This document shows, one piece after another, positions 1 to 64,000 of a DNA stretch of 64,000 nt (positions within the stretch are counted from its first letter, which is position 1; each line of letters begins with the position of its first letter). A program made the position numbers and the translations under genes. The stretch covers positions 169,464 to 233,463 of the forward strand of contig CAVRJV010000013.1 in NCBI GenBank assembly GCA_963721485.1. The letters run 5' to 3'. The notes below the pieces were generated by a model. The model saw only the letters and a program-made list of their open reading frames with translations. It made no database searches and was not told the origin of the DNA. This DNA is from an uncultured delta proteobacterium (lineage in GTDB: Bacteria > Desulfobacterota > Binatia > Binatales > Binataceae).

Positions 1-1206
1 CGAGAGAATCGTCATCAGCGCTTGCGCGACGCGCGGATCTTTGCGCATGCTCGTCGTCGATCAAGCCAAGGTTGTCGCGCACCAACTGGTACGTGCTGCC
101 CGAGAGGCTCACGTTCTGCGCCTGGCAGTCGGCGTAAATCGTGATCAGGTTGATCGGATCGTGCTTGAAAAAGTCGGGCTCCGCGATGCTCAGCAGATTG
201 CCCTGGACGATCACGCCGGGACGAATCTTGCGGGTCGGCGTGCGCCGGAAAAATCGTCCGCCGGCACTGTTCTCGGTGACGCGCGCGATCAGGCCTTCGG
301 CGAAGCGATGGATCGTCGATGCATGCTGGTAGTACGCGCGCATCAGCGCTGAGCCCGCCGGCCTGTCCCTCCTCGGGCTTGAAGCCGAAGCAGCGGCTCG
401 ATCCGTTCCTGCATCTCGAAGGTCATCTGATCGAAGTGGCGTCCGGTCAGGAAATGGAGCGAATTGCGCACGCGCCAGAGAAAATCGCGCGCCTCGATCA
501 CCTCAGCCGCTTCGGGCTCGGTGATGACAGCCTTCTGCACCAGCTCTTCGAGCGAATGGACTTTGTATTTGACCTTCGCCAGCCACATCGCGGTGTGAAG
601 ATCGCGCAGGCCGCCTTCGCCTTCCTTGATTTGCGGCTCGAGCAGGTAGATCGAATCGCCATACTGGGCGTGGCGTTTGCGGCTTTCCTCGAGCTTGGTG
701 GCGAAGAACTTGTCCTGGTTGCGATTGAGGACCTCGGCGATGAGCAGCTTGTCGAGATCGGCGTAGAGTTTTTCGTCGCCGCACAAAAAGCGCGCGTCGA
801 GGATCGCGGTCTTCTCCTTCAGGTCATCGTTGGCGAGCCGCACGCATTCCTTGGCCGTGCGCACGCCGTGGCCGACGATGAGGCCCGCGTCCCACAGCGC
901 GTGCAGAATTATTTCGGTGACGATTTCGGCATAAGGACCGCGCTTGTAGTCGTGCAGAAACAGCAGATCGACGTCGGATTGCGGATTCAGCTCGCCGCGT
1001 CCGTAGCCGCCGCGCGCGACCACTGAGAGTTTCTGGTTCAGCTTGGGAGCGCGCCGGCCGTGCTCCGCGTCGGCGTAGCGATACAGCGCGCGCAGAAGAT
1101 CGTCCATCGCGGCGGTCATCGCGGCCGTGATCTCGCTGCCGCTGGCGCCGGCGAAATGACGCTCGGCCAGCTCGGCGCGGACCGATTGCGAGATAGGCGC
1201 GCGCAT
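1..1206 (-). CDS. glnD: [protein-PII] uridylyltransferase GlnD, N-terminal ~400 aa (3' end off-window), frame-interrupted
   Basis: ORF 343..1206 has the nucleotidyltransferase core (GGYGRGELNPQSDVDLLFLH; LEPQIKEGEGGLRDLH). Similarity continues to nt 1 in other frames (ALMRAYYQHASTIHRFAEGLIARV; RKDPRVAQALMTILS). This implies at least 3 frame changes, near 375, 345 and 45. Confidence 0.85.
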
Positions 1207-1317
1207 CGATGCCGGGAGTCTTGCTGGCGACGAATTGTGCGAGCAGCGCGTCCTGGCCGCGCGGCGAAGATACGGCGGATGCGACAGGCTCGGCGCGATT
1301 CGCGCCCGTGACGAGGC

Positions 1318-2586
1318 TCACAGATTTCCCACGGCGAGATCGGCGTTGAAGATAGTGCACGACCGCCGTCGCGATCGCGCCGGCCAGCACGTCCTGGTAT
1401 TGCGCCGACGCAAGGCGCGCGGCTTCAGCAGCATTCGACATGAAGCCGCATTCGACCAGCACGGCCGGCATATGCGCGCCGACCAGCACGTAAAATGGTC
1501 CCATCTTCGCTCCCAGCGCGTTCACGTTCAGTCCAAGTCCGGCATCAAGGTCGGCGACCGTTTGCGCGTCGATCATTTTGGCCAGCGACGCCGCTTCCGA
1601 CGCCTTATAGTTCTGGCGCAGGTCGGTCAGGATGTAGTTTAAGTTGGAGGCGTCCGGTGCGCCATAGCCGTCGGCGCCGCCGTTCTCCATTCGCGCCAGC
1701 CGAATCGTCGCGCGGTCGGTGGTGTTGTTCAGGTAATAGACTTCGATTCCGGTGGTGTCGGCGTTCGGACTCGAATTGAGATGGATCGAAACGAAGAGGT
1801 CGGCGTCGGCGCTATTCGCAATTCGGGTGCGCTCGGCGAGGCTGATGAAAACGTCGGTCGAGCGCGTGAGCTCTGCGCGGATGCCGCGGGCTTCCAGAGC
1901 GGCTTTGAGACGCGTCGCGATCTGCAGCGCGAGGTCCTTCTCCTGCGCGCCGGCCGACGATTGCGTGCCGGGATCGTAGCCGCCGTGACCCGGATCGATC
2001 ATCACGAGGAAGTGACCTGGCTGATGATTGTTCTCGTCCAAGGCGACGGGCGCCGCGCGATTGGCTGCGGTGCGAGCGCGAACCGGCCGCGGATTCTCCG
2101 CCGGTTCGAATGCGACCGGACGCGCGATCGATGGGGCAGGGCGTCGCGGCGCATCGTTGTGAACGATAATCGGCGCCGCGATATTCGGATCGGCGCCAGC
2201 GGCCGCGACTCGCAGCACGATTTCATTTCTGTTTTTGCAGCCGCGCGATCGCGTAGTCGGCTTTTCCGATCACTTCGACGACGATTCGCGAGTTGCCATC
2301 CGACTCGATCGCGCGGACGCTGGCGATCGGCGCAGTTTCCTAACCGAACAGCGGCCGCGGCGGTATCGCGATGCGCGTGTGTGCGCAGTTCGATCCAGAG
2401 TTCGCTGCCGTGCGTGCTGAGATCGAGCCGTGGAGTTGGCCCGCTGAAGCCGAAATGGAGTTCGAGAGTCGGCCCGCGATGCTCGATTCGCGCGGAGGTC
2501 AGCACCGACGCGGGAACACTGGCGCGTGCGAGCGCAACCATCGCACAAATCGTCGTCGCCGCAACCGCTATTATTCTCCGCACCAC
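1318..2586 (-). CDS. amiC: N-acetylmuramoyl-L-alanine amidase with N-terminal AMIN-like domain (AmiC-like), frame-interrupted
   Basis: The Amidase_3 core is in ORF 824..2218 (MIDPGHGGYDPG, DLFVSIHLNS, GIEVYY, VLVECGFMSN). The signal peptide and AMIN-like beta domain lie in two other frames (VVRRIIAVAATTICAMVALA; IASVRAIESDGNSRIVVEVIGKADY). The stop at 1318-1320 is proposed after removing one G from GG 1342-1343 (..VVHYLQRDLAVGNL*). Uncorrected, the ORF runs on to 824 across glnD. Confidence 0.8.
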
Positions 2587-2705
2587 CGCCGCGTGTCCAC
2601 TAGCCTCAAGGATAGCGGCCGACTGTGGCGATTGCGACAACCCGCCTTCCCTTCGCAGGGAGAGGGGAAAAGGGACGCGCGCCAAAACGAGCGGCCTCAA
2701 AGTGC

Positions 2706-5288
2706 TCACTTCTCTTGCTTAAGGCGGGAGGCGAGGCGGGCGAGGGCGTTTAGGGCGTCCATCGGGGTCATGCGCTCGAGATCGAGTGCGCGCAGTTCGT
2801 CGACGATGCGTTCTTCGCGTGGAGAGAAGAGGCCGAGTTGGGGCGCGGGGGATTTTGGCACGGCGGTCGCGCGCGATTCGCGGCATCCCGGCCTCGTCGA
2901 GTTCGCCTTGTTCGAGGTTGGCCAGAATCTCTCGTGCGCGGGTGATGATCGAATCGGGCAATCCGGCCAGCCGCGCCACTTCGATTCCGTAGCTGCGCGA
3001 TGCCGGCTGCTCGATCACGCGGCGCAGAAAAATCACCTCGTCGCCCCATTCGCGCACCGCCATGCTGAGGTTCTTGACCCGCGGACGCTCGCGCGCGAGG
3101 TCGGTCAGCTCGTGGAAGTGCGTCGCGAACAGTACTTTGGCGCGGGTCTGATCGTGCAGGTACTCGGCGACGGCCCACGCGATCGCGAGGCCGTCGAAAG
3201 TGCTGGTGCCGCGGCCGACTTCGTCGAGCAGCAGCAGGCTGCGCTCCGACAGGCCCTTGAGCAGGCGCGCCGTCTCGCTCATCTCGACCATGAAGGTGGA
3301 TTCGCCGCGGCGAAGTTCGTCGCGCGCGCCGATTCGCGTCAGCACGCGATCGATTAGCCCGATCGTCGCCTCGGCGGCGGGAACGAAGCTGCCGATTTGC
3401 GCCATGATCGCAATCAGCGCGACCTGGCGGAGATAGGTCGACTTGCCGGCCATGTTGGGGCCGGTGATCAGCAGGATTTGGCGCGTGTCGGGCTCGGCGT
3501 CGAGGTCGTTGGGCACGAACTCGCCCGCGCGCATCCCGGCTTCGAGCACCGGATGGCGTCCGTCGCGCACGCGAATCCGCAGGCCGGTGTTGATCTTCGG
3601 GCGCACGTAGCCGCGATGCCGCGCGACTTTGGCCAGCGACATCACCGCGTCGAATTCGCCAACGGCGCGAGCGGTTTCGAGGATCATCGCGGCGTGCGAC
3701 TGCAGGTCGCGCAGCAGCTTGGTGAAGATCTGCAGCTCGAGTTCCTTGAGCGCCGATTCTGCTGTGAGGATCTTTGCGCTCGAGTTCCTTGAGCGCCGGC
3801 GTGGTGAAGCGCTCGGCGCTGACCAGCGTCTGCTTGCGCTCGTAGTCGGCCGGCACGCGCTCGAGATTGGGCTTGGTCACCTCGATGTAGTAGCCGAAGA
3901 TATTGTTGTAGCGGACCTTGAGCGATGGAATCGCGGTGCGCTCGCGCTCGGTCGCTTCCAGCTTCGCGATCACGCCGCGCGCGCCCGAGGCGAGGCCGCG
4001 CAGTTCATCGACCTCGGCACTCAGGCCCGCGCGAATAACGTTGCCGTCGCGCGGATTCACCGGCGGTTCGTCGGACAGCGTCGCCGCGATTTGCGCGACC
4101 AGCGCGGGCATCGGCGAGATTCGCGCGACCTGCTCGCGGATAAGCGGGCTCTTGAGCGCGCCCATCGCCTGTTTGAGTGAGTCGGCCGCCGCAGAGCGCG
4201 TCGCCGAGGCGCAGGCAATCGCGCGGCGACGCGCGCATCGCGCCGATTCGTCCCGCCAGCCGCTCGAGGTCGCCGATGCGCTTCAACGATTCCGCGCAGC
4301 GTGCCGCCCAGGTCGGCGTCGAAGAGCTCTTCGAGCGCGTCGTGCCGCGCGTGAATCGCGTCGAGCGCGAGCAGCGGATAGATGATCCAGTTGCAAGCGT
4401 GCGCGCGCCGACCGCAGTCAGCGTCTCATCGAGAATCGACAGCAGCGAGCCCCTTGCGCGCGCCGTCGGTCGAGGCAATCAGCTCGAGATGCCGCCGCGT
4501 GGTCTCATCCACCACCATGTACTCGGCGATTCGGTAGAGGCGCGGCGCCGCGATATGCGCGAGGTCGCGGCCGAAGGTTTCTTCGACGTAGAGCAGCGCG
4601 ATTCCCGCCGTGTGCGCGATCGATTCGCTCAACTCGGTCGCAGCGCTCGCGAACCGATTCGAGAACGCCGCAGTCGCTCGGTCGGCGCCGAAGCGATTCG
4701 TGATCGAGCATCGTCTGAGGACAGTTCAGATCCTTGAGCAGCGCGCTCAACTCACCGTCCCGCGCGGCGATTACGATTTCGCGCGGCGCGATGCGCGCGA
4801 TTTCCTCGCACAGCGTCGTAGCCTCGCGAACTCTGCGTCACGAGGAACTCGCCGGTCGATACGTCGAGCGCCGCAAGCGCGAAGCCTGTCGCTTCCGCGC
4901 CTGTAACCGCGACCAGGTAGCTCTTCTCCGCCGCCGTCAGCACCATCTCTTCGCCGACGGTGCCGGGCGTGATCACGCGGACGATTTGCCGCGGCATCAG
5001 TTTCGGAGTTTTAGGATCGGGCGTGCCTTGCTCGCAGATCGCGACCTTGTGGCCGGCCTTCAGCAGCTTGGCGATGTAAGGTTCCGCACAATGGTAGGGC
5101 ACGCCGCACAGCGGCACGCCGTCCTTGTTGCGCGAGGTGAGTTGGATATCAAGCACGCGCGCGCCGACTTCAGCGTCCTCGAAGAACATCTCGTAGAAAT
5201 CGCCGAGGCGGAAAAACAGGATCGCGTCGGGGACGCGCTGCTTGACGCTCAGGTACTGCGCGATGAGGGGTGTTTGCTTGACTGCCAC
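2706..5288 (-). CDS. mutS: DNA mismatch repair protein MutS, frame-interrupted (at least 5 frame changes)
   Basis: The N-terminus MAVKQTPLIAQYLSVKQRVPDAILFFRLGDFYEMFFEDA is in ORF 4752..5288. Middle domains are spread over ORFs 4505..4750, 4426..4632, 4005..4478 and 2768..4165. The ATPase domain (GPNMAGKST, DEVGRGTS, ATHFHEL) is in ORF 2719..3687. The C-terminus ..MTPMDALNALARLASRLKQEK* ends at 2706. Confidence 0.9.
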
Positions 5289-5763
5289 TGACGCGATTGC
5301 GCCTCACAATAGCCGTGGCGGACGAAATGGGCAAAACTGCATATGGGGCGCATCCGGGGCCGGCGCAATGACAAAAGGCGGCGCGTCCACTCTTCGCGCC
5401 CGATGTTAGAGCGATAATAGGTTGGTCTGCTAATGACGCGCGCGCCTTTTTCATCAACGGCACGAAATCAGTCTCGTCGAAGGCACCCGGAAGGCTTATG
5501 TCCTTGTCGCCTAAATGCACGCCTAGCTGGCTGGCATCCTTTTGGAGTTGCTCCATTAGCAGATCATAGAACCTGATCACGCAGTCTTCGTTTTCGACCA
5601 TCGCGCGACCCCACTCTGCGAACGCCACCGAGTGCTGACCACTCAGATATTCGAAAAGTTGAGACCATTGGTCGGCGGTCGCCTCTCTTGCAAATGGAGG
5701 TCTCCCGCTATATGCGGCTGCGAGTTGTTGATTCGTCAACTTCTCAATTCTGGACTTATCCAT
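5170..5763 (-). CDS. hypothetical small helical protein (cassette gene 4); 3' end uncertain
   Basis: ATG 5763 is preceded by GGAGG with a 7-nt spacer (MDKSRIEKLTNQQLAAAYSG..). The lower-GC coding signal fades near 5400. The frame stays open to 5170, inside mutS, which is probably not real. A terminator-like hairpin lies at 5380-5400. Confidence 0.5.
   Translation of the reverse strand: MDKSRIEKLTNQQLAAAYSGRPPFAREATADQWSQLFEYLSGQHSVAFAEWGRAMVENEDCVIRFYDLLMEQLQKDASQLGVHLGDKDISLPGAFDETDFVPLMKKARASLADQPIIALTSGAKSGRAAFCHCAGPGCAPYAVLPISSATAIVRRNRVSGSQANTPHRAVPERQAARPRRDPVFPPRRFLRDVLRGR
5366..5400 (-). terminator. possible intrinsic terminator after the cassette
   Basis: On the minus strand the sequence reads GGCGCG-AAGAGTGGA-CGCGCC followed by GCCTTTTGTCATT. 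The stem is short (6 bp, all GC). Confidence 0.3.
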
Positions 5764-5826
5764 CGAGATTCCTCCGCACAGATCGAATAGCTCATAACTG
5801 TACTGAGTCCCACCCAAGTTGACCGG

Positions 5827-6810
5827 CTATAAAGGATGCTCCTCGACTGGATTCTCCGTGGAGAAAACATGGAAACCACCGAGGTGCAGACCCAAGTTGA
5901 AACGCTGATCGAGGCCGAACTCTAAGTAGTCGCCAAAGTCCGCGGCGCTGGTCACTCGCGTCCCAAGGATTGTAGACTTGATGAAATCTAGAGTGCAGGG
6001 TGCACCTTCGACGTTCTTCACGCATGTTGGAGCGGCCAGCGGCGTCACGTTAAGCTCGATTCCCTGGCCGAACTCGGCGCGGCTTCCTGTGAAGCGGCAT
6101 ATAACCTCCTCCGAAAGTTCCATCATCGTCGTACCGTCCTCTGCTGCAACGAGGTTCTCAACCGCATGCCCGGCGAGGCAGGAGTACATCTCGCCGAAAG
6201 ACGACACCCAACCCTGCGGAAAAATGAAGTAACGCCCCTCTCGCGTCACTTCCTCGTGGCCCTCGAAATCCGAAACAAGCGAATAAATGAAATCGAAAAA
6301 AGCGGGTGCCGTGGCCAAATCGGCGAACTGAAGCCGCACTCGCGCGCGAACACCGATAAGGCTGCGCTCGAGCATGCGAAACACAGTGTCCGGCATAAAG
6401 GCTAACTGACGCCCCTTAAGCGGCGGAATCAATCCCATGTTATGCGACGTGGCCCAGGATTCGCAGCCGCCGCTAAAGCCCATAGGCGAAACCAACAGCC
6501 CGAGATAAAGAGTTCCCATCGAATACTTGTTCATTGTGCGCACAACGGCAGCCCACTCCTGCACATGCGCGGGCTCCGCGCGCCTTGACAGTTCCTTGCA
6601 ACTCACGAGCAGCGTCACTTTAGGGTCGCTGAGCAACTCCGCGACCAAAACATCCACCTCTTTTCTCGGCGGCCCCTTGAAGGCTGCGACCTCCGGAAAC
6701 AGAGCGCTCTCGACCTGCACGGTTTTATTATGCTGCACTTCGACGGACGGCCCCAGAATCTTTCGGGCAATCTCGAAGCAGCGTTGTTCGAGTTCATTCT
6801 TAAAGTTCAT
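5827..6810 (-). CDS. Mrr-like PD-(D/E)xK restriction-endonuclease-fold N-domain fused to an unknown C-terminal domain (cassette gene 3)
   Basis: This is an intact 327-aa ORF. The N-terminal ~130 aa follow the Mrr catalytic-domain pattern: FEIARKILG .. EVDVLVAE (D53) .. TLLVSCKE (S70-C-K72) .. GLLVSPMGFSGGCESWATSHNMGLI. Residues ~130-327 carry no motif I recognise. Its ATG overlaps the stop of the upstream gene (ATGA at 6807-6810). Confidence 0.7.
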   Translation of the reverse strand: MNFKNELEQRCFEIARKILGPSVEVQHNKTVQVESALFPEVAAFKGPPRKEVDVLVAELLSDPKVTLLVSCKELSRRAEPAHVQEWAAVVRTMNKYSMGTLYLGLLVSPMGFSGGCESWATSHNMGLIPPLKGRQLAFMPDTVFRMLERSLIGVRARVRLQFADLATAPAFFDFIYSLVSDFEGHEEVTREGRYFIFPQGWVSSFGEMYSCLAGHAVENLVAAEDGTTMMELSEEVICRFTGSRAEFGQGIELNVTPLAAPTCVKNVEGAPCTLDFIKSTILGTRVTSAADFGDYLEFGLDQRFNLGLHLGGFHVFSTENPVEEHPL

Positions 6811-7190
6811 CTGAACACCTTTTCACCCGAGGCCAACACCATCCCCGGTTCAAGCTTCTCGGCCCGAAGCTTCCTCAGGGTGTCGCCATCCCGAATTACG
6901 AAAACAGCGTCTGCGGTGACCGAAAATACTTTTGCTCCAATCTGCTTGCGAATCACCCGGACGGGAAATCGGGGGCGCGAAATCTGAATGACAGGATTCG
7001 CGATGAACTCCCCGCTGTCAGTCGGACTCATCTCGTAAATGTCTAGACCGCCGACGTAGATAACAACGCCAACATCGTCATCGACCAAAATCCGCCCGCC
7101 ATCGCGTCGGAGCCCATCGACCAGAACATCGACATCCACGGACTTCCCGCTGCTGTCGACCAGCGTCACCTGTTCCTTTGGGATCGCCAT
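6807..7190 (-). CDS. hypothetical small beta-rich protein (cassette gene 2)
   Basis: A 127-aa protein starts at ATG 7190 (MAIPKEQVTLVDSSGKSVDVDVLVDG..), 1 nt after the stop of gene 1. The computed ORF 6807..7349 extends upstream, but that part overlaps gene 1 and looks non-coding. No family was recognised. Confidence 0.6.
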   Translation of the reverse strand: MAIPKEQVTLVDSSGKSVDVDVLVDGLRRDGGRILVDDDVGVVIYVGGLDIYEMSPTDSGEFIANPVIQISRPRFPVRVIRKQIGAKVFSVTADAVFVIRDGDTLRKLRAEKLEPGMVLASGEKVFR

Positions 7191-7191
7191 A

Positions 7192-7530
7192 TCACTTTTT
7201 CCGGTTTGCGATTTTCCCGCGAACCTCCGCCAGGATTGACTCGCGTTGCTGCTCCGATAGCTGGCTTGGGTTTGGCTGAGAGCTACCCTGCACCGGCAGC
7301 AGCCTCGGATCCCCTTTCTCGTCTCCGCCGATGACGTAACCGGGATCACCCTCGATAACCATCATCCGAATCCGCGATTCGCACCTAGGACAAATCACGT
7401 ACTCATCCTCGAAAGGAGGCATAATCGTGACAACGCCACCACAGTTGCAATTGAGCGGAAACGGCTTCGCACCCTCCAGAGCAGCGCCGGCCACAAAGGT
7501 ATACAAATCAAATTCCATTTTCTTAGGCAT
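7192..7530 (-). CDS. hypothetical zinc-ribbon-like protein with basic C-terminal tail (cassette gene 1)
   Basis: This is an intact 112-aa ORF. It has four Cys arranged as C28-x-C30 .. C47-x-x-C50 (LNCNCGG .. ICPRCES). These are followed by a polar low-complexity stretch and the tail ILAEVRGKIANRKK. Confidence 0.6.
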   Translation of the reverse strand: MPKKMEFDLYTFVAGAALEGAKPFPLNCNCGGVVTIMPPFEDEYVICPRCESRIRMMVIEGDPGYVIGGDEKGDPRLLPVQGSSQPNPSQLSEQQRESILAEVRGKIANRKK

Positions 7531-7908
7531 GGGCGATCTCTCAGACCCGGAATCAATATAGTGCTTCAGCGCCCATTCTACCTCGATTCACCAGGCCGCG
7601 CGCCGCCTCTTCGGGCTTGCACCGACCTCCAGAGACCCCGCCGTCATCTCAAACCGCAGCCCCGGCCACCGCTCGCGCATCCGCAAGAGCGCGATCCAAG
7701 TCGACCAATCCTCGCTGATGAAACTGAAGGCCACGACCGGCTCAGTCCCGTTCGGTCTTCGCGCCGCTGCCCATCGACGAGGGGCGCAAATAGTAAGCGC
7801 CGCACGCCCACTTTTCGCTTTGCCGAATACATCTCGATTTACTATGGTGCGGGTGTTAAGCAGGCACTAACGTCACAGCGACACATCACCGACAGGAGAT
7901 TAGGAAAA

Positions 7909-9427
7909 ATGGCATCAGCATCAGCTTCATTGGAGTCCGCCACTCGCGGCGCCAAGTCGAGCGCAGCACTTGAGTTCCTCAAGAGCTCGCCCAAAAAACT
8001 TCTCATCAACGGCAAATGGGTGCCGTCGAAGTCCGGCAAAACTTTCGAGACCCTCAACCCGTCCAACGAGCAGGTGCTCGCGCTCGTCGCCGAGGGCGAC
8101 AAGGCCGACGTGGATGAGGCCGTCAAGCATGCGCGCAAGGCCTACGAGGAAGGCAAGTGGGCGAGCTTGAGCCCGCACGCGCGCACGCACTTCCTGCTGA
8201 AGATCGCGGAGCTAATCGATCAAGCATGCCGAGGAGCTGGCCGAGCTCGAGACGCTCGACAACGGCAAGCCGCTGTTCGAGTCGAAGAATATCGACATCC
8301 CCGGCGCGGCCGAGACTTTCCGCTACTACGCGGGCTTCGCGACCAAGATTTACGGCGAGACCAACCCGTCCGACCCCTCGATGTTCAACTACACGCTGCG
8401 CGAGCCGGTTGGCGTATGCGGACAGATCATCCCGTGGAACTTCCCGCTGCTGATGGCGGCGTGGAAGATTGCGCCCGCGCTCGCATGCGGCAACGTCGTC
8501 ATCCTGAAGCCCGCCGAGCAGACTCCGCTGACCGCGATTCGCCTCGGCGAGCTTATCTGCGAGGCGGGCCTGCCCGAGGGCGTCGTGCAAATTATCACGG
8601 GCTTCGGCCCCGGCGCCGGCAGCTCGATCGCCGAGCATCCCGACATCGACAAGGTCGCGTTCACCGGTTCGACTGAGGTCGGCAAGATTGATCCTGCAAG
8701 GCGTCGACCGGCAACCTGAAGCGCGTCTCGCTCGAACTCGGCGGCAAGTCGCCGAACATCATTTTCCCCGACGCTGACATGCCGTCGGCGGTGTTCGGCT
8801 CCGCGCTGGGCATCTTCATGAACCAGGGCCAGGTCTGCTGCGCCGGCTCGCGCGTGTTCGTGCAGGAGAGGGTGTACGACCAGTTCACCGATCGACTGTC
8901 GAAGATTGCCAAGCGGACTGACGCTCGGCAATCCGCTGGATCCCGACACCCGCATGGGCCCGCTCGTTTCCAAGGAGCAGCACGATCGCGTCAAGGGATA
9001 TCTGAAGACCGGCAAGGCGGAAGGCGCGACCGCCAAGACCGGCGGCGAGCCGGGCAAGCAGGAATCCGGCTACTTCATTCAGCCGACGGTTTTCACCGGC
9101 GTGAACAATCAGATGAAGATCGCGCGCGAGGAAATCTTTGGGCCGGTCGCCTCGGCGATCAAGTTCAAGGACGAGGCCGACGTCGTCCTCCAGGGCAACG
9201 ACACGACCTACGGCCTGGCGGCCGCCGTGTGGACCAAGGACATCAACCGCGCCCTCGGCGTCGCGCGCAAGCTGAAGGCGGGCACGGTCTGGATCAACAC
9301 CTACGGCCAGATCGATCCGATGTCTCCGTTCGGCGGCTACAAGCAGTCGGGCTTCGGCCGCGAGCTGGGCAAGTACGCGATCGATCTGTACACGCAGATC
9401 AAGTCGGTTTACGCGAAGATCGGATAG
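7909..9427 (+). CDS. NAD(P)-dependent aldehyde dehydrogenase, frame-interrupted (3 frame changes: ~8222, ~8690, ~8905)
   Basis: The start is ATG 7909, with AGGAGA upstream. The motifs [33 protein letters not shown] (catalytic Cys) and EEIFGPV are spread over four frames. The last segment ends ..[12 protein letters not shown] at 9427. Confidence 0.9.
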
Positions 9428-9450
9428 TCGAGGAAAATTCTGAATCCGCA

Positions 9451-9488
9451 GGAGAGGGCGTCCGTGCAACCGGGCGCCCCTCTTTTTC
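9451..9488 (+). terminator. intrinsic terminator downstream of the aldehyde dehydrogenase
   Basis: GAGAGGGCG - 12-nt loop - GCGCCCCTC followed by TTTTT. Confidence 0.55.
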
Positions 9489-9731
9489 ACCCGTTATATC
9501 CGCAAAGGTAAAAAAATCACAATTTTGAGGGGCAAAGATGTTTCACTTGACCCATCGGATTCCTTATTATTTGGGGCAGTGAGCCAGTGGTTGGCGTCGA
9601 GCCGAGTCGAAGCAGTTCCGGGCCGGCGCACGTCTTAGGGCGTGAGGATGAGCCGTCGCGAGAGGACGGCATTAAGTTGGGTGGTGTGACATCGGCGTCG
9701 TCCGGATTCGGCGGCGCGGCGGGGTTCACTG

Positions 9732-10549
9732 ATGGCGGTCGAGAAGAACGACGATCCGATCGAGGCGATGATCTCGTCGCGACGCGCCTCGCCGCGCGCC
9801 ATCGAGGCAGCGTCCCCAGTTCCCCTCGAATCCGGTTCCGACGACCGACTACCGAAGCTCTACGCCGCTCGAGCCGAAGAGAACGTCTCGAGCGTTCCCC
9901 CGAAAAAGCCGAAGCCCGAACCGCGCGCGCCTCAATTCTCCGCCGCTGCGTCCGCCGACGAATGTCCGCCGCTCGAAGGCGGCTCGAAGTTCGTCCGATC
10001 GGAACGCCGATGGGTCTGCGCGAGCTCGCCGCGCTGCACAAGCGCACCTGGAAGATGCTGAACGTGCAGGAAAAGCGCGTGCACATACTGCTGTGGCCGC
10101 TCGCGATTCATTTCGGCCTCTACACTGTCGGGCAGGGCAGCGAACGGCGCCGGCCGCCGCTGATTGGCGCGTTCTGGGCGCGATGCCTGGCGGACGCGCC
10201 GCTGACGCTCGGCCATCTGTATCCGGCGCAGTTGTTCAAGGGGATGCTCGCGTCGGAAGTATTCGAGTTCGGCGGGATGGTGATCGACCCGACTTACCAG
10301 GGCAAGGGGCTGGTCAAGATGATGTCGGACACGGCGCGGCTATTCGTCTTTTCGCGGCGTCCCAAGCTGCTGATCACGAATCCGGTCGAGCCGCTTTACG
10401 AGATGTACAAACAGCTCGGGCTCAAGACGGTCGGCCGCGAGGCGGTCGAGCATCCGCACGCATTCAACGTGACGCGTGTGGCTGATGTACGGCAGGTTCG
10501 ACGAGATGTCGAAGCCGTACTTCATGTAGGGTTTTACGGTTTGAGATAG
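9732..10549 (+). CDS. hypothetical protein with GNAT-like acyltransferase C-terminal half, frame-interrupted
   Basis: ORF 9732..10061 gives a low-complexity N-terminus. The continuation in ORF 9587..10549 reads ..FEFGGMVIDPTYQGKGLVKMMSDTARLFVF..LYEMYKQLGLKTVG, which resembles the acetyl-CoA-binding region of GNAT folds. An alternative C-terminus (..VWLMYGRFDEMSKPYFM*) lies in another frame. The assignment is weak. Confidence 0.4.
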
Positions 10550-11406
10550 GGCGTCATATCCATGCCGGGGTAGCGCGCCGCCACATCCGCGATAGTCTGA
10601 TCGTTCCAGTATTCGCTGCCCGGCGGCGGCCAGCCGAACAGGTCGCGCTCGCGCGGCGTCATGCGAACGATTGTCTCGCGCATGCCTTGGGCGCATCCGC
10701 GCGATCCGGCCAGCTCATCTTTCCCTGCCAGCGCCATCCGCGCTGCTGAATATCGACGAGCATCATGAAGCGCGAGCGGTTGACGCCGGTGAAATCGGAG
10801 CCGCGATGAAAAACGTCAGTCTTGTAGATCAGCAGGCTGCCCGCGGGAGCCGTAGCCGCGACCTCGTGCTCGAACAGATCGCCGAAAGGCACCGCGCGCG
10901 TCGAGAGCGGCAGATCGCGCGGTGAACTTCAACGGCACCAGCTTGGTGGGCGCATCTTCGGCGGTCACATCGGAGAGCAGCATGAAGGTCGTCATCTGCG
11001 TGTGATTCCGATCGGCGCGCGGCACCACCAGGCTGTGATTTCCAAAGTCGCGATGATGAAACTGATCGTAGTTGACGGCGCCCGAGTACTTCGCCCACAG
11101 CTCGATTTTGTAAATTTCCAGGTCCTGAGTTCCGAGCAGCCGCTCGGCGCCGTCAATCAGGTCGGGATACACCGGGAGGCGATTCAGCGCCCACGAGATG
11201 TAGGGGAACAAGCGCAAGCCGCGCGAATTGCCCGCGGCGAGTTCCGGATGTTCCTCGGGCGCCGTGAAATAATCCTCGGGCTTCGGGATAGATTTCCCAC
11301 AGCGCTTCCTGAGCCGCCGCCAGCGTCTCGCGCATCGAGGAAGTTCTCGACGATGGTGAAGCCCGCGATCCCAAACCTCGGCGAGATTTCTATCCGGTAC
11401 GCGCAT
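10534..11406 (-). CDS. phytanoyl-CoA dioxygenase (PhyH)-family Fe(II)/2-oxoglutarate oxygenase, frame-interrupted
   Basis: The segments GFTIVENFLDAR / ETLAAAQEALWEIYP / KPEDYF..YDQFHHRDFGNH..TTFMLLSDVT / GSLLIYKTDVFHRGSDF / MTPRERDLFGWPPPGSEYW read consecutively across ORFs 10816..11406, 11153..11374, 10659..10892 and 10534..10737. Confidence 0.65.
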
Positions 11407-12317
11407 TCAGATCCCTCAAGCGCTCGATCGGCCTAGGACTTCGTTTTGTGCTCCGGCCTTGGCGCCGCCCGCCCATGAACGTCGCCGCACCCTGCATGAC
11501 CCGAGTGCCGACGCTCAGCAGCGCGTCGGTGACGCCGGGGAACAGCGACGCGAGTTTTTCCGCGACCGCGGCGCCGGGAGGAACATCCACTTCCGTCAGC
11601 CCGAACGCGGCCGCTGCCAGCACCGCCCACGTCACCCATCGCGCCGGCATCGCCATCATCGCGGAGACGCCTTTGAGCGTGTCGTGCTTGAGCGCATTGC
11701 GCGCCATCGGCGTGTCGATCACCCCGGGCATCACGAGCGACACTTTTATTCCGGTGTTGAACAGCTCGACGCGCAGCGCTTCCGTCATGCCGACCAGCGC
11801 GAACTTGGTCGAGCTGTAGCCGCCGAGCGGGCTGACGCCGCGGCGTCCGGCCAGCGACGAGATATTCACGATATTGCCCGACTTGGCTTTGCGCATCACA
11901 GGCAGCACCGCCTGCATCGCGTTGAGCGCGCCGAAGACGTTCACCGCCATCATCTTTTCGAGATCTTCGGGGCGCATCTGCTCGACCGTCTCTGCGATCA
12001 GCAGTCCCGCCGAGTTGATCAGGATATCGACTTTGCCGAAGGCTTCCTTGACCTGCTCGATCGCCCAGAACACGCGCGCGCGATCGGTCACGTCGCAATC
12101 GAGCGCGAGCGCCTTGCCGCCGGCCTTGTTGATTTTCGTGCGCGAGCTCTTCGAGCTGCACGCGTCGGCGTGCGAGAAGCGCGACCTGCGCGCCTTGTTC
12201 GCCGAACGCCAGCGCAACGTCGTGGCCGATACCGCTCGACGCGCCGGTCACGACCACCGATTTGTCGAAGAAGTATCCGCGCACCGGTCCTTTGGATTCC
12301 CGCTTGGCTTCGCTCAT
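11390..12317 (-). CDS. short-chain dehydrogenase/reductase (SDR), frame-interrupted; exact stop uncertain (11390 or 11433)
   Basis: The start is ATG 12317. The motifs are VVVTGASSGIG (Rossmann), NSAG, and S..Y..SK (LGGYSSTKFAL). The N-terminal part is in ORF 11433..12380 and the rest in ORF 11390..12217. Confidence 0.8.
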
Positions 12318-12473
12318 TGGCGTCACCTCGATTGGGCGCCGTGGCACGGAACTGATGGTGTGGGCGTCGCGTTTCGGCATTGTGCGCCGGTCGCCCGCGC
12401 ATCCGCAAACCCCCGCGGAAGCGGTTGCCCATGAGACACGGGGTGATTAGCCTTCTGCCGGAGCAGGGAAATT

Positions 12474-13094
12474 GTGAGATCGAGAACTGTCATTACCGAG
12501 ATCGCCGCCGCCGGCGCGCTGATCGGCTCGTATCCGCTGGATTGGCTGGTCAGGCGCGGCGAGCCGTACTTCTGCGCGCCGTCGAGCGAACCGGTAATTC
12601 TCATTCACGGCTTCGGCGGCAGCCGATCCAATCTGCTGGCGCTGGCGGCGTATCTGCGGCTGGCGGGATTCGACAACGTGTCATATTTCGAGTACCCGCG
12701 ATGGCAGACGCTGGGCGATTCCGCCGCGCAACTCGGGCGCCTCGGCCGAGGAAAAATCCGGCGGCAGACGGCGTTCATCTTATCGGCCACAGCCTGGGCG
12801 GCACCGTCGCGCGGCGCTACGCGGCCGGCGCGTCGAAACGCGCGGTGCGCTCGCTCGTCACGCTCGGCTCGCCGTATTCGTACGGCCAATGGAGTCCGCG
12901 CGAGCTCGGGATTTTCGGCGACGACGATCCGATAGTGCCCGCGCCGATCGAGGCGCTGATGACTCGCGTCGCGTTCGGGCGGATCGTGACGCTGCACGAC
13001 GTTGGGCATCTTGCGCTGGTTTTTCATCCCGAGGCGCTGCGAATCATCGGCACCGAGCTGCGCGCAAATCGCGCAATCGAGCGGCCGCGCGTAA
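12474..13094 (+). CDS. alpha/beta-fold hydrolase (lipase/PGAP1-like), frame-interrupted
   Basis: ILIHGFGGS is in ORF 12474..12935. The nucleophile elbow HLIGHSLGG and ..LHDVGHLALVFHPEAL are in the frame of ORF 12380..13444. The stop is proposed at TAA 13092-13094 after one further frame change. Confidence 0.6.
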
Positions 13095-13125
13095 GCGCTG
13101 GCGCGCGCAGCGCTACACTCGTCGC

Positions 13126-13789
13126 GTGTCATCGCGAAAGAAGCGGGCGCGATCGTGCTGGTCGGCGGGCAAAGCTCGCGGATGGGCCAGCCCAAGGCAG
13201 CGCTCGATTTCGGCGGCGTGCCGCTGCTCACGAGGATCGTCATCGAGCTGAAATGGTGGTTCGACGAGATTGTGATCGTCGCGGCGCCAGAGTCGGCGGA
13301 CAGCCTCGCATCGAAATTCCCGGATTGACGATCGTTCCACGACGAGACAGCGTTCGCCGGGCCGCTCGACGCGTTGCGGCGCGGCCTCGAATGCGCTCGA
13401 TCACGAAGTCGCGTTCGCCTGCTCGTGCGATCTGCCGCTGTTGAATTCCGACGTTGCGGCGAGATCTGGTCGCGATGCTCGATGACTTCGACGCGGTGAT
13501 TCCGGAAGTCGGCGGCAAGCTGCAGCCGCTGCACGCGGTCTATCGCAAGCATTGCGCAAATGCGATCGAGTCGCTCGCGGCGAGCGGCGAGAAGCGGCTA
13601 ACCGCCAGCGCTGGCCGCGATCAACGCGCGAAGGGTCGATCGAGCAGCGAGCTCAGAAAGATCGATCCGCAGCTCAACAGCTTCTTCAACGTGAACACGC
13701 CCGAGGACTATCGGCGCGCACTCAAGCTGCGGGGCCTGCGTGATCCTGACAGAGCCGAGGAGTGCGGGAAACTAACCCCGAACCCCTAA
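13126..13789 (+). CDS. mobA: molybdenum cofactor guanylyltransferase MobA-like, frame-interrupted
   Basis: Reading from GTG 13126 and adding one A to the A-run at 13137-13139 gives MSSRKEAGAIVLVGGQSSRMGQPKAAL. Later segments are FAGPLDAL, ACDLPLL and LQPLHAVY. The end ..NVNTPEDYRRALKL.. is in ORF 13454..13789. Confidence 0.7.
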
Positions 13790-13827
13790 CCCCTTCCCGA
13801 GAGGAAAGGGGAACCGGAGAGGAAGGC

Positions 13828-15349
13828 TTACGGCTTCTTCTCCCAGCGCAGGATCGGGCGGCGCGCGGCCTGCGCTTCGTCGACGCGCGAGACGGCAATG
13901 TCTGCGGCGCGTTCTTGACCCGCTCGGGATCGTTCAGCGCCTCGTCGTAAATCCGCTCCATCGCGTCGACGAAGTTGTCGAGGGTTTCTTTGCTCTCGGT
14001 CTCGGTCGGCTCGATCATCAGCGCGCCCGGCACCACCAGCGGGAAATAGATCGTCGGCGGATGGATTCCGAAGTCGAGCAGGCGCTTGGCGATATCGAGC
14101 GTGCTCACGTCGGCGCGCTTTTCGAGATCGTGCGACAGCACGCATTCATGCATCGAGGGCTCGCCGGTCGCGCTGGGAAAATGCGGTTGCAGCCGCTTGC
14201 GCACGTAGTTGGCGCCGAGGATCGCGAGCCGGCTCGCCATCCCGAGGCCGTCGCCGCCGAGCGCGAGGATATACGCGTAGGCGCGCACGAGCATCCCGAA
14301 GTTGTTGTGAAACGATCGCAGCCGCCCGATCGAATCGGGCCGCTCGGCGTCGAATTCGTAGCCGGCCTCGGCATGCTTCAAGCGCGGCATCGGCAGGAAC
14401 GGCTCGAGATGCTTTTTCACCGCGACCGGACCCGCGCCCGGACCGCCGCCGCCGTGCGGAGTCGAGAAGGTCTTGTGCAGATTGAGCTGCACGATATCCG
14501 CGCCCATGTGGCCCGGCTTGGCGACGCCGAGCAGCGCGTTCATGTTGGCGCCGTCGAGGTAGAGCAGCGCGCCGCGCTCATGCAGCGCCGCCGCGATCTC
14601 CTGGATCTCGCGGCTCGAAAATTCCCAGCGTGTTCGGATTGGTGACCATCATCGCGGCGACGTCGTCGCTCACCAGCCGGCGAACCTCGGCCGCTTCCAG
14701 ATAGCCGCGCCGATTCGACTTCGCGACCATCACCTCGAAGCCCGCCAGCGTGCAGCTCGCCGGATTGGTGCCATGCGCGGTGTCGGGAATGATCACCTTG
14801 TGCCGCGCTTCGCCGCGCTTGCGATGGTACGCGCGGACCATCAGCAGGCCCGTCAGCTCGCCTTGCGCGCCGGCCGCGGGATGCAGCGACACCGCGTCCA
14901 TGCCGGTGATTTCGGCGAGCGCCGCTTCCATCCGCGCGATCAGTTCGAGCGCGCCCTGCGCCAGATGCGCCGGCGTCGCCGGATGCAGTGCCGGCAAGAC
15001 CCGGCAGCGCCGCCAGCTCGTCGTTGACCACCGGATTGTACTTCATCGTGCACGAGCCGAGCGGATAGAACTGGAGCGCCTGCGCGAAGTTGAGCTGCGA
15101 CAGGCGCAGGAAATGACGCAGCACCTGCGGCTCGCTGAGCTCGGGAAAGCCGGGGAGGTCCTCGCGGCAGAGTTCGGCGCCGAGCAGTTCAGCGCCGCGC
15201 CGATCGCCGGCGGCGCGCGGCGACAGATCGGTGCCGCGGCGGCCTTCGGATGAAAGCTCGAAAATCAGCGGCACGCCTGCCACCGGCTCGGTTCGATCGA
15301 GCGTCGAAGGAGTCTCAGGCCACCGCGACGCGGACGATTCTGCCCGCAC
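13828..15349 (-). CDS. gcvPB: glycine dehydrogenase (aminomethyl-transferring) subunit 2, frame-interrupted
   Basis: The fragments carry LSQLNFAQALQFYPLGSCTMKYNP, GMDAVSLHPAAGAQGE, IIPDTAHGTNPAS and NLHKTFSTPHGGGGPG (PLP lysine). The C-terminus ..VSRVDEAQAARRPILRWEKKP* ends at 13828. Confidence 0.9.
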
Positions 15350-15355
15350 TCGCCA

Positions 15356-16713
15356 TCACCGCACCTCCGCCAATTGCCGCCGCACAGCGCGGCCGAACTC
15401 GTCGCCGCGATTCATCTCGGTGACCGAGACCAGCAGCGCGTCGGAAAGTTCGGGATAGTCGTCGCCGAGCGCGACGCCCGCCAGGATCTGCTTGCGCTCT
15501 GCCGCTTCCAGAGCGCCGCGGGGTTCGCGAGCCGCATCACGAACTCGTTGAAGAACGGTCCCGAGAATCGGCGGCGAATGCCCGCCGCCTCGAGCACATC
15601 GGCCGCGCTGATGCGCCAGCTCGACGTTGCGCTCGGCCAGCTCGCGCAGTCCGCTGCGCGCCCATCAGCGAGAGATAGACCGTCGCCGCCAGCGCGCACA
15701 GCGAATGATTGGTGCAGATGTTGGAGGTCGCGCGCTCGCGGCGGATATGCTGCTCGCGCGTGGCGAGCGTCAGGCAGAAAGCGCGGCGACCGTCGCGATC
15801 GCGAGTCTCGCCGACCAGCCGCCCCGGCATCTGGCGCAGATGCGCCATGCGCGCCGCCATGAAGCCGACGCCGGGTCCGCCGAATTGCAGCGGCAGGCCG
15901 AAACTTTGACCCTCGCCGACGGCGATATCGACGCCGAGTTCGCCCGGCGCGCGCAGCAGGCCCAGCGCGATACCCTCGGCCGTCGCCGAAATCGCGAGCG
16001 CGCCCGCGCGATGCGTGATCTCGGCGATCGCGCCGAGCGGCTCGATGATGCCGAACGCGTTGGGATAGCCGGCGACCGTGCACAGCAGCCGATCGTTGGC
16101 GACACGTTCGAGCGCGGCGATGTCGGTCGCGCCGGTCGCGTCGTCGAACGGCACCTCGACGATCTCGAGTCCGTGCAGCGCGCTCAGGTAGGTGCGGATG
16201 GTCGCGCGATAGTCGGGCCACAGCGCGCGCGACAGCGCGACGACGCGAGCGCTTGGGCATCAACCGCCGCGCCATCAGCACCGCCTCGGCCGCGGCCGAC
16301 GCGCCGTCGTACATGCTGGCGTTGGCGACCTCCATCCCGGTGAGCTGCGTGATCAGCGTTTGAAATTCGAAAATCGCCTGCGTGGTGCCCTGGCTCGCCT
16401 CGGCCTGATACGGCGTATAGCTGGTCGCGAACTCGGCGCGCGCGATGACGGCGCGCACGGCGGCGGGCACATAATGGCGATAGTAGCCGGCGCCGAGGAA
16501 GCTGGCGAAGCCCGACGCGCCCGTGTTGCGCGCCGCCAGCGCAGAAATCTCGTGCGACGACATCGGCTTCGCTGCGGCCCGCGGCGAGAGTTGATCGTCG
16601 CGCGTCGCGCGCAGATTGGCCGGCACGTGCGCGATCAGATCGTCGAGATGCTTCGCGCCGATCGTCTCGAGCATCGCCGCGACGTCGCCCTCGGTATGTG
16701 GCATGAATCTCAT
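15356..16713 (-). CDS. gcvPA: glycine dehydrogenase subunit 1, frame-interrupted
   Basis: The fragments carry MRFMPHTEGDVAAMLETIG.., SYTPYQAEASQGTTQAIFEFQTLI, GEGQSFGLPLQFGGPGVGFMA and TREQHIRRERATSNICTN. The end ..RQLAEVR* is at 15356. Confidence 0.9.
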
Positions 16714-16762
16714 CGAATCAACTCGTCCTTCGCTGCCGCCTCCGCTTCGTCCCACAATTCAA

Positions 16763-17903
16763 TCATACGTGCGCAGTTGATGCCGCAGTCGGCTCGTCGC
16801 GCCGATAGAACGGCCGCCGCACGATGGTCGCGCGATTTTGCGCTCACGAATCTCAACTTCGAGCGACTCGCCAACGCGCCGGCGGATTTTTCGCGCCGTC
16901 GACGTTCGAGATACGCCATCGCGATCGGCCGCTGAATCGACGGCGCGAAGGTGCCGCTGGTCACGACGCCGACGTCGTCGCCGTCGCGAAATACGCGGTA
17001 GCCCTGGCGCGCGACCATCCTGCCGTCGTCGGTCTGCAGCCCGACCAATTTTTTCTTCAGTCCCGTGTCGCGCTGCGCCGTGAGCGCCGTCGCTGCCGAC
17101 GAACGTCGCGCCCGAGCTTTACGAAGTCGCCGAGTCCCGCTTCGAGCGGCGACGTCTTGCGATCCAGCTCGTGACCGTAGAGCGGCAGGCCCGCTTCGAG
17201 CCGCAGCGTGTCGCGCGCGCCCAGGCCGACACGGCTTCGCATCGGCGCGGCGCGCCGGCGTCGAGAATCGCCTCGAACAATTCGCGCGCGCCGGCGTTGT
17301 CGACGAAAAGCTCGAAGCCGTCTTCGCCCGTGTAGCCGGTGCGCGCGGCGAGGCATTGATGCCCGCGACTATCCGCTCGGCGACGCCGAAGCGCGGCACG
17401 TCGGCGATCGGAAACTCCGCGAGCGTCGCCAGTATCGCGACGGCCTCCGGTCCCTGCACTGCGATCAGCGCGGTCGCGTCGCTCACGTCTTCGAAAATCG
17501 GCGCGTCCGCCGTTGAGCTCGAGGAGCCATTCGCGATCGGCGTCGATATTCGAGGCGTTGACGCACAGCATGTAGCGCTCGTCGCCGAGCCGATAAACGA
17601 TCAGGTCGTCGATCGTGCCGCCGTCGTCCGCGCACATGAGCGTGTACTGCGCCTGGCCGTGCTTGAGCCGCGCCGCGGAGTTGGTGAACGCGCGCTCGAG
17701 CGTCGCCAGCGCTGCGGCCCGCTGATTTCGAACTCGCCCATGTGGCTCAGATCGAAAACGCCCGCCGAATTGCGGACCGCAAGATGCTCCTCGATAATCC
17801 CGCTGTAACTGACCGGCATCTCGAAACCACCGAAAACCGTCATCCGCGCGCCGAGTTTCTGGTGAAGGTCGAACAGAACAGTGCGCTTGGGCGCATTCAT
17901 CAT
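16763..17903 (-). CDS. gcvT: glycine cleavage system aminomethyltransferase, frame-interrupted
   Basis: [46 protein letters not shown] is in ORF 17601..17987, with further segments in three frames. The C-terminal ..[11 protein letters not shown].. ends with a stop at 16763. Confidence 0.85.
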
Positions 17904-17993
17904 CAGCGGCAAAATTTTAACAGACCGGGTTCGGCCGAACGAGACGACCGCGCGCGATCTGCCAACAAGCCCCGACTCTCTGTCCACAGCGGC

Positions 17994-18021
17994 TTGCTCG
18001 CCGTGAAGCCGGTGCTATAAT
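17994..18021 (+). promoter_or_regulatory. putative sigma70-type promoter for folD
   Basis: TTGCTC (17994-17999), a 16-nt spacer, then a perfect TATAAT (18016-18021). The folD ATG is only 13 nt after the -10 box. Confidence 0.4.
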
Positions 18022-18034
18022 CGAATGGTATCCG

Positions 18035-18941
18035 ATGGCAGCGATCATCATGGATGGCCGGGCGGTCAGCGCGCATCTGATGCCGGAGTTGCGCGCCAAC
18101 GTCGACGAGCTCAAGCGCAACGTTCGGATGCACGCCGTCGCTGGCGGCGGTCCTGGTCGGCGACGATCCGGCCTCGCGCCAATACGTGCGCAACAAGCAG
18201 CGCTTCGCCGCCGAACTTGGATGCGACAGCCGCACGGTGCGAATGACCGTCCGCGGAGGCGACCACCGAGCGTCTGCTCGAAGTGATCGCGCGCCTCAAC
18301 GCCGACGCGCAACGTCACGCGATCCTGCTGCAATTGCCGCTTCCCGAGCGGTCGACGTTTCCGCCTGTTCGACGCTATCGCGCCCGGACAAGGACTCGAC
18401 GCGGTCGGCGCGGCCAGCGTCGGCGGATTCTACCGCGGCGCAATGGGGACGCTTCATCCCGTGCACTCCGCGCGGCGTGCTGACGATGCTCGACTATTAC
18501 AAGGTGCCGGTCGACGGTGCGCGCGCCGTCGGTCATCGGGCGCAGCGATATCGCCGGCAAGCCGACGGCGCTGATTCTCGGCGGCCGGCTGCGCAACGCG
18601 ACCGATCACCTGGTGCCATCGCCACACCCGCGACCTCGCCGCGCATTTGCCGCGAGGCCGATATCCTGATCCCGTGCGTCGGCGCCGACACCGGCCGGCC
18701 GTATCTGATTACCGCCGACATGGTGAAGCCCGGCGCCTGCGTGATCGACGTGGGCTTTCGGCGCGTCGGTCCGGGCAAGTTCGTCGGCGACGTCGATTTC
18801 GAAGCGGTCAAGGAAGTCGCGGGATGGATCACGCTCAATCCCGGCGGCACCGGTCCGATGACGGTGCTGGCGCTGATGCAGAACCTGATCGACGCCGACG
18901 CGCTATCAGCTCGGATTGCCGCGCGCCGCTTATTCGTCTGA
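18035..18941 (+). CDS. folD: bifunctional methylenetetrahydrofolate dehydrogenase/cyclohydrolase, frame-interrupted
   Basis: The segments MAAIIMDGRAVSAHL.., AAVLVGDDPASRQYVRNK, ILLQLPLP, FIPCTPRG and ACVIDVG..PGGTGPMTV are spread over at least 4 frames. Confidence 0.85.
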
Positions 18942-19039
18942 CGCGACAGGTCGAAGATGCCGCGCGCATTGCTTTGCGCAAGCTCTGACGTTTCCCATAG
19001 ATTTGCAAATTGCAGTAGGAGAGCTGTCCAGACAATCGA

Positions 19040-21112
19040 ATGGCATCACCGAACCATCGGCGCGAAGATCACCACTAGCTCGACGCGAGAAAGTCGGGCA
19101 AGCGCACGCTCAGCGACGTCCTGATCGGACCGCCGCGCGACGTTCGCGATCCCGAAATATTCCACAGCCTCTCGCTGGTCGCGTTTCTGGCGTGGGTCGG
19201 TCTGGGCTCCGACGGCCTGAGCTCGTCATGCTACGGCCCCGAAGAAGCGTTCCTCGCGCTCGGGCACCATCAGTATCTCGCGGTGTTCCTCGCGATGCTG
19301 ATGGCGCTGACCGTCTTCATCATCTCGGCGTCGTATTCGCAAACAATCGATCTGTTTCCGACCGGCGGCGGCGGCTACCTGGTCGCGACCAAATTGCTCG
19401 GGCAAATATTTCGGGCTGGTTTCGGGATCCGCGCTGGTCGTCGACTACGTGCTGACGATCGCGATTTCGATCGCGAGCGGCGCCGACGCGATCTTCAGCT
19501 TTCTGCCCGTCACCTGGCTGCCCTACAAGTTCTGGCTGTGCCTGCTGGTCGTGCGTGCTGATGGTGCTGATGAATCTGCGCGGGGTGAAGGAATCGGTGC
19601 TGTCGCTGCTGCCGATCTTCATCGCCTTCATCGTGATGCACGTGTGGCTGGTCGGCTACGCGCTTCTGAGCCGCGCGCCCGGAACTGCCGTCAATCGTCG
19701 GCCACGCCGTGCGCGAGGTCCACGCCAGCTCGCACAGCATCGGGATGCTGGCGCTGGCGGTGATTTTCTTTCGCGCCTACAGCCTGGGCGGCGGCACGTA
19801 CACCGGGATCGAGGCGGTCAGCAACGGCCTGCCGATCTTGCGCGAGCCGCGCGCCGAGACCGGCAAGCGCACGATGATCTACATGGCCGTGTCGCTGGCC
19901 TTCGTCGCCGGCGGAATTCTGCTCGGCTACCTGCTGCTCAACGTCGAGGCCGAGGCCGGCAAGACGCTCAACGCCGTCATGTTCGAGCGGCTGGCGCGCA
20001 ACTGGCAGCTCTTCGGCATTCACGTCGGCCCGGCGCATCATCACCTTCGCGCTGCTGACCGAGGGCGCGTTGCTGTTCGTCGCCGCGCAGACCGGTTTCG
20101 TCGACGGACCGCGCGTGCTCGCCACGATGGCGACCGATCGATGGCTGCCGCGGCGCTTCGCAAACCTGAGCGCGCGGCTGGTGACGCAGGACGGCGTCAT
20201 CGCGATCGGGCCTCGCGGCGATCCTGCTGCTAATCGGCACCGAGGCGAAGGTCGATCTGCTGGTCGTCCTCTACGCGATCAACGTGTTCGTCACCTTCAC
20301 GCTCTCGCAGCTCGGGATGACGACGCACTGGTGGCTCGAGCGCAAGAACGAAAAGCGATGGCGGCGCAAGCTGCTCATCAACGGCGTCGGCACGTTCTTC
20401 ACCGCGCTCAATCCTGATGATCACGCTCACGCTCAAGTTCCACGACGGCGGATGGGTGACGGTCGTGATCACCGGCGGATTGATCGCGCTGTGCTATACG
20501 GTGCGACGTCACTATGATCGCGTCTCGAAGGCGATCGAGCAGCTCGAGGCCGACATCCTGCCGAAGCTGTACGCGGTCAAGAAAGCAGAGCCCGCCAAGC
20601 GCGATCCCAACGCATCGACCGCGGCCATCCTGGTCAGCGGTTACAACGGTCTGGGGCTGGCGACGCTGATCGCGGTCACGCAATTGTTCAAGGACGAGTT
20701 CCGCAACGTGGTCTTCATCGGCGTCGGTGAAGTCGATGCGGCGCTGCTCAAGGGTCCCGAAGAAGTGCACGAGCTCGAGACGCGGATGTCGGACGACCTG
20801 AACGAATATTGCCAGTTCGCCGCCGACCTCGGCCTTCATCCCGAACTGCGCGCCGGTCTCGCGCCCGACGTCGTCGTCGAGCTGCGCCGGCTATGCCTCG
20901 AAGTCGCGCACGAATTTCCGCACGTCGTGTTCTTCGCCGGCAAGCTGATCTTCTCCGACGAGATCGAGGGCTTCATCGGCCGCTTCCTGCACAATCACAC
21001 CTCGGTCGAAATCCAGAACTGGCTGCAGCTCTACGGCTACAGCCTGGTGATTCTGCCAATCCGCGTCGGCGCCGGCTCGATGGCGATCCCGCAAAACTCC
21101 CAGGCCGCCTAA
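19040..21112 (+). CDS. APC-superfamily permease with C-terminal cytoplasmic domain, frame-interrupted in the membrane part
   Basis: Transmembrane segments lie across many frames (SLSLVAFLAWVGLGSDGLSSSCYGPEEAF; TGGGGYLVATK; FRAYSLGGGTYTGIEAVSNG; FVDGPRVLATMATDRWLP). The soluble C-terminal domain is intact in ORF 20417..21112. Confidence 0.7.
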
Positions 21113-21156
21113 CCGTCGCAACTCGGCCAGCAGTTGAAGCGCTCTAAACGTAGTGG

Positions 21157-21176
21157 GGCGGGCCGCCGTGCCCGCC
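21157..21176. terminator. GC hairpin between convergent genes (possible bidirectional terminator)
   Basis: GGCGGGC-CGCCGT-GCCCGCC, followed by TTCCTTTAT on the plus strand. Confidence 0.3.
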
Positions 21177-21197
21177 TTCCTTTATGACCATCCCCGA

Positions 21198-22706
21198 TTA
21201 TTTTCCGATCGGCGTGATCCTGTAGAACGCCAGCCGGTCGCCGCGGAATTTCTCGACGACACTGAACCGCTTCGGGTCAGGAAGCTCCGGACGAACCGCG
21301 TCACTATCCTTCCAACTAAACAGCCATCCGCCGCCCGCAGATGAAACCCGTTCCTCGATAGTCGCTCGCGCCGCCGCATTGTCGAATCCCGGAACGGCGA
21401 TTCGCGGATTGGCGCCCTTGAAGTAGTAGTCGAATGGAATCGAGTAGAAGCCGAACGGGAATCCGCCGTTCGGGACGTTTGGCGCGGTATCGTTCGAGAC
21501 GAATCCCGCTTCAAAGAATACCGGCTCCGTGGCGTTGCCCGCCGCAACTTGCGCGGCCATCTCGCGCCACGGCTGCGGCGTGGTCCGCGCGTACGGCGTG
21601 AGGATCAAGCATACCACCGCAAAACCGGCCGCCGTCAGATTGCGCCATTTCACGCTCACCCGCGCGATTCCCGCGGCGAGAATCAATGCGAGCGTGGCCA
21701 TCGACGGCGCAACGTATCTCAAGTTGAACATCGGATGAACGACGATTGAGCCCGCTATCAGCGCGAGTCCCGGCAGTATCGTCCAGTCGCCAAGCCAGCG
21801 AAGAGTCTCGTCGCGATCCCATCGCGTCGCCCCACCGAATACGAACCAGGCCGCCACCGCCGCCGCTCCCAGAGCCGCCGCTATCTTGATCCAAAGCGGA
21901 TACTCATACTTGCTTCCGATCCAGTCGAGCCAATGGCCGGAGATCATCGTCGCGCTCTGCGCGCGCAGCACCGGCACGTACGGCACGAAAAGTACCAGCG
22001 TGACGGCCATCGCCAGCCACGCCATCTGATTGCGCCGTCCGCGGACGTAATCGCGCACGATCATCGCCAGCGCCGCGCCGATGAACAGACTGCCGGCAAG
22101 GTGCGTGTAGAGCAGGGCACTGCCCGTGACGCCGCACAGCACGGTGAGGCTCGCGCTCGAACGCGTGCGCATTCGCCAGAACATCAGCATTTGTGCGAGC
22201 GCGAGCGTGAGGATCATCGGGTACATTCGCGCGGTTTGCGCGAAGACCACGGCCAGCGGGTTGAATGCCCACATCGCGGCTGCGGCGAGCGCGGTATTGT
22301 CGTCGAACATTTCGCAGCCGATCGCGTACACGAGCGCGAGCGTCGACAGCGAAAGAATCACCGACATCGATCGCAGCGAGATTTCGCTCAGCCCGAAAAT
22401 CCGCGTGTAGTAATGCAGCGCGCCGTAGTAGAAAAGAAATTTCCCCGGCTCATCCAGCACCGGCGTCCGCGCGATCGCTCCGATTCCGGGCTTCGCCGCC
22501 GACCATGCGCTGAACGCCTCGCTCGCACCGAGCGCGTCCGTGCCGAGCCGATACGAATAGACGATTGCCGCGACGCCGAAGACCGCGATGAAGATCGTGC
22601 CCGGCCGCGCCCACGATACCTCCGGGCGCGACGGTTCTGTTCGCGGTGACGATTCGATCGTGGCTGAACCTGCCTGCCTCATCTCCACCCCGCTTCGTGC
22701 CCGCAT
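21198..22706 (-). CDS. GT-C type glycosyltransferase (family 39 / ArnT-PMT-like) membrane protein
   Basis: This is an intact 502-aa polytopic ORF. Its first loop and helices (..LDEPGKFLFYYGALHYYTRIFGLSEISLRSMSVILS..NPLAVVFAQTARMY) are typical of ArnT/PMT_2-like enzymes. Confidence 0.6.
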   Translation of the reverse strand: MRARSGVEMRQAGSATIESSPRTEPSRPEVSWARPGTIFIAVFGVAAIVYSYRLGTDALGASEAFSAWSAAKPGIGAIARTPVLDEPGKFLFYYGALHYYTRIFGLSEISLRSMSVILSLSTLALVYAIGCEMFDDNTALAAAAMWAFNPLAVVFAQTARMYPMILTLALAQMLMFWRMRTRSSASLTVLCGVTGSALLYTHLAGSLFIGAALAMIVRDYVRGRRNQMAWLAMAVTLVLFVPYVPVLRAQSATMISGHWLDWIGSKYEYPLWIKIAAALGAAAVAAWFVFGGATRWDRDETLRWLGDWTILPGLALIAGSIVVHPMFNLRYVAPSMATLALILAAGIARVSVKWRNLTAAGFAVVCLILTPYARTTPQPWREMAAQVAAGNATEPVFFEAGFVSNDTAPNVPNGGFPFGFYSIPFDYYFKGANPRIAVPGFDNAAARATIEERVSSAGGGWLFSWKDSDAVRPELPDPKRFSVVEKFRGDRLAFYRITPIGK

Positions 22707-22812
22707 ACTAGCGGATTCCGCACACGCGCACGATCTTTAGCGGTACGCGAGCGCCACCGCGAAACCGGTGCATTGACTACGCGGCCTCGTGCTGGCGTAA
22801 CTGATCACAATC

Positions 22813-24204
22813 ATGTCCGAGTTTCTTGAGGCGGTCCCCGAAGCCGGCGGGCAGGGCGGGGTCGCGATGACCCTGCCGCCGATCTCGCGCATCCGCTTCG
22901 AGGTGTGGGCGCTCGCCTGGCCGGTGATTCTCTCCTTCGGCCTCGATTCGATTCTCGGTCTTTCGTCGATGCTGATGGTGGGACGGCTGGGCGCGAATGC
23001 GGTCGGCGCGGTCGGACTCGCTACGCAAATCCTCGGCGCGGTGCGCGCGGGAATCGCCGCCGTGGGTACAGGCACGGTCGCGCTGGTCGCGCGCTCTATC
23101 GGCGCCAACGATCGCGACAACGCCGAAGAAGTGCTGAAGCAGTCGGTCGTCTTCGGCGTGCTGGTTTCGACCATCATCGCGATCCCCGTGATCATTTTCG
23201 CGCATCCGCTGATGGGACTCTTCCAGGTGCACGGTGAGATGGCCGACATGGGCTCGCGCTACCTGCAGGTCGTGATGCTGTCGGAGCCGTTCCAGGGAAT
23301 CTTCCTTATGTGCGCGTCGGCGCTGCGCGGCGCGGGCGACACGCGCACGCCGCTATGGATCGGCGGCATCATCGACGTGCTCGCGATCTTCCTCAACTAC
23401 GTGCTGATCTTCGGCAAGTTCGGATTTCCCGCGCTCGGCGTCGACGGCTCGGCGGTCGCGACGTTGCTCGCGATCGCCATCGGCGGGATTTTATTTTTCT
23501 ACGCGCTTTCGATTCCCGGGATGGTGCTGAACTTCCGATGGAAGGGGCTGTGGCCCGACTTCGGCCTCGGCCGCCGAATCCTCAGCGTCGGCAATCCCGC
23601 CGCCATCGAGCAATTGCTGATCCAGTTCGGCTTCGTCGCCTACGTCGGATTCATCGCGCGCTACGGCGCCAAGGAAATCGCCGCATACTTTATCGGCGTG
23701 CGAATCCTGGCGCTGTCATTCCTGCCCGGCTTCGGATTCTCCGCCGCTTCCGCGACGCTCGTCGGCCAGGGCCTCGGCGCGGGCGACTCGAAGTTCTCGC
23801 GCAAGGCCGGATGGGAATCGACCGGAATGGCGATAGTCGGGATGACCTTGATGGGCGTGGTGTTTATCGTCTTCGCGCATTATATTGCGGCGCTTTTCAT
23901 CGACGACAAAACGGTCATCGCGTACACCGTGCAATTCATGTACGCGCTCGCTGCCGCACAACCGCTGATGGCGATTGACTGGACCATCACCGGCGCGCTG
24001 CGCGGCGCCGGCGATTCGCGCTTCCCGCTGTACGGCTCGCTCGCCGGCTTTTACGGGATGCGCCTTTTCCTGACGATTATCATCTGGTCTCATGGCGCCA
24101 GCATCAACTACATCTGGTGGTCCCTGCTCGCCGACTACGTCGTCCGCTCGACGATAAAAGTCTACCGCTTCCAAACCGGCCACTGGGAACACATCGAAGT
24201 TTGA
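22813..24204 (+). CDS. MATE-family efflux transporter
   Basis: This is an intact 463-aa ORF with about 12 hydrophobic segments. It has the duplicated MATE pattern (..RSIGANDRDNAEE.. and ..QGLGAGDSKFSRK.. loops; ALRGAGDTRTP / ALRGAGDSRFP). Confidence 0.85.
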   Translation: MSEFLEAVPEAGGQGGVAMTLPPISRIRFEVWALAWPVILSFGLDSILGLSSMLMVGRLGANAVGAVGLATQILGAVRAGIAAVGTGTVALVARSIGANDRDNAEEVLKQSVVFGVLVSTIIAIPVIIFAHPLMGLFQVHGEMADMGSRYLQVVMLSEPFQGIFLMCASALRGAGDTRTPLWIGGIIDVLAIFLNYVLIFGKFGFPALGVDGSAVATLLAIAIGGILFFYALSIPGMVLNFRWKGLWPDFGLGRRILSVGNPAAIEQLLIQFGFVAYVGFIARYGAKEIAAYFIGVRILALSFLPGFGFSAASATLVGQGLGAGDSKFSRKAGWESTGMAIVGMTLMGVVFIVFAHYIAALFIDDKTVIAYTVQFMYALAAAQPLMAIDWTITGALRGAGDSRFPLYGSLAGFYGMRLFLTIIIWSHGASINYIWWSLLADYVVRSTIKVYRFQTGHWEHIEV

Positions 24205-24285
24205 AATTCAGTTTCGGTCGTCGCCTGTTGACGCTCGCGTCGTCATCAACTGGACGCGGCGTGCGGCGCGCGTAATCCTCTTCCC

Positions 24286-26458
24286 GTGGCACAAGCGCAA
24301 AAGGCGACCGAGACTCTCGAGGGCATCCTCGATCAGGTTCTCTTTGCCAACGACCAGACCGGCTACTCGGTCGCCATCGTCGTCGTGCCCCAGGAGCATG
24401 GCGACTTTCGCCGCGTCACCATCGTCGGCAATCTCGCAGGCCTCGAAGTCGGTTCGACCATACGCGCGCTCGGCGGCTTCGAGAATCATCAGCGCTTCGG
24501 CGAGCAGTTCCAAGTCGTGGATTTCGAAACGCTGCGCCCCGCCGGATCCCTCGCGATAGAGCGCTACCTCGCTTCGGAAATAAAAGGCATCGGCCCAAGG
24601 CTCGCGCGGCGCATCTCGGAGCACTTCGGCGACACGCTCGGCGAAGTGCTCGACAACGCGCCGGAGCGGATGCGCGAAGTTCCCGGCATCGGCGCCGCAG
24701 TCGCGCGCACGATTGCGGCGGCATGGCGCGACGCGTCGGGGTTGCGCGAGCTGACGGTTTTCCTGCGCGGCCACGGACTGGCCGCCTCGCACGCGCGCCG
24801 CATCCACAAGTTCTACGGCAAGGACGCGCTCGACGTCGTCAAGCGCGATCCGTACGTCCTCGCGCGCACGATTCACGGCATCGGATTCCGCACCGCCGAC
24901 GCGATCGCCGAGAAACTCGGTATCCCGCGCAACTCGATCCAGCGCGCGCGCGCCGCCGTCCTCTACATCCTCGAACGCATGTCCGACGAGGGCCACGTCT
25001 ATTCGCCGTTCGAGTATCTGGAAGGCCAGTTCCGCACCGCGCTCGACATGGAACCCGACCTCGCGCACGACGCCGTCAACGAGCTTGCCGCCAGCGGCGA
25101 GGTGATCGCCGAAGAGGCCGACGATCACATCGCGATTTACCTCGCGCGCCTGCACGAGGCCGAAGTGAACGTCGCCGCGCGAATCGCGGAACTGAACGCG
25201 GGCCGCGCGATGAACAAGGATCTGATCGATCGCGCGGTCGCGGCCGCGATCAAATCGTCGGAACTCGAACTGTCGGTCGAGCAAAAGAGCGCGCTGCGAT
25301 GCGCTCTCGCCAGCCGCGTCACCGTGATCACCGGCGGTCCCGGTACCGGCAAGACGACCCTGCTGCGCTCGTTGCTGGTCGCGCTCGCCGACGTCGGCTT
25401 GAAGCCGACGCTCGCGGCACCGACCGGACGCGCCGCTCGCCGGCTCCAGGAGGCTTCGGGCCGCGACGCAAAGACTATCCATCGGCTGCTCGAATACGAT
25501 CCACAGAGCGGCGGATTCCTCCGCATGCAAGAACTTTCCGCTGCGCACCAACTATCTGATCATCGACGAGGCCTCGATGATGGACGTCGAGCTGGCCTCG
25601 AGCCTGCTGTCCGCGCTGATGCCGAACTGCTCGCTGCTGCTGGTCGGCGATCGCGATCAGCTGCCGTCTGTCGGTCCAGGCAGCGTGCTCAAGGACGTAA
25701 TCGCATCCGACTTCGTGCCGGTCGTGCAACTGAAGGAGGTCTATCGGCAGGCGCGCCAGAGCCTGATCGTTGCCAACGCGCATCGCCTGAATCGGGGCGA
25801 GTTCCCGCAACTCTCCAATGACGCCGAAGGCGACTTCTTTTTCTTCGAGCGCAACGCCGCCGAAGACGTGGTCGCGACGATCAAGCAACTCGTGCAGCAA
25901 CGCCTGATTGGACGCTTCGGAATCACCGACCCGCGCGAAATTCAGGTGCTGACACCGATGAATCGTGGCCCGCTCGGCACGCACACTTTGAATCGTGAGC
26001 TGCAAGCATTGCTGAATCCCGTGGGACGCGAACTCCGCTCCGGCGATCGCACTTTTCGCGAGGGCGATCGCGTCATCCAGTTGCGCAACAACTACGATAA
26101 GGCAGTCTTCAACGGCTCGATCGGCAGGATCGTTGCGATCAACACTGAGAAGGCGCGCGTGAGCGTCGTGTTCGAGGAGACCCACGCCGAATACGATCTC
26201 TCCGAGCTTGACGAGCTCGCGCTCGCTTACGCGATCTCGGTGCATAAGAGCCAGGGCAGCCAGTATCCGGCGATCGTGATGCCGATACATTCGAGCCACT
26301 ACCTGATGCTGCGGCGCAACCTGCTCTACACCGCCATCACGCGCGCCGAGCGTGTATGCGTGCTGGTCGGGACTAAGAGCGCGCTGCAGCAGGCGGTGCG
26401 CAATCAGGACGAGCGCCTGCGCTTTTCGCGCCTGGCAGCGCGGCTGCACGTCGACTGA
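24286..26458 (+). CDS. recD2: RecD2-type SF1 ATP-dependent DNA helicase, one frame change near 25530
   Basis: The features are an N-terminal OB/HhH region, Walker A ITGGPGTGKTT, LIIDEASMMD, LVGDRDQLPSVGPG and the C-terminal AISVHKSQGSQYP. The two ORFs 24286..25821 and 25577..26458 join into one gene. Confidence 0.9.
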
Positions 26459-26462
26459 TCGA

Positions 26463-27107
26463 TCAGTGATGCCCGATCAGGACGTAGGCAATGAACACGA
26501 ATGCCCCGATTACGATCATGGCGACGAACGCCGGAATCAGGGTCGCGCAAAACGCGCGCCACGCCGAGAATCGATGCACCTCGGCGATACAGTAAATCCC
26601 GAGGATTCCGCCCCACAGGCCCAGCACCACCTCGACGACCAGGATCTTGTAAAAGGCGGGATTGATGTGAGGCAGCGTTCCGGCCGCCGGCGCTTGAGGT
26701 GTCGGCACGCCCATCAGCACGGCGGTGAGAAGGACAATCTCGGCGGCAATCCCGGGGATCTGCGACCACGCGATGGCGGCCCGCATCTCTACGCGGGTCG
26801 CGACGCCGCCAAGCAGCGATCCCGACCATTTTAGAATCGCGGCACCGATGTAGAGTCCGACGACTCCGATGGCCGCTTGGACGGCTACGTTCACCGCAAC
26901 CCACAGCGGCCACAAAACCGACAGATTCGAGTTGTTGGCAATCGCCTTCGACCATTGATTCGCCAGCGCGTTGAGCGCCGGCCCGATCGCGGCGAGCGCG
27001 ATTACATTGCGCGTCGGATCGGTGTCGACGATGCGCCGAATCGTTGCGCGCGGCTCAGTCCAGATTGTGAAGAAAGATGTGATCGAACTGCCATCCCCGT
27101 TCGCCAT
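26463..27107 (-). CDS. Yip1-domain-like integral membrane protein
   Basis: This is an intact 214-aa ORF. A cytoplasmic N-terminus (FFTIWTEPRATIRRI) is followed by 5 hydrophobic helices. The family assignment is tentative. Confidence 0.5.
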   Translation of the reverse strand: MANGDGSSITSFFTIWTEPRATIRRIVDTDPTRNVIALAAIGPALNALANQWSKAIANNSNLSVLWPLWVAVNVAVQAAIGVVGLYIGAAILKWSGSLLGGVATRVEMRAAIAWSQIPGIAAEIVLLTAVLMGVPTPQAPAAGTLPHINPAFYKILVVEVVLGLWGGILGIYCIAEVHRFSAWRAFCATLIPAFVAMIVIGAFVFIAYVLIGHH

Positions 27108-27207
27108 CGAAGCCCCCGTCGCGCCGCGAATTCTGCCACGCTAGCATCCCGCCACATCGCGCAATAGTGCGATTGACTCGATTTCAAGATGCGCTACCAT
27201 CGCTGCG

Positions 27208-27516
27208 ATGAAACGGCTGAACTGGTTGGTTCTTGCTGCGTTAGTCGCCGGATGCGTGCAGACTTGCGGATGCGTTTTCATTCAGACTAGCGCGATTTCG
27301 GATAAGGGCGGCCCCGGCAATCCGATCAGCGCGAGCGCCAGCGATCTCGGCTACCTTCATCTGTTTGCCCCGCAAGGACTCACGCAGACCGCGCAATCGA
27401 ACCTGTTGAGCCAATGCGCCACCGGCAAAGTGTCGGGCGTGACGACGGAGCTCACGATGCGCGATTTCCTGCTCGTGCAGTCCTACAACGTGTCAGTGAC
27501 CGGCACCTGTAGCTAG
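27208..27516 (+). CDS. small lipoprotein
   Basis: The signal peptide has a lipobox (MKRLNWLVLAALVAG|C). Confidence 0.6.
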   Translation: MKRLNWLVLAALVAGCVQTCGCVFIQTSAISDKGGPGNPISASASDLGYLHLFAPQGLTQTAQSNLLSQCATGKVSGVTTELTMRDFLLVQSYNVSVTGTCS

Positions 27517-27520
27517 CCGG

Positions 27521-28021
27521 CTATCGGATCTTGACGGCGGGCTTTTCCGCTGGTGGCCGGCTGCGTTTGCCGCGCACCGGTTTCAGCGCGCGGAGAAAAT
27601 TCAGCACGGCCTCAGCTTCCGATCGCACCGCGTCGGGATCGTGCCCGCCTTGCTCGAGTTCCTTGTCGACGTCCGCGATCGTCTTCTCCCAGTCATTCTT
27701 GTACTTGCGATTCAAGTCCTTCCACGCCACTCCCGCCAGCGCGTCGGTGACGTTCGCCGGCGGACGATAGAGTCCGCGCGCGATCAGCACCGCGATCGCC
27801 GGATAGCCGAGGTAGCCCTGCCAGTACGACGCGTTGTCGTTCGACGCGATCTCGCGCCCGTCGGCCGAGGTCTCGACCTCGTAAGTCTTCGACAGGTCCG
27901 ACGACGTCACCGTCGCCCGCCGATCGTCCTCGATTCGCACGCGCCCATCGCCAATCGCGCCGAGCGCTTCGTAGGCCTTGATGACCGGCGGTATTTTCCA
28001 CGGCGTCGCTGGCATAGCCAT
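27521..28021 (-). CDS. hypothetical protein
   Basis: This is an intact 166-aa ORF with protein-like composition and a basic C-terminal tail. No family was recognised. Confidence 0.5.
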   Translation of the reverse strand: MAMPATPWKIPPVIKAYEALGAIGDGRVRIEDDRRATVTSSDLSKTYEVETSADGREIASNDNASYWQGYLGYPAIAVLIARGLYRPPANVTDALAGVAWKDLNRKYKNDWEKTIADVDKELEQGGHDPDAVRSEAEAVLNFLRALKPVRGKRSRPPAEKPAVKIR

Positions 28022-28073
28022 CTCTATTCGATCATATTCGACATCACGTCAATCGATTCTGGAGACTCTCGCG

Positions 28074-28522
28074 ATGGCAAATCCACCAATCGGCAAACTC
28101 GATCATATCGGAATCGCGGTCAAGAGCGTCGCCGAGGCGCGCAAATTTTTCGAGGGCACTCTCGGCGCGACATTTGTTTTCGAGGCTGCCAACGAGGCGG
28201 CCGGCTTCAAGCTCGCCGCGCTCGATCTCGCGGACTGTCAATCGAGTTGCTGGAGCCGCTCGGCGCGAATTCGTTCCTGCACAAGTTTCTCGAAAAGCGC
28301 GGCGAGGGGATGCATCATCTGACGTTCAACGTCCCCGACTGCAAACAGAAGACCGCCGATCTGAAAGAGCAGGGCGTGCGCATCGTCGACGAGCATCAAT
28401 GGTCGCCGACCAGCTTCGAATGCTTTATCTCCCCGCGCTCGTCCCACGGCGTCCTGATCCAACTAGGCTCCGGCTACCCAACCCTAAACAGCGACCCCAC
28501 CTGGACGAGGAAGAAGGACTAG
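28074..28522 (+). CDS. VOC/glyoxalase-fold protein (methylmalonyl-CoA epimerase-like), one frame change near 28235
   Basis: MANPPIGKLDHIGIAVKSVAEARKFF.. continues, after a shift, as ..IELLEPLGANSFLHKFLEKRGEGMHHLTFNV.. Confidence 0.7.
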
Positions 28523-28541
28523 CCCTCTCGCCTTGATACTG

Positions 28542-28594
28542 GGTGCAGGGGTCACCCCTGCCCAAGGAAGCGTGAAACCCACGACGGGTTTCAC
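28542..28594 (+). repeat. two-hairpin intergenic element, copy 1
   Basis: The element is GGTGCAGGGGTCACCCCTGCCCAAGGAAGCGTGAAACCCACGACGGGTTTCAC. The first 39 nt match the reverse complement of 63757-63795 at 34/39 positions, and both hairpins are preserved. Confidence 0.65.
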
Positions 28595-28687
28595 ATTCAA
28601 TAAAGTGACTCACCCGCGTCTGCCCCCGCCGCCTTAACATCACGGCGTCTATCTGACACGATTGCGCTACGGCCCCCGGCTTTTGCA

Positions 28688-30367
28688 ATGAAAGAACTGA
28701 TCGTTTCCATTCTTCGCGACGCAATTGAGCGGGCGCGCGCAGCGGGTCAGTTGACTTCCGAAATACCTGCGATCGGAATCGAAGCGCCGCGCGACTCTGC
28801 GCACGGCGACGTCGCCTCGAACATCGCACTGACTCTTGCGAAACCTGAGCGCAAAGCGCCGCGCGCGATCGCTGATATAATCAAGTCGCAAGTGACGCTC
28901 TCCGCTGAAGTGAGCGAGGTCTCGGTCGCCGGTCCCGGCTTCATCAATTTCAAAATGGCGCCGGCGTACTGGCATTCCGAGATGCGCAACGCGGCGAGCG
29001 CTGGCCGCGCGTTCTGGAAGCCGCGCCCGTGGGTGCTGCGCCCGGGCGCCGGAAAAAAAGTCCAGGTCGAGTTTCTTTCCGCCAATCCCACTGGTCCCGT
29101 GACCGTTGGCCATGGCCGCAACGCGGTCCTCGGCGACACGATCGCGCGACTTTACGAGGCGGCCGGCTTCGACGTCACCCGCGAATATTATTTCAATGAC
29201 GGCGGCCGCCAGATGAAGCTGCTCGGCGAGTCGGTTCGCTCGCGCTATCTGCAAGCACACGGCATCGACGCGCCGATGCCCGCCGACGGCTACCAGGGCG
29301 AATACATCGTCGATATCGCGCGCAGTCTGAAAGCGGAGCGCGGTGATTCGCTCGTGTCGGTTACCGATCTCGAGATTTTTCGCTCGGTCGCCGTCAAAGC
29401 CATCTTCGCCGATATCAACCAGACCTGCACGCGCCTCGGAATCCGCTTCGACGTCTTCAGCAACGAGCTCGATCTCTTCAACTCCGGCAAGGTCGACGCC
29501 GTGCTCAAGGCCTTGAGCGAGCGCGGCCTCACCTTCGAGCAGGATGGCGCAATCTGGCTGCGCGGCGAGCCGCTCGGACTTCCTAAAGACGCGGTGCTGG
29601 TGCGCTCCGGCGCCGACAGCCAGCCGACTTATCGCACGCCCGACATCGCCTACCATATCGAGAAGCTCAAGCGCGGCTTCGATCTCATCGTCGATGTGTT
29701 CGGCGCCGACCATATCGCCGAGCATCAGGAGGTCATCGCTGCGATCAAGGCGCTCGGCTACGACATCAGGCCCGTCCGCGCGATCATCTACCAGTTCGTC
29801 ACGCTCACGCGCGCCGGCGAAAAAGTAAAAATGTCCACGCGCAAGGCCACCTACATAACGCTCGACGAGTTGATCGACGAGGTGCGGCGCCGACGTCGTG
29901 CGATTTTTTTTCCTGTTCCGAAAGTCAGACAGCCAGCTCGATTTCGATCTCGAGCTCGCCAAGAAGCAGGCGCCCGAGAATCCGGTGTTCTACGTCCAGT
30001 ACGCGCACGCGCGCCTGGCAAGCATTTTTCGCGAGGGCGCTGCCAAAGACCTGGCACTACCCGCCGACACGTCGTCAGATCGATCTGAATCTGCTCGGCG
30101 CCGAGGAACTCGATCTCGCCAAGCGCGCGCTCGGACTCCCCGACGTCATGTCCGCCGCGGCTGAGGCGCTCGAGCCGCATCGGATTCCCTTCTACCTGCT
30201 CGAGCTTGCGGGCGATTTCCATCGCTACTACAACAAGCCCGCGAATCGTATAATTGGTCCGGATCGCGAGCTGAGTTTGGCGCGGATGTATATGGCGGCG
30301 ATTCTGAAGAGATGCGGTTGCGAGCGGACTCGAATTGCTCGGGGTGAGCGCTCCAGAGCGGATGTGA
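28688..30367 (+). CDS. argS: arginine--tRNA ligase, frame-interrupted in the 3' quarter (~29885, ~30075, ~30310)
   Basis: The gene carries [15 protein letters not shown] (HIGH region), KMSTRK (KMSKS-like), [10 protein letters not shown] and [19 protein letters not shown]. The corrected C-terminus is ..[12 protein letters not shown], with TGA at 30365-30367. Confidence 0.9.
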
Positions 30368-30378
30368 GGGCGGGGAAG

Positions 30379-31048
30379 ATGCGATTCGAAATCAGGGCGG
30401 GCGGCGCGTTTCTAATTTTGGTTGGACTGGTCGGATTATCGGGCGGCGTCTTCGCGCTCGGCCTGGTCGCGGGTTACGAGATGGCCCGGCAGAACCAACC
30501 CGACATCAATCAAATCTCTTCGACCTACCCGTTGCCGAATCCTCCCGAAAAGCCGGCGCCCGTCGCCGAGATGTCGCCGGCGGCCGTGCCATCACAGTCG
30601 GTAGCATCCGCACCGGCAGCGCCGATCAAACCAGCTGCGCCCGCAATTGGCGAAGAACCTCCTGCGGCGCATCCGTCGCCCGCCACCGTCGCGCGCTTGA
30701 AACCTGTGCCCGCCGGCGCCCGCGGTCAATCGTCCCGCGACGGATGAAGACGATACTGATGATGATTCCGACGCCGCGTCCTCGCCCGCCGAGTCCGTGA
30801 AGCCGCTACCTCTTGGCGCGCGGCCCTACAACATCCAGATCGAAGCCGTGATGGACAAGAGCGGTGCGGACGAGATGGTGTCGCGGCTGAAGACGCTCGG
30901 CTACAACGCGCAGGAAGTGAAAGTCGCGCTCAACGGACAGACCTGGTATCGCGTCCACGTCGGTCCCTATGCCAGCGCCGAAGAAGCGACCGCCGCGCAG
31001 GACCGACTGCGCGAGCAATACAAGCAAGCTTACACGACCTCGCACTGA
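30379..31048 (+). CDS. SPOR-domain protein (single TM, Pro/Ala-rich linker), one frame change near 30720
   Basis: The start MRFEIRAGGAFLILVGLVGLSGGVFALGLV is a TM anchor. The C-terminal YNIQIEAVMDKSGADEMVSRLKTLGYNAQEV..GQTWYRVHVGPYASAEEA is a SPOR fold signature. Confidence 0.7.
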
Positions 31049-31052
31049 CGCA

Positions 31053-31778
31053 TTGCCCGACACCTACAACGACCGCCTCTTTCACGGCAACCGCGCGCGC
31101 CGCTTTCTGCATGAGCGCCGCTTCTGGTGGCTCGTCGATCGACTGCGGCGCTTGGGCATCCGCCGCGCCGATGTAATCGAGATCGGATGCTACGACGCAA
31201 AGGCCATCTCGTACCTCGAGCGCAGCGGCATCGCCGTCACCCGCTACGTCGGTTACGAGGCCGACGACGCTATCTTCGATTGGGTAAAGGCAGGATGGGC
31301 CGCGCGCGCTGAAGTCGCGATCGTGAAATCGAAATCGCCGTCGGACATCGATCTGTCGGCGACCTACGACATCGGCATCTGCATGGAAACCCTCGAGCAC
31401 CTGCCCGACAAACACGTCGACGGCTACCTGGATGTCCTCGCGCGCGTCGTGCGCGGCCCGGTCTTCTTCACGATCCCGGTCGAGCGCGGCGCGATGCTGG
31501 TAGCTAAACAACTCGGCTACCGCGCCTTGGGGATGTACGGCGACCGTCTCTCCTGGCGCGACCTGGTCGCCGGCGCGCTAAGCCAGACCGACAAAATCCC
31601 GCGTCACGAACACGCTGGCTTCGACGACCGCCGCATGATCGAACGCATCGCGCGCTACTTCACCATCACAGAATCCGGCGGCCTGTTCGTGCCGTACTTC
31701 ACCACCCTGAACTTCACGGTCGGGATTGTGGGGACCGCGCGCACTGTTGACAATCGGTCGCCTCGCATGGATCATTAG
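31053..31778 (+). CDS. class I SAM-dependent methyltransferase-like protein
   Basis: The sequence VIEIGCYDAKAISYL..YVGYEADD..IGICMETLEHLP fits motifs I-III of SAM methyltransferases. The start is set at TTG 31053, just after the SPOR stop. The ORF table starts earlier, at 30969. Confidence 0.55.
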   Translation: MPDTYNDRLFHGNRARRFLHERRFWWLVDRLRRLGIRRADVIEIGCYDAKAISYLERSGIAVTRYVGYEADDAIFDWVKAGWAARAEVAIVKSKSPSDIDLSATYDIGICMETLEHLPDKHVDGYLDVLARVVRGPVFFTIPVERGAMLVAKQLGYRALGMYGDRLSWRDLVAGALSQTDKIPRHEHAGFDDRRMIERIARYFTITESGGLFVPYFTTLNFTVGIVGTARTVDNRSPRMDH

Positions 31779-31785
31779 TCCGAAG

Positions 31786-31866
31786 ATGAATCTCATGAGC
31801 CGAAATGTTTGCGAGGGATGGTGGCGCTGGCACCTCGATGCACCCGCCTGCGCGCCGGCTTTGTAA
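31786..31866 (+). CDS. trpL: trp operon leader peptide (26 aa, MNLMSRNVCEGWWRWHLDAPACAPAL)
   Basis: Three Trp codons fall within four positions (31819-31830). The peptide lies directly upstream of a strong terminator and of trpE. Confidence 0.65.
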   Translation: MNLMSRNVCEGWWRWHLDAPACAPAL

Positions 31867-31893
31867 TTCATCGCAAAACCGATTTCCCAAAGA

Positions 31894-31930
31894 GGGCCGC
31901 AGGCAAAACCTGCGGCCCTTTTCTTTTTTT
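31894..31930 (+). terminator. trp attenuator terminator
   Basis: GGGCCGCAGG-CAAAA-CCTGCGGCCC followed by TTTTCTTTTTTT. The upstream CCTGCGCGCC (31846-31855) can pair with the 5' arm as an antiterminator. Confidence 0.75.
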
Positions 31931-31971
31931 GGCGAGCGAGGGAATCGGAATTGACTGAGAGGAAACGAGAG

Positions 31972-33477
31972 ATGTTGCAACCGAGCGAAAAAGAATTCGA
32001 ACGACTGGCAGCCGACGGATTCAACCTCATCCCGGTCTTCGAGGAAGTCGCCGCCGACCTCGAGACTCCGGTCTCCGCCTTCCTCAAGGTCGCGCGCGGC
32101 GACTACGCCTTCCTGCTCGAAAGCGTCCGCGGCGGCGAGAAATGGGGCCGCTACACGTTCCTCGGCTCCGATCCTTTTCTCGTCATGCGTGCGCGCAAAA
32201 ACCGCATGGACATCATCCGTCCCGGCAGCGGCGTCGAAGTTCGCTCGGTCGAGAACTCTTTCGAAGAGCTGCGCGGCGAGGTCAAGCGCTTCCGCGCTCC
32301 CGAACTGCCCAACTTGCCGCGCTTCTTCGGCGGCGCCGTCGGATTTCTCGCCTACGATATCGTGCGATGCTTCGAGAAAATTCCCGAGACCGCCGTCGAC
32401 GATCTCGGCGCGCCCGACTTTCATCTGATGTTCACCGACACGGTGCTCTGCTTCGACAACGTCCGCCAGACGCTAAAAATTATCGCCAACGTGCCGGTCG
32501 AAGACTTCGCCTCGGCGAAAATGGCGTACCAAAGTGCGCGCATCAAAATCGACGAGATAATCGAACGCCTCAAGCGTTCCGCCGTGCCACCGTTTCTCGA
32601 AGGCGCGAGCAACGTCGCTATCAATGACGCGTCGATTACGTCGAACATGACGCGCGAGGGCTACATGGCGATGGTCTCCGCCGCGAAGGAATACATCGCG
32701 GCCGGCGACATCATCCAGGTCGTGCCGTCGCAGCGCTTCGAGGCGCCCCTGACCGCGCATCCGTTCAACATCTACCGCAGCCTGCGCACGATTAATCCGT
32801 CGCCGTACATGTTCTACCTGCGCCTCGGCGATCAAACTCTCGTTGGCGCGTCGCCCGAGGTGATGGTGCGCGTCGAGGGCCGCGAGATCACGCTGCGCCC
32901 GATTGCCGGCACTCGCCGCCGCGGAGTGACCGAGGCCGAGGATCGCGAACTCGAAGCGGAGTTGCTCGCCGATCCCAAGGAACGCGCCGAGCACGTGATG
33001 CTGGTCGATCTCGGGCGCAACGACGTTGGCCGCGTTTCCGAAATCGGCTCGGTGAAAGTGACTGAGCTGATGGTCGTCGAGCGCTACTCGCACGTGATGC
33101 ATATCGTGTCGAACGTTACCGGAGTTCTGCGCGATGGATGCGATGCGTTCGACGCGTTCGCCGCAACCTTTCCGCAGGGCACGGTTTCCGGCGCGCCGAA
33201 AATCCGCGCGATGGAAATCATCGACGAGCTCGAGTCGGTGCGCCGCGGCGTCTACGCGGGCGCGGTCGGTTACTTCAGCTACACCGGCAACACCGACACT
33301 GCGATCGCGCTGCGCACGCTGCTGATCAAGAACAACCACGTTTACATCCAGGCCGGCGGCGGCGTCGTCGCCGACTCGGACCCCGGCGCCGAGTTCGAGG
33401 AGTCGGTCAACAAGGCGCGCGCGATGGTGCGGGCGCTCCAGGCTGCGCGCGATTTCGAAATCGCGGCCAAGAGGTAA
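31972..33477 (+). CDS. trpE: anthranilate synthase component I
   Basis: The ORF is intact and carries [41 protein letters not shown] and [25 protein letters not shown] 31972 has GAGAGGAAACGAGAG upstream. The ORF table start at 31951 is a TTG. Confidence 0.93.
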
Positions 33478-33482
33478 GTCAC

Positions 33483-34091
33483 ATGGCGCGCAATCAAAAA
33501 GTTCGAGTGTTGATGATCGACAACTACGACTCGTTCACTTACAACATCGTGCAGTACCTCGGCGAACTCGGCGCCGACGTTATCGTCAAGCGCAACGACG
33601 CGATCGATGTCGCCGGCGTCCGCGCGCTTCATCCCGACGCCGTCGTCATCTCACCCGGCCCGTGCACTCCGGCCGAGGCGGGAATTTCGCTGACGCTGCT
33701 GCGCGAGATGGCGGGCGAAGTTCCGATTCTCGGCGTGTGCCTCGGTCTGCAATGCATAGGCGAGGCGTTCGGCGGCAAGGTAGTGCGCGCGGATCGGCTG
33801 ATGCACGGCAAGACTTCGCCGATAATTCACGACGGCAAAACGATCTTCACGGGAATCCCAAGCCCCTTCGACGCGATGCGCTATCATTCGCTGCTGGTCG
33901 ATGCGGCGTCGATTCCGCCGGCGCTTGAAGTCAGCGCCCGCACGGCAGAAAACGAAATCATGGGACTACGCCACAAACAGCACGCGGTCGAAGGCGTGCA
34001 GTTCCATCCCGAGTCAATTCTGACGTTCGAAGGCAAGCATCTGTTGCAAAACTTTCTCGACAGTCTCGACAAAAACGGAAGCGCGCGATGA
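33483..34091 (+). CDS. trpG: anthranilate synthase component II (glutamine amidotransferase)
   Basis: The motifs are [23 protein letters not shown] (catalytic Cys) and FHPES. Confidence 0.92.
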
Positions 34092-35110
34092 ACGGACTCC
34101 ACGACGCGCTGCAAGCGCTCATCGACGGGCGCTCGCTCTCGGACGCCGAGGCTGAACTCGCGATCGGCGAGATTATGGATGGCGGTGCGCACGACGCCGT
34201 CGTCGGCGCGTTCCTCGTGGCGCTGAAAATCAAGGGCGCCGAGGCTGACGAGCTTGCGGGCGCGGTGCGTGCGATGCTTAAGCGCGCGCGTCCGCTCAAT
34301 CTTCGCGACGGCGACGTGCTCGACACTTGTGGCACCGGCGGCGACGGCGCCAGCACCTTCAACATCTCGACCGGCGCAGCGTTGATAGCGGCCGCCGCCG
34401 GTGTTGCTGTTGCCAAGCACGGCAATCGCGCGATCAGCGGAACAGTAGGCACGGCCGATGTACTCGAAGCGATGGGCGTGAAGATCGATTGCGATCCGGA
34501 CGGGTTGAAGCGATGCCTTGACGACGCGGGATGTTGCCACATCTTCGCGCAGGCGTATCATCCGGCCTTCAAGAAAATTGCGCCGCTCAGGCGCGAGCTG
34601 CGAATCCGCACCATCTTCAATCTGATGGGCTCGCTCGGCAACCCAGCGCGTCCACGCTGCCATCTTCTTGGCGTCGCCGATGAGAATCTGATCCGGCCAA
34701 TGGCGAACGCGTTGAAGGCACTGGGAACGCGCCGCGCGATGGTCGTGCATGGCGGCGACGGTATCGATGAAATCGCGATCAGCGGTGCGACCCGGGTTGC
34801 GGAACTCCGAGACGGCGAGATGAAGGAATACGAGATCACGCCGGAGAGCCTCGGCGTGTCGCGCGGCGACCATCGCGCTCTAGTGATCAGGAATCTCGAT
34901 GAGGCAGTGCGCGTTCTGCGCGGCGCGCTTGATGGCGGCGCAGGCCCGGCGCAAGATGTGCTCGCGCTCAACGGCGGCGCCGCAATCTGCGTCGGTGGCA
35001 AGGCCACGTCACTGAAAGAAGGCGTCGATGCGGCGCGAGAAATCATCGCGACGAGCCGCGCGCTCGAGGTCCTCGAGAAACTGCGCCGCGCCAGCAACGG
35101 AATACAATGA
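34088..35110 (+). CDS. trpD: anthranilate phosphoribosyltransferase
   Basis: The motifs are [18 protein letters not shown] and KHGNRAISG. There is an ATGA overlap with trpG. Confidence 0.92.
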
Positions 35111-35886
35111 GCTCGATACTCGACAAGATTTACGCCGCCAAACGTATCGAAGTCCGCGCGAGCCGTGCCGCGATATCGCCGATGGCGATCGTCGCCGAAG
35201 CCGGCCGCGCGCCCAAACCGCGCGATTTCGTCGCGGCGCTGCGCGCCAAGCGTCCCGCGATAATCGCGGAGATCAAGCGCGCCTCACCGAGCAAGGGCGA
35301 TATCATGCCGGGACTCGATCCGGCCAAGGTCGCGCGCGAGTACGTGGCCGGTGGCGCCGCGGCAATCTCGGTTCTGACCGACGCGCACTTCAAGGGCACG
35401 CTCGATGATTTGCGCGCGGTGCGCGCCGCCGTGGACGCTCCGCTGCTGCGCAAGGATTTCATCTTCGAGCCATACCAGGTTTACGAAGCGCGCGCGGCCG
35501 GCGCGGATTGTATCCTGCTGATCGCCGCGATGCTGAAAGAAGGCGAGCTGCGATCACTCTCGGCGCTCGCGCGCGAGCTTGGGATGGCGACGCTGGTCGA
35601 AGCGCACGACGCTGCCGAGTTCGCGCTTGCAGAGAAAATCGGTGCGAGTTTGATCGGCATCAACAACCGCGACTTGCATACTTTCGTGACCGACATCGCG
35701 GTGACGACGCGCCTGCTCGCGGGCTACAAGGGCGACGCTTTGATCGTCACTGAAAGCGGGATCGATTCGCCCGACGACATTCGGCGGCTGGACTCGGCGG
35801 GCGCGCGCGCGTTTTTGATCGGCGAGAGTCTGCTGAAAGGCGGAATGCCGACTGCGAAGCTCTGCGAACTGATGAAGGCGCTATGA
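35107..35886 (+). CDS. trpC: indole-3-glycerol phosphate synthase
   Basis: The motifs are IIAEIKRASPSKG, LRKDFI, IGINNRDL and ESGI. Confidence 0.92.
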   Translation: MSSILDKIYAAKRIEVRASRAAISPMAIVAEAGRAPKPRDFVAALRAKRPAIIAEIKRASPSKGDIMPGLDPAKVAREYVAGGAAAISVLTDAHFKGTLDDLRAVRAAVDAPLLRKDFIFEPYQVYEARAAGADCILLIAAMLKEGELRSLSALARELGMATLVEAHDAAEFALAEKIGASLIGINNRDLHTFVTDIAVTTRLLAGYKGDALIVTESGIDSPDDIRRLDSAGARAFLIGESLLKGGMPTAKLCELMKAL

Positions 35887-36488
35887 CGGTACGCATCAAA
35901 ATTTGCGGCATCACACGCGTCGAAGATGCGCGCGCGGCGATCGAGGCCGGCGCTGATATGATTGGACTGAACTTCTATGCGAAGAGTCCGCGCTACGTTG
36001 AGGTCGATCGTGCCCGCGAGATTCGCGCGGCTATCGGCCCGCGCGCCAAAATGGTTGGAGTATTCGTTAACGCCGAGCGTTCTTACATAGATGAGCGGAT
36101 GTGCGCTGCCTCACTCGATATGATCCAGTTCTCCGGCGACGAGGATGACGCGGCGCTTGCGGGATGGCCGATTCCGTCGATCGTCGCGCGGCGGCTGAAG
36201 GCGGGCGAGGTCTCGGCCGCGCCCCCTAAATCGGATTACGTGCTGCTCGATGCCTTCGACGAGAAACTTTTCGGTGGCACGGGAAATCGCATCGCCCTGG
36301 ATCAACTTCGCCGACTCGATCTGAGCCGCGCGTTTGTCGCCGGCGGATTGAATCCCGACAACGTTGCCGAAGTGGCCGCGCTCGAACCTTACGCGGTCGA
36401 TTGTGCCAGCGGTGTTGAGTCGTCGCCGGGCGTCAAGGATCACGAAAAACTGAGGAGCTTCGTCAACAATGCAAAACGTTCCCGATAG
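35883..36488 (+). CDS. trpF: phosphoribosylanthranilate isomerase
   Basis: The motifs are [23 protein letters not shown] and GGLNPDNV. Confidence 0.9.
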
Positions 36489-37662
36489 CCGCGGCCACTT
36501 CGGCCAGTTCGGCGGCAAGTACGTCGCCGAAACCCTGATGCCTGCGTTGTTCGAGTTGGAAAGCGCATATAAAGCCGCGCGCCGCGATCCGAAATTTCGC
36601 GCCGAGCTCGAGGCTCGATCGCGCGAGTTCGTCGGCCGCCCGACGCCGCTCTACCTGTGCGAGAATCTCACGGCGAAGCTCGGCGGCGCGAAAATCTACT
36701 TAAAGCGCGAAGATCTCTGCCACACCGGCGCGCACAAGGTGAACAACACGCTTGGGCAGGCGCTGCTCGCGGTGCGCATGAACAAGTCGCGCATCACGGC
36801 TGAGACCGGCGCGGGACAGCATGGCGTCGCGACGGCCACGATGGCCGCGCTGTTTCGACGCGAATGCGAAGTCTTCATGGGCTCGGTTGACGTCGAGCGT
36901 CAATCGCTGAACGTCTTCCGGATGAAGCTGCTCGGCGCGAAGGTCACGAGCGTCGAGAGCGGCAGCAAGAGCCTGAAGGACGCGATGAACGAGGCGCTGC
37001 GCGATTGGATCGCGACCGTGCGCAACACTTACTACCTGATCGGCACGACTGCGGGACCGCATCCGTATCCGATGATCGTGCGCGATTTCCAGGCGGTCAT
37101 CGGGCGCGAGGCGCGCCGCCAGATTCTCAAGCATGAAGGGCGGCTGCCTGACGTGCTCGTCGCATGCGTCAACGGCGGCTCGAACGCGATCGGTCTTTTC
37201 TACCCGTTTATCAAAGACACCAACGTGAAAATGATTGGCGTCGAGGCGGCCGGTCTCGGCATCAGCGGACCGCATCATGCGGCAACGATTTCTACCGGCA
37301 GCGTCGGCGTGCTGCACGGCAACAAGACCTACCTGCTGCAGGATGAGCTCGGGCAGGTTCGCGAGACGCATTCGATCGCCGCCGGTCTCGACTATCCCGG
37401 CGTCGGCCCCGAGCATTCGTGGCTGAACGATGTGGGCCGCGCTCAATACACATCGGTCACCGACGCCGAGGCGCTCGACGCGCTGAAGCTGCTCTCGGAG
37501 ACCGAGGGAATCATCCCGGCGCTCGAGAGTTCTCATGCGGTGGCGCAGGCGATCAAGCTCGCGCCGCAAATGGCAAAGGAACAAATCATGATCGTGAATC
37601 TGTCGGGACGCGGCGACAAGGACATGCAGACGGTCGCGAAAGCGTTCGGGGTGACGGTATAG
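36469..37662 (+). CDS. trpB: tryptophan synthase beta chain
   Basis: The motifs are [24 protein letters not shown] (PLP lysine) and GGGSNAIG-type VNGGSNAIG. Confidence 0.95.
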
Positions 37663-37664
37663 TC

Positions 37665-38516
37665 ATGGCGGCGGCGCATCGAATCAAACGTAAATTTCGC
37701 GAGCTGCGCGCGCGCGGCGAGGCGGCGCTGATCCCGTTCATCGTGGCGGGCGATCCCGATATGGATACGACGCGCAAGCTGGTGCTCGAACTCGAGGCCC
37801 GCGGCGCCGACCTGATCGAGCTGGGCGTGCCGTTTTCCGATCCAATGGCCGACGGACCTGCCAATCAACGCGCTATTGCCCGCGGGCTCGGCGCGGGCGC
37901 GTCGCTGGCGGCGATTCTCTCGATGGTGAGCGAGCTTCGTGCGCAAACGCAGATTCCGCTGATACTGTTCGGCTACTACAACCCGATCTTTCACTACGGA
38001 TGCGATCGCCTGTGCGCCGACGCCGCGCGCGCTGGTGTCGACGCGCTGCTGGTGGTCGACCTGCCGCCGGAGGAAGCCGGCGAGCTCAAGAAACCTGCGC
38101 GCGCCAATGGCCTCGACCTCATCTATCTGCTCGCGCCGACGACGCCGATCGACCGCAGCCGTGCAATCGCGCGATCCGCCAGCGGCTTTCTCTACTACGT
38201 GTCGCTGACCGGCGTAACTGGTGCGCGTGCGCATCTCGACACCGGCATCGCGGAGCATATGCGCGAGATTCGCAGCGTTACCGATCTTCCGATCGGCGTC
38301 GGCTTCGGTATCTCGACGCCCGCGCAGGCCGCCGAGGTTGCGACGATGGCGGACGCGGTCGTAGTCGGCAGCGCGATTTCTTTGTTGGTCGAGGCCCACG
38401 CGAAGTCCGGCGACGTGCCGGATGCAGTGGGTGGTCTGGTTGGAGCGATGAAAGATGCGATGAAGTCGGCGCGGCGCGTCGAGCGTGCGCCCGCGGCGGA
38501 GAATTCCAATGGCTGA
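37665..38516 (+). CDS. trpA: tryptophan synthase alpha chain
   Basis: The motifs are LIPFIVAGDP, IELGVPFSDPMADGP, YYVSLTGVTG and GFGIS. Confidence 0.92.
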   Translation: MAAAHRIKRKFRELRARGEAALIPFIVAGDPDMDTTRKLVLELEARGADLIELGVPFSDPMADGPANQRAIARGLGAGASLAAILSMVSELRAQTQIPLILFGYYNPIFHYGCDRLCADAARAGVDALLVVDLPPEEAGELKKPARANGLDLIYLLAPTTPIDRSRAIARSASGFLYYVSLTGVTGARAHLDTGIAEHMREIRSVTDLPIGVGFGISTPAQAAEVATMADAVVVGSAISLLVEAHAKSGDVPDAVGGLVGAMKDAMKSARRVERAPAAENSNG

Positions 38517-39378
38517 GCGCGAACAGGTGACTGTCACGACGCAAGCGCCCTCTGACGATATCTGGTCGAAGTGCCCGTCGTGCAAGGAGATGGCGTTCCG
38601 CAAGGAAGTGGAGCGCAATCTGAACGTGTGCCCGAAATGCGGATATCACTTCCGCGTCACGGTCGCGCAGCGGCTGTCGATCAGCGTCGATCGCGGGACG
38701 TGGCGCGAGCTGATGGCCGAGATGGCGATCGGCGATCCGCTCGGCTTCGTCGATTCGCGGCCGTATCCGAAGCGGATGGAACAGGCGCGCGCGAGCAGCG
38801 GGCGCAACGACGCGGTGGTGGTCGGAATCGGCAAGATCGAGGACCGTCCGGTCGCGGTCGGCGTGATGGATTTCGAATTCATGGGCGGCAGCATGGGCGT
38901 GGTGGTCGGCGAGAAAATCGCGCGGCTGTTCGAGATCGCGCGCGAGCGCCAGTTGCCGGTGATCGTGTTCGTCGCGTCGGGCGGAGCGCGGATGCAGGAA
39001 GGCGCGCTGTCGCTGATGCAGATGGCGAAAGTGTCGTCGGCGATCGCGCGATTTCGCGACGCGCGCCTGCCATACATTTCGGTGCTGTGCGATCCGACGA
39101 CCGGCGGCGTGGCGGCGTCGTTCGCGATGCTCGGCGATCTCAATATCTCGGAGCCGGGCGCGCTGATCGGTTTCGCCGGCCGCCGGGTGATCGAGCAGAC
39201 CAGCGGCCAGGAGCTGCCGGAAGATTTTCAGCGCGCCGAGTTCTTACTGGCGCACGGGATGCTCGACGCGATCGTGCCGCGCCACCAGATGCGCTTCACG
39301 CTGGCGCGAATGCTCGCGATGCTGACGCGGCCGCGCGGAACTCGCGCGATGGCTGGCGCGTCGAAGGGCAAGCGTTGA
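38509..39378 (+). CDS. accD: acetyl-CoA carboxylase carboxyltransferase beta subunit
   Basis: The protein has the zinc ribbon CPSCKEM..CPKCGYH and FMGGSMG. Its start overlaps the trpA stop. Confidence 0.92.
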   Translation: MAEREQVTVTTQAPSDDIWSKCPSCKEMAFRKEVERNLNVCPKCGYHFRVTVAQRLSISVDRGTWRELMAEMAIGDPLGFVDSRPYPKRMEQARASSGRNDAVVVGIGKIEDRPVAVGVMDFEFMGGSMGVVVGEKIARLFEIARERQLPVIVFVASGGARMQEGALSLMQMAKVSSAIARFRDARLPYISVLCDPTTGGVAASFAMLGDLNISEPGALIGFAGRRVIEQTSGQELPEDFQRAEFLLAHGMLDAIVPRHQMRFTLARMLAMLTRPRGTRAMAGASKGKR

Positions 39379-39385
39379 GGCTGTC

Positions 39386-39676
39386 CTAGCCTGACTTTTT
39401 CCTTTGCACGGCCTCTTTGATCAGCTTGGCGATGTCCCAGCCCAGGATCGTGAGCCCCTCGATGTTCGCGTCGGTGACGCTGACATTGGCGAGGTTCACA
39501 TTCTTGAACTTCGCGTCCTGAAAGGTAATGTCCGTAAATGACGCTCCGCGCAAACTCACGTTGACGAATCTGGAATTCGCCAGGCCGACATCATCGAACT
39601 CGGCCTGCGGCAGCGCGCATCCGCGAAACGTCGCGCCCGGCATCTGCTCCTGCTCGAACAGCTTTCCTTCGCTCAT
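39386..39676 (-). CDS. pentapeptide-repeat protein (~96 aa)
   Basis: The repeats read A(D/N)LxG-like: FRGCALPQAEFDDVGLANSRFVNVSLRGASFTDITFQDAKFKNVNLANVSVTDANIEG. The start is set at MSEGKLF (39676). The ORF table start is 39724. Confidence 0.7.
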   Translation of the reverse strand: MSEGKLFEQEQMPGATFRGCALPQAEFDDVGLANSRFVNVSLRGASFTDITFQDAKFKNVNLANVSVTDANIEGLTILGWDIAKLIKEAVQRKKSG

Positions 39677-39795
39677 CGATTTCTCCTCAGGCGCCCACTC
39701 TACAATCTCTTGCCGCTTTTGCACATAACGAAGCTGAATCGCTCCCCGCGAAATCTTCCGCCGTTGAGCGGTAGCCGGTAAACTCCCGGCTGGAC

Positions 39796-41111
39796 ATGGA
39801 CCAGCTCTCCAAAACCATCGACTGGCTCTATTCGCTCGAAGCGCGCGGCGAAATCTACAAGCTCGAGCGCATGGAAGCGGCGCTCGAACTTATCGGCAAT
39901 CCGCATCGCAGGATTGCGCGCCGTTCATATCGCCGGCACCAAGGGTAAGGGCTCGGTCGCCGCGATGCTCGACAGTTGTCTGCGCGCAGGCGGGCTATCG
40001 CACCGGGCTGTACACCAAGCCGCATCTTGTGAACCTGGCGGAGCGGACGCGGATCTCTGGCGCCGAAATTCCGCGCGGCGCGGATGCTCGACTACATCGA
40101 GCGGCTGCGCGCGATTTACGATCGCGCGGGCATGGCGCTTACATTCTTCGAGTTCACCGTCGCGATGATGTTCCTGTACTTCGCCGAGGAGAACGTCGAT
40201 ATCGCCATCGTCGAGACCGGACTTGGCGGGCGGCTCGATTCCACCAATGTGGTTACGCCGATTCTGAGCGTCATTACGCCGATCGGTTTCGATCACATGG
40301 AATATCTCGGCCACACGATCGCGGCGATCGCCGGCGAGAAGGGCGGCATCATCAAGCATGATGTGCCGGTCGTGATTGGCGCGCGCGATGCCGAGGCGCG
40401 CGCTGGTGCTGACGTCGATCGCGGCGCAGCGCGGAAGCGCGGTGCGGCTGATCGATCGCGATTTTTCGTACACATCGCACGCGCCCGCGCATCGTCTGGA
40501 CTACCACGGCCTCGGGCTCGAGCTGCGCGATCTCGAGCTCGGGCTCGCCGGTCCGTTTCAGCATGAGAACGCCGCGATCGCCGTCGCCACCCTCGAAGCT
40601 CTGAGGGCGCAGGGCTGGCGAATCGACGAGGACGCCATCCGGCGCGGCATTGCCGAAATTTACTGGCCGGGGCGATTCGACATCGTGTCGCACCGGCCGC
40701 TCGTAATTCTCGATTGCGCGCATAACGAGATGAGTATCGCGGCGCTGCTCGAAACGATGAGCGTCGAGCTCGGCCCGGTGGTGAAGCCGCGCCTGGTCTT
40801 CGGCTGCCAGTCGGCCAAGGAATGGAGCGCGATGGCCGCGATGCTGGCGCCGCGCGTGCGCGACGTGACGCTGACCCGGGCCAAGCCCAAGAGTCCGCTC
40901 GAGCCCGAAGAACTGCGTCGCGCATTTCGCCGCGCACTGTCCCGCGCGCGTCGAGCGCGACCCGATGCGCGCGATCGAGCGGGTGATGTCCGAAATGGCG
41001 CCCGACGACGTGGCGCTCGTCACGGGATCGGTGTATCTTATCGGCGAAGTTTACCCGTACTTTCTGACCCGCGAGGGGCGAGTTGGGTTGTTTCCTGAAG
41101 TCGGCGCTTAA
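39796..41111 (+). CDS. folC: bifunctional folylpolyglutamate synthase/dihydrofolate synthase, frame-interrupted (at least 5 frame changes)
   Basis: The segments are MDQLSKTIDWLYSLE, HIAGTKGKGS (P-loop), YTKPHLVNLAERTRI, IVETGLGGRLDSTNV, ILDCAHNEMS and ..LVTGSVYLIGEVYPYF.. The gene ends with TAA at 41109-41111. Confidence 0.85.
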
Positions 41112-43697
41112 GAGAATCACGTTCGCGGTGATATGGGCCGCGATGCTCGTGCCTGCTATCGCACGCGCCGATGCTCCCGCTTCGACTGGCGCTCCCGCTA
41201 CCAAGCCTGCGAAAGCGAAAGGGTTTGCAGTGCCTCCGGCAGTTCGCGCCGAGCATGGCGGCTCCCGTTAACATAACCGGCCAGGAAACGATCTACGATT
41301 CCAAGACCGACACCTTCGTCGTCAAAGGCGACGCTGTCATGACCCAGGGCGGCAGCGTGCTGAAGGCCGACGAAATCGACATCAATGCGCCGCGACCGCC
41401 AGGCGACGGCGATCGGCCATGTCCATCTGATCGATCCGGAAGTCGAAATGTGGGCGACCAAGGCGACGATCAACGTCACCAACGAGACGATGGTGCTCTA
41501 CAACGCCAAGGTGTTAGCAAAGCAGGACATTTATCATCTTGAAGGCCAGGAGATCATAAAGCAGGAGGGGCCCAACTACGTTGTCAAGAAGGGCTTCTTC
41601 ACGACTTGCGGATGCGAGAAGGGCACGCCCTCTGGTCGATAAACGCGGACCAGATGACGGTGAACATGGGCCATACGGGCCATGCCACCAACGGCACCTT
41701 CAACGTGGCGGGCTACCCTGTGATTCCGTTCCCGTACCTGGTCTTCCCGGCAGATACCGACCGGCACAGCGGCGTGCTGAGCGGGCGCTATGGCGAATCG
41801 GGACTGCGCGGCTTTCAATGGCTGCAGCCGTACTATATCGCGATCAACAAGAGCTCCGACGCGACGGTCGCGCTCGATATCGAGACCTCGCAGCGAGTCG
41901 GTGGGCTGGCCGAATATCGGTTGGTCAATGGCAAAGACGATTATTTCTGGGTGGACGGTGCGTTCTACAACGAGTCGATCCGGTCGGACCAGCAATCGCC
42001 TCAACGACACCGTTGACTACCAGATCGCCGATCCGCACATCCCGCTCGATCGCTACGGGATAATCGGGATGACCCGGCAACATCTCACGCCCGATCTGAT
42101 CGCGTACGCCGACGGGGTTTCGGTCAGCGACAGCCTGTACCTGCGCGAGATGGATGTGTGGACGTTGTCGCGCGGTTTCCAGAGCGGCAATTGGGGTTCG
42201 ATGCGAAATGCTGCGTCGGATTTCGGGTTGCTCGACCAGTTCGAAAACGCATATGTGAATGTCAAAGGAAGCTGGAATCAGGATCTGATTCAACCGCAGC
42301 AATTCGCGTTGCAGCGGCTGCCCGATGCGACGGTGACCGGACGCCAGGAATTGTTCAACAACCTGATGTACGCGGATTACGACGCGGAGGCGGTCAACTT
42401 TTACCGGTACGAAGGCATCGACGGCCTCCGGCTGGACGCGAATCCGCGCGTTACGCTGCCATTTCGTTGGGGTGACTACCTTCAGGGGTATGGTCAAATC
42501 GGATCGCAGGCGGCGTTCTATGACGCCAACGGACATAATCTACAGGTCATTCCGGTCGGAACCTCGCCTGCGCCCGAATCGGTCAAACCCTCGCACAACA
42601 CTTGCGCCAGCGGCGGTGGTCAGCAACTCATCTGGAACAATTGTGTGGTGCTGAGCGCACTTTCATCCGATGGCGACAGCGCACGACTCATCCCGTACGC
42701 AAAAGCCGGAATCTCGACGACTCTCGATCGTGTTTACGACGTCGACTGGAAGACGGTCGATAAGCTCAAAAATATCATTCAACCGTTCGCGAGCTATTAC
42801 TACGTGCCGAATATCTACCAGGGCAACATGCCTCTGTTCGACTCATTCGACCGCCTGAACTCGCGCAGTCTCGTCACCTACGGTGTCACCACCAGGCTGT
42901 TCGCCAAAACCAGAGATTTGCCGCCGGAGGAGCCGACCACCGACGACGCGACTCCGACCGAGGGGTTGTCCGATGCCGAGGCGGCGACGGGGGCGTTCAG
43001 CGAAGAGCCAATCGGGGATGCGGCCATACCACATGCCGGAAACATCGTCCGCAACGGCGAGCATTCCTCGGAGGTTGGTTCATTGACGGTACAGCAGTCG
43101 TACGACATCGGGCACATAGTGGCCAACAATTCGGACATGTCGGACATCCAGGCGCTGCTGCACCTCTATTTGAGCCAGCTTATGACGTTCAGCTCGGAGG
43201 TCGATTACAGCCCGCGAAATCATGCCGGAGTCTCGCTCGCGGACGCGTCGATAAGTTACCAGCCGCCCTGGTCGACGCCTGGGTCGAAAATTTACATGGG
43301 CAAGGCGCTGCAAGGCTCGTTCATACAGTTGGGATACAACTATGCCAATCGGAGGGACACGGTAATTCGGGGTACGAACAAGAATGCCGCCGAGTTCGTT
43401 TCGGGCACCGCGTACACAGAGGTGTTCGACAGGCTGGGCCTGTACTTTGCGCCCTCATACGACATCGCGTCGAATCAAATGCTGTCGACCGAATACGGCG
43501 TGCGACTCAAATCGCCGTGCGATTGCTGGGCGGCGGACGTTGGCGTTACCGATTCGTACAATCCCAACGAAACGCAAATCCAGTTCCAGTTAACGCTCGG
43601 TGGTCTAGGTTCGGTCGGGCAGCGGCCATTTGGGCGCAATCCGTTCCAGCAAGCAGGCACGGTTGGCTCCTCGACCGGAGTTCTGCCGACCTACTGA
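41083..43697 (+). CDS. lptD: LPS-assembly outer-membrane protein LptD, frame-interrupted in the first ~900 nt
   Basis: The signal peptide is MGCFLKSALKRITFAVIWAAMLVPAIARA (TTG start). The OstA-like N-domain (ITGQETIYDSKTDTFVVKGDAVMTQGGSVLKADEIDI; VKKGFFTTCGCE) lies in several frames. The long beta-barrel part is intact in ORF 41790..43697. Confidence 0.8.
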
Positions 43698-43717
43698 GAG
43701 CCGCGCGAACAGCGCTC

Positions 43718-44629
43718 CTAGAAGTACAGCAGCGCGATATCGGTAAGAATCCACAGCGCGACCGCAATCATCAGAGGCCGATCCCGGATTAGCGCGCGGG
43801 CCGGGTCGCCGCCTTCGTTGCGTTCGTCGATCAGGTACAGGTAGCGCAGGACTCCGAAGGCGACGAACGGTACCGTCAGGTAGAGATGGCGGGTGCCGAG
43901 CTTCGCTTCGACCTCGGCCGACGCCGTGTAAATCATGTAGCTGACGAGCGTCGCGCCGGCGACGATCGAAATCATCTGGTCGACCAGTCGCACGCTGTAC
44001 TGCGAGAGCGCGCTGCGATGAGCGATAGCGTCGTCGCCCAGTGCAATCAACTCGTGGCGCCGTCGCGCAAGTACCAGGAATAGCGCCAGTACGAACGTGA
44101 TGAACACCAGCCACGGCGATACCTCGACGTTGATCGCGACGCCGCCGGCGAATGCACGCAGCACGAAGCCGATCGCAACCGCGATCACGTCGATGATCAC
44201 CTGGTGCTTGGCCCACATCGAATAGACGAGCTGAAGGACAGCGTACACGACCGCGATGCCCAGGAACGCGCGGCCCAATATCATGCTCAGTACGACGGCG
44301 ATCGCCGCCAGCACCAGCGCGGCCCGGCCTGCCGCGGCGACGGTAATATCGCCACGCGCCAGCGGGCGGTCGCATTTTTCCGGATTCAGCTTATCGGCAT
44401 CGCGGTCGGCGATGTCGTTCAGAATGTAACCGGCGCTCGATAGTGCGCAGAACGCGACGAAAGCCAATGCCGCGAGCAAGTCGTCGTGGAAAACGAACAG
44501 CCGCTGGCCGAATACCAGCGGCGCCAGTACCAGCGCATTCTTGATCCACTGATGGGGCCGCGCGAGGCGGAATATCGCCGCCAACTGGCCGGTGCTCGGG
44601 CTGTCGTTCAACCTGGTCGCCGCGTTCAC
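43718..44629 (-). CDS. UbiA-family prenyltransferase, decaprenyl-phosphate phosphoribosyltransferase-like
   Basis: The sequence ARPHQWIKNALVLAPL, ILNDIADRDADKLNPEKCDRPLARG (NDxxDxxxD) and the C-terminal ..YLYLIDERNEGGDP.. are typical of DPPR-synthase-like enzymes. The start is set at GTG 44629. The ORF is open to 44854 but that part overlaps the neighbouring gene. Confidence 0.7.
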   Translation of the reverse strand: MNAATRLNDSPSTGQLAAIFRLARPHQWIKNALVLAPLVFGQRLFVFHDDLLAALAFVAFCALSSAGYILNDIADRDADKLNPEKCDRPLARGDITVAAAGRAALVLAAIAVVLSMILGRAFLGIAVVYAVLQLVYSMWAKHQVIIDVIAVAIGFVLRAFAGGVAINVEVSPWLVFITFVLALFLVLARRRHELIALGDDAIAHRSALSQYSVRLVDQMISIVAGATLVSYMIYTASAEVEAKLGTRHLYLTVPFVAFGVLRYLYLIDERNEGGDPARALIRDRPLMIAVALWILTDIALLYF

Positions 44630-44717
44630 TCCAATTCGTTGTATAGGTCCGTGCTTTGGGGTCGCAAGACGACCGGGCACTTGACCGCGTGCCACGTTTG
44701 CGAAAACAGTACGGTCG

Positions 44718-45779
44718 ATGAGTTCTTCGACGCAGGAAAAAACCGGACCGTCGGCCACTATCGATCTCGTCGGGCTGAAGCGCTTCCTCGATGAGCGCAA
44801 GCTGGGCGCCACGAGCGCGCTTCGCTCCGAAAATATTTCGTTCGGCCATTCCAACGAAGTCCATCTCGTTCATTTCGGCGGCAATTCATGGGCGCTGCGC
44901 CGCCCGCCGCGCGGCCCGCTGCTGCCGACCGCGCACGACATGATGCGTGAGTATCGCGTCATGAAAGCTCTGCAAGAGACGGCGGTGCCGGTGCCGCGCG
45001 TCTATGCTGTGTGCGACGATCCGTCGTACATCGGCGCGCCGTTTTACCTGATGGAGTATATGCGCGGCGACGTCGTGCGTGCCGACAACAAGCATTTCGC
45101 GCAGACGCCCGATCTTCGCCGGCAAGTGAGCGAGCAGATGGTCGATGTACTCGTCGCGCTGCAGAGAGTCGATTGGCGCGCGGCCGGCCTCGAAGGCTTC
45201 GGCCGCCCCGATGGTTACCTCGTGCGCCAGCTCAAGCGATGGACCGATCAGCTCGAGCGCACGCTTCCGCACACGCGCCCGCTGCCCGTGATGGAGAGAG
45301 TGAAAGAGTGGCTGCGCACGCGCATCCCAGAGTCGCCTGCGCCGACGATCGTCCATGGCGACTACAAGCTCGACAACGTGATGTTCGATCCGAAAAGCGC
45401 GCGCGCGATCGCGGTGCTCGATTGGGAGATGTCCACGATTGGCGACCCGCTCGCCGATTTCGGCTGGATGCTGACCTACTGGCCCGATCCGACCGACCGC
45501 GCGTCGGGCGGCGTCATCGCCAGCATGCCGGCCGCCGAAGGATGGCTGACACGTCGCGAGATGATCGATCGATACGAGCGCAGCACCGGCCGCGCGATGC
45601 GCGATTTCCCGTTCTACCAGGCCTTCGCGCTGTTCAAGCTCGCGATCATAATGGAAGGCAGCTACGCACGCTTCGTGCTCGGACAGACCGACGATCCACT
45701 ATTCGCGAGCAGCAAGGAGCGGGTGCCTGCGCTGGCGGATGCGGCATGGTCGGTGTGCAACTCGGTGTCGAGTCGCTAG
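44718..45779 (+). CDS. aminoglycoside-phosphotransferase-fold (APH/choline-kinase-like) kinase
   Basis: This is an intact 353-aa ORF with APFYLMEYMRG, the catalytic loop IVHGDYKLDNVMF and VLDWEMSTIGDPLADF. Confidence 0.75.
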   Translation: MSSSTQEKTGPSATIDLVGLKRFLDERKLGATSALRSENISFGHSNEVHLVHFGGNSWALRRPPRGPLLPTAHDMMREYRVMKALQETAVPVPRVYAVCDDPSYIGAPFYLMEYMRGDVVRADNKHFAQTPDLRRQVSEQMVDVLVALQRVDWRAAGLEGFGRPDGYLVRQLKRWTDQLERTLPHTRPLPVMERVKEWLRTRIPESPAPTIVHGDYKLDNVMFDPKSARAIAVLDWEMSTIGDPLADFGWMLTYWPDPTDRASGGVIASMPAAEGWLTRREMIDRYERSTGRAMRDFPFYQAFALFKLAIIMEGSYARFVLGQTDDPLFASSKERVPALADAAWSVCNSVSSR

Positions 45780-46621
45780 CGAGCAGCGCGAAAGATCGAT
45801 CGCACCCAGCCGCGCGCCTCAGGATACTCGTCGGCATCGAGAACAAACTCCTGCCCGCGCCCGACGGACTGCAAGCGCACCGAATTGTCGCACTCCGTCC
45901 AACGCGCCGGCTTCGAGTGATAAGAAAGGACGGGGCGGCCGTTTGAGTGGAACCATCGCGGCAGCCGCCACACCGAACAGTTTGAGTCGGTCTCGGTTAG
46001 TATCAACTCGGGTCTGATCCGGTCGAAAGCGCCTGCGCCTCTCGTTCTGAGGCCAATCGATGAGAGGCGATCGCTAGCAAAATAGAGCGTGTTGTTTTTG
46101 TACCGTTCGGGCGCCGTGAGATGTGGATGTCCGCCTGCCCACGGAACTTCAGTCGCAACCTCGTTGGTTGCGCGTGACACGCTACCTACCTGGAGCCACC
46201 CGAAGATGACGTGAAGTTTAGGGGCGTCGCGAACGAAGCGGAATTTCGCCCCGACCTTCTCGGCTTGCCGGAAACTTCCGAAGAAAAGAAATAAGTCGCC
46301 GCGACCAACCTTGTGCCGCGCGAGATGACTCTGCGCGGCTGCGGCCTGACCGAAAATCGGACGCCATCCCGCGGCACGCGCGAGAGCGTCGCTGCGCAAA
46401 TCAGGATCGAGATGGGCGCCATCGCCACGGCCGATTCGTCCACGCGTCAGGTCTTCGACAATTCGCGCGATTGCCACTCCGTTGAACGCAGCGATTTTTC
46501 CGTACGGCGTCGGCGATCCCGCATCCGGAATCGGCAGCGAGCATAGTTGTCCGTCGAGGATCGGGCTCGGGCATCCGCCGTTAGCCGAGTCGAATCCCTT
46601 GCGGCTGAGGATCAGCTTCAT
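45776..46621 (-). CDS. hypothetical protein resembling the Nmad3 (nucleotide-modification-associated domain 3) family
   Basis: This is an intact 281-aa ORF. From memory, the N-terminus MKLILSRKGFDSANGGCPSPILDGQLCSLPIP matches the characteristic start of proteins annotated as Nmad3. This is not verified by any search. Confidence 0.45.
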   Translation of the reverse strand: MKLILSRKGFDSANGGCPSPILDGQLCSLPIPDAGSPTPYGKIAAFNGVAIARIVEDLTRGRIGRGDGAHLDPDLRSDALARAAGWRPIFGQAAAAQSHLARHKVGRGDLFLFFGSFRQAEKVGAKFRFVRDAPKLHVIFGWLQVGSVSRATNEVATEVPWAGGHPHLTAPERYKNNTLYFASDRLSSIGLRTRGAGAFDRIRPELILTETDSNCSVWRLPRWFHSNGRPVLSYHSKPARWTECDNSVRLQSVGRGQEFVLDADEYPEARGWVRSIFRAAR

Positions 46622-46624
46622 AAT

Positions 46625-46819
46625 GATTCGCGTTCTGCGCTGAGAATGACATAAAACGAGTTGCTTGCGAGCGTCGCTACAGCGTCGTGGTTAGGGGTGC
46701 GTGAACCAGCGTCGATAAAGATCCGGAATTCTTCGCTACGCTCAGAATGACAAGGGGCCGTTCGTTCTCTGTGCTCGACTCTTTTCTTTGTGTCATTCTG
46801 AGCGAAGCAAAGAATCCCG
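46625..46819. repeat. three copies of a ~27-nt GTCATTCTGAGCG(A/T)AGC(G/A)AAGAAT-type hairpin repeat
   Basis: Copy 1 is at 46625-46650 (reverse orientation, GTCATTCTCAGCGCAGAACGCGAATC). Copy 2 is at 46724-46750 (reverse, GTCATTCTGAGCGTAGCGAAGAATTCC). Copy 3 is at 46791-46819 (forward, GTCATTCTGAGCGAAGCAAAGAATCCCGG). Copies 2 and 3 form an inverted pair around a 40-nt spacer. Confidence 0.7.
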
Positions 46820-46910
46820 GACGCGCCGGTGCGAGGTGTATTCGATCCACAATCCTCGGCAACGGCCTCGCTGGAGTGGCGCTGAACGGCTCGCTTCAAA
46901 GTGACTTTCG

Positions 46911-47567
46911 ATGCCCGACGCTGATCTCCTCGCCGAACTGGCACGCTTTATCGAACGGATTACCGCGATTGCGCGGACCGGGCTCGCCTTCAAGCCCGAC
47001 GGCTTCGACTCGGAGCGCTACGAGGAATTGCTCAAAGAGGCCGCGCGGATGCATACGGTCGTCGCGGGCGCGAGCGACGACGACGCGGATGCGTTGCGCC
47101 GCCTATGGCGCGAGCAGGTGATCGCCGGATACGAAGGATACGTCACGGCGGCGGTGGGATGCGGCGTGATCGCATTCAATGATCGCGACGAGATTCTGCT
47201 GATTCAGCGGCCGACCGGCAAATGGTGGTATCCCACCGGCTTCTGCGACGTCGGCGTGTCGCCCGCCGAGAACGTCGCGAAGGAAGCGCGCGAGGAGACC
47301 GGCCTTATCGTCGAGCCCGAGCGTTTGATCGCCGTGATCGACAACAAGAAGTACGGATCACCCGCGCGCCATATCTACTCGATGCTCTTCTACTGTCGAA
47401 TCGTCGGCGGTGAGCTGAAGCCGAATCCGCTCGAAGCAATCGACGCCGGGTTCTTCCCGCTCGATCGTATGCCGGAGCCGATGCACGGTATCGATCGCAA
47501 ATGGATCGCGCTGGCCGGCGAGTTCCACTTCGACGGCCGCGTCGTGCCGTACTTCGATCCACTCTAA
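46911..47567 (+). CDS. NUDIX hydrolase with N-terminal helical extension
   Basis: The Nudix box is GFCDVGVSPAENVAKEAREETGL (GX5EX7REUXEEXGU pattern). An N-terminal ~75-aa helical domain (LLAELARFIERITAIARTGLAF) is seen in some NUDIX subfamilies. Confidence 0.8.
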   Translation: MPDADLLAELARFIERITAIARTGLAFKPDGFDSERYEELLKEAARMHTVVAGASDDDADALRRLWREQVIAGYEGYVTAAVGCGVIAFNDRDEILLIQRPTGKWWYPTGFCDVGVSPAENVAKEAREETGLIVEPERLIAVIDNKKYGSPARHIYSMLFYCRIVGGELKPNPLEAIDAGFFPLDRMPEPMHGIDRKWIALAGEFHFDGRVVPYFDPL

Positions 47568-47571
47568 GGGG

Positions 47572-48093
47572 CTAGTGAGCGGCCGCGTCGGCCGGGGTGC
47601 CCATCGCCTGGGCCTGCATCGGCGGCTGGGCGCGGGTGCTCGCGCCGATCGAGATGATCATCATACCCTGCTCGTAGCGCGGGCCGCCGACGATTAGCGT
47701 GCCGTTGTTCTTGAGCTTCAGGTCGGTGGTCATCATCGGGCGCGTGCCGTCGAACAGCACGATCTCCATCGCGATCATGTCGTTGTCGATTGCGCGCGGC
47801 TGCACGTGGAGAATCTTGCCGCCCGGCAGCGTGAACGCGATCATCTTGCCGCAGTCGGTCTGCCCTTCGTTATGGCCGATCAAGCTGTAAGTCGAGAAGC
47901 CGAACAGGCCGCGCAGCTTCTTATCCATTGGTTCCAGCCGCGGGTCGGTGCCCTCGTTGGTATCGGCGGCCATGACCGAGTCGATATAGACATAAACCTG
48001 CTTTGACGCAGGCTGTGCAAAGGAAAACCCCGGCGTTCCAAGAGCCGTTATCGCGATGATCAGGAAGGTGAGGCTACCGGGGCGCAGCGTCAT
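47572..48093 (-). CDS. secreted hypothetical protein
   Basis: This is an intact 173-aa ORF with the signal peptide MTLRPGSLTFLIIAITALGTPGFSFA|Q. It is the last gene of the sigma/anti-sigma string. Confidence 0.55.
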   Translation of the reverse strand: MTLRPGSLTFLIIAITALGTPGFSFAQPASKQVYVYIDSVMAADTNEGTDPRLEPMDKKLRGLFGFSTYSLIGHNEGQTDCGKMIAFTLPGGKILHVQPRAIDNDMIAMEIVLFDGTRPMMTTDLKLKNNGTLIVGGPRYEQGMMIISIGASTRAQPPMQAQAMGTPADAAAH

Positions 48094-48099
48094 GGCGAC

Positions 48100-48683
48100 C
48101 TAAGGCTGATCCGGCAACCAGATAACCGTCGTGTCCCTGCGCGGCTCGCTCCAGACCGCGACCGAATGATTCTCCGACTCGAGCCGCGAGATGTCTGCGT
48201 GCGAATCGTTATCCGCCATCGTCGGTTCATTGGCAGTTGCCTGGGCCACCTGATTTGCCGCCGGCGCGGCTTCGTGCTCTGCTTGGCGAATGCAGTGGTC
48301 TGGTTGCGTACCCCGATTGGCGAACTCCCGGGCATACGGCGTCATAAGAATTATCGTCATGACGGCGACCGCCGCGACTGCTCCACCCCACGCGAAGCCG
48401 GCGCCACGGAATCTACCTGCCGCCTGAAGAAGCGCGCGATTCGCGTCGACACGGGCTGCGGCAGGCGATCGACGCGAGCGATCACCGCGCTCGAGAAACC
48501 GGCTAGAGATGGTTCGACGGCGATCGATCTGAGGTCTCGTCCGAGCGTCGAGTAATCGGCAAGGATGCCGGTGCAGGATTCGCATCGCGCCAGATGGAAC
48601 GCGACTTCCTGCATCTCGTTCGGTTCGAGTTCGGAGTCCTCGAACGCGCCGAGCATCATGCTTATTTCACCGCATTCAGCCAT
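48100..48683 (-). CDS. anti-sigma factor (zf-HC2 type, single TM), one frame change near 48420
   Basis: The N-terminal H..C..C motif (VAFHLARCESC) is in ORF 48357..48683. The TM helix FAWGGAVAAVAVMTIILM and the periplasmic tail are in ORF 48100..48585. Confidence 0.7.
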
Positions 48684-48689
48684 ATTCGA

Positions 48690-49316
48690 TCAGCTCCCGG
48701 CCACGTCCTTCAAAATGGTGCGCAGGTGCGTTCGGGCATAGTGCAACCTGCTCATGACCGTCCCTCTTGGGCACTGCAAAACGTCGCTAATTTCGTCGTA
48801 CGACATCCCTTCGACTTCGCGTAGAAGTATCACTGCACGATGTTCCGGCGTCAACTCCTCCAGCGCTTGCTTTAGTCGCGCCGAGAGTTCACTGCGGCTG
48901 ACTTCCTTGAACGAGTCGCCTGTGGTGGTCGGCAATTTGCTGATTTCAGTTTCCGCATCTTCGCCGTGCAGGACCACGTGGCGTCCCTCGCGGCGCCAGA
49001 AGTCGATCGCGAGGTTGGCCGCGATTCGATAGAGCCAGGTCGAGAAGCTGGATCGCGATTCAAACTTCGACAGGTTTTCGTAGGCGCGGACAAAAGTTTC
49101 TTGCGCCAGTTCAATCGCATCATCCTGATTGTGCACCACCGCCATCGCGACGCCGACCACGCGACGCTGGTATCGCTCCACCAAAACGCCGAATGCCGCC
49201 GAATCGCCCTTGCGCGAGCGTTCGATAAGTTCGGCTTCATCACCGTCCTGGCGGCCTGGTGTTCTCAACTTGAGTAGACGCAGGGGCGGGCGACTAAATT
49301 CAGCGAGGTTATTCAT
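48690..49316 (-). CDS. ECF (group 4) RNA polymerase sigma factor
   Basis: The protein starts MNNLAEF.. It has region 2 (FGVLVERYQRRVVGVAMAVV..DAIELAQETFVRAY, STWLYRIAANLAIDFWR) and region 4 (LTPEHRAVILLREVEGMSYDEISDVLQCPRGTVMSRLHYAR). The computed ORF 48690..49484 is fused in frame to the polA tail only because of a polA frame error. Confidence 0.85.
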   Translation of the reverse strand: MNNLAEFSRPPLRLLKLRTPGRQDGDEAELIERSRKGDSAAFGVLVERYQRRVVGVAMAVVHNQDDAIELAQETFVRAYENLSKFESRSSFSTWLYRIAANLAIDFWRREGRHVVLHGEDAETEISKLPTTTGDSFKEVSRSELSARLKQALEELTPEHRAVILLREVEGMSYDEISDVLQCPRGTVMSRLHYARTHLRTILKDVAGS

Positions 49317-51914
49317 GCCGCGCCGCTCATCTCGGCCCAGTTCGGACCGGATTTCAGGTCGACCTTCAGCGGAATTTTGAGTTCGGCCACGCCCTCCATT
49401 TCGCGTTTTGCCAGATTTGCCGCTTCCTGCCCATTCCTCTTTTGGCGCTTCCAGCAGTAGTTCGTCATGCACTTGCAGAATCATTCGCGCGCCCAGCCCG
49501 CGCTCCCGCAGCGCCTCTGTCCAGCCGTATCATAGCCAGTTTTATCAGGTCCGCCGCCGTGCCCTGGATGGGAGTATTGATGGCGATTCGCTCCGCCTGC
49601 GCCCGCGCCCCGCCCGGCTGCGCGTTCAGCTCGGGCAGATAGCGCCGCCGCCCGTACATCGTCGTTACGTAGCCCGTCGTGCGCGCGATACGAACAGTCT
49701 CGTCCAGCCATGCGCGCACGCCCGGCAGCCGCTCGAAGTAGCGCTTGATGTAGTCCGAGGCGTCAGGCAGCGGAATCCCAAGCTCGCCCGCCAGCCGCTG
49801 CGGACCCATCCCGTAAATGATCCCGAAGTTTATCACCTTGGCCTGCCGCCGCGCCTCGGCATTGACCTTGTCCGGCGTGACTCCGAGAACCTCGGTCGCG
49901 GTGCGCACGTGGATGTCCTCGCCGGTGTTGAACGCCTCGACCAGCGTCTTGTCGCCCGACAGATGCGCCATCACGCGCAGATCGATCTGCGAATAATCGG
50001 CGGAAACGAAGACGCATCCCGGCTTCGGCACGAACGCGCGGCGAATCCGGCGGCCCTCGACGCTGCTGGTCGGGATCTGCTGCAGATTCGGGTCGCTCGA
50101 GCTGACGCGTCCTGTCGGCACCAGCGCCTGATGCCAGGTCGTGTGGATTCGCCCGGTGCCCGAGTGGATCACCTCGGAGAGCGCGTCGGCATAGGTGGAT
50201 TTCAATTTCGAGATCATGCGGAATTCGATCAGCTTGCGCGGCAGCGGATGCAGCGCCGCGAGCTTCTCGAGCGTATCGGCGTCGGTCGAGAGTCCGCTCT
50301 TGGTTTTCTTGACGCCTTTTCTCGGCAGCTTCAGTGCTTGAACAGCAGCTCGCGGAGTTGCGTCGGCGAATTCAGATTCAACTCGCGGCCCGCCAGCTCG
50401 TAGCACTCGCGCTCGAGGCCGGCGAGCTGCTCGCCGAATTCCTTCGAGATGACTTTGAGCGCGTCGCCGTCGATGCCGATGCCGTCGGCTTCCATCTCGG
50501 CGAGTATCGGCGCGATCGGCATCTCGATTTCGTTGTACATCGAAGTGAGCGCGTCGGCTTCCAGACGCGCCGCCAGCGCCTCGCGAAGATTCCTGATGAG
50601 GTCCGCATTGGTGCCGGGCGGACTGCTGGCGCCCAGCGGAGCCAGGTATTCGTGATACAGATGCGTCAGCGACGGCTCGCCCTGTCCCGAATTGATCAGG
50701 AACCCCGCCAGCATCGTGTCGAAATCGACGCCCTTGAGCGCGATTCCGTGCCGCGCGAACGCTTCGATCTGATTCTTCAAATCGTGACACGATTTGAGCG
50801 GCCGATCGGAGCTCAGCAAGGATGCCGCGCTCGCGATCGAGTCATGTTCGACGACGATTGTCTGGTCGCTGCTCGCGAGCTGTAACGTCTCGTGACCGGT
50901 CTCCGAGGTGGAGAGGTCAACAGCGATTCGAGGTGCGTCGGCCAGTGTCTTGAGCGCGTCTGCGAGATCGTTTCCGCTGACAGTCGCGGCCGGTTTCGCA
51001 CTGCGATTCCAGGCCGGGAAGGTTCGCCTGCGACGGCGAGATCTCGCGGATGATCGAGTTGAACTCCAGCTCGCGCAGCAGTTCCGCGGCGAGCTTCTCG
51101 TCGACGCCCTGCCACGCGAACTCGTCGGGCTCGACCTTGAGCGGCATGTCGGTTTCGATGCGCACCAGTTTTCGCGCGAGGTCCACGTCCGCGCGATGCT
51201 CCGCAAGCAGGCCGGCGATTTTTTTCGCGCCGCGAATTCCCGACTCCTCGATTTTGTCGAGGTTCTCGTAGAGCTGCTTGATTCTGCCGAATTTCTGGAT
51301 CAGCGCCGCCGCCGTTTTCTCGCCGACTCCGGGTACGCCTTTGATATTGTCGATCGAATCGCCCGTCAGCGCCTGGATATCGATCAGCGCCGATGGCTCG
51401 ACGCCGAAGCGTTCGCGCACTTCGCGTGGCCCGGTTCGCTTATCGCGCATCGGGTCGCGTTCCATAGCGAGACATGCGGCCCGACCAGTTGCATGAAATC
51501 CTTGTCGGCCGTGATCAGCGTGACCGTGAAATCGTTCTTCGCCGCGCGCTTGGCGAGCGTGCCGATCACGTCGTCGGCCTCGAAGCCCTCGATCATCAGC
51601 GACTTGATCCGAAACGCCTCGACCGCGCGATGGATATACGGAATCTGCACGATCAGATCGTTGGGCGCCTCGCTGCGATTGGCCTTGTAGTCGGCAAACA
51701 GGTCGTCGCGAAAAGTTCGCTTGGGCGAGTCGAAAACGATCGCGATATGCGACGGCCGCACGTCCTTCAGCAGCTTCAGCAGCATCCGGATGAAGCCGTA
51801 GACCGCCTGGGTCGGCAGCCCGCGCGAGGTGTTCATCGGCGGCAGCGCATGAAAGGCGCGGAAGATGTAGCCGGAGCCGTCGACGAGAATCAGTTGCTTG
51901 CGTTCTGCGGCCAT
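49313..51914 (-). CDS. polA: DNA polymerase I, frame-interrupted (at least 5 frame changes)
   Basis: The 5'-nuclease N-terminus is MAAERKQLILVDGSGYIFRAFHALP. An HhH region follows (GVPGVGEKTAAALI). The polymerase motifs are DYSQIDLRVMAHLSGD, RRQAKVINFGIIYGM and QVHDELLLEAP. The corrected tail ..LKIPLKVDLKSGPNWAEMSGAA* has its TGA at 49313-49315, overlapping the sigma-factor ATG. Confidence 0.9.
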
Positions 51915-52093
51915 AGGTCGAAACTATCCGATACAGTTCTCAAAGCAAAAGCGGCGCGGAAGCAAATCGAAAATTTATCTGACGCGAGATCATCGTATTG
52001 ACAGTGACGCGTGGCGTGTTTAATTAGACGGTTGCCTTGTGATTGATCGAATTGCCGTGCGGGTCGCTTCGTCAATTGATTTGGACGACTTGA

Positions 52094-52861
<768 letters not shown>

Positions 52862-52879
52862 GCAACCCGTGCCGCTCGC

Positions 52880-53655
52880 ATGAAAAATTCTCTGACAATC
52901 GCGGGCAAGGAGCTCGCGGGATACTTCCTGCAGCCGGTCGCCTACGTCGTGATGACGGTGTTCCTGCTGCTGGGCGGATTCTTTTTCTTCGCGCTGCTGC
53001 GCTACTTCGAGATGACGCTGGCATACTCGCGGCGATGAACAGAATCCCGAGGTGCTGCAGCAGCATCAATCTCAACCAGCGCGTGATCGAGCCGATGCTG
53101 CACAACCTCGCGATCGTGCTCGTCATCCTGGTGCCCGCGATCACGATGCGCAGCTTTGCCGAGGAGAAACGCACCGGCACCTACGAGCTGCTGCTGACCG
53201 CGCCGATTCGCACCGGCGAGATCGTCGCGGGCAAGTTCATCGCGGCGGCGGCGTTCATGCTGATCATGATCGGGCTGGCCGGGATTTTCCCGCTGATCCT
53301 CGTCGCCTTCGGCAATCCCGAAGTCGGCGTGATGTTCGCCGGGTACCTAGGGCTCGCGTTCCTGGCGATCTCGTTCGTCTCGATCGGACTGTTCACCAGC
53401 TCGCTGACCGAGAATCAGATCATCGCGGCGATCAGCTGCTTCGGCCTGCTGCTGTTGCTGTTCGTGATATCGTGGCCGGCGCAAGCGGGCGGATCGGCGT
53501 ATGCCGACTTGCTGCGCTATCTGTCGCTGCCGGATCATTTCGCGCAGATGGTCACCGGCATCATCGACACCCGCGACATCGTTTACTTCCTGAGTCTCAT
53601 CTTCGTGGCGCTGTTCTTGACCCAACGCTCGGTCGAGTCGGCGCGCTGGCGGTAA
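52880..53655 (+). CDS. ABC-2 type transporter permease (GldF-like), one frame change near 53030
   Basis: MKNSLTIAGKELAGYFLQPVAYVVMTVFLL.. continues as ..AITMRSFAEEKRTGTYELLLTAPI.. in ORF 52450..53655. Confidence 0.75.
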
Positions 53656-53668
53656 GGTAGAGGGGCGG

Positions 53669-55243
53669 ATGCGGCGATCGGCGGCGCTTTACGGAATTCT
53701 CGGCCTGGTTCTGCTGTCATTCGGGCTGGTCGACTATTTTATCGCGACCGGCTTCCGGCTGTTCGTGTGGGTCAACCTGGTCGCCGGCGTCTTCGCGATA
53801 GTCCTGTGGATCACGTCGAGCCGGTCCGAGTTGTCGTCGATCTTCGACCGGCGCGCTCGGCGCGCTACGGCGCCAACGCCGTCGTCTACTCGATCGCGTT
53901 CGTCGCGCTGCTGGTCGCGGTCAACTATATTTCGTCGCTCCATCACACGCGGCTCGACCTGACCAGCGAGAAGGTTTACAGCCTTTCGAGCCAGTCGGTG
54001 AACGTGGTCAAGGGTCTGCAGAAGCCGCTCAAGCTCTACGGCTTCTTCGCCGGCGGTGAGAATCCAGCCGCGCGCGAACTCTACGAGACGTTCGCGTACT
54101 ACTCGCCCAAGCTGACGTACGAGCTGGTCGATCCCGACAAGCATCCCGAGCTCGCCGAGCGTTTCAAGGTGTCGGTCATGGGCACCACGCATCTGCAATA
54201 CGGCGGCGACAAGCGGCGAGGGCACCAACGTCACCGAACTCACCGAGGAAGTCGCTGACCAACGCGATCATCCGCGCGACCAAGAGCACCAAGAAGGTGA
54301 TCGAGTTCCTCGACGGGCACGGCGAGGCGGATCCCGACGATGCTGAGGCCGAGAACGGTTACGGCACCATCAAAAAAGATCTGGAAGGCGAAGGCTACGA
54401 GGTTCGCAAGCTCGAGCTCGCGCAATTGGCCAAGGTGCCGGACGACGTCGAACCTGGTCGTCGTCGCGGGACCGATCAAGCCGATTGGCCAGCATGAGAT
54501 CGACGCGCTCGAGCGACTACCTGAAGCACGGCGGGCGCATGATCGCGATGTACCGGCCGCAGCGGCCCGACAATCCGATCGACGAAGACGCGATGGTGAA
54601 GCTGGCGGCGCGACTGGGGCGTCAAGGTCGGCAACGATATCGTCGTCGACCAGGTGGTGCGGCTGTTCGAAGGCCCCGCGCTGGGGCTCAGTCCGATCGT
54701 GCAGAACTACGGCGACCATCCGATCACCAAGGATTTCAAGCAGCGCACGGTGTTCCCGATGGCCGCGGTCGCTTACCGCTGAGCCCAATCTGAAGCCGGG
54801 ACTGACGGTGACGCCGATCGCGATGACCAGCGACACGTCGTGGGCGGAGGTCGATCTCGACACGCTGTTCCGCCAGCAGAAGGCCGAACTCGACTGCGCA
54901 AGGACACGCGCGGGCCGATCACGGTGGTGATGGCGGTCGAACGGCAATCTCGAGCAGCTCGGCTTCGGCAAGGGCGACGCGCGCATCGTCGTGTACGGCA
55001 GCACCGAGTTTGCCGACAATCAGTACGTCGGCGAAGTTCTTCAACCGCGATTTTTTCATCAACAGCGCCGACTGGCTGGCCGGCGAGGAAAATTCGATCT
55101 CGATCAGGCCGCGATCGATCCGCGCGTCGCGCTTTCGCCTGACGACCGAGCAGTTCTCGATCGTGTTCGCGTTCGCGGTGTTGCTGCTGCCCGAGATGCT
55201 GCTGATTGCCGGGATCGTCGTGTGGTGGGAACGGCGCAACTGA
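53669..55243 (+). CDS. GldG-like ABC-transporter auxiliary protein, frame-interrupted (at least 5)
   Basis: The protein has N- and C-terminal TM anchors (ALYGILGLVLLSFGL; FAFAVLLLPEMLLIAGIVVWW). The internal segments LDLTSEKVYSLS, KLYGFFAGGE, VIEFLDGHGE and LVVVAGP lie in different frames. Confidence 0.6.
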
Positions 55244-55269
55244 GGCGTTGTCCGATTCGACTGAGTTCG

Positions 55270-56695
55270 ATGCGGCTGCGCAACACGATCATCGTTCTGG
55301 TCCTGCTTGCGATTGTCGGCGGCTACGCCTTGATCGTCGGCCGTTACTCGCAAACGGAGGCGACGCAGAAACTGATCGACGTCAAGCAGGACGATATCGC
55401 GAAAATCGAACTCAAGTACTCCGATCGCGACATCGTGCTCGAGCGCGACAAGGGCAAGCCGTGGCGGATCGTGAAGCCGATCGGCGCCGACGCCGACCAG
55501 AACGCAGGCCAACAACCTCGCGCGCGCGATCGCCGAAGGCGTGCTCGTCCGCACCGTCGATGACAAGCCGGCGGACCTCGCGCCGTTCGGGCTCGAAGCC
55601 GCCGACGACTGACCGTCACGGTCACGACCTTCGACAACAAAACGCTGCCGTCGATCGAAGTCGGCAAATCGACGCCGATCGGCTTCAACGCTTACGTGCG
55701 GCTCTCCAACAGTCCCGCGGTGCTGCTGACTGAAGGCGCGTTCTCGTCGGGGATGAACAAGACGGTCAACGATTTGCGCGTGCGCGACCTGATGGCATTC
55801 AAGATCGACGACGTGCAGAAGCTGATCATCACGCACGACAACGGACAAGCGGTCGAGATCGATCGCGACGGCGACCAACTGGAAAATCGTCAAGCCCGCG
55901 CCGTCTGCGGCCGACGACACTGCGGTCCGCGATGGCGCTGAGCACGCTGGTCAACGCGCGCGCGGCGGATTTCATCACCGATGCGCCGGCCAACGTCAAC
56001 CAGTACGGCCTCGAGAAACCGCATCTAACGGCGACGGTGGTGCTCAAGAACGGCGAGCAGCAATCGATGCTGTTCGGCTTCAAGCAGAACGAGCAGGGCA
56101 AGAGCGGAATTTACGTGCGTCGCGGCGAGCGCGCGCCGGTTTACGCCGTCGCCGAGTACATGATGAGCAGCCTCGACAAGTCGCCGCTGGATTTTCGCGA
56201 CAAGACTATCGTGAAGATCGATCCCGAGTCGGTCGAATCGATCAAGGTCAAAAACAGCGACGGCGAGTTCACGCTCAAGCGGGTCGGCAGCGAATTGGAA
56301 TGTGATGGTGGGCGGCAAGACGACGGAGGGCGATATTCTCGTCGTCGAGCGGCTGCTCAATCAGCTCCGCGATTTGAAAGGCGAGTCGATCGTCGCCGAT
56401 CCGATGCCGAGCGCGCAGCCGTTCGGGCTCGACAATCCCGCGGTCGAAATCACGCTCATCGGCAAGGACGGCAAGGAGCTCGGCACGGTCAAGCTCGCGA
56501 AGATCAGGGTGAACCAGACGGCCCCACCGATCCCCGGCGAACCGCCGCAGCAGACCGAGTACTACGCGACTTCAAGCGACAGCAAAGCGGTATACTCGAT
56601 GAGCGAATTCAGTTTTCGAGCAACTCAACCGGCCCGCGCCGCTATACATGGCAAGGGCGCCGGCTCCTGCGGCGGCATCGTCGCCGGCGAAGTAA
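55270..56695 (+). CDS. DUF4340-like protein (usual partner of GldG-like genes), frame-interrupted
   Basis: The start MRLRNTIIVLVLLAIVGGYALIV is a TM anchor. Repeated beta-rich modules follow (ELKYSDRDIVLERDKGKPWRIVKP; ITHDNGQAVEIDRDGD; IKVKNSDGEFTLKRVG) across several frames. The proposed stop is TAA 56693-56695. Confidence 0.5.
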
Positions 56696-56768
56696 AAATC
56701 AGGATTCCGATATACGTCGGCCGATGGTCGTTGCTGATCGGATGTAATCGCATATATTCTCATTGAAT

Positions 56769-57029
56769 ATGGGTGTTGAGAAGACAACCACCGTGCGCAT
56801 GGAAGACCGCACACTCAAACGCGTTGACGGTCTTGCCAACGCAATGAGCCGTTCGCGGGCTTGGGTCATAAACCAGGCGGTTGAGCGCTATCTCGACTAC
56901 GAAGAATGGTTTGTCGGCGAGGTCAAGCAGGCGCTCAAGGAAGCCGAGGGCGGCCAACTCGTGGATCACGCGACGGTCGTGAAACGGTGGGAACGAAAGC
57001 GTGCGGCTAAAGTGGACGCGCGCCGCTAA
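56769..57029 (+). CDS. ribbon-helix-helix (CopG/ParD-like) antitoxin
   Basis: MGVEKTTTVRMEDRTLKRVDGLANAMSRSRAWVINQAVERYL is an RHH pattern. The gene overlaps the toxin start by 29 nt. Confidence 0.7.
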   Translation: MGVEKTTTVRMEDRTLKRVDGLANAMSRSRAWVINQAVERYLDYEEWFVGEVKQALKEAEGGQLVDHATVVKRWERKRAAKVDARR

Positions 57030-57336
57030 CCGCGACCTCGATGCGGTCGAGCAATTCATAGGCCGCGATAATCCCCGCGCGGCGATTGAAACTGTACTTG
57101 AAATTATTCGGCTTGTTGGAATGCTGAGCGAACACCCGGGCATTGGACGGCCGGGCCGCGTCGACACTACGCGCGAGTTGGTGATCGCCGGGCTGCCTTA
57201 CGTCGTTGCATATGCTCATCAAGGCGATACCGTGACGATACTGCGAGTCCTTCACGGTGCGATGAAGTGGCCCAAGCGCTTCGAGCTCAGGATTCCGCGA
57301 TTACGTGGGCGATTGCCTGCGCGGCGGTGTGGGTGA
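57001..57336 (+). CDS. RelE/ParE-family toxin
   Basis: The sequence is (V)RLKWTRAANRDLDAVEQFIGRDNPRAAIETVLEIIRLVGMLSEHPGIGRPGR..TRELVIAGLPYVVAY..DTVTILRVLHGA. The last ~15 codons overlap the acpS 3' end, so the true stop may be earlier. Confidence 0.75.
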   Translation: MRLKWTRAANRDLDAVEQFIGRDNPRAAIETVLEIIRLVGMLSEHPGIGRPGRVDTTRELVIAGLPYVVAYAHQGDTVTILRVLHGAMKWPKRFELRIPRLRGRLPARRCG

Positions 57337-57679
57337 TGCTCAGGTGGAAGCGCGTGATTTGTTTCTTCTGCGCGAAGGCGGCGGCCTTGCCCGATAGCGC
57401 GATAGTCGGCGCCTTGCCGCGCTCGCGCACGACTTCTATTTCGCTCCATCCGACGTTGCGGTTCCATCCCGTGCCCAGCGCTTTCATCGTCGCTTCCTTG
57501 GCGGCGAAGCGCGCGGCATAGCTCTGGTAGCGGGGGAGGCCGCGCGACTCGCAGTACTTGATCTCGCCGGCAGTGAAGACGCGGGCGCGAAAACGCTCGC
57601 CGGTGGCGGGCCGCGTCAGTGCGCGCTCGATGCGATCGACTTCGATAACGTCGATTCCGGTGCCGGCGATTTGGCTCAT
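57287..57679 (-). CDS. acpS: holo-[acyl-carrier-protein] synthase
   Basis: The sequence carries GTGIDVIEVDRIERAL, AARFAAKEATMKALG and ..HLSITHT.. Confidence 0.88.
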   Translation of the reverse strand: MSQIAGTGIDVIEVDRIERALTRPATGERFRARVFTAGEIKYCESRGLPRYQSYAARFAAKEATMKALGTGWNRNVGWSEIEVVRERGKAPTIALSGKAAAFAQKKQITRFHLSITHTAAQAIAHVIAES

Positions 57680-57769
57680 CGCGAATGAGTATTAGCCGGG
57701 CTGCGGGCGGATTCAATTGCGCGCGCGCGACGTCGATTCTATTGTTCATGCAGAATCGTGGAGGTTGCG

Positions 57770-58001
57770 ATGGCGAAGCTTTCGATCACAGTGAACAAGG
57801 TCCGTTGCATCGGCAGCGGCGACTGCGTGGAAACGGCGCCGGCCGTGTTTCAACTCGACGACGGAGGGCAAGTCGGAGGTCGTCAACGCGACGGGCGCCG
57901 GCGACTCGGTAATCGTCTCGGCGGCGCGGTCGTGTCCGGTCAAGGCGATCACGGTGGTGGACGAAGCGGGCGTGCAACTCTTCCCGCCGCCGAAGAAGTA
58001 G
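57770..58001 (+). CDS. small single-cluster ferredoxin, one frame change near 57870
   Basis: GGAGG lies 5 nt upstream of ATG 57770. MAKLSITVNKVRCIGSGDCVETAPAVFQLDD.. continues in another frame as ..VVNATGAGDSVIVSAARSCPVKAITVVDE.. Confidence 0.7.
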
Positions 58002-58017
58002 GTCGCAAATCAGGCGC

Positions 58018-58492
58018 ATGGCGATACGCAAGCATCGCGCAGGCGAACTCGTCGTCGAGCAGACGCGCGACCTCGCGCTGGTGCGCGCGATGCTCGAGCG
58101 CGGCGGCATGACGACCGACGGGAATCGAGTGGCCGGCCGCGTGTTACATCGTCGCGTACTTCGGCGACGAGGCGGTCGGCGTGATTGGCGTCGAGCCGAA
58201 GATCGACGCGGCGCTGATACGCTCGCTGTGCGTGAACGAATCGATGCGCCGGCGCGGAATCGGCGGCGCGCTGCTCGCGGCGGCGCGCAAGGCGGCGCAC
58301 ACGCGCGGCGCGCGGCATCTTTATCTGTTCGGCGCTGACGCGGGTGGTTTCTTCGAGCGTCACGGCTTCACAGCGGTCGCGGTTGCCGATGTAATCGCCG
58401 CTATCCCGGGCGTGCCGGAGGTGGAGTGCATACCGCGCACGGCCCGAGGAACTCGCGCGCGAGGTCGCATATCATCTGGACATTTCGGGTGA
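58018..58492 (+). CDS. GNAT-family N-acetyltransferase, frame-interrupted; C-terminus uncertain
   Basis: The sequence LCVNESMRRRGIGGALLAAARKAAHTRGARHLYLFGADAGGFFERHGF is GNAT motif A/B. The N-terminal ~50 aa are in ORF 58018..58338. Confidence 0.7.
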
Positions 58493-58497
58493 CGGCG

Positions 58498-59234
58498 TCA
58501 TTGAGCGATAGCTCTCAGGCCGTCGGGAACGTAGCGGCCCAGATATTTCCCGTCTCGGTGGTCACTATCAGGTACGGATTCGTCTTCAACAGTTTGCGTG
58601 GCGAGGCGCGGCGTCATGTCGGGACGGATTGTTTGCGGGTTGGGATTCATCGCGTCGAGAGCGCGCGGCGCGGACTTGGATTGTTCGATCGCACCAAGCA
58701 GGGCTCCCTCGGAGTTCAGCACCACGGCGCGCGGCATTGGCGAACCGGGCGAGGCGGGCGCGACATGGTCTTCGGGGCCGAGGCGGGCGAGGTCGTCGCG
58801 CGTGAACTCCGAAACGCGATACGCGGTCGGTGTAGTGAATCCAGAATGAGCGGATGCCGGGCGCCAGATTATTTACGAAATATCGGAAACGCGCGCATCC
58901 GCTCTGAGAGCGGGGCCGGCGGATCCATCGGCAATCCGCGAACCATCCAATCAGCCTTGCCGCGGAAGTAGTGGCGCACGTCGGTGAATCCCAATACCTC
59001 GAGCTGCGCCGCAGCTCGCGCGCTGAGGTCTCACAAGCTATCGCGGCAATAGACGACGACCGGGCGGCTGCGATCAAGCTTGGCGGGCGCATCGCGGAGG
59101 ATGTCGCCGACCGGAATGTGAATCGCGCTGCGGATGTGAGCAGTGTTGTATTCATGCGACGGAAGTACGTCGACGATTTGCGCGGCGCCCGACGCGAGCA
59201 TCGCGGCTAGCTCGCGATGTTGAATCTCGCGCAC
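58498..59234 (-). CDS. rhodanese-domain plus CBS-like domain protein, frame-interrupted
   Basis: The start is GTG 59234. Rhodanese segments are QIVDVLPSHEYNTAHIRSAIHIP..RPVVVYC and, after a shift, ..AAQLEVLGFTDVRHYFRGKADW. The C-terminal segment (MNPNPQTIRPDMT..) is in ORF 58498..58737. Confidence 0.55.
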
Positions 59235-59235
59235 G

Positions 59236-60606
59236 CTACGCGCGCATCGCGGCAAGCGCGGTGAGGGCGGTCTCGACGATCGTCTCGCCGCTGCCGGCGG
59301 CAATTCGCGCCGTATCGACTTCGTAGCCACCCTCGGCGTACGCGGCGCGGGTGGGAATGTATCCGATCAGATCGTTGCAGTAGCCGGCGACGAAAGTGCG
59401 CGCGAAGTGCGGATTCGCTTTCAGCACGAGGCCGAACTCGACGAAGAGTTCGCCCGGGATACCAACGACGGCGAGGTCGCCGACGGTGACTAGCGTCATC
59501 GCGGTTGCGAGCTGGCGGCGTTCCAGGTCGACGCGGCGGTCGCGGCGATTTTGCTCCTCGATGGCTTCCAGAGCGGTCAAGGCCGCGAGCGATTGCGCGT
59601 GATGGTCGCGCAGGCGCTTCAATTGGTAGCCCTCACCGCCGCGATGGTTGTCCAGGGAGGCCTTGGTTTGCGCGGCGCAATCGCGTGCGAGAGCGAGTTC
59701 GTCGCTGAGATCTTTCAGCGCGAGATTCAGCGCGATTCTGCGCGCGGCGATTCGGGCGTCGGCTAATTGAGGGTGCGTGCTCGAGCGCGTCGAATGCGGC
59801 GCGGCCCATCGAGCGGCCGTGTTGCTCGGCGACTTCGAAGTTGCCGCGGCTGCGCGGATCGATGTTGCCGGTCGCGCCCTGGATGAAAATCGAGATCGGC
59901 CGCGGGCCGGCGGCGGACGCTGCGCGGTTTCGATTTCGTCCATCGCGAAACCCGGCCAATCGCGCGAGTAGAGCAGATTGTCTTCGCACAGCACGACGCC
60001 GTGGCATGGATAGTTCATCAGGAACGCGATTGCAGTTCCGTTCGGGCGAAATGCACCGAGCGCGACGACTTCAGCGTCGGCCGGGCCGAGAGAGATTGGC
60101 GGCGGTTTGAATCTGGCCGTGCGGACGGCTTCAAGCGGCGATTGATTCCCGAGCGTGAAATTCGCGGCGGCAGCGCGGAGAGTCGCGGGTTCGAGGTTCT
60201 CGTGCGCCTGAACGATCGCCGATGCGATTTTCGCTGGCAGCGCGCGTTCCCATTCGAGGTCGCGGCCTTCTGCCGGTTTCGCGTCGGCGCGCGGCGTCGC
60301 GAAGATGTTGAAGGCCGGCGCCGAATGGGTGTGTGTCGCGCAAACGAGGATCGAATCATCTGGAATGTCCGTACTCGCCAGCGACGCGTTGCGCGGATGT
60401 CGTCAGCGATGCGAGCGCCGATTGCCAGCAGATCAACACCGACGATCGCGATCTTGTTGGCGCCGTCGCTCGAGCACGAGCGCTTGCGCTGCGAGGTCGT
60501 CGTGCACGCCTTCGTTTCGGCCGACGCGATTGCCGTAACCGAGCATCGCCAGCCCTGCGGGCGGATTCAGCTTGACGCGTGCGGCGCCGGCGTACAGCGG
60601 ACTCAT
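59236..60606 (-). CDS. neutral/alkaline ceramidase-like hydrolase, frame-interrupted
   Basis: The N-terminus (ATG 60606) is MSPLYAGAARVKLNPPAGLAMLGYGNRVGRNEGVHDDLAAQALVL. Later segments are ..CATHTHSAPA.., FLMNYPCHGVVL and GYCNDLIGYIPT. Confidence 0.6.
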
Positions 60607-61853
60607 TTCAATTTGGTGGCGGCGAGGTCGGTGGCTCTGGAAGCCACTTTGGCGGCTGCGGCGACAATATCGTCAACATCGCGGTCGTCGCCGAGCAGGC
60701 ATTCGTGAGGGATCGAGACGATGGCGTGTTCGAAGAGGCGTTCGGCGACCGGGCAATCGATCGCGACGTTGTCGGGGTTTGCGCCGGCGAGTTCGCAGGC
60801 TTTGCGATAGGCGGCGGACTCGCGCGGGAAGAGCGCGGAACGATAAACGGGATCGTTGGCGACGCCGCATGGGATGCCTTCGGCGCGCAGTGCGCGGACG
60901 AAGCGGTTGCGCGACATTCCGAGCGCGGATTCGTCGACGAGGAATACAAACGCATAGATGATTTCGCGCGTGACGCGAGGATCGCGCTCAACGGGACACA
61001 GTCCCTTGATTGCGGCGAGGCCTTCGCGCAGGTGGGCGGCGGCGCGGCTCTTGCGTTCGATCTGTTCGGGCAGGCGCGCGAGTTGCGCGAGCAGTATTCC
61101 GCATTGCCATTCCGTCATGCGGTAGTTCGCGCCCATCAGCGGGCCTTCGAAGTCGTCGTTCGGACGGCGGCGGCCGCAGTTGATCAAGGACTGGCATCGC
61201 TGCTCGAGGTCGGGATCGTTGGTCACAATCATTCCGCCTTCGCCCGCCGTCATCGGCTTGGAGGATTGAAAACTGAAGCATCCGAGACTGCCATGCGTGC
61301 CGACGCCGCGATCGCGGAAGCGGGCGCCGGGGACGTGCGCGCAATCCTCGACGAGCGGAATGGAATGCGCGCGCGAGATTTCCGCGAGTGCGTCGAGGTC
61401 GGCAAGCGACGCGCCATAGTGGACCGGGATAATCGCCTTGGTGCGGCGGGTGATTAGCCGCTTCACAGATTCAGGATCGATGCATGCGTTGGCGGCGCTG
61501 ACGTCGGCGAAGACCGGACGCGCCATGCATGCGACCGCGGCGTATGGGGTCGCGGCGAAAGTGATCGCGGGGACGATGACCTCGTCGCCGGCGCCGATGC
61601 CGAGTGCTTTGAGGGCGACCTCGAGCGCGCTAGTGCCGGAGGTCGTCGGGATTGCGAAGCGCGCGCCCTGACACGCGGCGAATGCTGTCGCGAACTCCGC
61701 GGCCTTGTGATTGGGGCTCGGGTAGCCACCCCAGCTCGACGAGGTGAGTACATCTTCAAGTTGCGCGCGTTCGCGGGCGTCGAACACCGGCCACGCCGGG
61801 AACGGGCGGGTGCGAAGTGGATCGCCGCCAAGAATTGCGAGTGCCGAAGGCAT
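60603..61853 (-). CDS. DegT/DnrJ/EryC1/StrS-family PLP-dependent aminotransferase
   Basis: This is an intact 416-aa ORF with TSGTSALEVAL, DEVIVPAITFAAT, EDCAH and the PLP lysine context FSFQSSKPMTAGEGG. Confidence 0.85.
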   Translation of the reverse strand: MPSALAILGGDPLRTRPFPAWPVFDARERAQLEDVLTSSSWGGYPSPNHKAAEFATAFAACQGARFAIPTTSGTSALEVALKALGIGAGDEVIVPAITFAATPYAAVACMARPVFADVSAANACIDPESVKRLITRRTKAIIPVHYGASLADLDALAEISRAHSIPLVEDCAHVPGARFRDRGVGTHGSLGCFSFQSSKPMTAGEGGMIVTNDPDLEQRCQSLINCGRRRPNDDFEGPLMGANYRMTEWQCGILLAQLARLPEQIERKSRAAAHLREGLAAIKGLCPVERDPRVTREIIYAFVFLVDESALGMSRNRFVRALRAEGIPCGVANDPVYRSALFPRESAAYRKACELAGANPDNVAIDCPVAERLFEHAIVSIPHECLLGDDRDVDDIVAAAAKVASRATDLAATKLK

Positions 61854-61861
61854 TGCTTTGA

Positions 61862-61882
61862 ATCTAAACTATTACTTTAGAT
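61862..61882. promoter_or_regulatory. perfect palindrome ATCTAAA-N7-TTTAGAT just upstream of the aminotransferase start
   Basis: The 7-bp arms are exact. The site lies 9-29 nt upstream of ATG 61853 (minus strand), inside a ~300-nt AT-rich spacer. Its function is unknown. Confidence 0.35.
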
Positions 61883-62006
61883 ATGGAAAATTGCGCGCAC
61901 GATTCTCCGGCGGCGACAAGCATGTGGGCGACGGTGGAATCGTGGTCCTTATACCATCGGTTGTGGTGCTGAGACGACCAGACCACCAAGGGTCGTTTCG
62001 TTCCGT

Positions 62007-62060
62007 AAAAAATGTGTTCAAGAAAAGACCGGCGGCGTCCGACTTGAGACGACGCCGGTG
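62007..62060 (-). terminator. intrinsic terminator downstream of the ABM gene
   Basis: On the minus strand the sequence reads ACCGGCGTCGTC-TCAAGTCG-GACGCCGCCGGT (one mismatch) followed by CTTTTCTTGAACACATTTTTTA. Confidence 0.5.
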
Positions 62061-62151
62061 TTTGATGATGAAAGTCCATGCCTTACACGTAGCACAGAAA
62101 TTCTGTCGTAGTCAGGCTGAAAAGTTCATCCCCGCTGTCGCGGGGGCGAAA

Positions 62152-62451
62152 CTATTTGCGCGCCACCTCGGACAGGAACGTGATCTCGGGGCGTCCGGCG
62201 AGGATGGCGCCGATTTTGCCGCCGAACGCGCGCATGTGATCGGTCTTGCCGTGCGCTTCGAACGCGGCCTGGTCCTGATAGACCTCGTAGTAGATGAATT
62301 CGGTCGGGTCCTTCGAGTTCTTGTGCAGCACGTAGGAGAGGGTGCCGGGCTCGGCGGTTTTGACCGTCGCGATCATTTCCTTGCCGGCGGCTTCGAACTC
62401 GGCTTCCTTGCCGGGCTGCACTTTCAGTTTGGCAATCACAGTAATCGACAT
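62152..62451 (-). CDS. antibiotic-biosynthesis-monooxygenase (ABM) fold protein
   Basis: The sequence is MSITVIAKLKVQPGKEAEFEAAGKEMIATVKTAEPGTLSYVLHKN..EFIYYEVYQDQAAFEAHGKTDHM. The start is set at 62451. The ORF table start is 62514. Confidence 0.75.
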   Translation of the reverse strand: MSITVIAKLKVQPGKEAEFEAAGKEMIATVKTAEPGTLSYVLHKNSKDPTEFIYYEVYQDQAAFEAHGKTDHMRAFGGKIGAILAGRPEITFLSEVARK

Positions 62452-62606
62452 CGTGGGTCTCCTTGGAATTTCAAATTCAACTACCGTCGTATTCGGACGC
62501 GAGCGGTTTTTCAAGGCGAATCGACGCGCGGCAACGGCTGCTCTTTCATTGCGGCGCGGGGTCGATTAACACCAATGGCGACAATCGATCACGGGAGAAC
62601 ACCACG

Positions 62607-63746
62607 ATGCTTGGTTTCGATTTGACCGACGAACAGCGCGAACTGAAAGATCTGGCGCATAAGTTTGCCGAGCAGGAAATAATTCCGCGCGCGCGCGAAT
62701 ACGACGAGAAGGAAATTTTCCCGGTCGACGTGTGCGAGAAGGCGTTCGCCGCGGGGCTGATGAACTTCGGCGTGCCGAAGGAACTCGGCGGGCCGGGACT
62801 CGGGGTGCTCGACACGAGCCTGATCGTCGAGGAGCTGAACTACGGATGCGCGGGAATCTCGAACGCAATCGGCGCCAACGACCTCGCGACGCTGCCGATT
62901 CTGATTGCGGGCAACGAAGATCAGAAGCGCACCTACCTCGGGCAGCTGGTGAAGAAGCTGACGTTCTGCGCGTTCGCGATCACCGAGCCGGGCGCGGGCT
63001 CGGACGTCGCCGCGATGAGCACGACCTATCGGCGCGAGGGCGACGAGTACATCCTCAACGGCACCAAGCATTTCATCTCGAACGGGTCGCGCGCCGATTG
63101 GTACGTCACATTCGCGACGTCGGACAAGCGGCTCAAGCACAAGGGCATCTCGTGCTTCGTGTTTCCGTCGAGCGTGCCGGGAATCACGCGCAACCGGATG
63201 CATGGCAAGCTCGGGCAGCGCGCGGCTGACACCGGCGAGATTTTTTATGAAGACGTGCGCGTTCCCGCGAGCGCGCTGGTCGGGCGCGAAGGCGAAGGCT
63301 TCAAGTACGCGATGGCGACGTTCGATCACAGCCGGCCGGAGATTGGCGCGATTGCGATCGGGATTGCGCAGCGCGCGCTCGACGAATGCCTCAAGTACTC
63401 GAAGCAGCGCAACGCGTTCGGGCAGCCGATCGCGAACTTCCAGGCGATCCAGTTCATGATGGCCGACATGGCGATCCAAATCGAAGCGATGCGACTGCTG
63501 ACGTACAAGGCGGCGTGGCTGGTCGATAAGGGCGAAGGCGCCAATACGATTTCGGCATACGCGAAGGCATTCAGCGCCGATGCGACGATGGAGATTACGA
63601 CTGACGCGGTGCAGATTTTCGGCGGCTACGGGTACATGAAGGAGTACCCGGTCGAGAAGTTGATGCGCGACGCGAAGCTGCTGCAGATTTACGAAGGCAC
63701 GTCGCAGATCCAGCGCGTCGTGATCGCGCGGAATCTATTAAAATAA
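62607..63746 (+). CDS. acyl-CoA dehydrogenase
   Basis: The protein is intact from ATG 62607. It carries CAFAITEPGAGSD, GTKHFISNG, FGQPIANFQAIQFMMADM and GGYGYMKEYPVEKLMRDAKLLQIYEGTSQIQR. Confidence 0.92.
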   Translation: MLGFDLTDEQRELKDLAHKFAEQEIIPRAREYDEKEIFPVDVCEKAFAAGLMNFGVPKELGGPGLGVLDTSLIVEELNYGCAGISNAIGANDLATLPILIAGNEDQKRTYLGQLVKKLTFCAFAITEPGAGSDVAAMSTTYRREGDEYILNGTKHFISNGSRADWYVTFATSDKRLKHKGISCFVFPSSVPGITRNRMHGKLGQRAADTGEIFYEDVRVPASALVGREGEGFKYAMATFDHSRPEIGAIAIGIAQRALDECLKYSKQRNAFGQPIANFQAIQFMMADMAIQIEAMRLLTYKAAWLVDKGEGANTISAYAKAFSADATMEITTDAVQIFGGYGYMKEYPVEKLMRDAKLLQIYEGTSQIQRVVIARNLLK

Positions 63747-63795
63747 AACCCCTCCTGGGTTTCATGCTTCCCTGGGCAGGGTTAAACCCTGCACC
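63745..63795 (-). repeat. two-hairpin intergenic element, copy 2 (inverted relative to copy 1)
   Basis: The reverse complement reads GGTGCAGGGTTTAACCCTGCCCAGGGAAGCATGAAACCCAGGAGGGGTTTT. The architecture is the same as 28542-28594. Confidence 0.65.
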
Positions 63796-63852
63796 TTAGA
63801 ATTAGGGAAGATGCGGGACTTCGTCCCTGTTAGGAAGTAGGTTGGGGGAGAA

Positions 63853-64000
63853 TCAGTCGGCGGGGGTTGGGACTGGATGCGGGATTGGGGGATCCTGGTC
63901 GGCGGGTTCGTTGCCCGTCACCGAGCCGACGTAGCCGCCTTTATGATACACGTCGACCTGGCCGGTGGTCGGGTCGGGTAGCAGGTTCCATTCGTCGGGC
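63853..64000 (-). CDS. C-terminal fragment of a hypothetical protein (5' end off-window)
   Basis: The open frame reads ..PDEWNLLPDPTTGQVDVYHKGGYVGSVTGNEPADQDPPIPHPVPTPAD*. It is too short to classify. Confidence 0.3.
   Translation of the reverse strand, partial: PDEWNLLPDPTTGQVDVYHKGGYVGSVTGNEPADQDPPIPHPVPTPAD

Follow-up and report, generated by a model that had tools for sequence, protein, structure and literature searches.

Within the 64,000-nucleotide stretch of DNA analysed here (the window), four minus-strand ORFs are packed between mutS and an aldehyde dehydrogenase gene (aldh), raising the question of how they came to lie there and what they do together. The initial annotation described them as a four-gene, horizontally acquired cassette that might form a new defence system. 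The ORFs themselves lie at the positions it gave (Table 1), and their junctions are as it described: the distance from the g1 stop to the g2 start is 1 nt, an ATGA is common to g2 and g3, and a GGAGG stands 7 nt before the g4 ATG.

An inserted island between mutS and aldh

At a GC content of 0.554, positions 5289–7560 form the lowest-GC 2.27-kb stretch of the 64 kb, as against 0.632 ± 0.020 in the remaining window, about 3.9 sd higher, which bears out the lower GC reported for the cassette. The flanking genes are frame-broken, as had also been noted, with mutS split into at least six frame segments and aldh into at least three, while both orthologues are intact in related contigs. The cassette itself contains no frame breaks, and a separately assembled contig (L034), which covers window positions 5308–7983, is identical to the window over 5308–7863.

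The extent of the inserted DNA differs from the 5289–7560 first proposed. In the closest empty-site contig (L036), homology to the window is limited to 4001–5313 and 7786–9093. Since mutS and aldh lie 140–270 nt apart in empty-site close relatives, the island corresponds to window 5314–7785 (GC about 0.56, against 0.63), and the site is an insertion hotspot; relatives carry other inserts at this same position. Together, the empty-site relatives, the deviant composition and the other inserts strongly support the original proposal that the DNA between mutS and aldh was acquired horizontally and inserted among housekeeping genes.

Structurally, the island is a ragged piece of donor DNA in which the outermost gene on either side is truncated, an arrangement that points to illegitimate recombination rather than homing. 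At one end, residues 69–116 of the 124-aa protein encoded upstream of the conserved genes in the nearest relative (L116) match positions 7752–7609 with 58% identity (tblastn, E 4e-15). At the other end, the g4 frame has no stop in the island, crosses the 5313/5314 boundary and continues through the mutS leader and 5′ coding region to 5170. No g4 homologue is found in about 30 loci carrying the other three genes, in plasmids, in IMG/VR contigs, in the protein collection or by exact look-up, and in the nearest related contigs (L116–L118) nucleotide homology to the window stops at the g3 stop. Because g4 has no homologue and its ORF runs across the island edge, it is read as a passenger or truncated gene, and the conserved unit comprises three genes (g1, g2 and g3, hereafter the trio) rather than four. 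The best explanation is that a 2.47-kb donor fragment brought the trio into the mutS–aldh intergenic hotspot, with g4 and the 48-codon remnant as passengers. No recombinase was found at the intergenic insertion, the trio is flanked in the window by neither terminal repeats nor att sites, and the window has no tRNA genes. A promoter scan of 5100–8100 returned no sigma-70 consensus site; the leader at 7531–7608, a region unconserved between trio loci, is the presumed promoter region.

The position next to mutS invites a further reading, in which the trio is a housekeeping DNA-repair accessory tied functionally to its neighbour. The adjacency is confined to the window, and the one other feature in favour is the Fpg-like fold of the g3 C-terminal domain described below. 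Close relatives keep an intact mutS beside aldh with no trio, mutS adjoins no other trio locus, and the trio itself is rare and patchy, being carried by 25 of 185,579 species genomes. Such an accessory role is scarcely credible, and a functional link between the trio and mutS is effectively refuted by the empty-site contigs.

Table 1. Features of the inserted island in window coordinates
Feature	Coordinates	Strand	Description	Basis
Inserted island	5314..7785	(-)	2,472 nt in the divergent mutS–aldh intergenic region	Empty-site comparison, GC, contig L034
g4	5314..5763	(-)	Orphan ORF outside the conserved unit	Own GGAGG; frame open past the island edge to 5170
g3	5827..6810	(-)	327-aa predicted effector	N-terminal Mrr-type PD-(D/E)xK nuclease, helical linker, C-terminal beta-sandwich
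g2	6807..7190	(-)	127-aa stand-alone protein of Hint (intein-like) fold without catalytic residues	AF2 model, Foldseek, homologues
g1	7192..7530	(-)	112-aa zinc-ribbon protein	Invariant C28-N-C30 ... C47-x-x-C50, conserved C-terminal tail
Trio leader and presumed promoter region	7531..7608	(-)	TAGAAT- and TATATT-like hexamers, without consensus match	
Gene remnant	7609..7752	(-)	48 codons of the gene preceding the trio in the nearest relative (L116), cut off at the island edge	

Predicted architecture of the three conserved proteins

The g3 nuclease domain spans approximately residues 1–135, with E13, D53 and S70-x-K72 as key residues. Membership of Mrr_cat (PF04471) was judged by the Pfam gathering score of 21 bits: the window protein reaches 12.4 bits (E 0.18), below this cut-off, 15 of 18 family members match weakly (best E 5.8e-4), and the divergent members P0372, P0368 and P0384 score 22.6–23.5 bits, above it, so that g3 is placed in Mrr_cat provisionally, by transitivity and not directly. 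Mrr_cat PD-(D/E)xK nuclease domains carry an acidic residue in helix 1, an Asp on strand 2 and an (E/Q)xK motif on strand 3. The secondary structure of the g3 model (H6–19, E55–61, E64–71) fits this signature, with E13 conserved in at least 90% of members and D53 and K72 invariant, all of which agrees with the restriction-endonuclease fold proposed at the outset. The E/Q position is occupied by an invariant Ser (S70-C71-K72) in place of the usual Glu/Gln; this and the low Mrr_cat score of the window protein count against the proposed nuclease-based defence module. Among 276 g3 homologues, the 120 listed are nearly all 325–328 aa long.

Beyond the nuclease domain, a helical linker with an invariant DFEGH motif at residues 181–185 leads into a C-terminal beta-sandwich (approximately residues 195–327, AF2 pLDDT 83–95) resembling NFACT-N/Fpg-N. 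Foldseek searches of the PDB with g3 return the NFACT-N domains of NEMF/Rqc2/RqcH/FbpA, together with MutM, MspJI, XisH and EcoO109I; searches of BFVD return an NFACT protein and a phage restriction endonuclease. NFACT-N/Fpg proteins are thus returned independently by two libraries, with probabilities reaching 1.00, and in both the best structural matches of this region are NFACT-N (NEMF/RqcH/FbpA) and the Fpg/MutM/Nei N-terminal domain. The NFACT-N and MutM matches in the PDB have marginal E values (1.6e-3 to 6e-2), with probabilities of 0.9–1.0, target TM scores of at most 0.48 and aligned residues not reported; the Megaviridae NFACT protein in BFVD superposes at an rmsd of 3.8 Å over 119 columns, likewise at a marginal E and with aligned residues not reported.

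NFACT-N and Fpg both grip nucleic acid with this fold, the former holding tRNA in ribosome quality control and the latter flipped damaged bases. The g3 domain differs from both in lacking sequence-level similarity: across 18 members, Pfam matches at E ≤ 10 are confined to Mrr_cat, RRG7 and DUF6138, with no NFACT-N/Fpg profile among them. Moreover, lying inside the protein, the domain could make no use of the Pro that serves Fpg as its N-terminal nucleophile; the H2TH and zinc-finger parts of Fpg/MutM/Nei are missing; and the domain is fused to a nuclease, a combination for which the literature search found no description.

The initial annotation regarded the three smaller proteins as unassignable, an assessment now superseded for g1 and g2, while g4 falls outside the unit. 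The AF2 model of g2 (pLDDT 83) has a predicted Hint fold, and its top 19 Foldseek matches in the PDB are all inteins (best E 9.3e-4, probability 0.85–1.00, rmsd 8–15 Å). At the sequence level, no Pfam Hint match is found for g2, and NCBIfam yields a weak match to residues 968–1052 of archaeal PolII DP2. By eye, we take an N-terminal stretch, 'VTLVDSSGKSVDVDVLV', and a C-terminal one, 'SVTADAVFVIRDG...AEKLEPGMVL', to resemble intein blocks A and B. The family is tightly constrained, with 356 homologues, a length of exactly 127 aa in nearly all the 120 listed, and a mean column identity of 81% in a 20-sequence sample.

Inteins splice by means of a Cys or Ser at position 1, a TxxH motif in block B and a terminal His-Asn followed by Cys, Ser or Thr. 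Unlike them, g2 is free-standing rather than inserted in a host protein, contains neither Cys nor His, has no Cys/Ser/Thr nucleophile at position 1, carries T92-A-D94-A95 at the block-B-like stretch where the TxxH histidine would be, and ends in ...GEKVFR in place of the terminal His-Asn. With the splicing residues missing, g2 is not an intein and is incapable of splicing or self-cleavage by known chemistry; most likely it is a binding module. A split intein, formed from g2 as the N-part and the first 28 residues of g3 (with an invariant H27-N28), was considered and rejected: g2 alone spans most of the Hint fold, no nucleophile follows the HN, and, in the nuclease model, g3 residues 6–27 make up the opening helix and strand.

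A Hint fold beside an endonuclease is reminiscent of inteins in architecture, and this pairing, together with insertion in an intergenic hotspot with no recombinase, raises the idea of a selfish nuclease element, derived from an intein or homing-endonuclease gene, that would spread by invading the target sites it cuts and not by benefiting its host. Such an origin is highly improbable. The insertion sites have no common flanks or target sequence and the contexts are heterogeneous; none of the splicing residues is present in the Hint protein, which has a gene of its own; the window island has the ragged, doubly truncated form described above; and the frame relation of g1 and g2 varies between loci, so that no fused product arises. 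This variation, the two genes overlapping by 1 nt in L001 but being separated by 1 nt in L002, L031 and the window, also disposes of a programmed frameshift fusion of g1 and g2 at the window sequence AAA-AAG-TGA-T-ATG.

The third protein, g1, has 223 homologues; among the 120 listed, identities are 62–87% and most lengths 111–118 aa. It is encoded directly upstream of g2 in every locus and has no family match and no PDB sequence match. More broadly, PDB sequence-profile searches with g1, g2 and g3 yield nothing meaningful, g3 likewise has no PDB sequence match, and none of the three proteins matches a methyltransferase family.

Conservation and genomic neighbourhoods of the trio

The order g1-g2-g3 and its junctions are constant in all 24 complete genome loci that could be tested. 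The check proposed in the initial annotation, whether the genes recur elsewhere in the same order, thus comes out positive for the trio and negative for g4. All three genes are under purifying selection (dN/dS 0.12 for g1, 0.17 for g2 and 0.12 for g3). Carriers, comprising both MAGs and isolates, fall in the Alpha-, Beta- and Deltaproteobacteria, Acidobacteriaceae, Binatia, Spirochaetaceae, Limisphaerales and Bacteroidetes. Identity of g3 among trio loci falls as low as 38%. Across phyla it is given as 60–70%, with fixed lengths; this is unusually high for defence genes and counts against a defence function. Across 26 loci, no conserved sequence (non-coding elements, terminal repeats or att sites) extends beyond the three ORFs, and no neighbouring gene is constant. 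The GC content of the trio averages 4.6 points below its flanks.

Elsewhere the trio is surrounded by conjugative elements, integrase-bounded islands and defence islands, and its placement in defence islands, as well as on mobile elements, is frequent. Specifically, it lies between SspH and SspC (L018), directly after a DrmMI/type IIG-like methylase (L019), beside a HipA-like kinase and a DUF499/DUF1156/SNF2 set (L002), and near a Gabija-like pair, a ResIII+MTase+AIPR set and conjugation genes (L030), while neighbours in 16 further loci match SoFic, AbiEii, MADS, AriA, PDC-S04, DpdE and MzaC. In L001, L031, L025, L013 and Comamonas it is ICE or island cargo. Judged qualitatively, adjacency to known defence genes or carriage as mobile-element cargo is recurrent. 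Several loci (L003, L008, L029 and the window) place the trio amid ordinary metabolic genes, an observation that counts against defence.

In three loci (L001, L025 and L030) the trio adjoins large ParB_N proteins, and in L030 it also lies near SSB and DUF3768. These are typical of the leading or maintenance regions of conjugative elements. Leading regions are described as rich in anti-defence genes (PMC11541004), and a trio placed there might aid the survival of incoming ICE DNA after transfer to a recipient: it might, for instance, cut host DNA or the transcripts of defence genes, or process the ssDNA that is transferred. This establishment or anti-defence function is distinctly improbable, given that a conjugative setting is clear for just about 5 of some 22 distinct loci, that L001 and L030 differ in how the trio is oriented with respect to SSB and ParB_N, and that many copies, including that of the window, lie in chromosomal defence islands or alone. 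Furthermore, g3 homologues are absent from 72,556 PLSDB plasmids and from phage collections; among 2.9 million IMG/VR contigs there is a single match, at a contig end with uninformative neighbours.

Loss of the trio is also seen. IS elements interrupt g3 in L020 and L022, and in L029 the trio has decayed and g3 is truncated, as expected for a costly, dispensable gene set. Inactivation specific to g3 would also suit a tripartite toxin-antitoxin-like addiction module, in which g3 is the nuclease toxin, g2 and/or g1 serve as its antidote and as autoregulators of the operon, and the main benefit is stabilisation of the carrier ICE or island, any effect on phages being secondary. The small proteins translationally coupled upstream of the nuclease, the cargo position in ICEs and integrative islands, and the presence of other TA-type genes among the neighbours (HipA, AbiEii, Fic) are all consistent with this arrangement. 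A plain toxin would have no need of the extra reader-like domain of g3, neither g1 nor g2 has a recognisable DNA-binding antitoxin fold, and the window copy stands alone in the chromosome with nothing to stabilise; on balance, addiction as the principal function is rather unlikely. Toxin-antitoxin and abortive-infection defence overlap, so this alternative is only partly distinct from a defence module.

A candidate nuclease-based defence module

The constant co-occurrence of the three genes in 24 of 24 testable loci, and the frequency with which they lie in defence islands or mobile elements, make a circumstantial case for a defence or conflict role, and the trio is a credible candidate for a new defence module that matches no named system. 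We put at roughly 0.55 the probability that it is a new defence or conflict module, nuclease-based and equipped with a Type IV-restriction-like effector. Under this reading, g1-g2-g3 would be one self-contained, horizontally mobile nuclease module, most likely directed against invading DNA such as phages, plasmids and ICEs. The effector would be g3, an Mrr-type PD-(D/E)xK endonuclease joined through its helical linker to the C-terminal NFACT-N/Fpg-N-type sandwich, which is probably a nucleic-acid reader of a modified or damaged base or of an unusual DNA or RNA structure. This scheme would follow the logic of Type IV (modification-dependent) restriction enzymes, with no methyltransferase partner. 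Translationally coupled to and co-conserved with g3, g1 and g2 most likely bind it as obligatory regulatory or targeting subunits, and such binding would hold the nuclease off until a trigger appears.

Comparison with Type IV Mrr/MspJI enzymes reveals common features and clear differences. As in those enzymes, a putative Mrr_cat PD-(D/E)xK nuclease is combined in g3 with a separate predicted nucleic-acid reader, there is no cognate methyltransferase (neither a family match nor a constant neighbour), and both defence islands and mobile elements carry the genes; among the top structural matches of g3 is MspJI itself. In contrast, g3 has its nuclease at the N terminus, which reverses the domain order; its predicted reader is an NFACT-N/Fpg-like sandwich rather than a winged helix, SRA, PUA or EVE domain; Ser occupies the second catalytic position; and g3 is always accompanied by two small co-conserved partner genes, g1 and g2.

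The trio also resembles the PDC candidates of PADLOC and the systems of three hypothetical proteins from hotspot screens, being a compact overlapping operon carried as island or ICE cargo, phylogenetically patchy and lower in GC than its host. It differs from PDC-type candidates in that its family is much more conserved than usual (60–70% for g3, with nearly all listed members at 325–328 aa) and in that none of the 5,027 models of PADLOC-DB v2.0.0 (2023) matches g1, g2, g3 or g4 at E ≤ 1, so that the defence label comes solely from the neighbourhood. This agrees with the earlier impression that the system is not a named one. Searches of Pfam, NCBIfam, PHROGs, PADLOC v2, PDB sequences and the plasmid and phage collections with the trio proteins likewise identify no named system, and a literature search found no paper describing this gene set.

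A more specific mechanism can be offered tentatively: the dead Hint protein and the zinc ribbon may gate the Mrr-type nuclease, while the target recognised by the NFACT-N/Fpg-like domain may be a base, damaged or modified, or a structure resembling tRNA. If true, this would be the first time that an inactivated, free-standing Hint domain serves in defence, and the first that a glycosylase/NFACT fold acts as sensor for a restriction-like nuclease. Should the trio protect against phages or plasmids, it would constitute a compact 1.7-kb system with two parts new to immunity, namely an inactive intein-fold protein and a glycosylase/NFACT-type reader fused to an Mrr nuclease. This reader could recognise a DNA or RNA feature beyond the reach of current Type IV enzymes, which would matter in practice for enzymes used to detect modified bases. 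Additionally, a rare family present in many phyla at 60–70% identity would offer a clean case for the spread of small modules via ICEs and defence islands. Cultured carriers, namely Paraburkholderia acidipaludis NBRC 101816 and Comamonas aquatica, make the trio directly testable.

Conservation and spread of the trio

The adjoining genes g1 (zinc ribbon), g2 (Hint/intein-like fold) and g3 (Mrr-type nuclease), together the trio, constitute a mobile, strongly constrained three-gene operon that recurs among defence genes and mobile-element cargo. The ORFs of the trio and the orphan ORF g4 lie where the initial annotation had placed them, and the junctions are likewise as described there: the g1 stop TGA is separated by a single base from the g2 ATG, g2 and g3 overlap in ATGA, and GGAGG stands 7 nt upstream of the g4 ATG. 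The low GC content first estimated from hand counts persists in a full computation, with 0.554 for 5289-7560, a value below which no 2.27-kb stretch of the 64 kb falls, against a mean of 0.632 (sd 0.020) for non-overlapping 2.27-kb stretches. GC3 is 0.62-0.67 in g1-g3 versus 0.77 at the mutS start. Further 1-kb stretches with GC below 0.58, less marked than the island, occur at 42250-43750, 48500-49500, 51250-52250 and 61750-62750.

ORFs and gene remnant at the island (window positions)
Feature	Position	Strand	Description
g1	7192-7530	minus	112-aa ORF
g2	6807-7190	minus	127-aa ORF
g3	5827-6810	minus	327-aa ORF
g4	ATG at 5763	minus	ORF start
48-residue gene remnant	7609-7752		58% identity to the 124-aa gene preceding the trio in L116

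At each of the 24 loci whose upstream sequence is long enough, g1 and g2 lie upstream of g3 in constant order and with tight junctions, an arrangement kept even at g3 identities of 38-42%. The co-occurrence envisaged for four genes therefore holds for g1-g2-g3, while g4 is absent. Across the loci compared, neither conservation outside the three ORFs nor a constant neighbour is seen, and dN/dS against the nearest relative is 0.12 for g1, 0.17 for g2 and 0.12 for g3. Homologues number 223 for g1 (most of those listed 111-118 aa), 356 for g2 (nearly all of the 120 listed exactly 127 aa) and 276 for g3, of which the 120 listed are 60-84% identical, nearly all 325-328 aa long and annotated as hypothetical throughout. 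A scan of one genome per species detects g3 in 25 of 185,579 species, including Alpha-, Beta- and Deltaproteobacteria, Acidobacteriaceae, Binatia, Syntrophorhabdaceae, Spirochaetaceae, Limisphaerales, Bacteroidetes and one MAG labelled Bathyarchaeota. A g3 profile search of 1.84 billion representatives returns 78 proteins, most of which are fragments, the full-length ones falling into about eight clusters at 50% identity; the family is both small and closed. Neither PLSDB plasmids nor GenBank phages contain the trio.

The Bathyarchaeota-labelled MAG (L028, 9277-10979) carries a complete trio, its g3 being matched as two overlapping pieces through a frame shift; this could reflect mis-binning or bacterium-to-archaeon transfer. 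Several 127-aa g2 homologues (e.g. P0183, P0187 and P0211) are called 'cytochrome P450' by JGI, probably a propagated mis-annotation because the protein has 127 aa, no Cys and a Hint-fold model.

The island between mutS and the aldehyde dehydrogenase gene

Metagenome contigs were scanned with the N-terminus of the aldehyde dehydrogenase (aldh), and 22 of the 80 contigs returned also contain the mutS start. In most of these 22, mutS and aldh are divergent neighbours 140-270 nt apart, and no contig with this spacing carries the trio. The closest empty-site contig, L036, is 96% identical to the MutS N-terminus and 97% identical to the aldh N-terminus, and its homology with the window is limited to 4001-5313 and 7786-9093, which delimits the inserted DNA as 5314-7785 (2,472 nt). 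By this alignment the insertion of a foreign cassette among housekeeping genes, as initially proposed, is confirmed and its edges are located. A repair role linked to mutS is refuted by the same relatives, since their mutS-aldh sites are empty. Other relatives hold unrelated inserts in this spacer, namely a 1.6-kb insert with a 495-aa ORF (L038, 309-1932), a 1.8-kb insert with a PadR-like regulator, recognised by eye, and a 391-aa ORF (L039, 144-1957), and a 0.63-kb insert with a 150-aa ORF, SnoaL-like by eye (L040, 5229-5863), so the divergent spacer (window 5289-7908) is an insertion hotspot of this lineage. Neither flanking repeats nor a tRNA was found at the island in the window. L034, a 2,673-nt contig assembled separately from run ERR10755947, shows no difference from the window over 5308-7863 and ends near both island edges, consistent with an island that varies within the population.

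The nearest trio contigs, L116-L118, share 78-81% nucleotide identity with the window; homology begins up to ~245 nt upstream of g1 (L116) and ends at the g3 stop codon in L116-L118. With the gene remnant listed in the table, this marks the island as a ragged donor fragment. No homologue of g4 is found in trio loci, plasmids or IMG/VR contigs, and its exact sequence is absent from the protein collection. Within the island the g4 frame meets no stop codon; it stays open past 5313, through the mutS leader and into the coding sequence, as far as 5170. Given the lack of homologues and a frame open across the island edge, g4 is a passenger, probably truncated, and the four-gene unit originally envisaged contracts to the trio.

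The genes mutS, aldh and one at 13.8-15.1 kb each fall into several frames (window 2700-5313 and 7786-15150), and their orthologues are intact in related contigs. At 11 of the 12 breaks mapped in mutS and aldh, the window has one extra base when compared with two related contigs, and most of these insertions do not fall in homopolymers. Directly outside the island the window has extra bases absent from L034, so the flank breaks are more likely assembly error than pseudogenisation. At the flank rate of ~1 break per 400-450 nt, about six would be expected in the island, and none is observed. The early remark on intact frames amid broken flanks is thus accurate as a description, but the break-free island should not be taken as a sign of selection on the cassette.

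Predicted folds and proposed role

In g3, the largest product of the trio, an Mrr-type nuclease is joined to another domain that is rich in beta structure, which upholds the fusion recognised in the initial annotation. Window g3 scores 12.4 bits against Mrr_cat, divergent members reach 22.6-23.5 bits (Pfam cut-off 21), and 15 of 18 family members match. Residues D53 and K72 are invariant, E13 is nearly so, and an invariant Ser stands where Glu or Gln is usual. In the AlphaFold2 model (mean pLDDT 72), an alpha/beta domain at the N-terminus is accompanied by long helices and by a C-terminal beta-sandwich modelled with confidence (pLDDT 83-95). The model gives low confidence to the invariant DFEGH loop (181-185), a candidate interface for complex formation. 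Foldseek matches in the PDB, with marginal E-values of 1e-3 or weaker, fall into two groups: NEMF, Rqc2, FbpA and RqcH (NFACT-N) with MutM/Fpg, and the nucleases MspJI, XisH, Cap4 and EcoO109I. Similarly marginal matches to viral models include a phage restriction endonuclease as well as an NFACT protein, which aligns across 119 columns at rmsd 3.8 A. We regard the nuclease assignment as solid and an NFACT-N/Fpg assignment of the C-terminal domain as probable.

For g2 (model pLDDT 83), all of the top 19 PDB matches are inteins, and sequence comparison adds no more than a weak NCBIfam match to residues 968-1052 of archaeal PolII DP2. DP2 of some archaea bears an intein, of which this stretch may or may not be a part. 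Although g2 shares the intein fold in its model, it contains neither Cys nor His, its block-B-like motif is TADA, and it lacks every catalytic feature of an intein; it is therefore not an intein. The model instead presents g2 as a dead Hint domain, most likely a binding module. The g1 protein has an invariant C28-N-C30 ... C47-x-x-C50 zinc ribbon, beyond which lie a conserved stretch rich in Gly and Pro and a short tail at the C-terminus.

None of the three proteins has a meaningful match in PADLOC v2, NCBIfam or PHROGs, or any match among PDB sequences. The suggestion that the genes belong to no named system holds for the PADLOC database of 2023, after which a name may have been given, and searches of a paper library by accession numbers or descriptions retrieve no literature on the trio. 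We rate it a candidate nuclease-based defence or conflict cassette, a known kind of system without a named match. The trio encodes no methylase, ATPase or helicase. In the reading we favour, with a probability of roughly 55%, g3 would cut nucleic acid, as in Type IV restriction, after its C-terminal domain has recognised some property of foreign or damaged nucleic acid, and g1 and g2 would bind g3, controlling or targeting the nuclease. The main rival, a toxin-antitoxin-like addiction module, overlaps abortive-infection defence and is considerably less probable. A role in the establishment of ICEs or in their anti-defence seems improbable, and a homing-type selfish element slightly more so. 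The proposed Type IV-like effector departs from Type IV enzymes in several ways: its domains come in another order, its putative reader domain is of a different kind, a Ser holds the catalytic E/Q position, and it probably needs two partners.

Genomic contexts

The GC content of the trio lies below that of its flanks, with a mean difference of 4.6 points and a difference of 19 points in L001 and L027. Conjugative elements are recurrent hosts: in Paraburkholderia acidipaludis NBRC 101816 (L001) the neighbours are ParB_N, DUF932, DUF736, RPA, ParA, a TraF-like peptidase and a protein of the relaxase family DUF3363; L030 has a coupling protein, relaxase, SSB and ParB_N; L031 has TrbI, TrwC and a coupling protein and, after them, an E2/ThiF/JAB gene; and ParB_N, coupling protein or TrwC is common to L025 and the Acidobacteriaceae loci. 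Defence islands are another recurrent setting. In L002 the trio follows a HipA-like kinase and adjoins a DUF499/DUF1156/SNF2 set, ThiF/multi-ubiquitin and QueC-like genes; in L018 it lies exactly between SspH and SspC; in L019 it immediately follows a DrmMI/type IIG-like methylase; and in L013 an Avs4-like protein is near. At 16 further loci, with 148 neighbouring ORFs in total, PADLOC matches include SoFic, AbiEii, MADS, AriA, PDC-S04, HEC-01A, SspC/G, DpdE and MzaC, and Pfam matches among neighbours include IS66, integrases, HipA_C, Fic and T4SS. In L003, L008 and L029 the trio sits amid metabolic genes. Disrupted copies also occur: an IS3-type element interrupts g3 in L020 (10900-12629), an ISL3 element with transposase does so in L022 (10804-12115), and in L029 (9283-10477) g3 is cut short after residue 159 and g2 is frame-shifted.

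Several loci hold further gene sets. In L030, the conjugative element that carries the trio also contains an AAA_21/AAA_15 ATPase followed by a UvrD-type helicase (3137-6399), Gabija-like by domain content, and a ResIII, MTase and AIPR set lies on the other side. The Ssp phosphorothioate defence locus of L018 (3590-15249) encloses the trio, which either hitch-hikes there or has a functional link to Ssp. In the unrelated contexts L002 (7393-9231) and L014 (4151-5989), a same-strand 612-638-aa HipA_C protein gene ends 47 nt before g1 and may form a four-gene variant of the system. In Comamonas aquatica, where the trio adjoins an integrase in an integrative island, same-strand genes of 310, 349 and 520 aa end 17 nt before g1 (L119, 1082-4771; also L120 and L121); in L119 they have no Pfam match and may represent another uncharacterised system inside the integrase-bounded island.

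Follow-up and report, generated by a model that had tools for sequence, protein, structure and literature searches.

The gene at positions 5827 to 6810 of the analysed DNA, denoted C here, appears to encode the effector nuclease of a three-gene cassette (A, B and C) that is self-contained and spreads horizontally, most likely one that functions in defence or inter-genome conflict, a reading to which we would give about even chances. The stretch that was analysed, hereafter the window, is 64,000 nucleotides long. The three genes retain strict synteny across a patchy, cross-phylum distribution, and the key motif residues of C are invariant. The two domains of C, as predicted from structural models and profile searches, are a divergent nuclease of the PD-(D/E)xK superfamily and a beta-rich domain of a kind that has not been seen on a nuclease before.

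A three-gene cassette in a low-GC islet

The cassette is located between mutS and an aldehyde dehydrogenase gene, within an islet of low GC content. The genes and the islet are:

5308..7600, no strand assigned: low-GC islet carrying A, B, C and the open reading frame D
7192..7530, minus strand: gene A, 112 aa, four-Cys zinc ribbon, the first gene of the cassette
6807..7190, minus strand: gene B, 127 aa, beginning 1 nt past the stop codon of A, with its own stop overlapping the start of C
5827..6810, minus strand: gene C, 327 aa, two-domain protein, predicted nuclease effector
5170..5763, minus strand: ORF D, 197 aa as read, in the same islet, its 3' end entering the start of mutS

The GC content is 55.8% in the cassette (about 55% in the islet) and about 63-66% in the flanks. 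An independent Logan contig, L032, covers window positions 7980-5308 and breaks at both borders, and DNA similarity to other loci is limited to positions 7530-5831, stopping at the borders of the open reading frames. A search around the cassette for flanking repeats, att sites and a conserved promoter yielded only short chance repeats and no promoter-like site. The public sequencing runs that hold the window cassette are exclusively soil metagenome DNA.

Gene C is an intact open reading frame that starts with ATG, in a 4-nt overlap (ATGA) with the stop codon of B. A sequence-only reading of this DNA had named a series of motif residues in C, and each of these (F12-E13, A15, L19-G20, E51-V52-D53, L67-L68-V69-S70-C71-K72, G104 and G111-F112-S113) is found where that reading placed it. 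The homologues of C, at 60-84% identity, are nearly all about 326 aa long, and an exhaustive HMM search against 1.84 billion representatives recovered 79 clusters; the existence of these homologue clusters, together with the invariance of the motif residues, puts the pattern in C far beyond chance. Conservation was assessed on two alignments, A1, with 34 sequences, and A6, with 24 sequences reaching 37-48% identity plus three remote relatives, P0189, P0191 and P0195, at 17-23% identity.

The families of A, B and C are comparable in size, with 496, 356 and 276 clusters, respectively, and the order A-B-C is the same in all 24 related loci for which upstream sequence is available. Every cluster of the A family is annotated as 'hypothetical'. 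The four cysteines of A (C28-N-C30 and C47-x-x-C50) are all invariant in the alignment of 22 orthologues, as are the GDPGY and VQGS motifs, and the sole Pfam match of this protein is a weak one to Zn_ribbon_19 (E=0.22). The homologues of B are all about 127 aa long and are always encoded immediately upstream of C; conservation among the 21 aligned orthologues is concentrated in the C-terminal half, with the pattern RF..R.QIG...D..F...K.RA..L..G..L..GEKV, and searches of Pfam, PADLOC, PHROG and PDB gave no match. By eye, this half of B looks Hint- or SH3-like, and there is one weak NCBIfam match, in the archaeal PolII large subunit. For the C-terminal part of C and for A and B, profile searches of the PDB that started from the A1, A4 and A5 alignments produced nothing usable.

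Thus, C has two conserved partners, A and B, rather than the three that had been proposed, the fourth open reading frame being present in none of the 24 loci. ORF D was considered as a third partner and rejected given that no homologue of it adjoins the trio in any other locus; it has no family match. Its GC content is 54%, and the independent short-read contig also has it starting at position 5763. Another candidate relationship that we rejected is a Rosetta-stone fusion, whereby the C-terminal domain of P0191 and P0195 would exist in free-standing form as B. The BLASTP comparison is not significant, and hhalign of B gives E=0.2 with P0191 and, across 85 aligned columns, E=0.017 with P0195, at most a hint; inspected by eye, the gene downstream of P0191 shows no obvious kinship to A or B.

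A predicted, divergent nuclease domain with a candidate relocated acid

The features of the N-terminal domain of C are:

6421..6810, minus strand: residues 1-130 of C, predicted PD-(D/E)xK domain, Mrr_cat/RRG7-like (AF2, Foldseek, and Pfam in relatives)
6787..6789, minus strand: codon of E8, candidate motif I Glu in helix 1
6652..6660, minus strand: codons of E51-V52-D53, motif II, with D53 the candidate metal-binding Asp in strand 2
6595..6603, minus strand: codons of S70-C71-K72 (S70 at 6603-6601, K72 at 6597-6595), motif III, with Ser replacing the usual Glu, Asp or Gln
6556..6567, minus strand: codons of H82-V83-Q84-E85, in the helix after motif III, with E85 the candidate relocated acid

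The AF2 models of C, built on the shallow 34-sequence alignment (pTM 0.60 and 0.68), predict for this region an alpha-beta-beta-beta-alpha-beta core with a mean pLDDT of 82, consisting of helix 6-19, strands 25-34, 49-61 and 64-71, helix 80-96 and strand 100-107, followed by helix 116-122 and strand 125-128; strand 2 holds D53, and the end of strand 3 carries S70-C71-K72. Foldseek matches to the domain in the PDB are AF1548 (1y88), EndoMS/NucS (5gke, 2vld), Cap4 and EcoO109I, and those in BFVD are phage 'restriction endonuclease' and Mrr-domain proteins, all with weak E-values that reach at best about 7e-4 (BFVD) and about 1e-3 (PDB). The Pfam Mrr_cat model has a gathering cut-off of 21 bits; the window protein stays below it at 12.4 bits (E=0.18), and several divergent relatives exceed it (P0132, 23.5 bits; P0127 and P0144, 22.6 bits each; P0154, 22.2 bits). 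In a Pfam scan of 24 members of the family at E<=0.01, Mrr_cat was matched by 8 and RRG7 by 12. Structure and profile searches alike keep the domain within the PD-(D/E)xK fold, in agreement with the Mrr-like order of elements originally recognised in the N-terminal 130 or so residues, and we predict that residues 1-130 form a divergent Mrr_cat/RRG7-like member of this superfamily.

The label of Mrr-type nuclease, in contrast, holds only for the general kind. C shares with Mrr (PF04471; the same members match RRG7, PF10356) the predicted fold and the succession of a helix that carries F-E in the window protein, a strand with the catalytic Asp, a strand with x-K, a helix, and a strand with a 'GF..G/A' turn. 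However, two of the three synapomorphies listed for the Mrr family (PMC2790908), namely, an extra Asp four residues before the catalytic one (D-x-G-x-D) and the Q-x-K form of motif III, are missing, which speaks against strict membership. Position 49 of C is occupied by R, A, T, S or K and there is no linking Gly, the conserved residues around motif II being instead G46-P-P-x-K/R50-E51-x-D53; motif III is S70-C71-K72 among family members, the remote relatives having S-G-K or S-I-K. The nuclease domain is also N-terminal in C, whereas the nuclease motifs of Mrr are at residues 172-231 (PMC2790908). The FE helix of the original description stands in part: F12 (or Y) is conserved in motif I and E13 is not, changing to L, A or D in divergent members, so that the conserved Glu of this helix is E8. 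Mrr carries a DNA-binding domain at its N-terminus.

The serine two positions before K72, which had been noticed in the single sequence, proves to be invariant throughout A1, A6 and the remote relatives, where motif III reads TSGK (P0191, P0189) or MSIK (P0195). The acidic residue of the (D/E)-x-K signature of the superfamily is accordingly absent in every member of the C family. In A1, E51, D53, S70, C71 and K72 are invariant, and in A6 with the three remote relatives, H27, N28, E51, D53, S70 and K72 are. Hence, D53, S70 and K72 are all retained down to 17-23% identity, and the serine is a fixed feature of the family rather than a local mutation. E8 is conserved in all aligned sequences that cover this position, including P0191 and P0195. 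At position 85, 13 residues past K72 and within helix 80-96, all members of the C family have E and the three remote relatives have D (HVGDY, HVGDF); E79 is not conserved.

The S-x-K variant is a known permutation of the active site in the active type II enzymes Cfr10I, NgoMIV, Bse634I, SsoII and PspGI, where a Glu of the next helix stands in for the missing acid, and the combination of S/T/G-x-K with a helix Glu thus has a precedent in active enzymes (PMC3479162, PMC2790908). The site of Cfr10I consists of E71, D134, S188-V-K190 and E204, the latter 14 residues after K190 (PMC3479162), with the carboxylate near the Ser and the motif II Asp, at a distance of 2.8 angstroms. The layout in C seems to be alike, with Ser first in motif III and a candidate carboxylate, E85 (+13 relative to K72, compared to +14 in Cfr10I), contributed by the helix directly C-terminal to it, in addition to Glu in motif I and Asp in motif II, as in Cfr10I (PMC3479162, PMC2790908). 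No sequence relationship between C and the CCGG-family enzymes is detectable, the equivalence of E85 is one of sequence position, and, unlike the type II enzymes, the cassette includes no cognate methyltransferase. Nevertheless, we infer a candidate site E8/D53/S70-x-K72/E85 with the Cfr10I layout and, by the same analogy, an active metal-dependent nuclease (phosphodiesterase) rather than a dead sensor. The earlier reading had left open whether the domain is a divergent active nuclease or a DNA-binding sensor; the retention of an acid at position 85, within the helix that follows motif III, favours the former, and purifying selection on the complete site argues for catalysis.

A beta-rich domain with a predicted NFACT-N/Fpg-N-like fold

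The rest of C comprises two parts:

6235..6420, minus strand: residues 131-192, helical linker, with helices at about 140-161 and 170-182 in the AF2 model
5830..6234, minus strand: residues 193-327, acidic beta-rich domain (about 194-320) with a predicted NFACT-N/Fpg-N-like fold

Residues 130-327 had been described as lacking recognisable motifs, which remains true of the sequence: there is no Pfam or NCBIfam match at E<=1 (the NFACT/FbpA and Fapy_DNA_glyco models included), no PHROG or PADLOC model covers the region, and the PDB profile search with it was empty as well. As a claim about structure, the description does not stand, given the predicted helical linker and beta-rich domain. The AF2 confidence of the linker falls when it is modelled without the N-terminal domain; across the beta-rich domain, the pLDDT is 83-97. 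The top Foldseek matches of the latter in the PDB are the NFACT-N domains of NEMF, RqcH, FBPS, PavA and FbpA, with a probability of 0.99-1.0 and otherwise modest scores (E of 2e-3 to 1e-2 in the PDB and of 8e-4 to 1e-2 over all searches, TMq of 0.33-0.41 for a 197-aa query, rmsd of 4-8 angstroms). MutM (probability 0.92) and a Megaviridae NFACT protein were matched as well, and NFACT-N leads the match lists in three independent searches. A resemblance of residues 194-320 or so to the NFACT-N/Fpg-N fold is therefore predicted, at the strength that these modest scores allow.

The likeness to NFACT-N (RqcH/NEMF/Tae2/FbpA-PavA) and to the N-terminal domain of Fpg/MutM/Nei (Burroughs & Aravind 2014, PMC4075521) is one of predicted fold, with no sequence similarity, and, in contrast to those domains, the domain of C is internal or C-terminal and acidic. 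In 20 of 21 members, the net charge of the domain lies between -1 and -11, uncommon values for a module that binds nucleic acids; such binding is therefore not assured, and the acidity counts against it. The other modules of NFACT proteins, namely, HhH, coiled coil and NFACT-R, are missing from the 327-aa C. In Fpg-type enzymes, the catalytic N-terminal Pro forms a Schiff base (PMC4075521), a role that is impossible in C, where the domain begins at about residue 190 and, being internal, offers no free N-terminal Pro. C also lacks an H2TH motif and a zinc finger. These two elements are the further DNA-binding parts of Fpg. Altogether, the C-terminal part does not match a well-known enzyme that would explain the gene on its own, and we found neither a nuclease-NFACT fusion nor a matching defence system in the literature searched.

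Distribution and genomic neighbourhoods

The trio is rare, being detected in 25 of 185,579 species genomes, with identities of 38-70%, and its hosts belong to Alpha- and Betaproteobacteria, Desulfobacterota, Acidobacteriota, Binatia, Spirochaetota, Verrucomicrobiota and Bacteroidota. In Paraburkholderia acidipaludis, it resides inside an ICE; elsewhere, it adjoins TrwC/TrwB and an E2/ThiF/JAB gene, is flanked by SspH and SspC, immediately follows a type IIG RM/DrmMI-like gene, or has HmaC/DUF499 beside it. Further neighbours include HipA, AbiEii, AriA, AIPR, integrases and IS elements. At several loci, including those of the window and of Stellaceae, the neighbours are ordinary metabolic genes. 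The association of the trio with defence islands is suggestive. No trio was found among 72,556 PLSDB plasmids and 50,697 INPHARED phages, and, in IMG/VR, only two contigs carry the cassette, both ending at it, such that the neighbours are uninformative.

Like nuclease-based multi-gene defence systems in general, the trio is a compact operon with a predicted nuclease effector, small accessory proteins and patchy horizontal spread, and its proximity to Ssp, Hma, type IIG RM, AbiE, HipA and conjugation genes is reminiscent of systems that reside in defence islands. It differs from the generic defence systems in that it includes no NTPase, methylase or known sensor domain, and a comparison with the 5,027 models of PADLOC-DB v2.0.0 at E<=1 gave no match for A, B, C or D. 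Disruption restricted to C is seen in three loci, two with IS insertions (of the IS3 and ISL3 families) and one with a frameshift, A and B remaining intact; in a fourth locus, C is truncated and B is decaying too. No locus combines an intact C with a broken A or B. These losses suggest that C is costly to its host, which is in line with the proposed effector role.

Proposed mechanism and alternative explanations

We propose that the N-terminal domain of C cuts as a metal-dependent phosphodiesterase, the second acid of its active site having moved from strand 3 to the next helix. The helical linker would connect this nuclease to the beta-rich domain as the target-recognition or regulatory part, which could bind a feature of nucleic acids, as NFACT-N and Fpg domains do, or alternatively, given the acidity, A, B or a protein of the invader. 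A and B, apparently co-translated with C in view of the 1-nt gap and the 4-nt overlap, probably form a complex that restrains or targets the nuclease. Points that weigh against the defence reading are the lack of any PADLOC match, the absence of the trio from the plasmids and phages searched, and the metabolic surroundings at several loci. It is tempting to go further and regard A-B-C as an undescribed three-component immune system, with an NFACT-N/Fpg-like sensor on a restriction-type nuclease gated by A and B, but in this specific form, the proposal is tentative and, in our estimation, possible rather than probable.

The same facts would also fit a module for the stabilisation of mobile elements, of the toxin-antitoxin or tripartite addiction kind, and this counts against the defence reading. 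C would then be a nuclease toxin, with A (its zinc ribbon perhaps serving as an autorepressor) and/or B acting as antitoxin or chaperone and no dedicated sensing of phages. The small upstream genes translationally coupled to the larger nuclease gene, the location of the trio in ICEs and conjugative regions beside TA genes such as HipA and AbiEii, and the state of the decaying loci are all compatible with this scenario; inactivation of C with A and B left intact is the pattern to be expected if C is toxic without its partners. However, a 36-kDa two-domain toxin with two partners would be more elaborate than the typical type II TA, and the cassette is absent from the PLSDB plasmids, where addiction modules are common. 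We consider an addiction module unlikely, and the distinction from the main reading is not sharp because many TA-like modules are abortive-infection defence systems. It is quite unlikely that the PD-(D/E)xK domain of C is dead through the Ser and serves as a sensor, that is, a scaffold for DNA binding or oligomerisation, with the effector activity located elsewhere. Inactive PD-(D/E)xK domains that function as binding modules are known, the canonical acid of motif III is missing in every member, and A, B or the C-terminal domain could harbour another activity. Against this, E8, D53 and K72 do not vary, and position 85 is always acidic, within the helix from which the S-x-K type II enzymes take their substitute Glu; a full catalytic set would not be expected to persist in a dead domain, and the searches detected no further enzymatic domain in the three proteins.

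The target of the nuclease, if it is one, could conceivably be RNA, with the NFACT-N-like domain docking to tRNA or the ribosome and the nuclease cutting tRNA or rRNA, so that infection would be aborted by a stop in translation. Structurally, the C-terminal domain is indeed best matched by NFACT-N domains that bind tRNA and the ribosome, those of RqcH, NEMF and FbpA, and one paper (PMC11090510) predicts RNA as the target of McrBC-type restriction systems with PD-(D/E)xK nucleases. Nonetheless, such a mechanism appears very unlikely, considering that the fold match is modest and without sequence support, that the domain is acidic and unaccompanied by the other NFACT modules, and that the Mrr_cat-type domains studied are DNA nucleases (PMC2790908). 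Finally, the position of the cassette directly upstream of mutS in the window, combined with the resemblance of the C-terminal domain to the MutM/Fpg N-terminal domains, might evoke a housekeeping factor of DNA repair. This possibility is extremely remote: the mutS adjacency is found only in this window, the cassette is a low-GC insert confined to 25 of the 185,579 species genomes, and the internal domain cannot have the Fpg-type catalytic Pro. The distribution of the cassette largely refutes a repair role. The reading that we prefer remains that of a nuclease effector in a mobile conflict cassette.

Implications

Restriction-type nucleases are the commonest effectors of bacterial immunity, and the manner in which they are licensed varies by system. 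Against this background, the C family combines a candidate Cfr10I-style permuted site within an Mrr-like domain with a type of domain for which we know of no earlier case on a nuclease, and the cassette adds two strictly co-inherited proteins without known relatives. With three genes in 1.7 kb, the cassette is compact enough to be dissected in full, and its hosts include a named strain from a culture collection, Paraburkholderia acidipaludis NBRC 101816. Should the trio turn out to be a defence or addiction module, it would embody a new sensor and regulator logic. If it is indeed a three-component immune system, it would provide the first NFACT-N-like module in immunity, such domains being known to date only in ribosome quality control and base-excision repair, as well as a new way of licensing an Mrr-like nuclease. 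Even if C is merely a divergent toxin, the pairing of S-x-K with a helix acid would still be documented outside the type II restriction enzymes.

Gene C and its family

Gene C, which the sequence-only reading had singled out as an Mrr-type nuclease fused to an unassigned domain, lies downstream of two small genes on the same strand, its start sharing an ATGA with the stop of gene B, and is followed by a further reading frame.

7530-7192, minus strand: gene A, 112 aa; four invariant Cys in a zinc-ribbon pattern; GDPGY and VQGS motifs
7190-6807, minus strand: gene B, 127 aa; begins 1 nt past the A stop; its own stop lies in the ATGA shared with the start of C
5827-6810, minus strand: gene C, intact ORF of 327 codons with an ATG start
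5763-5170, minus strand: ORF D, 197 aa as read; GGAGG ribosome-binding site; in the same low-GC islet

All the motifs named in that reading occur at the residue numbers it gave, namely, F12, E13, A15, L19, and G20 in CFEIARKILG, E51 and D53 in KEVDVLV, and S70, C71, and K72 in LLVSCK, with GLLVSPMGFSGGCESWA likewise in its expected place. The homologues form 276 clusters, nearly all of about 326 aa, at 60-84% identity, and every one is called "hypothetical". Given that an HMM search run exhaustively over 1.84 billion representatives recovered just 79 clusters, mainly fragments of the C family itself, this family is narrow and sharply delimited.

In an alignment of 34 family members, E51, D53, S70, C71, and K72 are invariant. 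A broader alignment took in members at 37-48% identity and the remote P0189, P0191, and P0195 proteins (17-23%), which have only the N-domain in common with the C family; here, H27, N28, F44, P47, E51, D53, S70, K72, F112, and P130 are invariant. The proposed catalytic residues D53, S70, and K72 are thus conserved even in remote relatives and, judging by these alignments, gene C is real and strongly constrained. The H27-N28 pair in strand 1 (codons at window positions 6727-6732, minus strand), also kept in the remote relatives, does not belong to the three Mrr/PD-(D/E)xK motifs given in PMC2790908 and, on the same alignments, is a family-specific addition to the nuclease domain. The remote proteins themselves (L006:38-1096) comprise a tiny sister family with the same S-x-K nuclease domain (TSGK, MSIK, HVGD) and a C-terminal part that differs from that of C and aligns weakly with B (hhalign E=0.017, 85 columns); they may represent a B-like domain fused to the nuclease.

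The N-terminal domain and its putative active site

The AlphaFold2 model of C (34 sequences, mean pLDDT 82, pTM 0.60) contains an N-terminal alpha-beta-beta-beta-alpha-beta core (helix 6-19; strands 25-34, 49-61, and 64-71; helix 80-96; strand 100-107; helix 116-122; strand 125-128), with D53 in strand 2 and S70-C71-K72 at the end of strand 3. Foldseek searches with this model retrieved from the PDB AF1548 (1y88), EndoMS/NucS (5gke, 2vld), Cap4, EcoO109I, and a Cas4-family protein, and from BFVD, several phage "restriction endonuclease" proteins, one Mrr-domain protein, and one PD-(D/E)XK protein; the E-values are weak (reaching about 7e-4 in BFVD and no better than 1e-3 in the PDB), yet the matches are consistent. 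The Pfam Mrr_cat profile (positions 25-106) aligns with residues 41-128 of the window protein at 12.4 bits (E=0.18), below the gathering score of 21 bits, which is exceeded in the divergent members P0132 (23.5 bits), P0127 and P0144 (22.6), and P0154 (22.2). Among 24 diverse members scanned singly, 8 match Mrr_cat (best E 4e-5) and 12 match RRG7 (best E 6.8e-5), which we take to be a related Mrr-like family. None of these results places the N-domain outside the PD-(D/E)xK fold, and we consider its fold and family assignment very likely correct.

The domain is, however, Mrr-like and not a strict Mrr. In Mrr, motif I is F-E in helix 1, motif II combines the catalytic Asp with a second fully conserved Asp four residues before it, joined via Gly, and motif III is Q-x-K (PMC2790908). 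The C family lacks the second Asp, position 49 being variable, and has Ser in place of the motif III Gln.

There is a precedent for such a serine. Active type II enzymes, such as Cfr10I, NgoMIV, Bse634I, SsoII, and PspGI, have Ser, Thr, or Gly for the motif III acid, with a Glu of the next helix substituting for it (PMC2790908, PMC3479162). In Cfr10I, where the site consists of E71, D134, S188-V-K190, and E204, E204Q retains 0.004% of the activity and S188A 4-12% (PMC3479162). In C, strand 3 is followed by a helix in which the string H82-V-Q84-E85-W86 is conserved. Residue 85 is always Glu within the family, and it is Asp in P0189, P0191, and P0195 (HVGDY, HVGDF); it lies 13 residues past K72, compared with 14 in Cfr10I. 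Whereas E13 and E79 are not conserved (L13 and P79 in P0127, A13 and S79 in P0132), E8 in helix 1 is kept wherever the alignment covers that position. The conserved E8, D53, S70-x-K72, and E(D)85 therefore reproduce, in sequence, the Cfr10I layout and, by this analogy, the gene C product is probably an active metal-dependent nuclease.

The C-terminal domain

No sequence method tried yielded an assignment for residues 130-327. Structural models predict a helical linker (~140-182) followed by a beta-rich domain (~194-320; AlphaFold2), the latter with pLDDT 83-97 when residues 131-327 are modelled alone. Whether the full model or the C-terminal part alone is the query, PDB searches return the same leading group, the NFACT-N domains of NEMF (9gy4_Z, 3j92_u) and RqcH (8s1u_H, 7aqc_R, 7as8_0), along with those of FBPS (5h3x), PavA (6pon), and S. 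aureus FbpA (3doa), at Foldseek probability 0.99-1.0, E 2e-3 to 1e-2, and 113-136 aligned columns, with TMq of 0.33-0.41 for the 197-residue query. The PDB searches also match MutM/Fpg at a probability of about 0.9; NFACT-N and the N-domain of Fpg/MutM/Nei are considered homologous (PMC4075521). Independently, a search of BFVD found a Megaviridae protein named "NFACT RNA-binding domain" (118 columns, rmsd 3.8 angstroms). The models thus tilt, if modestly, toward an NFACT-N/Fpg-N-like fold.

This fold assignment points to no particular enzyme, and the C-domain, accordingly, did not turn out to be a well-known enzyme that would explain the gene alone. The N-terminal catalytic Pro of the Fpg type is impossible in an internal domain, and no catalytic activity is known for NFACT-N. 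The domain is acidic, 20 of 21 members having a net charge between -1 and -11, which weakens a simple nucleic-acid-binding reading; it may bind a protein, be it A, B, or one from an invader.

A probably mobile three-gene cassette

Genes A, B, and C have the same order and spacing in all 24 loci with upstream sequence (tblastn) and are also found in loci fetched through the individual proteins. DNA similarity between loci spans the A start to the C stop (window 7530-5831), with none in the flanks outside it. The families are of comparable size (A, 496 clusters, and B, 356, next to those of C), and A and B are equally unannotated. A dozen or more of the 127-aa B homologues listed (for example, P0262, P0266, and P0290) are labelled "cytochrome P450" by JGI, wrongly so for a protein this small; presumably, this is a propagated mis-annotation. 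ORF D has no family match and no counterpart beside any other trio, so that C has two partners, not the three previously counted. The 3' end of ORF D extends 118 nt into the mutS coding region, and a frameshift may hence hide its true stop.

In the window, several housekeeping genes are broken up among two or three frames:

2719-5288: mutS, split (N-terminus ORF 4752-5288, middle 2768-4165, C-terminus 2719-3687)
7930-9427: aldehyde dehydrogenase gene, split
13722-16755: glycine dehydrogenase gene gcvP, split
343-2218: also split

This suggests many assembly indel errors, or pseudogenes. A, B, and C are full length despite these split neighbours, and the genes called on an independent short-read contig (L032, window 7980-5308) match those of the window. 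That contig breaks at both borders of the islet. The trio has a GC content of 55.8% in this window, whereas mutS reaches 66.1% and the aldehyde dehydrogenase gene 63.5%.

In a scan of one genome per species, the C family was found in 25 of 185,579 species, among Alpha- and Betaproteobacteria, Desulfobacterota, Acidobacteriota, Binatia, Spirochaetota, Verrucomicrobiota, Bacteroidota, and one Bathyarchaeota MAG, at 38-70% identity to the window protein, a scatter across phyla that requires horizontal transfer. The sole archaeal-labelled locus (L030, a 21-kb contig), with a trio 56-62% identical to the bacterial ones, may result from a recent transfer or else from misbinning. Neither PLSDB nor INPHARED contains the cassette; two IMG/VR contigs carry it, at a contig end in both.

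Recorded locus by locus, the neighbourhoods include defence and mobile contexts as well as, in some loci, metabolic genes only. In Paraburkholderia acidipaludis, the trio lies in an ICE-like region with DUF2958, DUF932, ParB_N, DUF736, RPA, ParA, DUF2840, TraF-like S26, and DUF3363 genes; in a Syntrophorhabdaceae MAG, it adjoins TrwC/TrwB and an E2-ThiF-JAB gene. Elsewhere, it directly follows a 1,530-aa type IIG RM/DrmMI-like protein (L021), sits beside HmaC/DUF499, a DUF1156 methylase, an SNF2 helicase, and HipA (L023), or is inserted between SspH and SspC of an Ssp phosphorothioate-defence locus (L020:43-11249). Further genes among the 146 neighbouring ORFs encode AbiEii, AriA, MADS components, AIPR, integrases, IS66, and ImuB/UmuD. 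In genomes of different phyla, a HipA_C-domain kinase gene (612-638 aa) is directly upstream of A on the same strand (L023:3315-5231, L016:3423-5261, L002:5393-7231); the arrangement is possibly an extended variant of four genes, or the kinase may have been transferred along as a neighbour.

Possible functions

In the model that we find best supported, C would act as a metal-dependent nuclease, controlled in its activity or its targeting via its NFACT-N/Fpg-like domain and by A and B as stoichiometric partners. The trio would be a cassette that moves among defence islands and conjugative elements and that either counters invading DNA or serves as a toxin for abortive infection or addiction. 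This model as a whole has, in our estimate, about even prospects of being correct.

Several copies of C are disrupted. In an uncultured Desulforhopalus genome (L022:6900-8629), an IS3-family insertion (HTH_Tnp_1 + rve) interrupts the gene, in an alphaproteobacterial MAG (L024:6804-8115), an ISL3-family transposase element does so, and in the archaeal-labelled locus it is frameshifted; A and B are intact in all three. In a fourth locus (L031), C is truncated and B is decaying as well. Loss of C next to intact A and B is the pattern expected of a costly or toxic component, and a pure toxin-antitoxin module would fit it too; we regard that narrower reading as unlikely. A catalytically dead sensor, which the replaced motif III acid might bring to mind, is improbable next to the conserved Cfr10I-like layout. 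The resemblance to NEMF and RqcH could evoke an RNA- or ribosome-directed nuclease, a decidedly doubtful option alongside an acidic C-domain, and a repair factor, for all the MutM matches, seems scarcely credible for a cassette so scattered.

Precedents exist for each ingredient of the controlled nuclease that we favour: its Mrr-like fold, the S-x-K permutation, and the pairing of a nuclease effector with small partner proteins. What is new, if the models hold, is the fusion of an Mrr-like domain bearing a Cfr10I-type site to an NFACT-N/Fpg-like domain, along with two strictly linked orphan proteins; no PADLOC model matches any cassette protein, and neither that library nor the literature searched contains this combination. 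The A-B-C cassette proposal is directly testable, and the Ssp-embedded locus is, possibly, a useful natural context for testing cooperation of the trio with Ssp.
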